From Diadema antillarum (taxonomy: Eukaryota), in assembly GCF_040938485.1 (NCBI RefSeq), contig NW_027272035.1:248001-312000 (forward strand): a stretch of 64,000 bases of DNA. The letters run 5' to 3'. The notes beneath the pieces are model-generated. The model was given only the letters and a program-made list of their open reading frames with translations. It searched no databases and was not told where the DNA came from. This document shows positions 1 through 64,000 of this stretch, in pieces (position 1 is the first letter of the stretch; each line of letters begins with the position of its first letter). A program made the position numbers and the translations under genes.

Positions 1-1401
1 TATTATACACTAAATTACAATGCTACCCCAGTGTGACATGCCAAGCAGGCAGCTGCCTTCCTAGACCCACTCTTTATGGCAATTGGTAATATGAGTAATG
101 TACGGTAATAAACATAGCAACTCATTTTTCTCAACTCAAATAAAACAATCTTGTCAAATTAAGCTACACATTTTCACATCATCACACCTTTCTGCATGCC
201 ATAATAAACTATTCTGGAAATTAAAGCAGAACTAATTTCCTGGTGAAAAGTGATTCATGTGGAATGCTACTGCTCATTGCTTTTCACACAAGAGAAAAAG
301 TTAGAACTACTGTTGACCAAAAGATCAGCCTGTATCTTGTCATCAGGGATATGTTCCGTGGAGACTAAGGGGGTGTTGCAAGAAAGTCGAGTTGCAATCA
401 ATTGCAAATATCTATTGCAAACTTTGCAATAGATTTTGGGAGATGCAATTGATTGCAACTTTCTTGCAACACCCGTAAGTCTGGCTTCACGGAATCACCT
501 CAGAGCCAAATAATATCATGTCAAAAAATGATTCAAAACTCCTCCAGACAGACAAATTCTTCTGTGTAGAACTACTGCTACATACTGTGTATGGCAATAT
601 GGTGCACATGCATATCATCACATTTGCAAACTTGGCTAATAGCTGGACAATTATACCTTATTCATACACACATGTAACTCATTACAGCTGATCATAACAC
701 AGGCATGTTGTGTGTATGCTCAGCTTCAACCATTGTTATGTTTGTGCTATAGCCTGCTCTGTCACCAGTCACATGGGCTTGAGTAGCATATCAGAACATA
801 TTGGGTTCAATGTGCATAGGATTTTGCTGCTTTATTAAACCTGTATCTGACTGTCAGTATCTGTTTGATGAAATCATCTCAAATCCTCTGGAAAGCACCT
901 ACAAAGTATGTTTACAGTATAGAAATCTTCCAGTCTATGACAGTTATTGATGACACTGTAACTACATGTATGTAAACTTTTAACACAACCTTAAATCCTG
1001 TTGAGGATGTTGCAAGTGTTCATGATGTAGAGAATGCAGTACTACCTCCCAAAAATGAAAACTGATGAAATGATGCACCAAAGCAAAATATATATCAGTG
1101 AATTTCCATGTGACACATACTTCTCCATTTAGACTCCTTTCTCCAAGCTGAGATATTCATAATGACCCAACTAGTCACAGTATATGAGTTTGTCGGAAAA
1201 AGTGTTTACTGTTTCATGATCTGTTACAAAGACGCCTTATATTCCACTGATGCCTGATATTCCACTGATACAGCTGTAACAAATGGGGATGTTTCTGTAT
1301 GACAGCTCAGAGTCTCACAAAATGTCTCAAAATTGAGGATGTTCCTCTTTTGGCAGAAACTGATGAAAGCGATGCTGTCAAGCCTTTGTTCCTAAGGAAT
1401 T

Positions 1402-4400
1402 TCACACCACATGGATTTCTCCCTTGCAGCGGTTACAGCAGTTGACGGTGATGTTCTCATAGCGGGTGTGAGGGTGGTAGCGATGGGTCATGTTGACCTT
1501 GGGGACAGGGCCCTGAAGGAAACTTTGTTGCTGAATCTGTTCAAGTTTCATGATTGGCTGCTTGTTGAGCAGAATCTGCAGACAGGAAGCAAGGAACCAA
1601 TGGAAATCATTAAGAATCAACCAAACTTCAACAGTTTCTCCTATCTGTAGTTTTTGCAGATAAACAAGCAGATATTTTTGTATGAAAGCCCTTGAAAGTA
1701 ACATAGTTTTTATGGAACATATGCAAATAACAAAGTACAACATCTGCAAACACTGAGCAAAAACTGGTGAAATATGAGAGGAGAGAGGAGTTGCACCTTT
1801 CTATTGTCAGATACAGCACTTACTTAACATGATAGCTAAGTGAACAGAAAAGAATCTCAGATCAGACAACTATGCCACTTTCAACTTGCTATGTCCATAA
1901 AAGAAGAAAAACAGAATCTTTTCCACCATACATGAAAATACTGAGAAAAAAACAAAATGGCATGACACCAAGAACTAGCAAATCGCCAGTCAAATGCTAA
2001 CATTTCAATTCGATTTAAAGACAAAAAGTACAATTGAAGCTAAGCTCTCTTTGATTACATCACTATCTGAAAGATATACCAAATCACGACACAGATATTT
2101 GGCATTGTGAGTTTTGTCTATCTAATCAATTCGATTATTCAATCATTTGACAAACAAATGCAAATATAAAGAAACTAGAAAAGCACTCTGAGAGCGCAGA
2201 CCTCCGCTAAGCATGCAGCTCATTTCCACCACTGATCTTGTTCTTCCATAGAGATATCAGTGATTTGCACCCATACGTACTTATAGCATTGTGTGCTGAA
2301 AGTCGCCCGATTTCCCAATATAGAAACCTTTTGTTACGTCATAAACCCTCAGCTGCGTGGCGTGCCTTACCTTGGCAGAAACTAGAGCACTCACTTTAGT
2401 GCGCGCATGCAAACCTCAAATCCTGAACTCCGAAGTTCATTGACCCTTCCTCCCAAAATATAAAAAATCCTTCATAAATTCCCCTAAATTCTCAGATCAT
2501 TACCAAAACTTAATCATCTCTTACTTGTATCATTCTAAATCTTTCCTGCAAGTTCCATTCAAATCTGTTGACTACTTTTTGAGTTATTTTGCACACGGAC
2601 AAACAAACCAACGGTAATGAAAACATAACCTCCTCCCTTGGTGGAGGTAATAATCTTACATCTTTGGCAAGCATCTCTGCAGTCGTCCAGTCCACAAAGT
2701 TAAAACCCCTCTGACCAGGAATGTTTCCCCCTTCTGGCCCCTGATGGTGTCGACCGACATCACCCAGGAGAACACTGGAGATCGTGGAAGACAGCTGCTC
2801 ATTGACCAGGGCCAGCGTGATGACGTTGCTCGGCGTTTTGCTGCTCTCCTCCGTGATGCTGTGGTTTCTCTGTAGAGCCCTGGATAGATACTGTAACAAC
2901 CTGGAAGGACGAGGAAGAAAGGGAAAGATCATAGGTCCGGTCAGCATGAGTGATATCTTTTTAAGTTTTCTCTCATATATATATATATTTTTGTATCATG
3001 ACAGTCTCATCAAAAGGATTTGCTGCTCTGCATGCGGACTCCTTAGCCAAGACATGCTCATCATCCATTGATAATAACAGTACATATTTCACAAGGCAGG
3101 GAGAAGATACTTTGACAATGTTAAAGGATGCATAATAAAACTAAAATGGATTTCAACATGAGCTTTTGCCAGCATTCTTTTGTTTATTGCAACTGATTAA
3201 CAAATTGCCCTACATCAATGTAATTTGTATCAGTTGCAATTAAAACAACTTGACAAGACAATTTAAAGAAAAACAACTTCACGCAAAATTTCATTAATTT
3301 GATTTCTTTTTTCTTTGTTTGTTTGTTTGTTTAGTTTAGTTCAGTTAAGTTTGCTGGCAATAATCCTTCAAAAGCTATGAATAATTTTGATGAAATACTC
3401 AGGACAGGTCAATTGTGGTGAAAGGGACAGGTGACTGATTTTGTGTTGTGACCAATGTCATTATTAGGATTCAGCCTTTTTTTTTTTTTCAAAGATACAT
3501 GCAGAGTTGAAGTGGCTTTATTGACCCTATGGCCCTGGTGGAGGCTTGTGCTCTCAAGTAGCTTCTAACTTTGGTTTGGAGTTGGACTAATTTACAAATG
3601 TTCAGTCTTCTCAGCTGATGTCAATGCTTGAGTATTTGAATATGAGAGGGTTTGAAAGTGGGGGACTCAACCCGCAAGCATTAGAGGGAGAAGAAGACAG
3701 CTGGATGATGCTCTTACCGATTGGTGGACATCATGTGTCTTCTCATTTCAGCTCTCTCGTCAAGGAGCTTCTGGAGGGCGTGGCAGGATTCCTGCTGAAG
3801 CATGTCTAGGTGTGTCCTGGAAGACACTAGTTCATCTACCTGTAATCTGATAGTAGTAGAGAAGCGGAACAGTACAGATAAGAGTGAAGTTCATTACAGT
3901 AGATAGACATTGACTGGTTATTCAAGAGAAGCTTCAATGACATAAATTGGCATAATTAATTGCTGACTAGGCATCTAGTCGTAATTCTAAGATCATATTT
4001 CAAGATATCATCATCCTGTAAATCATGTTGCATTGCATTTGCAGACCATCTAAAACTAACCTTGAGAAAAAATAGAAAACACAGCGTACAATTCTCTTGC
4101 ATTCATCTAGCATAAATAGGTTGAATGGAGGCCTTGAAATTAACATCAAATACAGAAAAGGGAAAACAGAAATATTCGTGCATTGTTAAGTGTCGTAAAA
4201 CACTTCAACTAACACATACATAAAGTGATTCATGTTTTTACAATCTTGAGATGACAAACACATTATCATAATAAGAGCTTGACATATCTCGTATTTTGTG
4301 ATATTTCTGCAATATTACTGCCAATACTGTCATTATTGAAAGCAAGTCAGAAGCAGGCAGAAGAACTTGAAGAATAATTAACCCATTGAGGACGGGCCGA

Positions 4401-6499
4401 TTTTGGTACAACACGCATTTCCCATAGACACTTGCCTTGGTATTACTGTACGAGCTGAAATTTTCGTGGTGGTTTCTTTTTCGCGAATTTCGCAATTCGC
4501 CTTTGAACCGCGAAAATAACAACGCGCGAATAGCTAAGTTCAGTTAGACCCTCGCAACCGCGAAATTAACAACACGCCAAAATGTCCTCCATGTAGCAAT
4601 TCGCGAAAATATCTGTACACGACAATTTCAGCTCGTACAGTAGTTACTCGGGACTCATCCTCAATAGGTTAAATTCTCATGAAATACTGTAGAAGCCCTC
4701 TGTGCACATAGAAACTGTACAAGTACAACCAGTACCTGCTTCCCAGAAATTTGCTCCTCCACACGTCACACTGGATGTTGACTTTCTCCAGGGATTCGCG
4801 TTCTTTGAGGAGGGCCGTCATGGTGTTCTCTAGGTCCTGGGCCAGTTGGGCGCGGTCCCGGGCCATGCCCTCTAGTTGCAACTGTAGGTCTGCCCCCATT
4901 GAAGCTACCAAGAGTTTCTTCAGCTCCTTATTAACCTGCACAATTAAACAATCAAAAGAAATCAATGTAGAAGTTTACTCCTGATTTGAACTTGGGAGAT
5001 GCAGGTTTAGCTCTATCAATCAAAACTAGCTATCTACATCATGCAAATGAGGTAGTGACTGGGATCACTGCAACAAATTTGACCACCTCAACTTCATCCT
5101 CTGATGTATTGCACATTCAAGAACTTATTACCAAATGATGCTACAGTAATATGACTGAGACAATTTTTTCTTTTAAGAGGTGCCCATAGGACCTCAAGTT
5201 GAATTACTGTCAGCCAAATAATCATTGACTAGATTGACTTCTTATCAAATCTAACTTTGTCTTCACTACCATTATCTGTTGGATTTCCTTTTCCTACCCT
5301 TCAGTGTGTAAAGTGTAAATATAACTGTGAACTTAATGGAGCATTTTTGACACCCAACATGCAAAAACATTTCGTTTGGTACCAAATCAGACTTGCCCTT
5401 AAGTTACCTCCATACTAACAAATAAACAAATAAATAAATACATAAATAGTACATATATTTTACAGACCAAAACAAGGCCATTATGGATTACATTTGCACA
5501 TTTCCTAAGCATCAAAAGCCACAAACTTAGGTAAGAGATGACTGGATCATCACCTGAGTCTGTGCTGTGAGTTCTGCTTGCAGTTCCATACATTTTTTCT
5601 CGAGCGTGTCCCTGGCTTTCTGGGCTCCATTGAGGGCGTTCTCCGCCTTCTCCAGACGTTTGCTTTGGTCTGCATACAGCTCTTGAAGTAGACCTTCCCC
5701 AGCTGTACTGACTGAAAGACCAATTCATACATGAAAAATAAGCTGCATGCTAACTGCTCATTGACAAAACCCAAACTTGTTTGCATGCACACACTATGGG
5801 TTAGAATAATACAGTAGCATGTGCTTACTACTGAAACCATTTACAGAGCAATGATATGTACACATATGAAAATTTGGAAAACTGCACTGACTATTGTTTC
5901 ATACTTTTAAAACTTGCAACTGATCATGAAGTGAAAATATCAGAGATATAGGAAGACAGGCAGATCAATAAGAACACAGTCATTTAATTCGTATACTTTA
6001 TAGAACATAAACTGCACATTGATTCATCTGTAAATGCCTATGATAACAACTTCATGATTTTTCTGCACATTAGATGACACTAACATACTTGTAACAATAA
6101 GAAAGATGGTGAGTTTCAGATGCATTTATCAATAATTGCACAAATCTTAATCTATACATTCCATGGAGTTCAAAATCACAAGGCATGTTTACCTGCTGTC
6201 TTCTTCTCTTGTAGCTGTACTGATTCATGAATGTCCTCAAAGTTTTGAGCTTTTTGGCTTTGTCTTTGACGATAGGCGACATCAGTGGAATTTCTGTTCT
6301 TGCTCTCAAAGAAAATCGGGTTAGCTCTTGCCTGCCTGAAGCCACCCGTTTGTCCACGTTCAAGTGATGATGGCAGCCCAGTCATTTCTCTGCCCTCAGC
6401 TTCCGGACGCGGACTCGAGGAAGTGAAGGTTTCATTGTCACGTATCATGTACTGTGATTTCACAGACATGAGGCGTTGCTGTCTCCGTATTGATGCCAT
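1402..6499 (-). CDS. BLZF1: Golgin-45 (basic leucine zipper nuclear factor 1), 6 coding exons, 402 aa
   Basis: Exons (minus) 6499-6193, 5711-5554, 4935-4736, 3846-3718, 2900-2660, 1575-1402. All introns are GT-AG, phases are compatible, and the total is 1209 nt. It contains the golgin-45 hallmarks QTQVNKELKKLLVASMG...QCDVWRSKFLGSR and the C-terminus HPHTRYENITVNCCNRCKGEIHVV* (CxxC plus hydrophobic PDZ-type tail). An in-frame TAA lies just upstream of ATG 6499. An acceptor at 6580-6582 implies a further upstream non-coding exon. Confidence 0.93.
2173..2653 (-). mobile_element. Helentron-associated interspersed element (HINE/DINE-1-like), full length
   Basis: On the minus strand it starts TTATTACCTCCACCAAGG, followed by a GTTT-type simple repeat. 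The subterminal inverted repeat CTTAGCGGAGG is followed by a short hairpin (GCGCTCTCAGAGTGC) and the end CTAGTT. No TSD; T-rich flanks. Homologous to 15408-16375. Confidence 0.75.
4446..4640. mobile_element. Tc1/mariner-type MITE
   Basis: TIR CTGTACGAGCTGAAATT / AATTTCAGCTCGTACAG, flanked by TA on both sides. A second copy lies inverted at 10593-10780. Confidence 0.8.
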
Positions 6500-7119
6500 A
6501 TTTTAAATCTTTCGTGGTATCACCTCCAACCTTTAGTTTAACAGCATTGTCGACCGGTCTCTAGACACTCTACTCTCCACTGCAAAAAAGGACATTCAAA
6601 ATGTACAGAAATTTGATTGTTTTGAAATTGTTATTAAAGATTTGTACAGAGAGGTCAAGGTATAAACAAACAAATAAAAAGTTCATGGCAACTCTTCAAA
6701 AAGCCAATACAATAAGTCCATACAGTATTTTTCATTATCTTCTTCTTCATGTACTGGATGTAACCAGGTTACTATTCTAGGCTACCGAGTGATAGGGGAC
6801 TCTACTAAGTTTATAGTAAAAAAAGTTGGAATAGACTTCCCAATGTCCCCCCCCCCCCTTCATTTCGTCATACCACCCTACCTTATCAGTCAACCTTCTC
6901 AGCTCAGCTTATACACATGGGTACTATCAATATGACTGTGATTTACCATGTTTAATGTTGTCTGTAGACAACTTGTAACTGTTAGTACTTTTGTGTCTAC
7001 AAAATAGTAAGTCTAATGCTCATTGACCACCTATTTTTAGATTGACCACCCTCGCGCAATGGCTCTCTTGCGTATACACTGTAGATCTAAAATCAAAAAG
7101 TACGCGTGGGAGGGATTAC

Positions 7120-10100
7120 AATACGGATATGCTGCTGACTGCGACATTCGAACATGAATACAAATCAAGAGAAATTAGGGGGATTTTATATACAGGTAAA
7201 TAACATGAGGAAACAGGAGGAAAAAGAATTAAAGGAAATCTGCATTTGTAAATACAGACCAATGAAACCAAGGATATTGTCCTCAGAAAAGATCTCACCC
7301 CTCTGCAGCGTGATGAGGAAAAAAACTTAAGGAAGATTTGGCAAGAAAAAAAGGCAGATTCGACACAAAAAGGAGATATCCATGCCAAGTGGATAAGAAG
7401 AAATGGGAAAGTCATCAACATAGGGTCCTACCCGGACACTGTCAACCTAACGGCACCTCAAGAACCCAACAGGATCAATCAAGAGGAAGAAATACAACCC
7501 ATAGTGGATCTGCAGAGCAAGCAGCACTTTCCAGATCTCGAAGAGTAGTCACTGAGCGAGATTTTTACCCTGCACCTGCACAGCACAACCTGAAATGTAT
7601 ATACACCAATGCTGATACTTTACTGAATAAGCGACACAAGTTAGAGGCACTTATCTCCTTGCACAACCCTCACATTATAGGAATCACAGAAGTGAAACCA
7701 AAAAACTCACGATATGAGCTAATGCCAAGAGAAATCCACTTGGATGGCTTCGAACTTTTCCACAATCTTCACGAAGAAGGACGAGGAGTGTGCCTGTATG
7801 TGCATTCATCTTTAAAAGCAGAGAAATGTCACAAAATGGGAGGAGAAGCCTTCAAAGATGCAGTGTTTGCAGAGATCTCATTGTCACACTCAAAACTCCT
7901 CATTGGTGTGGTTTATAGGAGCCCAGGAAGTACTGATACAGCAAATGACGAGTTAAATACATTAGTAGAAGACTTTGGTTCTTGTGGAAACTGTGACAAA
8001 CTCCTCCTTGGGGATTTTAACTTTCCAGAAATAGACTGGAAATGGAGTCATGTTGCAGAGGACCAAACCATCCTGCAAATAGATTTCTAGAAACCACAAG
8101 GGACGCATTCCTCATACAACACCAACACCAACCAACTAGACATCGCACTGGCCAGCAGTCAAATACACTAGACCTCGTGTTCACAAATGAGGAGGACATG
8201 ATATCAGGAATTCAAACAACAGCAGGAATAGGCAAAAGTGATCACTGCGCTCTTATTTTCTACATCAGAGGAAAAGAAATCGTTGGGAAAGATAACCCTG
8301 CAAAGTATCTACATTCTAAGGCAGATTACGACAGTATGATAGAGAAACTGAGTGATATTGACTGGAAAGGAGAATTTTCTTCCAAAACAGTGGACAATGC
8401 TTGGAATTTCTTGAAAGATACGGTGTTAGCGATTTTCAACAGATACACCCCAAAAAAAGATGTTAGAAAAGGACAACATAAGAAACCGTGGATGGATACA
8501 GCCACACTAGCAAGTGTCAAGAAGAAACACCAGCTTTATAGACGATGGCAACGGACAAGGACAGAAGAGGACTGGAGAATATACGCTCGAGCAAGAAATC
8601 AAGCGAAATGGACCTGTAAGAAGGCAGTGAAAAGACTAGAGAAAAACATAGCTTCTGGAGTCAAGCAGGATCCAAAAGCCTTCTGGTCTTATGTGAAGAC
8701 TAAAACCACAGCCCGAGAAAGTATTGCCAGTCTCATTAAGCCAGATGGAACTACCACAGAAACAGACGCGGAGAAAGCTCAGGTATTGCAAGACTTTTTC
8801 ATAAGTGTTTTCACCCATGAAGACATGCAGAGAATGCCGGAACCTCTAGAAATTAACTATGAATCAGCACTGACAAACTTTGATATCTCACCAACAGATG
8901 TTTTTGAGCTGCTAAAGAAACTGAAGCCAAACAAGTCTCAAGGACCAGATGGACTACATCCACGTTTACTGCAGAAGTTAGCAGGCGTCCTTGATGTACC
9001 ACTTGCGCTCCTGTTCAAGATGAGTCTAGAAAAGGGTGAATTTCCTCTTGATTGGAAGTCAGCTAATGTTACCCCAATCTTCAAAAAGGGGAACAAACAG
9101 GAGAGCAAGAACTATAGACCAGTGAGCCTTACATGCGTTGTATGCAAGATTTTGGAGTGCATGGTGAGAAAACAAATAATGGAACATCTGTTAACAAATG
9201 AGATGCTGTCTGTACACCAACATGGATTTATTGCTGGTCGTTCCTGCACCACTCAGTTGCTGGAAGTACTTAATGACTGGACACATGTACTGGAAGATGG
9301 AGGTAATATTGATGCCATTTACATGGACTTTATGAAAGCATTTGACTCTGTACCGCATCTCCGACTACTGCAGAAAGTTGAATCCTTTGGTATCAATGAA
9401 CAGGCCCTGCGGTGGATCAGAGCATTCCTAGTTGGAAGAAGACAACAAGTAGTAGTAAATGGTCAGCAGTCGGAATGGTCATCAGTACACAGTGGAATTC
9501 CACAGGGAAGCGTACTCGGGCCACTGTTGATCCTGATGTATATTAATGACCTTCCCAATACTATTGAGTCTGGAATCAAGCTTTTTGCAGACGACACTAA
9601 ACTTTATGCTCGAAGCGACACCTTGGAAGATTCTCAGAAATTGCAACTTGATTTGAATAAGATGCAGAAATGGGCAGAGGAATGGCAACTTAGATTCCAT
9701 CCTGACAAGTGCACGGTGTTGAAGATAGGCAGGTCACCCTCAAGTCATGAATATTGCATGAAAAGTGGCAGTCAAACAGTAACCCTGAAAGAATCGGAAG
9801 TGGAAAGAGACCTCGGAGTGCTTGTAGATTCTAAGCTCTCCTTCAAAGATCACATCTCCCAGGCTGTGTCCAAGTCCAACAAACTACTAGGGGTAATACG
9901 AAGAGCTTTCACAAACATTGATGAGGACACTTTCAAACTTCTGTACAGAGGACTTGTGAGGCCCGTCTTAGAGTATGGTCAAGCAGCATGGTCACCGTAC
10001 AGGATTGGTGAACAGAGGAGACTTGAAAATGTCCAGCGTAGGGCCACAAAGATGGTACCAAGCTTGAAGGACATACCCTACAAAAGCCGGTTAAGACGCC

Positions 10101-10577
10101 TCAAATTACTAACGCTTATCCATCGCAGAAGGAGGGGTGATATGATTGATGTCTACAAATATGTCCATGGCTTATATAACACTGACACTGACCTGCTACA
10201 TCTCAATAATGAAGATAGAACACGTGGTCACACTCTGAAGCTGAAGAAGACATTCGCTCACCTAGATGTTAGAAAGTTCTTCTTCTCAAATAGAGTGGTG
10301 GAATCATGGAATAAGCTACCAGAAGATGTAGTCAGTGCCCCATCTGTGAACTCCTTCAAAAACAGACTAGACAACTACTGGAAAGAATTGCCCTCTGTTT
10401 ATGACCCTGAAGGATACTAACAGATGTCCTGAATCCTCCCTCTCCACACACACACCTTGCCATAGAACCACTCGTAATTGAAAGATTGATTCAAATGACT
10501 ACCAATCGATCGATGAACAGGCCCGGACCTACTAGCATCGATGGATTAAAGTAAAGTAAGTAAGTAAAGTAAGTAAA
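7120..10577 (+). mobile_element. CR1/L2-clade non-LTR retrotransposon, 5'-truncated, ~3.4 kb
   Basis: ORF1 C-terminal remnant at ~7252-7548 (KDLTPLQR...WIRRNGKVI), ORF2 with endonuclease and RT domains, a short 3' UTR, and a tandem (A)AAGT tail at ~10548-10577. The 5' boundary is approximate and no TSD was found. Confidence 0.9.
7590..10420 (+). pseudogene. LINE ORF2 (apurinic endonuclease + reverse transcriptase) with one frameshift at 8040-8042
   Basis: Endonuclease motifs: YTNADTL, GITE, GVVYRSP, LGDFNFPEIDW, SDH. RT motifs: YRPVSLT, QHGF, DFMKAFDSV, GIPQGSVLGP, FADDTK. ORFs 7338-8090 and 8042-10420 fuse in frame if one A is added to the AAA run at 8040-8042. Confidence 0.9.
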
Positions 10578-10592
10578 TACACATGTGACATA

Positions 10593-10780
10593 CTGTACGA
10601 GCTGAAATTTTCGCATACAGATATTTTTGCGAATTGCTACTTGGAGGACATTTTTGCGTATTGTTAATTTTGCGGTTGCGAGGGTCTACAGACCATAGTT
10701 ATTTGCGTGTTGTTATTATTTTCGCGGTTCAAAAGCAATTCGCGAAAATAAAATCACCGCGAAAATTTCAGCTCGTACAG
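10593..10780. mobile_element. Tc1/mariner-type MITE (same family as 4446-4640)
   Basis: Same 17-bp TIRs. TA on the left, TT on the right (likely a mutated TSD). Confidence 0.75.
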
Positions 10781-10882
10781 TTTTGTCTACCTGTAGACTA
10801 GATCTAGTAAAGAACGGGTTTAAAGACTTATGAAAGTATTGTTAGCACATATTTGCCCATTCACTGGACTCAAAGTACTCAG

Positions 10883-11213
10883 CAGAGACTCCAACCCCAA
10901 GCACCTTCTGATCTGGAGATTCTCCCGCCTGAAACCCCTAGCAAACGGGAGACTCCAACTTGATGTGCGCGAAGCGCACATCACGGGGTCCAGGGCCCTG
11001 AAAGCTGTAGGGTTCTACCGATGCTCTCTATTTTTGTGCTATCTAAGGCCTATTTTTAAACATACGATGGCAATAAGTAAGAAATCATTTCAAGCGGGAG
11101 ACACAGAGCCAGGGCGGGAGAAATTAAATCTCAAGCGGGAGAACGGGAGATTTTGCACAAATGGGCTTTCGGCGGGAGATCTCCCGTCGAAAGCGGGAGA
11201 GTTGGAGTCTCTG
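10883..11213. mobile_element. MITE with CAGAGACTCCAAC TIRs
   Basis: 13-bp perfect TIR; 6-bp direct flank ACTCAG on both sides; internal CGGGAGA/TCTCCCG motif repeats. An inverted copy lies at 15617-15915. Confidence 0.8.
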
Positions 11214-11219
11214 ACTCAG

Positions 11220-12317
11220 GCCTGTAGGCTGTAGACGTGCTTTTCAATAATGAGAAAACCGGCGGTCAATTAAAATTATGACGAGCTTGCGCCGGTGTTC
11301 ATTAAAAAAAAAAGTCACTTGTGTAAATTTGTCGCTAAAAATTCTGCACGTAGAGACGTATGGTATGGTACGACTAACGTTAGTACACAATCTGAGCCCG
11401 GGCCGGGATATGAATCTACGGTATTTTCTGCCTCGAGTGAAATGAAATTATCAAAAGGTGAGACTGTCTATGGCTGGGGATATCTTTCTAAGATTTCTAA
11501 CACTTTTTTTTCACTAATTTTAGTGTTCTCAATTAGATCACATTTTGAATTTGATCACATCGTGAATTCTGACTAACTAACGTTACAACATCCCACAAAT
11601 TTCACCTAACTTTTGACTAAAATATGGCGGATAGGCCCCTGAGTAAATTTTACAGAGTTCTTTCTACGGTTGTCAGGTTGTAAACTTCTGTTTCTGATCC
11701 TGCATAGCGATTTACACAACCCATAGTAAATTTATAGCCCGACTTGGGCTGTGTATGTAACAGTCTAATACACAACCCACACACTCTAAAATCCTCCCAA
11801 ATCATGGTTGTTTAATGCCAGTGAATCATGCAAATTGAAATTGTCGAATTGTCAAAAATAAACTTTTGAGTCAAACCCGTGCCGTAAAAATCACGGGGCT
11901 GCCAATCACGGTAATAAGTCACAGAAATCACTACTGCAACAGCTTGTAGAAAGTTCCTTCGTGGAAATAACTCACAACGAATGAAGAGAAGATAACATTT
12001 CACGTCATTTCAGCCTCCACCAAAGAGATTTTATAGGGCTACTCTACTCTCTCAATTTGGCCTCCACGTATATCTCCGCCACGACTTCCGATACGAATGG
12101 CTGCATTCGATCGGAGCACTGCACGGTCCTTTAATTTACAGCGGCAGCACACAGAACACTGCACACACGGCGATCGGGCACCGTTTCAGACTGACTCTTT
12201 GCGTGGGTAGATGCGATCTCTCCTGATTCGTTGAGTCGACGCGCGCGCGCGCGTATAGAGCCACATCACTCCACACACAAACAACTTGCCCAGTCACATC
12301 TCGTTCGATCGCCAAAA
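11220..12317. promoter_or_regulatory. CpG-rich candidate promoter / first-exon region of BLZF1
   Basis: Local CpG enrichment, a YY1-like AAAATATGGCGG at ~11620 and a (GC)n tract at ~12240. BLZF1 needs an upstream non-coding exon. The position is inferred, not demonstrated. Confidence 0.3.
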
Positions 12318-12567
12318 NNNNNNNNNNNNNNNNNNNNNNNNNNNNNNNNNNNNNNNNNNNNNNNNNNNNNNNNNNNNNNNNNNNNNNNNNNNNNNNNNNN
12401 NNNNNNNNNNNNNNNNNNNNNNNNNNNNNNNNNNNNNNNNNNNNNNNNNNNNNNNNNNNNNNNNNNNNNNNNNNNNNNNNNNNNNNNNNNNNNNNNNNNN
12501 NNNNNNNNNNNNNNNNNNNNNNNNNNNNNNNNNNNNNNNNNNNNNNNNNNNNNNNNNNNNNNNNNNN
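12318..12567. other. Assembly gap (250 N)
   Basis: Run of N. Confidence 1.
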
Positions 12568-13067
12568 TAAGCTGAGGATTCTTGCAGACTGTGTTATTTT
12601 CAATATTACAGTAATATATTCCCTGCAATGATGCAGACAAGTTAAAACAGAAGTTAGTTATTTGTATAGACCACTAAAGCCTATGGCCCGTATATATTCT
12701 GCTAAAAACTTTAAACCGAGTTTAAACCAATGTTTGGTCTAAAATGGAGCTAAAGTGTTAAAACTTTGGTCTACAGTAAAATACGGGCCTATTACTGCTG
12801 AGAGCTGCATGCGTTGGATCTTTTTTTGCAACTTATATACACATGATTTATGGGGCTGTGCGGCCGGGGAGCTGTCAAAAAAAAACAACAACAAAAACAC
12901 CCATCACATAATTCAATATGCCCCGTCTTGTAGCTTCTTCCCATCTAAAGTGAGAGGGGGAAGGCAAGTGAACCAATGACCCAGACCCCATAGTCCAACA
13001 GAACCCGTGCACCGGCCTGAAAAAACACCTTGCATGAGGCACCCAAAAGTACAAGGGGGAGTATAGA

Positions 13068-13178
13068 CAGGGCGGATCAAGGAATTCCGAAAGGGGGCGC
13101 TCGCATTCTCCCATTTTTCTTTTTATTTCTTTTGTTTTTACAATAGATAAAGACTGGGTTCGCCCCCCCCCCCCACTG
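13068..13178. mobile_element. MITE, CAGGGCGGATC...CACTG family, 5-bp TSD (hAT5-like)
   Basis: ATAGA directly before 13068 and directly after 13178. Homologous to 32469-32634 and 43229-43391. Confidence 0.75.
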
Positions 13179-13681
13179 ATAGATGTATACACACAGATTA
13201 GAGCAACCTTTTTTTTTTCACTCGTTTTTGGTGGGTTTATAGGTGCTATTATTTGGTAAATAAAACTCCAAGTAAGTCAGCTGGGGTCCATTACCGAGAT
13301 GCCAACACAAGTTTCAAGTAAAGGCCTCAGAGCGCAGACAACACAGGGACCAGGGGCCGTGCAGTGTAAAAATCTGAATGAAAAGAACAGAGAAAACTTA
13401 AAATCAAAACAAACCCATGACTTTCTGAACTTTAATCTTGAGATTCTTCCCACTGACTTAAAAAAAAGATAAAAAAACTGAAGAAAAATGCATGTGTGCA
13501 GTCACTGTGTATAGCCGAATGCCATCATCGCTCCGCGGCAAATTCATTTTTGAAATACACAATCATTTTTGCAGCTTGAAATATAATTTGTAATCTTGAT
13601 TTTTCTGGTATTTTCGCACCATGTTTCAGAGTCAAAACAGACAGTATAACTGTTGACGACGTGTCTAGTGTCTGCCGTTAA

Positions 13682-27200: not shown

Positions 27201-27735
27201 NNNNNNNNNNNNNNNNNNNNNNNNNNNNNNNNNNNNNNNNNNNNNNNNNNNNNNNNNNNGTCAAGAAGTTGGCAACTTTGCTCCTGTGTCAGGGGTCAAA
27301 GGTCAGGCAATTGAATTCACAAAAAGTAGTACCAGAGGAGGCCTATAGGCAGACATTTTCATGTAATATTTCTGTAGGAGACCATGTTAGCATCATGCTT
27401 TGGTACTATAACATGTATTCTTATTTGTTACTGATATAAGTTATCTTAAACATCTTGAGATTAAAATGTTTTTTATTGAAACAGTTAATTATGTTAGCTG
27501 TAAGCTCCAAGATTTGTCAGTGCAATAAACCTTTATAGCTGAGAATCCCTGCCTATCTTTATTCTTCATTCTGCAGGCTCTCATCAAGCTTATATCCAAA
27601 GAGGGTTTCAGTGAGGAGAAGTACGAACTCATCACAAACTATCCCCGCCGGCGCCTCTCGATGCTAGACTCAAACACCAGTCTTTCTGACGCAGGATTGT
27701 GTCCCCAGGAGAGCGTGTTTGTTCAGGAGCGGTAG
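15070..27735 (+). CDS. UBXN7: UBX domain-containing protein 7 (p97/VCP adaptor: UBA-UAS-UIM-UBX); one exon not visible
   Basis: Exons 15070-15139, 16964-17123, 18016-18080, 18541-18612, 19308-19417, 20260-20406, 20924-21014, 21471-21524, 22340-22452, 23203-23770, [missing], 27577-27735. All are GT-AG and phase-consistent. Motifs: DSVRAPIP, SVFDGLRDFQAET, LEDLFRPPLDLMHKGTF, KWLMVNVQDVREFSCQKLNRDVW, UIM SEESQIEAAIAASL, and UBX end ITNYPRRRLS...AGLCPQESVFVQER*. Confidence 0.93.
15408..16375 (+). mobile_element. HINE-like element interrupted by a MITE
   Basis: TTATTACCTCCGCCAAG 5' end; CTTGGCGGAGG subterminal inverted repeat; hairpin and CTAGTT 3' end. Homologous to 2173-2653. Confidence 0.78.
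15617..15915. mobile_element. MITE with CAGAGACTCCAAC TIRs, inserted in the HINE
   Basis: 13-bp TIR; 7-bp direct flank GGTATGT on both sides; reverse complement of 10883-11213. Confidence 0.8.
17305..17795 (-). mobile_element. CR1/L2 LINE 3' fragment in UBXN7 intron 2
   Basis: Minus-strand translation LSYPERLEHLGIP...(frameshift) MIQVFKILHG...TRGHKLKL...FSQRVVNTWNSL...SVNSFKSKL matches an ORF2 C-terminus, ending in a (CAGGTAATT)n tail. Confidence 0.85.
19498..19614. mobile_element. PIF/Harbinger-type MITE (CWG target)
   Basis: CAG|GGCCCTGTT ... AACAAGGCC|CTG; related ends at 31463-31589 and 46272-46437. Confidence 0.55.
24307..24877. mobile_element. TTAA-target MITE (Kolobok-like)
   Basis: Starts TTAA|AGGGG, has long imperfect internal inverted repeats (GGTGCCACCATC...GATGGTGGCACC), and is related to 13682-14253. 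Confidence 0.6.
25167..25767. mobile_element. TTAA-target MITE (Kolobok-like)
   Basis: ~50-bp near-perfect TIR (AGGGGAAATCCAGTCCAAATATAAGTTAGTCTGATAA...), with TTAA at 25163-25166 and 25768-25771. Confidence 0.8.
27121..27259. other. Assembly gap (139 N)
   Basis: Run of N. Confidence 1.
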
Positions 27736-27880
27736 TGAAAACCCCATTGACAGTGACAGGATGGAAAATGGCTAGTTGAAATGAACAGACTGCAGGGGAA
27801 ATATAGCCTACCCACCACATGGAAAAGTTGCTTGAGGAGCTGAGAGGGCACCTGCTTTTAGGATTGTCATGCTTGCAACT

Positions 27881-27968
27881 TGGTATCAGTCTCTGCATGG
27901 TCAGTCTGTGTACGGTCAGTCTGTGTATGGCCAGTCTCTGTGTGGCTGGTCTCTGTACAGCCAGTCTG
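27881..27968 (+). repeat. 15-bp minisatellite (~6 copies) in the UBXN7 3' UTR
   Basis: Degenerate CAGTCTCTGTGTGGC/CAGTCTGTGTATGGC units starting ~145 bp after the stop codon. Confidence 0.7.
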
Positions 27969-30900
27969 TGACCAAAGGACAAGCTTGTTTCATCATGTAT
28001 GTAATACTCGACCTGTATCCCACATCAGTGTTTGAAGGGCACATTTGATGGTGTGCATGTAAATTGCATGGGACCATCGCTCCAAAAAACACAGATAGCG
28101 AGTAATATTTCTATTTGCAGACATATGGATGGGTTGGAGTGGTCAGAAGCACAGCTCTCAAACGGTAGCATTCCTTTTATTGTTGTAAGGAAATATAGAT
28201 AATGTAGCTCAGACTATGAGAATATCTGACATTGAGAAACCATCAAACTTTGGAAGGATATTTGGAAGTGCAGGTCTCCCATCCATCCTAATTTCAGGGA
28301 AAAGATTTTACCTGGGTGGTAATGCTACTGGGATGCCAGATTCCTCTTGTTTCCTGAAGACAATGCAATGTATCTCAGTGAGAGAGGTGTGAATATGTTA
28401 AAAATCTACATTTCTCTAGTTTTTTAGATTACTCGGATAAGTGTGGAGTGGTGCATGTGGTAGGCCTTCATTTGTACAAAATTATATTAGAAATTTTGAC
28501 CTCGCTTCTCCAAAACTTGCCAAAGTTGTACTGAAAAACATAAACCTGAATGTTTTTCTACAACATTGAAGCACAGATACAGTGTATCAGTAATATGAGT
28601 CACAAGTATTTGATGATAATGACTACCACTGTGTATGTTTTATGGTATTCAGATATTCATTGGTAGTTTTGCACACTGTATTAAATGGATGCACACTGTA
28701 GAAACAAATTTTTACATGCATGAAACTTCTGTAAATTTCACAAAGAGCCAAGATTTGGGAAGTAAAATTAATCCCATTTTTTTTTTTCTACGCAATGCAC
28801 GGAATGTCAGTGGCAATTCATGAAAGTTTCGTCCCGTGAAAAATTCAGTCAGCTACAACTCATGAAAGTTTCATGCCTTAAACTTGTCTGGTTTTCCAAT
28901 AGTTGACGAGCAAATAAAAAAACTAAAACAAAACAAAAACAAGAAATACATAGAGTCCATAAGTTTGAAAAGCTGATGGGGGAGGGGGTTGGCATCAGGT
29001 GTCAAATGAAGGAATAGCCATTGATGATGTAACACAATCTGTACTTCTGCCCCTACTATTATATAAACCATAAAAGACGAGTCCATTTCATGGAAGTCTT
29101 GTGAGAGACTTTCCTTTCATAAGGCACTCTTACGAGAGACTTCATGAAAATGGATTTGACTTTTTCTTTGAAGTCTGTCATAGCGACATATGAGCGTCTT
29201 TGGCCATTCTGTTGTGTAATCACTTCATGAAACTATCCCCTGGTTGCCAGGGGAGAGGTTGACCTGATTTCATTGGTCCTCATTTCTTGCCCACTGGGAT
29301 ACATTAAAATACCACGACTAGCGCAGGTCTGCTAAAATAAAATTGCGTGTCAGCCAATGTTAGCATTGAAGTGTACGCTCATTGGCAACATTTGACTCCC
29401 AGTCGACATTTGTGGCTTTGTGTGCACTTGGCATAGAGATCAGTGATAAAACTGTACACAACTGATTATGAGGATTCAGGGATACTAGTACCTGTTTGAT
29501 CTGAGTTGGGCCAGCATTTCCACTGCATGGTGTTTCCGCACTACCACATCTTAAAGCCAAGAATACAGCTGTATACCTTCTTTTCTTTTTTGGTCTTTTT
29601 ATTTTTCAAATTAAACTTCATGTACTTAACATATAGTGCTAGAGATAACATTGGTGAAGATAGCCAGGTCCCTGATTCACTTTAAAGAAGCAAAATATTT
29701 ATGATTGGCAGCCTTTGCAGTAATTAGGGCTGAATGTTTAGTCGTGTTGGAAGGGACCAATTCTGGGATGCGATCAAAGGATTGTAATATACATCTCATT
29801 TCCTTTCACAGTAATCGTAGAGATGATCTGTCGTGTGTATGATGTTTATGTACTCTGCAAGAATAGACAACGAACAACTCACACCTAAGTACAGAAAAAC
29901 GAATGCATATTAGATGCGTTGATATTGCAGAGTCGTCAAAAATTATGGCACATTACAGTTAAGCTTCTCAGAGCAGACCTAGAGCAAGTCCAAATTTACC
30001 AAAGCAAATTCTCTGCTATTTCATGTATCTATTTCTCCACCTCATGCAGAAAAGACTTAGTAGTGATTAAGTGTGTCAAACAGTCATTTGATTTTGGCTG
30101 CTTGCACTACTTAGCTGTTATAGAATTGATTAGTGATGGTGTATGCAGGGCTGTACATCAATGGTGGTCCCTAGGTCACTAAAAATTGATGTCAGGCCAC
30201 AAAGTTGAAGAAAGGGTATCATTTGGTGGCCCAATCGGGCAACTTACACTTGCTTTTATTTTGGGCCACCAAAATTTCAGATTCAAACATTTTAGTAGCC
30301 TGTTTCACCACAGTAAAAAGTCAGTGTTGAGGCCAGGTGTATGTATTTCTTATCATGCAGCCATGATACGCACACTTTTGTCTTTTCAACAAAACAGAAA
30401 TCATATTTCAAAAACAGATGGTAAACAGTTACTTCTCACTCAGTCACGTGTTCTTCATGGAATAAAGTAGTCAACTCTTTGTTATACATTGTAGTTGATT
30501 CAGCTTGATTTGAGAAATGTACTTTTACATGTGTACTTGAAGGTACATGTAATTTCTATGAAAGTATTTTTTTTTTGTTACAGCGCAATGAATAACAAAC
30601 TGAAAAAATTGAATTTGTAGAATATAAAAATTTTCCCTTTTTTTTCAGTAAGCTCCAATAGTCCTTTACAAAGTTTAATTGTGCATGAACATTTGTGCTT
30701 CATGATCTTTATGAATTTGACACATTATTAACCAGATGATGAGCCACAACTTTCCTACATGTACATGTAGACTGTATTTGCGTTCAATGGAATTCATGTG
30801 TTACATGTATTATGGGGAGGGGTCATTCTTTGATATTTCCAATACAGCATGTTGAATGATTATTGAACAGAAATTATGTATTTTCGAGCATGTATATTTT

Positions 30901-31106
30901 GACCGTTGTTGTTTTTTTCATATATGTATACAAATATTGAAACACCGGCACATCTGTTATTAAATCATCTGACTAAATAGGAGTATTAAAATGACCTTTC
31001 AATACAAAAGAAAGCTTCAATCAACCTGTGAGTGTGCTGCATTTAATTTGTCTCCTTTTGATTTGAGGTATGTGACTTGATCATGTAGTGCTTTTAGGGT
31101 CACTAA

Positions 31107-31433
31107 AGGCCACCGCACACAACACGATCAGACTGGTCTTAAAGTCGTAAGCCAAGCTGGGTCTTAAGACCAGTTGTACGACCGGACACCGCACACTATA
31201 CGACCTGACTGTAAAGCACGCGCAGTGCGCACTGTGTGCGCTTGCATTTTACTGCATTGTGAATGACTGAAAGCCTACGACCAGTCGTAGAAATTCAACA
31301 TGTCAAATCTCTATGACTGGCGCTGAGACCCAGTCGTACGACTAGAAAATGGCAAGACTGTGACGTCACACTTCTAGTCTTAAGGTCTTAAGACCGGTGA
31401 ATCGGGGCAAAATCGTGTAGTGTGCGGCGGGCT
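31107..31433. mobile_element. PIF/Harbinger-type MITE (TAA target)
   Basis: TAA|AGGCCACCGCACACAACACGAT ... ATCGTGTAGTGTGCGGCGGGCT|TAA. Confidence 0.7.
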
Positions 31434-31462
31434 TAACTGTTTGTGAGATCGATAGTGACCTG

Positions 31463-31589
31463 GACCCTGTTGCGTAAAAAGATGAAATCAAATATAAGTC
31501 AGAAAATCAAACGTAAGTCAGGTATCAGCCAAAGACTTATGTTTGATTTTCTGACTTACGTTTGATCTCAACTCTTATGCAACAGGGCC
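31463..31589. mobile_element. PIF/Harbinger-type MITE (CTG target), near-palindromic
   Basis: CTG|GACCCTGTTGCGTAA ... TTATGCAACAGGGCC|CTG. Confidence 0.72.
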
Positions 31590-32468
31590 CTGGAAGAGCC
31601 CTTGCTTGATATGTACCTGTTTATGTTGGTTCAGCAAGAGTGTATACCTGTGTGTTTGGATGTTAAACTTCAAATACATGCAAATTAACTGACATCATAT
31701 AAATAAATAGCCATTTCAATCAATTTCTGTCACGAGCTACCATGTTATACAATTTACATAGGGTATTTTTAAAAAAAACATACTTATTGCAAGTTTTCGT
31801 AGCTTAGATAACTAGAGAATTGGCTGGTCGGAATTTGCAAAGTTAGTATTAATTTAGTCTATGGATTATTCAAATTTAGACTGTACAAGTGAGCATGACG
31901 CCAACAGACGTCCAATAATTTATGCGCATTGTGCGAGGTATGCCTGTTTTGCGCTCGTAGTCCATGGACTAGAATGAAGTATGAATTTTATTTATTCATA
32001 ATAAAAAAATAGTGAATTTGGACCATTTAATCATCTTAGTGAATTCGGACTTTTCAATCATCTTTAAGGCTTTCATAATGACATGTCCCATGGAATGAAT
32101 AGAACCAGAGAATTCTGATGACAAAATGATTCGTGAATCAGATTTGGATGAACTGAAGATTGTAGATACATTGCCGTATTACACATCTCACGATGTCCTA
32201 TTATCTGGCAATTCCTCATTTGCTAAGAGCTGAGATATGTTTTTTAGATTCATTGGTGCAAAATGGCAGTGAAACGAAAGACACAGCTCGGAATCTACAA
32301 TACTTAGAATCTACAATACATGTACTTGGAGACTACTGTTGTGTTGTTTTTTTCTTTGTCTCTACTGCATCTGTATTCCAGTCTCACCCACACGCAATCT
32401 ATATCATGTATACGAAAGCATTCGTGACATCTTAATAACATCTGTAATATTGAACAACAAATCATTTG

Positions 32469-32634
32469 CAAGGACGGATCCAGGAATTCCGTAAAAGGGG
32501 GAAGGGTGCAAACAATATTTCTAGTGCTACTTCCGGGTTTCATCTACTTTATTTTTCTTTTTACCCTCTTTTGTTTTAACAAGAAATAACGAGGGGACGT
32601 GCGCCCGGTGCGCCCCCCTCTGGATCCGTCACTG
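32469..32634. mobile_element. MITE, 5-bp TSD family (hAT5-like)
   Basis: ATTTG|CAAGGACGGATCCAG ... CTGGATCCGTCACTG|ATTTG. Confidence 0.8.
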
Positions 32635-33822
32635 ATTTGTTACATGATTGTTATTTCAGGATTACTATCCAAACTTAGCATTTTGGATTCAGATGTCTAA
32701 AAGTACTCGTAAATTTTCACAAGTCCTGTGTATATCAACATCTATTAATATACAATCTACTGATAATTCATCACGTGCATACACGATTCTGTCCCACGGA
32801 AACTATGCTATTTGTCATAGTGCATACACTCAATTAATTTGTCGAACACAGGATGATTAACTTCCGGATATTCTCTGTCTTTTGATTCCCCCTATCTTAT
32901 GGCAGCTGACTTGAATAGTTGAATGTGCATTCAAGGAAACCACAGCCCAAATATAAAGGAGACTTCTACACATCATGACGTCATGATACTTATGGGTCAA
33001 AATTCATTCACTTCATTTTTAATCTGAATTTACGAAATACATGTATTATTATGTAGAATGAAATCAGACAAAGAAGTAACAAAGTGATGATGGCGGACAC
33101 AGCCACATATGGAAGAGATGTGATAAGGTATAATGGTAGCATGGTCGAACATACAAGTCTCTCATTAGCATTCACACAAAGATTTGGTGAATTTATGTTT
33201 GTTTAAATGAATCATAAGAAAATGACATAATTTTGGCAGTAATGACTTTGTACAATGGGAGGCGTCGTAATTTATTATAGATGCTGTACTACTGACGAAA
33301 ATTGATGCCTCTTTCATATTTTCTGGTTTTGCGGCGAGAATATCATTGCCTTGTTTTTTTTTTTCACATTGGAACTATGACAAATATCACTGTCTTCTGA
33401 AAACATTATACCCTTCAAGCTCCATAACTTATGGGTTTTTCTTCTCCGAAGTTTGAATCTGTACTTTTCTCTTACCGAGACTTGGCATTTGTATTGGAAT
33501 AATATGTGATGATTTGCCGCTCGTTGTATCAGTGGAATTTCGGAGTGAAATCAAAATAGGTCTCCGAGTTCATTTTATCTTCTTTCAATGCCTCCTTGAA
33601 TTCCCTTGCATGGCGTCTGTAAACTACCCCAAAGAGAACAGGGACCTAGATTGAAGTTAATGGTACAGTGTAAATGCAAGTCTAATCTGATGTATTCCCA
33701 CATCAGATTCAACATGTAAAATGCGACCCCACCTAAGGCTCGGAGGCCACAGGTCACCAATCTCCATCCCGCAATCTCCATATAATCCCGTCATGCTGTG
33801 GGAATAGTCCGTGGCTATATTA

Positions 33823-35312
33823 TCATTCCGCATCATGTGGAATCCAGGAGAATGTTCTTCCCAGCAGAGATTCAAGCTCGGCGTCATATGGCCTATAGTA
33901 TTCTCTCAGCTTTCTCATGACCTCATTATCCACTTCCGGATGGTGTCTCCCCTTGACCTTTCCAGCACAGGCGTGAACCGGCTTGGCCTTGCAGTAAAAT
34001 CCTTTGTGTTTGTCGAAATATACACTCTTCTCGTTGAAGAATTTTGGCAGCCCAAGAAATGTCTCCATCTGCAGAGATTATGACACAGTATGAACAGTGC
34101 GGTGTATTATTTCATATTTTAATGATCTTCCAGATTTAATTTTGCAGTAGCAACGCTTACAGTCATGGTACAGTATCGAACTATTAGTTCATGGTGTCGC
34201 TCAACACAGGATGCAAATATACCCCCGTTCATTGCGCGATTGAGTAACACATATAATTAGATATTAAATATTTCAAGTTTGTTTTTGGAAAAAGTTACAG
34301 TCTTCCCTAAAGGCATATTTCTCAAATATAAGTGATAAAAGAAGTGAAGTGTTAAACGTAAAACATATTATGTTCCTATATCTAAGGTCAATGACACGGT
34401 TCTTTGTAAGAATCAACTCACCTCTTGTAATGCTGGCAGTGGGTTTTTAATGAAGGCGTCTCCATCAATCATAAGAAACTGTTTCCTTGGAAACACCTTT
34501 AGCCACTCCCTAAAGTAGATGACGTAGGCTCCGTGAACCAGGATGGCGTTATTACTGTTGACCTCACCGTTTGGCCGAATGACCGAACCCTCGAACGTGG
34601 TGTTCAGGTAGCAGAGAGCTTCTTGGCCCGGTGGCGCCACACGTGGTATGAAGAACTCGGGCCAACCAATGTGAAGAAGATGCAGATAGTCAGACACTGC
34701 CCTGACAACCGGGTCTCGAATGATGACGATGAACTTGGTGTCGGGCATGACAGCTTTTATCTTGGAGGGTGCAGAGACATCGAATATATAGGAAGGTGTC
34801 TTTTCCATGGTAACTTCATATTTAGACGAAACAGGCATCTGATCCCTATACCAGTCCAGACTTTCGTTCTGGCGCTTGTTCCAGTAATATATCTCCTGTG
34901 GCGCTGAATGGACCAGGTTTGGATGACTATTCAGGAAGAAGGAGAGGGCACTTGTCCCACACTTTTCCACACCAATCCCAATCGCTTGAGGCAATCTCTT
35001 CTTGCAGTCGAGGTCGGCCACGGCTTCGTCAACCTGTTCCTTATAATGGCGACAGCTCCGGACAGCGGCTACTGCTGACAGCTGATTTTTCTGGCGTGTT
35101 CTTGTGCTGATGTTTATAAAACTCATTTCCTCTGCAACAAACGCTTTCACGAGCTGTCGCCTCGATGGCTGCGTCTTTACATGGACTGGTTTGAAAGTGT
35201 TGTCAAGAATTGTTGCTGTCATGTTGTGCGTTATGGCAAGGACCATAGCAACAATGAACATACCTAGCAAGATTGACTTGATGTTCCTGGATGCCCACAT
35301 CATTGATGGCAA
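33823..35312 (-). CDS. HS3ST-fold type II membrane sulfotransferase, paralog 1 (378 aa)
   Basis: Coding exons 35312-34422 (donor GTGAGT) and 34068-33823 (acceptor TGCAG), phase 0. N-terminal hydrophobic anchor, 5'-PSB loop IGVEKCGT, EKTP, 3'-PB IRDPVVRAVSDY, and C-terminal KGFYC...KGRHHP...FSW. An acceptor near 35387 implies an upstream non-coding exon. Confidence 0.92.
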
Positions 35313-38300
35313 TCACCCAACGTTCTATTCCGGACGATCCGCAGGAGCATCAACACACTGACACTGAGTGTCTTCTCAGTTGCCCTGGAAAGATGGCACG
35401 GAGTGAAATGTTTTCAAAAAATAAAGGGAGATTATTAATGATTTAGACATACAGATCCCCATTCAAATACACAAATAAACTTCACTTAAACATAAATAAG
35501 TCCTGAGTATTTCATATCAGGTCTTCTAATTTGTTCTTGAACGAACTCCGTGAAAAAAATCTAGATTCTTGTAACCAGCAATTGGCATGAAACAACGGTT
35601 TACTATTTTCCTACTTTTGCCCATTCAGTGCACATAGCGGCCACCACTCGAGTTTGTGATTCAGTGTTTATTAGAGGCATAGAAAATAAAAAATCATCAG
35701 GAAACATGATTAATACATTAAAAAAGACGAAAGTAATGAAGATTTTTGAGACGCATTAACCTATCGTCTCGTTAGTAGACGGATAAGGATGGAAAAAAGC
35801 TCACAATCAATCATATCCATAATGATTCATGTTGAAGACAGGCCATTTTGGTATATTCAAGATATGTAGTAAACGTAACTACAAAGTAAAAAACCTGTAA
35901 CTGTTGGCCCGTTACCGTTTTGTCAATGAAAATACTATGGCTCAATAGCAGATAGTTGAACAGGCAGATCCCCTTTAGAAATTTCAAACAAGGAAATTTC
36001 ATGCGATTTGCATAATTGTGAACGTACGTAAATTAACGTTGTACATGTTGATAATATACAAGTCAGCAAGATAATAATGCCGCTGAAGCAACGAACAACC
36101 TCAGTATTTATAGCAAACAACCAGTGCACGAAATTTTATGGGACCACTTAGAGAGGAACTTAACTCCAACGATGTTAATCTCCAATCTAGAACTTTCCAG
36201 GTTTGTAACAAGACAAACGCCTGGTGGGCCCTCCCCTGTTAAATTAACAACATAAACTGTGACTTTCTTTCAGTTTTCCGTTGGATTAAGCATGACTGGT
36301 GTCATTTCGCCTACTGCCGATCAAGGAAATAAGTTTTACGTTTGGCATTAGTAGCGTTTGAAATCAAACTTACCTACACAATGGCGTCCACGTCAAAGCC
36401 CATGATTCTTGCAATACACATAGGCAATGTGATAGCACCGCCTTCTTGTACTACAGACGATGCTTCGTAAATATTCAGAAGTCTACTTAAAATTCTATTT
36501 CTGAACCCACAGTTCTTTTGGTGTGCAAGGCATTGGTGGTTCTATCATGAAAAGAATGAGGCATGTCTCTTCTTGGTCAAAAGTTTACTTAGCTTGGTCC
36601 CCAAGGCGCAAACTAAGCATACCAGGTCAACAGACTTAGCGACTTCTTTGTTCAGCATAGCGAAATCGCCAGACCGGACTCAGGCCTCCCCCACTGGTCA
36701 GTATACTGACTCAACTCGATCTTTAGTAACCACTGTCTCAACAATATCATGCTGGTGCACGAATTGTTTGTATCGTCCTTCGGCTAACAAATTGTTAGCA
36801 GTTTGTTAAAGGTATTTGTTTCATGATACTGCCCCCTCTCAGTACCTCAGTAGGCTTGGTCGTCCAAGCGGATAAGGTATGAATAAGAAACCTCTTCGTC
36901 CACCCGACAGAGATGGTAAGAAGCCCAGTTAGTCCGGAGGGTTGACCTGCTTTTGAATGAAAAGTTTTTGTGCGTCTTTTTTTCTTCCTCAGTTTCTTGT
37001 GTTTGTTCTTCCCCACAAACTCTTTAAATAACACTGGCGAAATGGTACTACAATGTATAGGTAAAGCTATACGATGTTGTATATGCCAGAGGTATCCCCG
37101 ACAGCTTATGCTTAAAACAGACACTCTTACCTCTGATATTTATATACCGCTAACATTTTGGCTTTGACATTTCTACGTCTGAGATTTTAACTATTCACGT
37201 TTCACCTCTGACATTTTTACCTTCGACAAGCTGTATCTCCGAAATGTTATGACTTTTGAAATTTCATGATAAAAAATGTTATGAATTGAAATAAGATTTT
37301 CTACCTATATGGATTGTGCAGAGTATTGAAGTGTCATGGATGATATTGAGCGCCGAAGATAAGTCGAATCGATTTTCCTTATAATGATATAAAACAGAAA
37401 CGTAATTGCTTGATCCGTACTTGCAGAGGGTTTTTGAAACCAAGCATACCTTAATTACAAACATTAGAATATCAAAAGTGGTGGAAAAATAGTAGTGTCT
37501 TAGTCCATAGCAAATGTTATGTTTTGGTTCCTAATTTGTATTTGGAATTCCTTAATTGCACTATCCCGTTAATAAATTATGATCTTAGGTTTCACATGCT
37601 TATGCAATGATTATTGTTAATTTTCAACAATTATATGTATTATTTTGGGCATAGAAATTAAATTAAATTGAAAGTGAAAAGTGAAATTCGTTGAAGACTA
37701 GTGAATCATATCTGTCGAAGACTAGTGAATCATATCCGTCGGTTCTATTTTAAGGTGGCAAGTCTGGGATGACAGATGGGTCTTTAGTGTTTTGCATTCT
37801 CTATCTATTTTCCGATATGAGAAGAACAACAGATCAGTGTATATCAAATCGAGTATAAGAATGCACAGGACGGCTGGATTGCCCTATAACTTGGCTGATC
37901 CAACAAGGTACGACTGTTCTACCAAGGGGTTTAGATTTAAAAAGAAAAAAAAAATCAATGATTTGATACAATTACATAGAAACATCAAATTGCTCCCTGA
38001 TAAGTAAAGGCTTGACCTCCTATTACCACTTGGAAGAAAGCTGTAAAAGTGAAAAAGGGACAGGCCCACGCCTTCCTGTGTCCACAGTAGGCATAATAAT
38101 GGTGCATTGTCTCCATTACAATGATCCCATTACGGTTACGGTTAGTCATGTTAGTATTTTCTTCTTCTTTTTTTCAAACTCCGCCAATTAATTCTTTCTC
38201 CTCTCTCTCTCCCTCTCTCTTTTGTCCTCTAGCTGTGAAGTCTTACTATATCAATACAATGTATGGAAACTCTCAAACATTAACATAAACAACATTACTT

Positions 38301-38627
38301 CATCTACTTGATTATTCCAGCAGTGACTGTTTACGGTTTAAATCATGCTTTCAAGTGGCAAGCCAATGAGAGATGGGGCCAGAATTAAAATTGTCCCGTG
38401 AAGATTGGAGGTCCGGATGAAAGAAATTGAATTTCAGATCTAATGTTGCAGGTAAGCATTTTTTAAACATCCAGAACAACGCAGAATTAGTCAAGCAAAA
38501 TATTAGGGTCCTACTTGCTCGAAAGCCTTCAGGCGGAGAGAAGCTTATGGGAAAATGATAAACACAATTGATATATTCAGTTCAGTTCAGTTTCATTTAT
38601 TTTCCATTCGACATCCAACAAAGAGTA

Positions 38628-39140
38628 TGGTTGGGGCACCACCTATCGACAGGGCACCTTCCCATCGACACCCTGCGTATCATGGCTGTTTGCGTATAGA
38701 ACAAAAAAGTACGCGCGGGATTAAGTGTCATTAGCTATAAAAACAATAAAAACGAAGAAACGAAAATCAAACTCAAACAAACCAAGCTAAAAATTACACA
38801 TCCGATCAGTAACGACGCATGGCTGTGAAATTCACGTGTATTACCTATGGCCTGTGAAATTCACGTGTATACCTATGCTGTGAAATTCACGTGTATACCT
38901 ATGGAGGAGAGGGGGTGTCGATCGCAAGGTTCCCTTTTTAGCTGCGCGAAGAAAACGGAACGCACGCACTAAAATTGCGCTATTTTAAAACGGAGATTCA
39001 TAATCAACGAGACGGTCACGACATTCAAAACTGCAGTATTTATGGCATATTTGAGGTAAGAATTAGGCGGATTTGTATTATATTTTTAGAATAAACAAGC
39101 TACAGATCCTTAGGGTGTCGATACGTGGTACCCCCAACCC
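38628..39140. mobile_element. TA-flanked MITE with an internal 3 x 26-bp tandem repeat
   Basis: TA|TGGTTGGGGCACCACCTATCGACA ... TGTCGATACGTGGTACCCCCAACCC|TA. Internal CTGTGAAATTCACGTGTATACCTATG x3 at 38823-38903. A related fragment lies at ~7040-7115. Confidence 0.7.
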
Positions 39141-40985
39141 TACAACAAAATATAAAGTATGCACTGCACCATCACATTGTTTGAAAAAGAAAATACATAA
39201 CGCAATATGAATCGTTAAGTATATGATAAGCACAACAGAGTAGAATAGCTAAGAACATTAATACATACTTTGACACGTGTGACATAAAAGGATGAGAAAA
39301 AAGGTGATCCACTTAAAAGCAAGGTTTGTAATACGAAGATCACTCAAAACGTAATAATAAGTCACCAAACAACATAGACATCATTATAAACAGTAATCAT
39401 TAAGTACAAAAAAGAAAAGAAAAAAAAAACCCAGACTAATCTTACAAAGTTACAACCTGATGCAGCCACTATTCGCTGAGCCGTGTTATACCCAACAAAA
39501 GAATGATGGACAAGAATAACAAACAAACAATTTATAGTAGATACAAACACACATGCTCGTGTTTAAGAAATGTTAAAATGTTAAAATATCACATTTGTAT
39601 TGTATGGATGACGCCTGCAGCTATTACAAGACACCGTGAAAGTTTTCAATGCACTTTTCTCTATTAGTAAGAGTTCTGTTGGATCCCATGCCTTTCAGCA
39701 ATGCTTCTTGATGATAATGATAAAGTTCATCTGAAAGAAACTTGTAATCTATCAATCATCATCGTATCCCGATAAAAATCAATTGATTCACAGTGGAAAA
39801 AGTAGTGGAGATATCTCTCTACAAATCCAATTGAATAAAAAGAAATGTTGGAGAAAACCACAAATTCATATTAGTTACGATATGAAATCAACAGGTTGCT
39901 TTTCTGTACCAATCTGACCGAGTTCTGGAATAATGCGGCGAACCTCAAGAGCAGTTTCTTCACTATGCCGGCCATAATCTGTATTCATCCTTCTTGAGCG
40001 CGTTAAGGAAGCGGATTGCTCAGGTAAAGACGATTCCAAACTCGTTATTTTAGTGCGGGCTTATGAGAAGATACTAGTAATCTATATACAGTATATGGAG
40101 TGCAGTGAGGGAAAGACAGCTACATCACTTTTCTGTCCGTATTTCTGACTCTTTTATTACTCGCCTTCTCACAATGGCGGAGTCGGTCTGGAAGTGGATT
40201 CAAAACTTTTTAAATACTGATGTGGTTAGTCCTATATGCAGATACCATGAATTTTACGCCATTGCATACATAATTTAAACATTAGGCCTATATTCCGATT
40301 ACTGCTGCAGTCCACTGTAGCATGGGGGTAGTTTAGACGATTTACATGGCCTTGTTATGATGGCGTCCAGTTATCAGCTATAATCTACATTTTCGTGTAT
40401 CATGGTTTACCAGCCTAGAGGCAGGGAGGTGCTAGAGGGTTGCTCTCGTATATAGGCAACCTATAGGTTGCATGATAGAGAACAGTTTTGCAGGCCATGC
40501 CTGCCTGCTAAAAACACCCTCTTTTTGTCAACGGGCTGACCAGCTCCGATTAAAAGGAGCCTTTTCCCCCTCTTGTTTACCATACTTTCGGTCAACAAAG
40601 TTTCAATAGGAGAAAGGAAACCTTAAAATACCTCCACTTCGCTAAGAATGTGTCGTGTCGACACGTTATTCCTGCAGTTAAACGACGGTTTTCGTTAGTT
40701 GCTCTAAATTCACTTAGGTCCTACAGCTGCTTTTTCAGTCTATCAAAATCATCACTTTGAGATGAACTACACCGATTTTCTCTCCTTATAATCTGTATGA
40801 TTTTATAGTTGCTTTTCAATTTCATTTCTCTGTTTCAACCAAGCCTCCAGCTCCCAGTTCCATTTTTTTTTTTTTGATGTTTGCATGTTTTGTGTGCGCG
40901 CGTAAGTGTATTTGTAAAATGACCGATTTAGTTCCCGTCTGCTGTATCAAATCAAGCTTGGTATGCGCGGTAAAGATATTTACTG

Positions 40986-41678
40986 ATAGTCAGGTCGCTT
41001 AATGTCAAAATTCGGGCTTACCGTTACAGAGCGGATAAAAGCACCAAATTTGGAGAGGTGATCCCCTAGGACCTACTCATTGATATTAGAGTAGGGGCCC
41101 TCTGGAATTTTTCGATTTTTAGGGTGAAAATGCTGAATTTTGATATTTCTTTATAATATGATATATATACTGTATTGTTAAGTAATAGTCAGGTCGCTTG
41201 GCGAAATTACCATTACACAGCAGATAAAATCATCAATTTTTTTTTCATACGGATTCCTTTAGGACTATTAAACAATATTAGAGTAGGAGCCCTACTGGAT
41301 TTTTTTTTTTGTAGAAAAACACTAAAAAGATCAAATTTGAAAATGGCCGACACTTAATTGGCAAAACCCTCACTTTTCATGTCATATGGGTGATTCGATC
41401 GATGACAATATATTACATTTGTTTTTGTATTTTTGGTTTGCTTTAGAACCTTGGTTTGAACATTGCGTTAGGAGCATTATATTCTTGTGTAATGTAGAGT
41501 CTCTGCTGGGGGAGGGGTAGGGCAAAAGGGGCGGGACCCCCCCCCCCTTCAAAAAAAAAATGGTTGTTCGCTTGTTCTTTTGCGTGCACTTTTTCCTCGT
41601 TTTGCTCTATACGCGGGGGATAAAAACATAAAATTTGGCGCATGGATTCCTTGAGGACTAGGAACAATATTAGACAAA

Positions 41679-41717
<39 letters not shown>

Positions 41718-42075
41718 AGATCAAATTTCAAAGTGGCCGACACTTATGGCAAACCCCTCACTTTTCATGTGATATTACTTATAGAATGGTTGATACGATG
41801 ACTATATTAGTATATCTTTATATTTGGTTTGGCTTAAAACCTGAATTTGGACATTGCGGTAGGAGCATTGTTTATATTCTTGCGTAATGTAAAGTCTCTG
41901 AAGGGCTGGGGGAGGGGTAGGGCAAAGGGGGCGGCCCTCAACTTAACAAGGGGTGGTTCGCTTGTTCTGTTGCGTATTTTTTAATCGTCTTGCTTCTTTA
42001 TACACGGCGGATAAAAGCATCAGATTTGGCGCACGGATTCCTCATCAGAGTAAGAGTCCTCCTGCAATTTTTAAG

Positions 42076-42123
<48 letters not shown>

Positions 42124-42140
42124 AATCAAATTCCAAAATG
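40986..42140. repeat. Left arm of a large modular inverted repeat
   Basis: Starts ATAGTCAGGTCGCTTA; internal degenerate ~400-bp modules separated by (CA)n; reverse complement of 43879-45012. Confidence 0.8.
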
Positions 42141-42956
42141 GCCAGCACTTAGGGCCTATATGGCAAACTCCCCGCTTTTCATGCCATATGGGTGCGATTA
42201 GAACCTTGATTTGTGCCATTGAGCTGAGTGTGTAACAAAGCTTTCAACAGTTTCTTCACTCCCAAAGCAGAGTTCAACTGGAACAGCAATAATGGCTCGG
42301 AACTGTTCAGCATTGGACAGGAGTGACTTGTAGGCATCTGTCTTGTCACCACTTGCCCTTGAACTCTTCAAGAGACACTTTAAGGGTTGAGCGGTGTCTT
42401 GCTGGCAAATCACGATCTCACTTTATAATAAAAACCATGATGGATCACATTCTGAAAAGCAAAAGTATTGGAATTTAATCCAATTATTGTAACAACTTTG
42501 ATATCCATCACATCATTTCACTTACGGTGGATTGGAGTAATGTTGTCATGCATTTGTTAGAGAAGACATTTCTGGTAAAAATTTATCTCTAAGTATGTAC
42601 TCGTATAATATTGCCTTGGAATGTTACAGCAGAAAGCACATGTACATGATAAAGGTAATCATCTGGGGGAAAGAAGGACATTATACAGTTTGTTGTAAAG
42701 CGACTATATGATAGTTAGTTAGTTCTTTTCCTGCAAAATAAACCTCCCTCAGCATGCAAACGCAACTTTAAACATCTTTAATCCAAATATATATTGGCCA
42801 GCACAACTATATGACAAGAGTGTCTTTCTTTCTGTCCTCATTTGGTACAATTATCGGTAAAATTCCTGGTAAAAGAGAAAGCTCACCAATAATCTCAGAA
42901 GGGAAATTTTCTGGTATACTGAGACACATATCAGTGGCACAAGAAGAAAGTAGTAG

Positions 42957-43149
42957 CAGTAGAATGCACCCCCGTTATAGCAAACGTCGTCGGGACCGGC
43001 AGCTTTTTTTACCCTGTGATATCGACAATTCGATTTATTATAAACAGAACAGTAATGTATAGAAAGATAGATGAGAGTTTTGGGACCTGATTTTTTTACT
43101 TAGTTGTTACGAAAATGCTTACCGCGTTCGTCATAACGGGAGTGCACTG
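42957..43149. mobile_element. Tigger/pogo-type MITE, degenerate
   Basis: Right end CGTCATAACGGGAGTGCACTG|TA and partial left end TGCACCCCCGTTATA. A similar right end lies at ~55880-56040. Confidence 0.45.
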
Positions 43150-43228
43150 TATCCACAAATAAATCTTACTGCACTGAAAAATTATTTCAGTGTGAAATGA
43201 TTCTTAGAGTCTCAGAGCATGGGAGTAG

Positions 43229-43391
43229 CAGGGGTGGATCCAGGAATTCCGTGAGGGGGAGGGGCGCCTTTACAAAATTAATTACGGGGGCGCATGCCCT
43301 CCCCCTCCATTTTTTCTTTTTATTTCTTTGTTTTAACAAAGAATAGAAGGGGCGCGCCCGGTGCGCCTCCATGCACCCATATCCCCAACTG
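43229..43391. mobile_element. MITE, 5-bp TSD family (hAT5-like)
   Basis: AGTAG|CAGGGGTGGATCCAGG ... CCCCAACTG|AGTAG. Confidence 0.78.
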
Positions 43392-43654
43392 AGTAGGAAA
43401 ACTGTTTATTTTAGAAACTATCTTCTGGCTGTCTAAACTGTATACATTATACAGTTGTATTTGATTAGTATACAATATGCGTATATAATATTTGATCAGA
43501 ATTCTGCCAGCTCCATGTTTCAGATGCTTTGATGTTAATCATGGTCTCAAGTTTGAGTATGTTTTCAGTTCCATGACAAATACATCAATTCACAACAGAT
43601 CTGAACTTAGGAATATATGACCACATTCCCTTACTTACACAATGCAGTATATAT

Positions 43655-43834
43655 ATCATAATTATTATAAAGAAATATCAAAATTCAGCATTTTCACCCT
43701 AAAAATCGAAAAATTCCAAAGGGCTCCTATTCCAATATGAATGAGTAGGTCCTAGGGGATCACCTCTCCAAATTTGGTGCTTTTATCCGCTCTAACGGTA
43801 AGCCCAAATGTTGACAATAAGCGACCTGACTAAG
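43655..43834. repeat. Extra short module of the inverted-repeat family
   Basis: Reverse complement of 40986-41160; ends TAAGCGACCTGACTAA. Confidence 0.75.
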
Positions 43835-43878
43835 AGAATGTGATAACATATAAGTTCAGATCTGTTGTGAATTGATTT

Positions 43879-44275
43879 ATTTTGGAATTTCAATTCGCGC
43901 GCGCGCGCGCGTGTGTGTGTGTGTTTAAAAATTGCAGGAGGACTCTTACTCTAATGAGGAATCCGTGCGCCAAATTTGATGTTTTTTTTCCGCCGTGTTT
44001 AAAACAAGACGGAAAAATACGCAACAGAACAAGCGAACCACCACTTTTTAAGTTGAGGGCCGCCCCCTTTGCCCTACCCCTCCCCCAGCCCTTCAGAGAC
44101 TTTACATTACGCAAGAATATAAACAATGCTCCTACGGCAATGTCCAAATTCAGGTTTTAAGCCAAACCAAAATTAAAGATATATACTAATATTGTCATCG
44201 TATCAATCATTCTATAAGTAATATCACATGAAAAGTGAGGGGTTTGCCATAAGTGTCGGTCATTTTGAAATTTGA

Positions 44276-44317
<42 letters not shown>

Positions 44318-45012
44318 TGTGTGGTTAGTCTAATATTGTTTCCTAGTCCTCAAGGAATCCGTGTGCCAAATTTTATGTTTTTATCCCCCGCGTATAGAGC
44401 AAAACGAGAAAAAAAAAGCACGCAAAAGAACAAGCGAACAACCATTTTTTAAGAAGGGGGGGGGGGGTCCCCCTTTTGCCCTTATACCTCTCCCCCAGTA
44501 TAGTTCAGAGACTTTACATTACGCAAGAATTAATTCTCCTAACACAATGTTCAAGCCAAGGTTCTAAACAAACCATAGATACAAAAACACACGTAATAAT
44601 TGTCATCGTATCACCCATATGACATGAAAAGTGAGGGTTTTGCCAATTAAGTGTCGGCCATTTTGAAATTTGATCTTTTAGTGTTTTTCTACAAAAAATC
44701 CCGGAGGGCTCCTACTGTAATATTGTTTAATAGTCCTAAAAGAATCCGTGTGAAAAAAAAATGATGCTTTTATCCGCCGTGTAATAGTAATTTCGCTAAG
44801 CGACCTATTACTTACGCAATCCAGTATAGGCCTATATATATATATATCATATCATAAAGATATATCAAAATTCAGCATTTTCACCCTAAAAATCGAAAAC
44901 TTCCAGAGGGATCCTATTCTAACTTTATTCAATAGTCCTAAAGGAATCCGTATGCCAAATTTGATGCTTTTATCCGCTGTGTAACGGTAATTTCACTAAG
45001 CGACCTGACTAT
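43879..45012. repeat. Right arm of the large modular inverted repeat
   Basis: Same modules in reverse order and orientation with (TG)n tracts; ends TAAGCGACCTGACTAT. Confidence 0.8.
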
Positions 45013-45087
45013 GAAGCCCGCATGAATATTAGAGCTTTTCTGACTGCCAAATGCATTTTCGGAAATTTGGAAGATTCATCATTCATT

Positions 45088-45184
45088 CAATCAATCAATC
45101 TATCAATCAATCAATCAATCAATCAATCGAATCAATCAAACAATCAATCTATCAATTAGTAAATCAATCAGTCAATCAATCAAT
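45088..45184. repeat. (AATC)n microsatellite
   Basis: Direct reading. Confidence 0.9.
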
Positions 45185-45589
45185 AAAGTATCCAGTTTTA
45201 AGAAGACATCTGTTTCAACAAGTAATTACTTTATTAAGGAGACACTCGACCTTAAGGAGACAATTTGCGTGATAATATGAACTTCTGAAACTCTGTACCC
45301 GGTATAACCAATTCATATTTGTTCAAATACAAAAGTCTGAAAATCATCCGGGGCTCTCTTTTAGTAGCACCTCAAACACTGTCTTAATAATCTTCTTTAT
45401 TTGGATACGATGGCATGCATTTAACAAGACACTGTTGCAGCCACGAAGATGATAAATCAAGTAGGTTACTCCAAGAAATCTAACAAACGTTTGAACAGAA
45501 CCACCGAGTAAAGTCCGTATGTATCAAACAGCCTTTACCTGTTTTTTTTTTTAATCCCTATATACTCTGCATGGGTTCCAGCGACTTCT

Positions 45590-46135
45590 TGTAACAATGG
45601 GTTAAAATATACAGGGACGTAGAAACGACTTTAAACACGAATGCATGCATAGAAAATAGCAATGGGTAATCACTTGCAGGTATAGAAACAATCTTTAACA
45701 TGAACAAGATGAATGGCTGGTTATGGTAAAAGCAATGGAATGCATGGGTGAAATACAAGCACGCAGAAATCACTTTAAACACAGCTGCCTTCTATAGATT
45801 ATGGTGTGTAATAGCAATGGGTTATTACGTGAACATAGGACCCATCTTAATGGCTACTTATCTTGCTTATGGTATGGGTAATGGCTTGAACGTAGAAATC
45901 ATCTTACACACAAATGGCTTCTTATGGCAGTAGCAATGGGTAATTACACAGACGTGGAGACCATCTTCACGAATGTAGAGATCACCGTACACACATTAAA
46001 CGGCTAGATGGTTAAAGCAATGCGTAATTACATGAATGTATAAAACAGTTTCATGAACGTAGAAACCATCTTTAATACAAATAGATTGATTGGTAATTGC
46101 ATGGACGTTGAAACCATCCTTTACACAAAAGGCTA
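45590..46135. repeat. Degenerate tandem array, ~8 units of 60-80 bp
   Basis: Recurring AGCAATGGGTAATT...GAACGTAGAAACCATCTTT blocks. Confidence 0.6.
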
Positions 46136-46271
46136 GTTGTCTTTTTTTTTATAGATACGGTGAAGAAGTTATTCATTAACTTCCTTAATGTTTAAATGAA
46201 AATGAATTACTAGTAGTGTTGCTGTGTATTTAACTCCAGATCATAATTGCTTGTTTGTAAAGCGCATACTG

Positions 46272-46437
46272 GGCCCTGTTGCATAAAACCCTTACCGCTG
46301 GACTTACCGCTCCTTTCCAGCGGTAAGTCTTTAAATTAGCGGTAAAATTTATAATCCTTGATGCTGATTGGCTGTGACGCCTAATTTTGACGGTAGTTAC
46401 CATTGAAATTCAACGGTAAGTTTTATGCAACAGGCCC
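46272..46437. mobile_element. PIF/Harbinger-type MITE (CTG target)
   Basis: CTG|GGCCCTGTTGCATAAAAC ... GTTTTATGCAACAGGCCC|CTG. Confidence 0.75.
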
Positions 46438-46585
46438 CTGGTAAATAAGACTGATTGATGATTAGTATGCGCCATAAAGTCACTATTGTTCTTGTTATCA
46501 TGGAAGATTACAGTTCCACGAGAGGCAGGTGTATTGTTTATACATAAATTTCCATGATAACGACACTGCGAAAATCATCCCAACT

Positions 46586-48049
46586 TTATTCAAGTCGGGT
46601 CCAGGTAAATGTCTGTCCCAGCAATCTCTCTAGTTCAGCGTTATACGGACGATAGTAATCTCTTAGTTTCATTATGACGTCATCGTCAACTTCCGGATGG
46701 GGTATTCCCTTGAACTTTGAAGCGCAGCGTTTGACTGGTTTGGCTTTGCAGAAAAATCCTTTCTTGTCATCGAAGTACACGCTCTCCTCATCGAAGAATT
46801 TTGGAAGTCCAAGAAATTCCTCGATCTGTGATGATGCGAAATTGTAATGGAGATGTTGGCATTAACTCACATACCACTGTATTTACATGATTTATTGCAA
46901 TAACTTACAAGACAAAAATGGGTTCCATTGGCAGGCAAATCTGCAAGGGTACATGCTTGGATGTCAATAAAGTATCTTGGCTAGTGCTGACAATGTAGAT
47001 TACTAGAATTCAGGGAAAGGAGGGTGAATGGGATCAAGTGCTGAATCAAACTGGAACACTGACTTCATTAGAATGTAAAGTGTGACGTGTTAGTTTCTGT
47101 CCAAATTTGTATATCACAATGTTGATAAAAGGGTGTTTTAATAACAACTAAATGTTAAAAGTTAACTACTCACCTTCTGCAATGTTGGCAGTGGGTTTTT
47201 GATAAAGGCGTCTCCATCAATCACGAGAAAATGTTTCCTAGGAAACACCGTTAGCCACTCCCTCAGGTAGATGACGTAGGCTCCATTTACCAGGATGGCG
47301 TTATCACTGTTGACCTCGCCGTTTGGCCATACGACCGAACCCTCGAACGTGGTGTTCAGGTAGCAGAAGGGCTCTTTGCCTGGTGCCGCTACGCGTGGCT
47401 TGAAGAACTCGGGCCAACCGATGCCTTGCAGATGCAGGTAGTCGGACACTGCCCTGACAACCGGGTCTCTAATGATGACGATGAACTTGGTGTCTGGCAT
47501 GACAGCTTTTATCCTGGTTGGTATGGTGAGATCGAAGATGTAGGAAGGTGTCTTCTCCATGGTGATTTCGTGTCTAAACGAAAACGGCATCTTGTCCCTA
47601 TACCAGTCCAGACTTTCATTCTTGTGTTTGTTCCAGTAAAATACCTCCTGGGGCTTTGAGTGGACTAGGAAGGGGTGATCTTCGAGAAAGAAGGAGAGGG
47701 CACTTGTTCCACATTTTTTCACCCCAATTCCTATCACTTTCGGCAATCGCCTCTTGAATTCCAGATCGACCGCGACCATGTCATCTTTCCCTTCTTGGAT
47801 GCATGTTTCGCATTTGCTGAGCACTGACCGATTGCCTCCTGGGTAGACGTCGATACCACTGTATGCAGGAGTCTCTCGCTCTGCACCCACCGTCTGGAAC
47901 CGCCGCCTTACGGGTTGTATCCTTTCAAGCACAGGTTGGAAGGTCTGTTTTAGATACAGTGGTGGGGACAGGTTGAGGGTGACGATGACCACCGTTACAC
48001 AGAGGATCACTCCCGTGAGGTACACCTTAGCGTTTCCGGAGATTTGCAT
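46586..48049 (-). CDS. HS3ST-fold type II membrane sulfotransferase, paralog 2 (371 aa)
   Basis: Coding exons 48049-47174 (donor GTGAGT) and 46825-46586, with the same intron position as paralog 1. Motifs IGVKKCGT, EVFYWN, EKTP, IRDPVVRAVSDY, KGFFC...KGIPHP. The ORF-track start at 48082 is TTG; the first ATG is 48049. Confidence 0.92.
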
Positions 48050-49660
48050 GGTGATATACTGGTGCACTATGTGATTATTCAAATCAGTTCCCTACTTCTC
48101 CGATCTACAGGTTCCACTGGACACTGCTGAGGCGTTTTCCTATTAAAAACATGATAGGCATTATAGTTCATTCAAAACATATCCAACACATATGAAATAT
48201 TCTGCGAAATGAAGTTAGGATGTTTTATAATGTTTGAATTGAACAACCTAATGTAAAGACGGAAATAATGCATCCTGTGTAGACGAAGACAAAGTAAAAA
48301 ATAAGAAAATAAACATGGAGGAAAAACAAAACAAACGGGAGGAGGGATGTACTAGCAATTAAAAGAAAAAAATGTTCTCGCTGAATGCCCAGTAAATGCC
48401 TGAATGATTGAAAGGAACGTGCTCTCCCAGAGCATACTAAATAGGGGCAAAGTATTTCTAATGACTATCTTTGTTAAGAGATCATTTTGTATCTTTGGCA
48501 CTTAACAGATAACGTTTCGTTGTTTCGAGATCAATAACGTGTCAGTTAGTTCCAGATGAAATTGCACAGTATGACGATGAGAACATCCTAACTCCTTCTC
48601 TAACATGTCTAATATTGAGTAAAATGTGCACAAATATCACACACAAACATAATTATGGGCAGGTAATCAATGGGCCACGCAGAGAATTAAATAAATGTGG
48701 TTATAATCATTATCGCCATAATCAATTGATGTCAGTATCACTGCGTTATCAATTTTGAAAGATACCCAATGATTATCATTTATCAGGAATAAGGGATGAT
48801 GCATGTAAACTGAAAAAGACTTATTATTATGAAACATTACAACAGGACATGAACGAATCATGCCTTTGATATTTACCCTCTGTACTTCTATCACAATGTT
48901 GAATCAACTAAAAAAAAAATATGCTGCAAATGTTCTTACGGTCTCACTTGACAGATGTCGATACTTCGAACAACACCATTACGTCTTACACGTCATGCTG
49001 GCTTAAGTATTCCTCCAGCGACACAATTTTGCGACTACAGACGTTAACTACAAGAGGTAACAATGTGCTCGAGAACGGCAGCTCCATGTCAATGAATTCG
49101 GGTCTTCGAGGCAAAGTGTGAGTCTTTTGTTGAGAAAAAAAAAGCGGAACACGTTTTTGTGTTGGGGAAAGATGAACTGTTAAGATGTTTCAGAGTTGCG
49201 CATATTGTTATTCAGCAGCCTCTATGGATCCACACAGGTTAACAACGGAGCGAGTTCGACACATCGCCCTTTCATCATTCTATTCAGCGAGTATGCATCG
49301 CTTTGAGGACTCCACGCTTGGCCCCGCCCCCATTTTAAAGCTGACAAAGTGGGCTGGTTGAAAACAAATTCTTTCTTGAACATGAATTCAGTGGGACACA
49401 TTTATACACTCAGGGAACAGGTCTGTTGATTTTACGTTTTTGATGACCTCCAGGACTAACTGTACTCAGTGATTTTTCACTTGGTGCCAACTCATTTTCA
49501 TGGAACCAAAAACGGATCGAAAAAAATAAAGCACATTTTTCACCCTAGAAAACCTATTTTGAATGTCAGTTTGTTCGCTAACCTAATGTGTATCTCCTCA
49601 TTGCTTTAGAAGGCTATTTTATTTTCTTGTGGGATATTTGCCTTTCATGTATAGTCATTA

Positions 49661-49664
<4 letters not shown>

Positions 49665-49712
<48 letters not shown>
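49665..49712. repeat. (TA)n microsatellite
   Basis: Direct reading. Other simple repeats: poly(C)+poly(A) 18161-18207, (GT)n ~21027-21049, (TA)n ~56669-56711, (ATTAC)n ~58586-58629. Confidence 0.95.
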
Positions 49713-49717
<5 letters not shown>

Positions 49718-52556
49718 TTGGTGATTCTATCCTTCTATGAAGGGTGCTCGATATCCTCAAAGGAAGAGCTTTAGACAGAAGAATTGGAACAAGTTCACGC
49801 GGTTGACTGCAGGTTCATCCGTATTTATTGCAACTCTGAGTTTCATGCAAACTCCATGAGATATATAATGAGCAACTTGCTTCCTTGGTGTTATTTAGTT
49901 ATTTTGTCCACGAGGAGACTGCAAAATACAAGCTTGGCTTTTCAGCACGTCTCCTCCATTTCCCACAACTTTAATCTTAATTCAATTTCATCTGCTTATG
50001 TGAATATGTGATACATAAATTTGTTAACTTCACGCATTTCCTTTGCTACTACATTGTATTGGTATTGTGTTATTTTGTGTATGTAGACGTTTTGCATTGT
50101 TGGAAATGAAATCAATGAAATGAAAATGAAAATATGAAACTACTTCGGATCTAATTTTAGTGAAACTTTCAATTCGGCTCTATTGACATTTTTTAGAATT
50201 TTCAGTGGTACAGTTGTTTAAAATCATGTGTTGGGTTCACTGACAAATAATACAGTCTGTCTGTTTTGCTCTCGTCTTTCTAAGCTGGAAACTTCTTTAA
50301 TGATGGATTGCTCAAAATTTGGTACTAGGTCACAACTTATTGTGACATGCCTCATGTTACCATCGATATAATGATAAGTGTATATTTGCGCTGATTAATT
50401 TGTCCGTTACATGTATTGTAGTTTCGTAAGCTTTGTCGGTATACATGTATTATAGTTTTGTAAGCTTTGTACAATGTATTGTAGAAATGTAACGTAAATA
50501 AATAAGTGAGGGGACTGCACTATACAAGTTCGCTTTTAGCAACCCCTCAATTTTCATTTCCATCAAGTCCTAAATGAAACAAGACGTATTTCTACTGATC
50601 ATGTGACATATGTTGCAAGTATATACCATCATTTTGACGTTTGTATTACCCATGTACAATATATCGTTTGGAAATGAAGACAGAACATGAATGAATGAAT
50701 GAATGAATTGTGCTTTACCAACTTGCGGAGAGAGTACTGTTGTCTTCGTGTCTGTACGAGCTTCTTGGATGTGTGCCTGATTATAGCTCCATCTCTTTTG
50801 GATAAGCTCCAACTTTTGCTCATTGTCCCAGGGCAAGGTTTCCCAGCGAACACAGTAGAACAAATTCTTTTGCGGTTGTAGATCTCAACGCCGAGTGTTT
50901 GAATAAGGCTTCATCTTCAAACCAAGCTACCAGCTTAGGCCTGTGTATGCGTAGTTTGGTAAATAAAGCGAATGCAATAACCCAGTTCAGCCTGTATGCA
51001 TGAGAGATGCAGGAGTTGTTTCCAACAGATTGCCACATGGAGCCAAACTCCTTAGCAACTTTTTCATCCTCCAAGGATTTTCTTAAAACTACAAAGACTT
51101 GTCACTAATTTCTTTTTCCTTCATTGGAGCAGAGTAGCAACGAGGTTGGAGTGATAGTGGAAGCATTTTGAAGAACTACTGCTCGTGTGACGAATCATTC
51201 ATGGTGGTATCGCGTGCTGCTTCGGTGGAATGCGTTCGATGCAGTTGTAAGACTTTCCATGGATACTTCGAGTCACTGTCTATCACTGTACACAGGCCCA
51301 TGTTTAACAAGGCGGATTTGTAGTAAGGACACATTTCTTATCTCGTGTTGTGTTGGAGCAGTTCTAAAATTGTGCTCAAAACATTATGGGGAGGGGTCGT
51401 GGTAAAAACTACAGTATCTTGAAATAGCTGGATGCTTTCCTGACAGCTCCTGTGTTTTACTGTACAATTGAGTTTTATATTCGAGATGTTTTTGTCAAGT
51501 CTAAGGAAAAGATGTTACTGGAAGGCTATTAAACCCACTCTGTGCCACATTGATTACTTGTCCATATGTACATTATGAGTCTGAAATTTGTGCTCATTTG
51601 GCAAAGAATGAGTTAACTCTTAACAAATCTCTTGAACGAGAAGTGTTGATTGAATAATTATTATGTGGAGAAATATCAGAATCTGATTTGTCTTCTGTTA
51701 GTTACTCAACGGACGGTTCTATATATCGTATTTGCATGTTTCCTAACATGAATGCATGATCAGATTCGTGCATGTTAAGAAAGATCGTTTATTGATGATT
51801 TGCAGTAAATCATGATTATTTGCCGTCAGGACAATCAACCCATCTGAACTATCGAGTAATGGACATGGTAATGGAGCTCCTTCGTCAGTTCTTGACAGAA
51901 TCAATTAAATACAGTAGTCCTTATCCAACACTCTGCCGTGGTGTACCAAATCAACTAATACCCAAACCAAAGTGTTTATCAGACCTGGAGAAAAGAAGTT
52001 AGTGCTTTACAGGCATGACAGGTAACGATTATCTTATTTTCTGGCTCCAATTCTTGATAATTTTGTTCCATTGATGTCATGCAAGGAAGGGTTGGAAGAT
52101 CACATCTATCTGATTATTTTCTTTTACTTGTCCACAAGGGTGAAAGATTTACATTCCTAATAAAACTACACCTGTACAAAAAAAAAACAGTCAAAGAAAA
52201 TAGTCATTATTTGGAATATCACGTCCTCAATGCTACTGTTCATTGGGGAACATGTTATTTCCATCTTAATAAATGTCGTAATTTATCAAGCGAAAATGAG
52301 TGTTTTAAGCAAAGAGTCACACAGAAACAAAGTGGTCTGTGATCTCCTCCACACACTGGTCCTAGAAATACTAGGTGAAAACTTAGTAGTAGTCACATCT
52401 CCCGATCTTCTACTGTTATGAAGCTTGGTAAAACAATATCAATTTGTTTGCATGTTTGTTTGTTACTTTGTTTCAGGCCAACGTGCGTCAAGTATTACCC
52501 GTATGCTTGCTTTTATAGGATCATAGGAAATCTAGAAGAATTCAAGACAGGTCGTG

Positions 52557-54179
52557 ATGCACACTCACGGGGAACTGAAGGCTTACCTACTTGGAATATT
52601 TGTAGCAACCACGGCTTTCAGCTTGACTTACTACGCAACATCAATAATTCTAGAACGCTCTTCTGAACCAGTGCCTGGAAAAACCCAACCCTCAAGACGA
52701 CATCTCGGAAGGACGGCTATATTGGGGCAGGATACATTTTCTAGCAATGGGAGAACGCCAAAGGATCGATTATTAGCTGCCACTGCCCACGCGTGTCTCC
52801 AAAGCAGGCCCGGCGATGAAGTCAGTACCGACCTCGACTGCAAGAAGAGATTGCCTCAAGCGATTGGGATTGGTGTGGAAAAGTGTGGGACAAGTGCCCT
52901 CTCCTTCTTCCTGAATAGTCATCCAAACCTGATCCACTCAGTGCCACAAGAGATATATTACTGGAACAAGCACCAGAACGAAAGTCTGGACTGGTATAGG
53001 GATCAGATGCCTGTTTCGTCTAAACATGAAGTTACCATGGAGAAGACGCCTTCCTATATATTCGATGTCTCTGCACCCACCAGGATAAAAGCTGTCATGC
53101 CAGACACCAAGTTCATTGTCATCATTCGAGACCCGGTGGTAAGGGCAGTGTCTGACTATCTGCATCTTCTCACCATAGCCTGGCCCGAGTTCTTCATACC
53201 ACGTGTGGCGCCACCAGGCCAAGAAGCTCTCTGCTACCTGAACACCACGTTCGAGGGTTCGGTCATTCGGCCAAACGGTGAGGTCAACAGTAATAACGCC
53301 ATCCTGGTTCACGGAGCCTACGTCATCTACTTTAGGGAGTGGCTAAAGGTGTTTCCAAGGAAACAGTTTCTCGTGATTGACGGAGATGCCTTCATTAAAA
53401 ATCCATTACCAGCACTTCAGCAGGTTTGTAAGAGATTTTCTCTGTACTCTATTCAGCAGACATAGTTTTAAAAGAGGAGTTGATTCCTACTTTGTCTTCA
53501 TGTCTTTTAGGAAATTTCTTGATAGAACTATGTACATCACATTTATTTCGAAGCCTACTTATCTTCTTGTACCTCTATCTACCTATCTCTCTAATATTGT
53601 GCCATATCTAACTTCCTTACCAACTTACTGGTTTTAAAAAAAAAAGATTGTCGAATTGAGACCAGATTAGACGTCTCAATTCTGATGTCACTTCACCTAT
53701 ACTTTTAACAAAATGTGAGGACGGGGTGATGACCTATACTTGATTCAAAATATTCAATTTTAAAGCTTAGTTCATAACATCATTGTACGATGCATATGTC
53801 TTAGTCATGCAATGTAAAGTATATCTAACTTTCACATGAATATTGATGTCTATTAATAAATTGATGTGTATGTCTTAGTCACGCAATATACAGTATATCT
53901 AACTTTCACATAAATTTTGTCATGTCGTTGCAGATGGAGGAATTCCTTGGTCTTCCAAACTTTTTCAATGGGAGGAGCATATACTTTGACGAACGGAAGG
54001 GGTTTTATTGCAAATCCCTGCCATTTAAACAATGTGCAGGGGAATCAAAGGGAAGGCGACATCCTGTCATTGATGATGACGTCATAAGAAAGTTGAAAGC
54101 GTACTATCGTCCATATGACGACCAACTTGAAAAGTTACTTGGACAAACGTTTTCTTGGTCAGATCACACATTAGAGTAA
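52557..54179 (+). CDS. HS3ST-fold type II membrane sulfotransferase, paralog 3 (370 aa)
   Basis: Coding exons 52557-53423 (donor GTTTGT) and 53934-54179 (acceptor TTGCAG), with the same motifs and intron position as paralogs 1 and 2. An acceptor near 52477 implies an upstream non-coding exon. Confidence 0.92.
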
Positions 54180-54544
54180 ATCCGAAATGAAAAGAGTCAT
54201 AGCTCCAAGAAAGGTTTCAGCCGAAAACAACGCCTCCAACGGGGACATGATAGGCCTACAACGCCTATTATATTTGAACGTTTCTTCACGGGCATTGGGA
54301 TACATGATTTGTAGAACATCGAACAGGAGCAAATATATTGTACATGTAATAGCGGGCCATTATTCATTCTTATTTGTTTGATCCAAGCATTCCATTTGTC
54401 AACTTATCGGTGTTTCAGTCATGTTTTAAAATCTGCTGTCAGCCGAGGATCGTGCATGCACTCGAGCTTCGCGTTACCACATTACTGGCCATCTGCGTCG
54501 TCCAGCGGCGATGTTCTTAGTTAATAATAACATGCTCTTTATTT

Positions 54545-54773
54545 AGAGTAGCCTCATCAGTGTTACCACTGCTCTACCAGAGGACCTTTAATGTCATTAT
54601 CATTACCCTATAGCGTTGCCAGGCACCAATTTACACCATGATCGAGAGTGACATAATGGGTAGAATCGTCTTGTCCAGGGACGTAAGCGGTGTAAGCATG
54701 TGGACTGGATTTGAACTCGGGTCCAGCCTCTGACTGGGAGTCAGGAGTGTTATTCACTATACCACTGTACCCC
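54545..54773 (-). mobile_element. tRNA-derived SINE
   Basis: The minus-strand head has a Pol III A-box-like TGGTATAGTG and B-box GAGTTCAAATCC. It is followed by a conserved-core-like body (GTCCCTGGACAAGACG...CTCTCGATCATGGTGTAAATTGGTGCC). The 3' limit is approximate. Confidence 0.6.
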
Positions 54774-56093
54774 TACAGTTCTGGCATATTGTATTATCTA
54801 CGCTGTCCTCTGTGTATTCTAGGAGTACCTATGTGCTTATTACATTATTGTGTTTTCGTAATCCGACTGCAGTGAAATGTTCAACTCATACTTTGGGTAA
54901 CATAGTAGAAGCTAAATGCCTACATCTTCTTTGTAATGGTAGAGTAGATTTTTTTCAGTCGTTCTTTTTCCTAGGTCGTGGAATACCATTGGTAGTCTCC
55001 ATTTATACTGTTTTGTATACTGTGTTCAGCAGACATGGCAGATGGCATTTGAAAGTCAATTTCTGGTACAGGCGCTCTCCCAAGTTGTTAAGTCGAGTTC
55101 TTTCTACAGTCCCGGTTCGCCGAAATTTCTAGTTACTTGATTTTTTCCTTCGGATCAGCTAAATTTTTATTCAATACAAATTATCTACAGATGTCCAATC
55201 TAATGTGGACTTTATAATACTAAGTAGGTGGTGATTGGTTAAAAGGTATCACTACGGGTGCTATGTAGAGTACAGATGAACTTCAATTTTGTCAGACCAA
55301 CACATTGTACAGTGTTTGTGTTGTACTGTTGAAATAATTCGAATGAAAGATTGTGTGCACTTCATGAAGTTTCAAATGAATAACACAAATGTTTTCACAT
55401 CTCTCTGCTTTATTGTGTGATTTCATGCCATGTATTTCGCAAGTATTAGTGAACATAACATGGCTCTGATCATAAACATGCACACTGTACCCAACACCAG
55501 AATTACATTCAAAACTAAACGTTTTCTTTATCCTAATAATGATAAACCAGTGGTTCATTGCTTTAAACAGCAAAACAAATGGTGATCACCCTCAGAGTGG
55601 AATAAATGCCGTTAAAACTTGCTTTTGTACAATATCAGCTAAATTTCGAAATATTCATGAAGACGTTCTAGGGACAAAATCGTCATTAACCTCTAGCCGT
55701 TATCATTACGTTTAGTTGAACTTCCTCTAAGGTGACAATTACCGCCAGTTTTCAGCGTGATATGAAAATGTTGCACAAAGTAAAGAATAACTTATCATAT
55801 CGCATGAAATTAGGGCGAAACTACATAGGTAGCTCCTACATTTGGGAACAAAGTTTGTATATGGAGTCTAATAACGGACACGGTCATAACGAAATTCCGG
55901 TTTCAACGAAGTAAAAATTCAGGTCGCAACATTATCTCATCTATGTATTTTTACAGTTATTTGTTCGGTTTTAACGACATTTCGATATAGCGAAAGAAAA
56001 CTGTCAGTCCCGAGGAATTCGTTATGACGGGAGTTCACTGTAACCCTATATAAAGACAATTTGATTCGGTTGGTGCCAGAATGTGTCACTGGA

Positions 56094-62226
<6,133 letters not shown>

Positions 62227-64000
62227 CTAAGAATGGCAGCAATAGTGATTTGGTATGAAACCGCGCATATCACATATTTCAACCACGGCCTAATCCATTC
62301 CTGCAATCTGTACCATTAGTTCTTGTTTTTGTTCTCACACGGTATGTAAGCTTCAAGTGTTCTGTTTATATTCATATGATGACTTTCCCTCGATTCAGTG
62401 GCGTACCGTGGGTCAAGACATTGGGGGGGGGGGGCACCTCGTGGAAAGTAATTTTGAGGGTGTGTATGCTTGTGTGTGTGTGTGGGTGGGTGGGTGGGTG
62501 TGTGTGCGTGTGCGCGCTGTCAGTCTGCAAACGTAATGGGGACTGCAATAGGGCCTATACATAACGGAATGTGATACATTCCACAGAACACTTATTGAGC
62601 AACATTATAAGTTTTCTTTACATTGATTATGGAATGACGGTTTGAAACAACAAATTACTGGCAGCAACATCTGGAGAATTGCATAACAATTAAACGCGAG
62701 CGAGCGAACCGAGCGAGCTTGAAAATTGTGACATTTTACGGTCCAAAAACTGCCGTTTAGCTACAATTTTTTGGCTTTGGAAATTAAGAGGGGGGGGGGG
62801 CGCCCGGTGAGCCCCCCCCCCCCCCCGAATCCGCCACTGGTAGTCAAAGGTGTCGGTTTATGTTCATGATTTGGGGAGGTATGACCAGCGAGGGGGCGTC
62901 GAAGTGACCAAGCAGGGGAAGGATGTCCAAAACCTGCACTTTAGAGCATCACCAAATTGTTTGTGTTTGTTTGCGCGTGCTTATGTACATGGAAAAGTTA
63001 GGAAGTAGCCCAGGTCAAGTCTTATTATTGGCAATGCAAGGCATTTTAATATAGCATAAGGCACAAAGATGTACATTCTACATCAAATTGCGCAACATTG
63101 CAGCGACTCTTTTTGCCGTTCGGATGTTCTGAGTACAATGCGCACATCCTGCTTATATTCAGAATGCCAACCAGGAATCACGCTGAATCACAATCTTTTG
63201 CGAATCCGGGCTTTTTGAACAATGTTTAACACTATATACCTCTTTAATGTTGGTTAAAAGAAATTTTAAAAAGATATCTTATTTCTGTAAGAGGGATGAA
63301 GTCTAATCTCGTCTTTTGCATTTGTAAATGTCTTTAAAGGCATAATTTACCATTTGCAGATGAAACACAAATCCAGCATTAGTGCCTCAAAATAAGTGTG
63401 CGTTACGGTAGAAACAACCAATGTAAAAATTTGAACCAGTATAATCGATGGTAAGTATTGTTAAGTATACAAAATATGAACAATAGTTACAATAAAAATG
63501 CCTCCTGACTACACCGTCTACAGTTACGGTTTATTGAAAAAAATAATGATATTTCCTTATATTCTATAGGCTTTGTTGCAGAACATCTTTATGTTCGGAT
63601 ATTTTGTGATACAACTGACCTACACCATGTGCATCAAAAGTGACATCTTGAACATTTTTTTTTTCAAATCACTGCTCCCAAAGGTAAACAGGACCTTCAA
63701 CATTTCTCGTATCGATAAGGTAAAATGAAGGCAGCATATATACAAATCTTAATAAATCTTTGCAATGTTGACCATGGCTTCTACTCTACAAGAGCGTCTA
63801 ACTCATTGCTACGAGTCTGTTTTTGTTTGTTTTCGTGATGAATATCTAAGCAGTTACACAATTACAATACGATAATGACCCCTCATTGCGCTATGCTCCT
63901 ATTTCGGGACCTTCGAAAGAATACTATCAATCTTCCACAGAGCCGTATGTATATATGAATCTGTGCGTTCATTATGGTATTTTCAGTTCATTGATGCAAT

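Follow-up and report, generated by a model that had tools for sequence, protein, structure and literature searches.

The closest described relatives of the genes analysed here are the vertebrate heparan sulfate 3-O-sulfotransferases (3-OSTs or HS3STs) and the sulfotransferase domain of NDST, a true heparan enzyme that acts on the unsulfated heparan precursor. Echinoderms carry unusual sulfated glycans, such as fucosylated chondroitin sulfate, sulfated sialic acids and, in the egg jelly, sulfated fucans and galactans that set off the acrosome reaction of sperm, and no animal gene assigned to the sulfation of these echinoderm glycans was found as far as our literature search reached. In the 3-OSTs, a glutamate is the catalytic base (Glu184 in 3-OST-3, Glu90 in 3-OST-1), and Arg166, His186, Asp189, Gln255, Lys259 and Arg370 (3-OST-3 numbering, used throughout) are important for activity or substrate contacts, with His186 and Asp189 rated important for activity and Arg166, Lys259 and Gln255 binding uronate carboxylates and sulfates (PMC8341778).

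The stretch of Diadema antillarum DNA analysed in the current study (64,000 nucleotides, hereafter the window) contains three intact neighbouring two-exon genes, designated P1, P2 and P3, which were delimited by their open reading frames and splice sites. Exon 1 of P1 (34422..35303, minus strand) encodes a signal anchor, a stem and, over its first ~190 residues, a sulfotransferase domain matched by Pfam PF00685, and ends at the donor CAAGAG/gtgagt, while exon 2 (33823..34068, minus strand; acceptor ctctgcag/ATGGAG) encodes the C-terminal 81 residues, including the Cys pair and KGR, and the stop codon. In P2, the anchor, stem and domain are encoded by exon 1 (47174..48049, minus strand; donor GCAGAAG/gtgagt), and exon 2 (46586..46825, minus strand, stop included; acceptor cacag/ATCGAG) has KGI in place of KGR, so that the Arg370 equivalent is gone. 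P3 lies on the plus strand, with anchor, stem and domain in exon 1 (52557..53423; donor CAGCAG/gtttgt) and KGR at 54048-54056 in exon 2 (53934..54179, stop included; acceptor gttgcag/ATGGAG). The three introns are GT-AG, in phase 0 and at one common position (LQx/xExFLG), which differs from the intron position of the Diadema HS3ST3-type gene. The exon translations are identical to the RefSeq D. antillarum proteins P0018 (P1; exon 2 matching residues 268-348), P0003 (P2) and P0019 (P3), and the proteins are 348-371 aa long, with only the anchor and stem preceding the domain. An N-T-T sequon conserved in this family, together with its Cys pair, is consistent with a luminal protein.

The HS3ST fold proposed in the preliminary description was upheld by profile, sequence and structure comparisons. 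Both PF00685 (Sulfotransfer_1) and PF13469 match the three proteins, the former with 46-50 bits for exon 1 alone against a cut-off of 22, and the solved structures closest to them are those of 3-OST-3, 3-OST-5 and 3-OST-1 (E 1e-31 to 1e-27), followed by NDST at 1e-14. The AlphaFold model of P0019 (pLDDT 88.7, with values above 95 for the greater part of the domain) gave the same order in Foldseek, with 3-OST-3 as the top match, and superposed on human 3-OST-3 with a TM of 0.90-0.93 and an rmsd of about 2 A. The predicted fold is thus of the HS3ST/NDST (3-O-sulfotransferase) type, and it is shared with 3-OST-3 (HS3ST3A1), 3-OST-5 and 3-OST-1 (PDB 1T8T, 6XL8, 3BD9, 1ZRH) at 32-37% identity. Type II topology, PAPS motifs, the Glu base, the Lys residues of EKTP and KGR and the C-terminal Cys pair are also held in common with the vertebrate 3-OSTs.

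The donor side of the active site is conserved. The K-x-G-T 5'-phosphosulfate loop and the 3'-phosphate-site Arg and Ser identify PAPS-dependent sulfotransferases; these residues (Lys162 and Thr165 in the loop) are nearly invariant among 131 homologs and are kept in all three genes, as are the Cys pair, the catalytic Glu and the Lys residues of EKTP and KGR. The donor-site and catalytic residues, the catalytic Glu among them, are invariant in 9/9 members of the echinoid clade to which the trio belongs, which bears out the earlier claim of an intact donor and catalytic site. In P3, the phosphosulfate-binding loop GVEKCGTSALSFFL (52872..52913, plus strand) retains the Lys and Thr but has Ser at the Arg166 equivalent and Phe at the Glu170 equivalent, and the catalytic stretch EIYYWNK (52950..52970, plus strand) retains the Glu but has Tyr, Asn and Lys for His186, Asp189 and Arg190. 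The motifs quoted in the preliminary description (GV(E/K)KCGTSALSFFL, E(I/V)(Y/F)YWNK, EKTPSY, RDPVVRAVSDYLH and the Cys...Cys pair) are all present.

The acceptor side differs from that of the vertebrate 3-OSTs, and the claim that heparan-contacting residues were replaced agrees with the published residue list (PMC8341778). Arg166, His186, Asp189, Gln255 and Lys259 are gone from all three genes, and five substitutions are fixed in 9/9 echinoid members: R166 to S/G, H186 to Y/F, D189 to N, Q255 to H and K259 to I/L, the last being Ile in the trio. Arg370, kept in P1 and P3, is additionally replaced by Ile in P2 (KGIP for KGR), and the P2-type KFKGIPHP also occurs in its Diadema setosum ortholog (P0021), while none of the three has lost Lys162, Lys215 or Lys368. 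The longer Pro/aromatic-rich segment after SDY proved to be real, with 64 residues from the 3'-phosphate-site Ser to a conserved Trp where canonical enzymes have 50 (median); in P3, SDYLH (Gln255 to His, Lys259 to Ile) and this segment, up to the conserved NTT sequon, span 53151..53249 (plus strand). Judging from the sequence, the 14-residue insert would lie on the wall of the cleft. Moreover, the catalytic core has a net charge of about +1 (pI 7.8) compared to about +9 (pI 9.45) in 53 canonical sequences, a near-neutral state that favours a less anionic acceptor, the cleft electrostatics being predicted from sequence.

Comparison with NDST tempers the reading of these replacements. The NDST1 sulfotransferase domain (PDB 1NST, 8CCY) belongs to the same fold family (TM about 0.6 by query) and reads GTT(A), E-I-Q-F-F-N (E(I/V)QFFN in NDST) and SWYQH where the trio reads GTS(A), E-I-Y-Y-W-N and SDYLH, with Thr, Gln, Asn and His at the positions of Arg166, His186, Asp189 and Gln255. 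Assignment of the trio to NDST was rejected, since no N-terminal N-deacetylase domain precedes the sulfotransferase domain, the proteins are far shorter than the about 880 aa of NDST and their sequences are far closer to HS3ST; besides, NDST is encoded in Diadema by a multi-exon gene of its own on contig C692. NDST makes N-sulfate, whereas the Glu-base geometry of the trio would be HS3ST-like and suited to O-sulfation.

The three genes also do not stand alone. Besides them, the D. antillarum genome has at least 29 distinct intact ORFs of HS3ST-like type, so that the family totals more than 30 genes; broken copies were observed as well (L025/L031 with an in-frame stop, and the fragments L057, L062 and L063). 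The genome also contains, at other loci, canonical genes of the HS3ST1 type and of the two-exon HS3ST3 type. The canonical residues are found in L019 and in the pair L048+L071, and both trees place L019 on the canonical side; the trees did not include L048 and L071, two exons that were not joined. Two unrooted trees, built with FastTree on 180 rows and with an IQ-TREE mixture model on 65 rows, both separated the trio's clade from the canonical bilaterian HS3STs with a branch support of 99% (range 98-100), and the trio was therefore also rejected as canonical HS3ST orthologs, being outside the canonical clade and having the canonical activity and heparan-binding residues replaced. The trio is one echinoid-specific branch within a large HS3ST-like expansion of echinoderms and hemichordates, represented here by relatives from S. 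purpuratus, Lytechinus, Asterias, Acanthaster, Patiria, Apostichopus, Ptychodera and Glandiceps. Most members, annotated as HS3ST 1-like or 5-like, are single-exon type II proteins, and among the 39 sampled none has Arg166, 34 have His at the Gln255 position and all have the longer post-SDY segment. The trio differs from them in forming an echinoid-only branch, in having also lost His186 and Asp189 and in having gained the phase-0 intron before ExFLG. Hence the acceptor site described earlier as remodelled is so, as a branch-specific feature, for the His/Asp replacement, whereas the absence of Arg166 and Gln255 and the longer segment mark the whole expansion; because the trees are unrooted, the apparent loss of these two residues may be retention of the ancestral state of the expansion. 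The suggestion of an undescribed system was likewise too strong for RefSeq-annotated members of such a large expansion. Our literature search found no characterised member of any of its branches and no paper on the trio's clade.

Our preferred reading, to which we assign a probability of about 0.5, is that P1, P2 and P3 encode type II luminal PAPS-dependent carbohydrate O-sulfotransferases with a neutral or weakly anionic acceptor other than canonical heparan. They would be Golgi-type, lumen-facing membrane enzymes that O-sulfate a carbohydrate by the in-line mechanism shared with the 3-OSTs, with Glu as base and with Tyr and Asn standing in for His and Asp in a manner comparable to Gln and Asn in NDST. 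The acceptor is probably not the heavily sulfated heparan region on which 3-OST-1 and 3-OST-3 act, because five to six basic or polar contacts are gone, a 14-residue insert is present and the charge has dropped from ~+9 to ~+1. The non-heparan acceptor proposed earlier thus gains from the lost contacts but holds only as a prediction, since NDST acts on heparan with the same four non-canonical states and their loss does not exclude heparan. Accordingly, the enzymes might still modify heparan sulfate or its precursor in another context or at another position, for instance on low-sulfated or N-acetylated stretches that need no basic cleft; every one of the nearest relatives of solved structure is a heparan enzyme, and the retained Lys162, Lys215 and Lys368, with Arg370 in P1 and P3, fit such a role. 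Nevertheless, we regard this as rather unlikely, considering that the genome already has canonical HS3ST1-type, HS3ST3-type and NDST genes, that the core is near neutral, that one polymer would hardly account for more than 30 paralogs differing in their cleft residues and that the binders of uronate carboxylates and sulfates (Arg166, Lys259 and Gln255) are lost (PMC8341778).

Since His186 and Asp189 matter for 3-OST activity, their replacement could impair catalysis, and the trio might be weak or dead pseudo-enzymes kept for PAPS or glycan binding or as partners of active paralogs. The absence of Arg370 from P2 points the same way, as do degenerate relatives such as S. purpuratus P0023/P0170 (Glu base to Asp, EKTP Lys to Tyr, KGR to IKN) and Diadema L054, a member of the same wider clade without most motifs. 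We give this little credence, however, given the residues invariant in 9/9 members, the activity of NDST with Gln and Asn at the His/Asp positions and strong purifying selection on the catalytic domain (dN/dS 0.16-0.21, compared to 0.43-0.54 on the stem), although dS is lowered over a gene-conversion tract common to P1 and P3. It is more improbable still that the genes are redundant, unexpressed duplicates heading to decay, with frames intact only by chance of time. Tandem duplication and broken copies are indeed features of this family. No expression evidence was found, which weighs on our preferred reading too: the sequencing runs found to hold the locus consist of genomic DNA contigs spanning intron and intergenic sequence, and no transcript-derived copies of echinoid-clade proteins were found in protein cluster listings. 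Against decay, the age of the paralogs is evident from saturated dS in exon 2 and from introns and flanks that cannot be aligned, yet all three are intact at a dN/dS of about 0.2, each has an intact D. setosum ortholog with 96-99% identity, and the subfamily and its intron are kept as far as S. purpuratus, where a neighbouring paralog lies 10 kb away.

The echinoid branch forms tandem arrays of three genes in Diadema and about six to seven in S. purpuratus, where members have consecutive accession numbers on one chromosome. Speculatively, and with low odds, these arrays, duplicated independently, may encode sulfotransferases that modify a neutral echinoid glycan in species-specific patterns, such as egg-jelly fucans or galactans or sulfated sialoglycans, the HS3ST scaffold having been adapted from a polyanionic acceptor to a neutral one. 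Besides canonical heparan 3-O-sulfotransferases, sea urchins have more than 30 divergent relatives of these enzymes, including an echinoid-only branch under purifying selection in which the donor site is intact and the acceptor side is rebuilt and de-charged. The trio and its relatives constitute a concrete, cloneable set for enzyme assays, which is a candidate list and not a discovery of function. Additionally, the RefSeq names of these products (HS3ST 1-like/3B1-like for the trio, 5-like for relatives) should not be taken as evidence of heparan 3-O-sulfation. The RefSeq model of P1 also begins at an internal Met (position 35222) and leaves out the membrane anchor; the frame is open upstream of that start and encodes a hydrophobic anchor resembling those of P2 and P3.

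The three HS3ST-like sulfotransferase genes (P1, P2, and P3) were resolved from six-frame ORF lists of the window, which gave three ORFs of about 300 amino acids and three of about 80 at these loci, combined with reading of the DNA. Each gene has two exons joined by a phase 0 GT-AG intron. P1 (exon 1, 34422-35303; exon 2, 33823-34068) and P2 (exon 1, 47174-48049; exon 2, 46586-46825) are on the minus strand, and P3 (exon 1, 52557-53423; exon 2, 53934-54179) is on the plus strand. In a database search the exon translations agreed exactly with the RefSeq proteins P0018 (XP_071477540, 'HS3ST 3B1-like'), P0003, and P0019 (both 'HS3ST 1-like'), respectively, from which the full-length proteins were taken. 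The RefSeq record for P1 begins with an internal methionine and lacks an anchor; since the frame upstream of this start contains 30 more open codons, two ATGs, and a hydrophobic stretch resembling those of P2 and P3, we take this model to be 5'-truncated. The window is interrupted by stretches of N at around 12.2-12.5 and 27.1-27.3 kb. A search of the rest of the window for neighboring genes hinting at a pathway found only a non-LTR (LINE-type) retrotransposon (7338-10420, plus strand; Pfam Exo_endo_phos and RVT_1), with an endonuclease ORF (7338-8090) overlapping the reverse-transcriptase ORF (8042-10420) in a different frame, and a short plus-strand ORF with a transposase-like DUF4817 helix-turn-helix domain (57350-57679), which is probably a transposon remnant.

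Exon 1 by itself matches Pfam Sulfotransfer_1 and Sulfotransfer_3, and the closest solved structures by sequence were human 3-OST-3 (E 1.6e-31), 3-OST-5, and 3-OST-1, followed by the heparan N-deacetylase/N-sulfotransferase NDST (1e-14). The assignment to the HS3ST fold made in the preliminary description was borne out by structure prediction: the AlphaFold model of P0019, built with 131 homologs, had a mean pLDDT of 88.7 (>95 across most of the domain) and an N-terminal helix at residues 6-35, and in Foldseek it matched 3-OST-3, 3-OST-5, and 3-OST-1 with target-normalised TM scores of 0.90-0.93 and an rmsd of about 2 Å, NDST coming next. A bacterial or contaminant origin was ruled out by splicing and by RefSeq urchin orthologs, NDST membership by the lack of a deacetylase domain, and canonical HS3ST orthology by the tree and the residues. 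P1-P3 match the HS3STs on the donor side but differ from HS3STs proper in both acceptor residues and orthology.

Phylogenetic analysis started from an exhaustive search that returned 613 cluster representatives at E <= 1e-30, and both the FastTree (180 domains) and the IQ-TREE quick mixture-model tree (65 domains), which are unrooted, separated P1-P3 from the canonical HS3STs. Two groups were recovered in both trees, with group A supported at 99% and group B holding every canonical Arg/His/Asp/Gln enzyme. The named members of group A come from sea urchins, sea stars, sea cucumbers, and acorn worms; among 39 sampled members Arg166 (3-OST-3 numbering) was absent from all and His stood at Gln255 in 34. 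P1-P3 fall within a nine-row clade restricted to echinoids (support 98; Diadema, Strongylocentrotus, and Lytechinus), nested in a 17-row clade (100) without His186 and Asp189, the sister of which retains E-x-H-x-W-D. Besides, the S. purpuratus ortholog P0004 has an intron at the same position and a paralog 10 kb away, and the accession numbers of the members from this species run consecutively along one chromosome, indicating that arrays expanded independently in the two lineages.

Residues Lys162, Arg166, Glu184, His186, Asp189, Lys215, Gln255, Lys368, and Arg370 are conserved and matter for 3-OST activity, while Arg166, Lys215, Lys259, Lys368, Arg370, and Arg190 contact uronate carboxylates or sulfo groups (PMC8341778, on which all residue roles used here rest). 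In nine sequences (P1-P3 plus orthologs from other echinoids), Lys162, Thr165, Glu184, Lys215, the 3'-phosphate Arg and Ser, and Lys368 were invariably retained. Arg166 is replaced by Ser or Gly, Glu170 by Phe (Ser in one of the nine), His186 by Tyr or Phe, Lys259 by Ile or Leu, and Asp189 and Gln255 by Asn and His in all nine; Arg190 is Lys in eight and retained in one, and Arg370 is kept except in P2 of both Diadema species (Ile). The Cys pair preceding KGR is almost invariant, and 64 residues separate the 3'-phosphate Ser from a conserved Trp, a distance whose median across 53 canonical sequences is 50. The motifs and residues listed in the preliminary description, including the Cys pair and the longer segment, were correct in every detail that could be checked.

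DNA alignment of the paralogs is confined to exon 2 and some 600 bp of exon 1; introns and flanks are unalignable, and exon 2 dS is saturated. P1 and P3, which lie in inverted orientation, have in common a tract of about 598 bp in exon 1 (34422-35020, minus, and 52830-53423, plus) with 94.6% identity and long runs of 100%, compared with just 71% in exon 2, and their stems, introns, and flanks outside the tract are unalignable, a pattern that looks like gene conversion. Since each of P1-P3 groups with its own D. setosum ortholog (96-99% identity), the triplication is older than the D. antillarum/D. setosum split, and the conversion is probably older as well. Two 124-aa ORFs antisense to exon 1 of P1 (34533-34907, plus) and P3 (52938-53312, minus) are most likely not genes; their mutual similarity stems solely from their position inside the converted tract.

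The preliminary description had deduced a non-heparan acceptor from the remodelled site, and here the residue changes hold while the deduction has to be tempered. Five to six heparan contacts are missing jointly, the derived residues are fixed in echinoids, canonical HS3ST genes exist in the same genome, and the core carries a net charge of +1 (pI 7.8) in the window clade where canonical enzymes have a median of +9 (pI 9.45), all of which favor a changed acceptor. NDST, however, also lacks Arg166, His186, Asp189, and Gln255, which in both Diadema NDST and human NDST1 are replaced by Thr, Gln, Asn, and His, respectively (GTTAL, E-(I/V)-Q-F-F-N, SWYQH), so an enzyme with this fold can act on heparan without them; action of P1-P3 on a different heparan context is a rival reading, although an unlikely one. 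Moreover, both the longer segment and the lack of Arg166 and Gln255 characterize the echinoderm/hemichordate expansion as a whole, leaving the His/Asp loss as the only branch-specific change. As the trees have no root, group A may not have lost canonical states at all but kept ancestral ones.

A search of sequencing runs for RNA evidence, which also tempers the deduction, found only three runs of one study; over window 50500-55500 these were DNA contigs of a 95-99% identical Diadema that span intron and intergenic sequence, and no splice joint was seen. Set beside the unbroken retention of donor-site and catalytic residues, it seems improbable that P1-P3 are pseudo-enzymes. That they are decaying duplicates is more doubtful still, with dN/dS at 0.43-0.54 in the stem and 0.16-0.21 in the catalytic part of exon 1. 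The most likely reading, to which we give a probability of about 0.5, is that P1-P3 are active luminal enzymes that use PAPS to sulfate a glycan different from the highly sulfated heparan motif recognized by 3-OST-1 and 3-OST-3, and their clade offers a candidate set for echinoderm glycan sulfotransferases.

Our literature search, which also took in fucosylated chondroitin and sulfated fucan biosynthesis and hemichordates, turned up no publication dealing with this clade or with any expansion of HS3ST-like genes in echinoderms. Sea-cucumber genome papers discuss expansions of CHST and FUT only, a 2026 preprint describes low heparan activity in an assay of an unspecified 'Sp-3OST-1', and a Development paper lists 'HS3ST1 (predicted)' among skeletogenic-cell transcripts; neither of the last two could be mapped to this clade.

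The D. antillarum assembly (1.75 Gb) includes both haplotypes, so raw match counts inflate gene numbers about two-fold, and the P1-P3 cluster was found again on a second contig (C39) with scores identical to those of C1147, the contig of the window. Searching the entire assembly with a profile yielded 96 matching pieces, which, once haplotigs had been collapsed at 97%, left at least 29 distinct intact HS3ST-like ORFs beyond P1-P3, mostly single-exon and many in tandem arrays. Canonical residues occurred at two loci only, a single-exon HS3ST1-type gene (L019/L020; GVRKCGTRALLEML, EIHFFDD, SDYTQ) and a two-exon HS3ST3-type gene (L071+L048; GVKKGGTRALLDF, EVHFFDR, SDFAQ, KGR) with its intron at WYR|EQMP. 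NDST is a separate gene with its sulfotransferase domain spread over many short exons. In this urchin the expansion thus exists alongside the standard genes for heparan 3-O-sulfation.

The HS3ST1-type gene appears twice, near-identical, on contig C21 (4363899-4364681 and 6267543-6268325), and a third, frameshifted copy lies close to the contig end (L057, 6330036-6330759), reflecting either assembly duplication or recent duplication. On C475 (743-796 kb) and C1714 (104-160 kb), at least 5-6 single-exon HS3ST-like genes are arranged in tandem (loci L044-L047, L049-L053, L059, and L063, the last broken); they have the EKTP Lys substituted (T-G/E-S/N-P) and E-L-(K/N)-F-P-A as their catalytic stretch, and form a further divergent branch of the expansion. 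In addition, S. purpuratus P0023/P0170 (XP_001177072, 'HS3ST 5') has degenerate catalytic motifs (in P0023, Glu base to Asp, EKTP to EYTP, and KGR to IKN), and Diadema L054 (P0052) is missing most motifs; P0023 nonetheless turns up repeatedly in Logan, on numerous short contigs (1.7-2.5 kb) which could represent transcripts, and these proteins are possibly expressed pseudo-enzymes.
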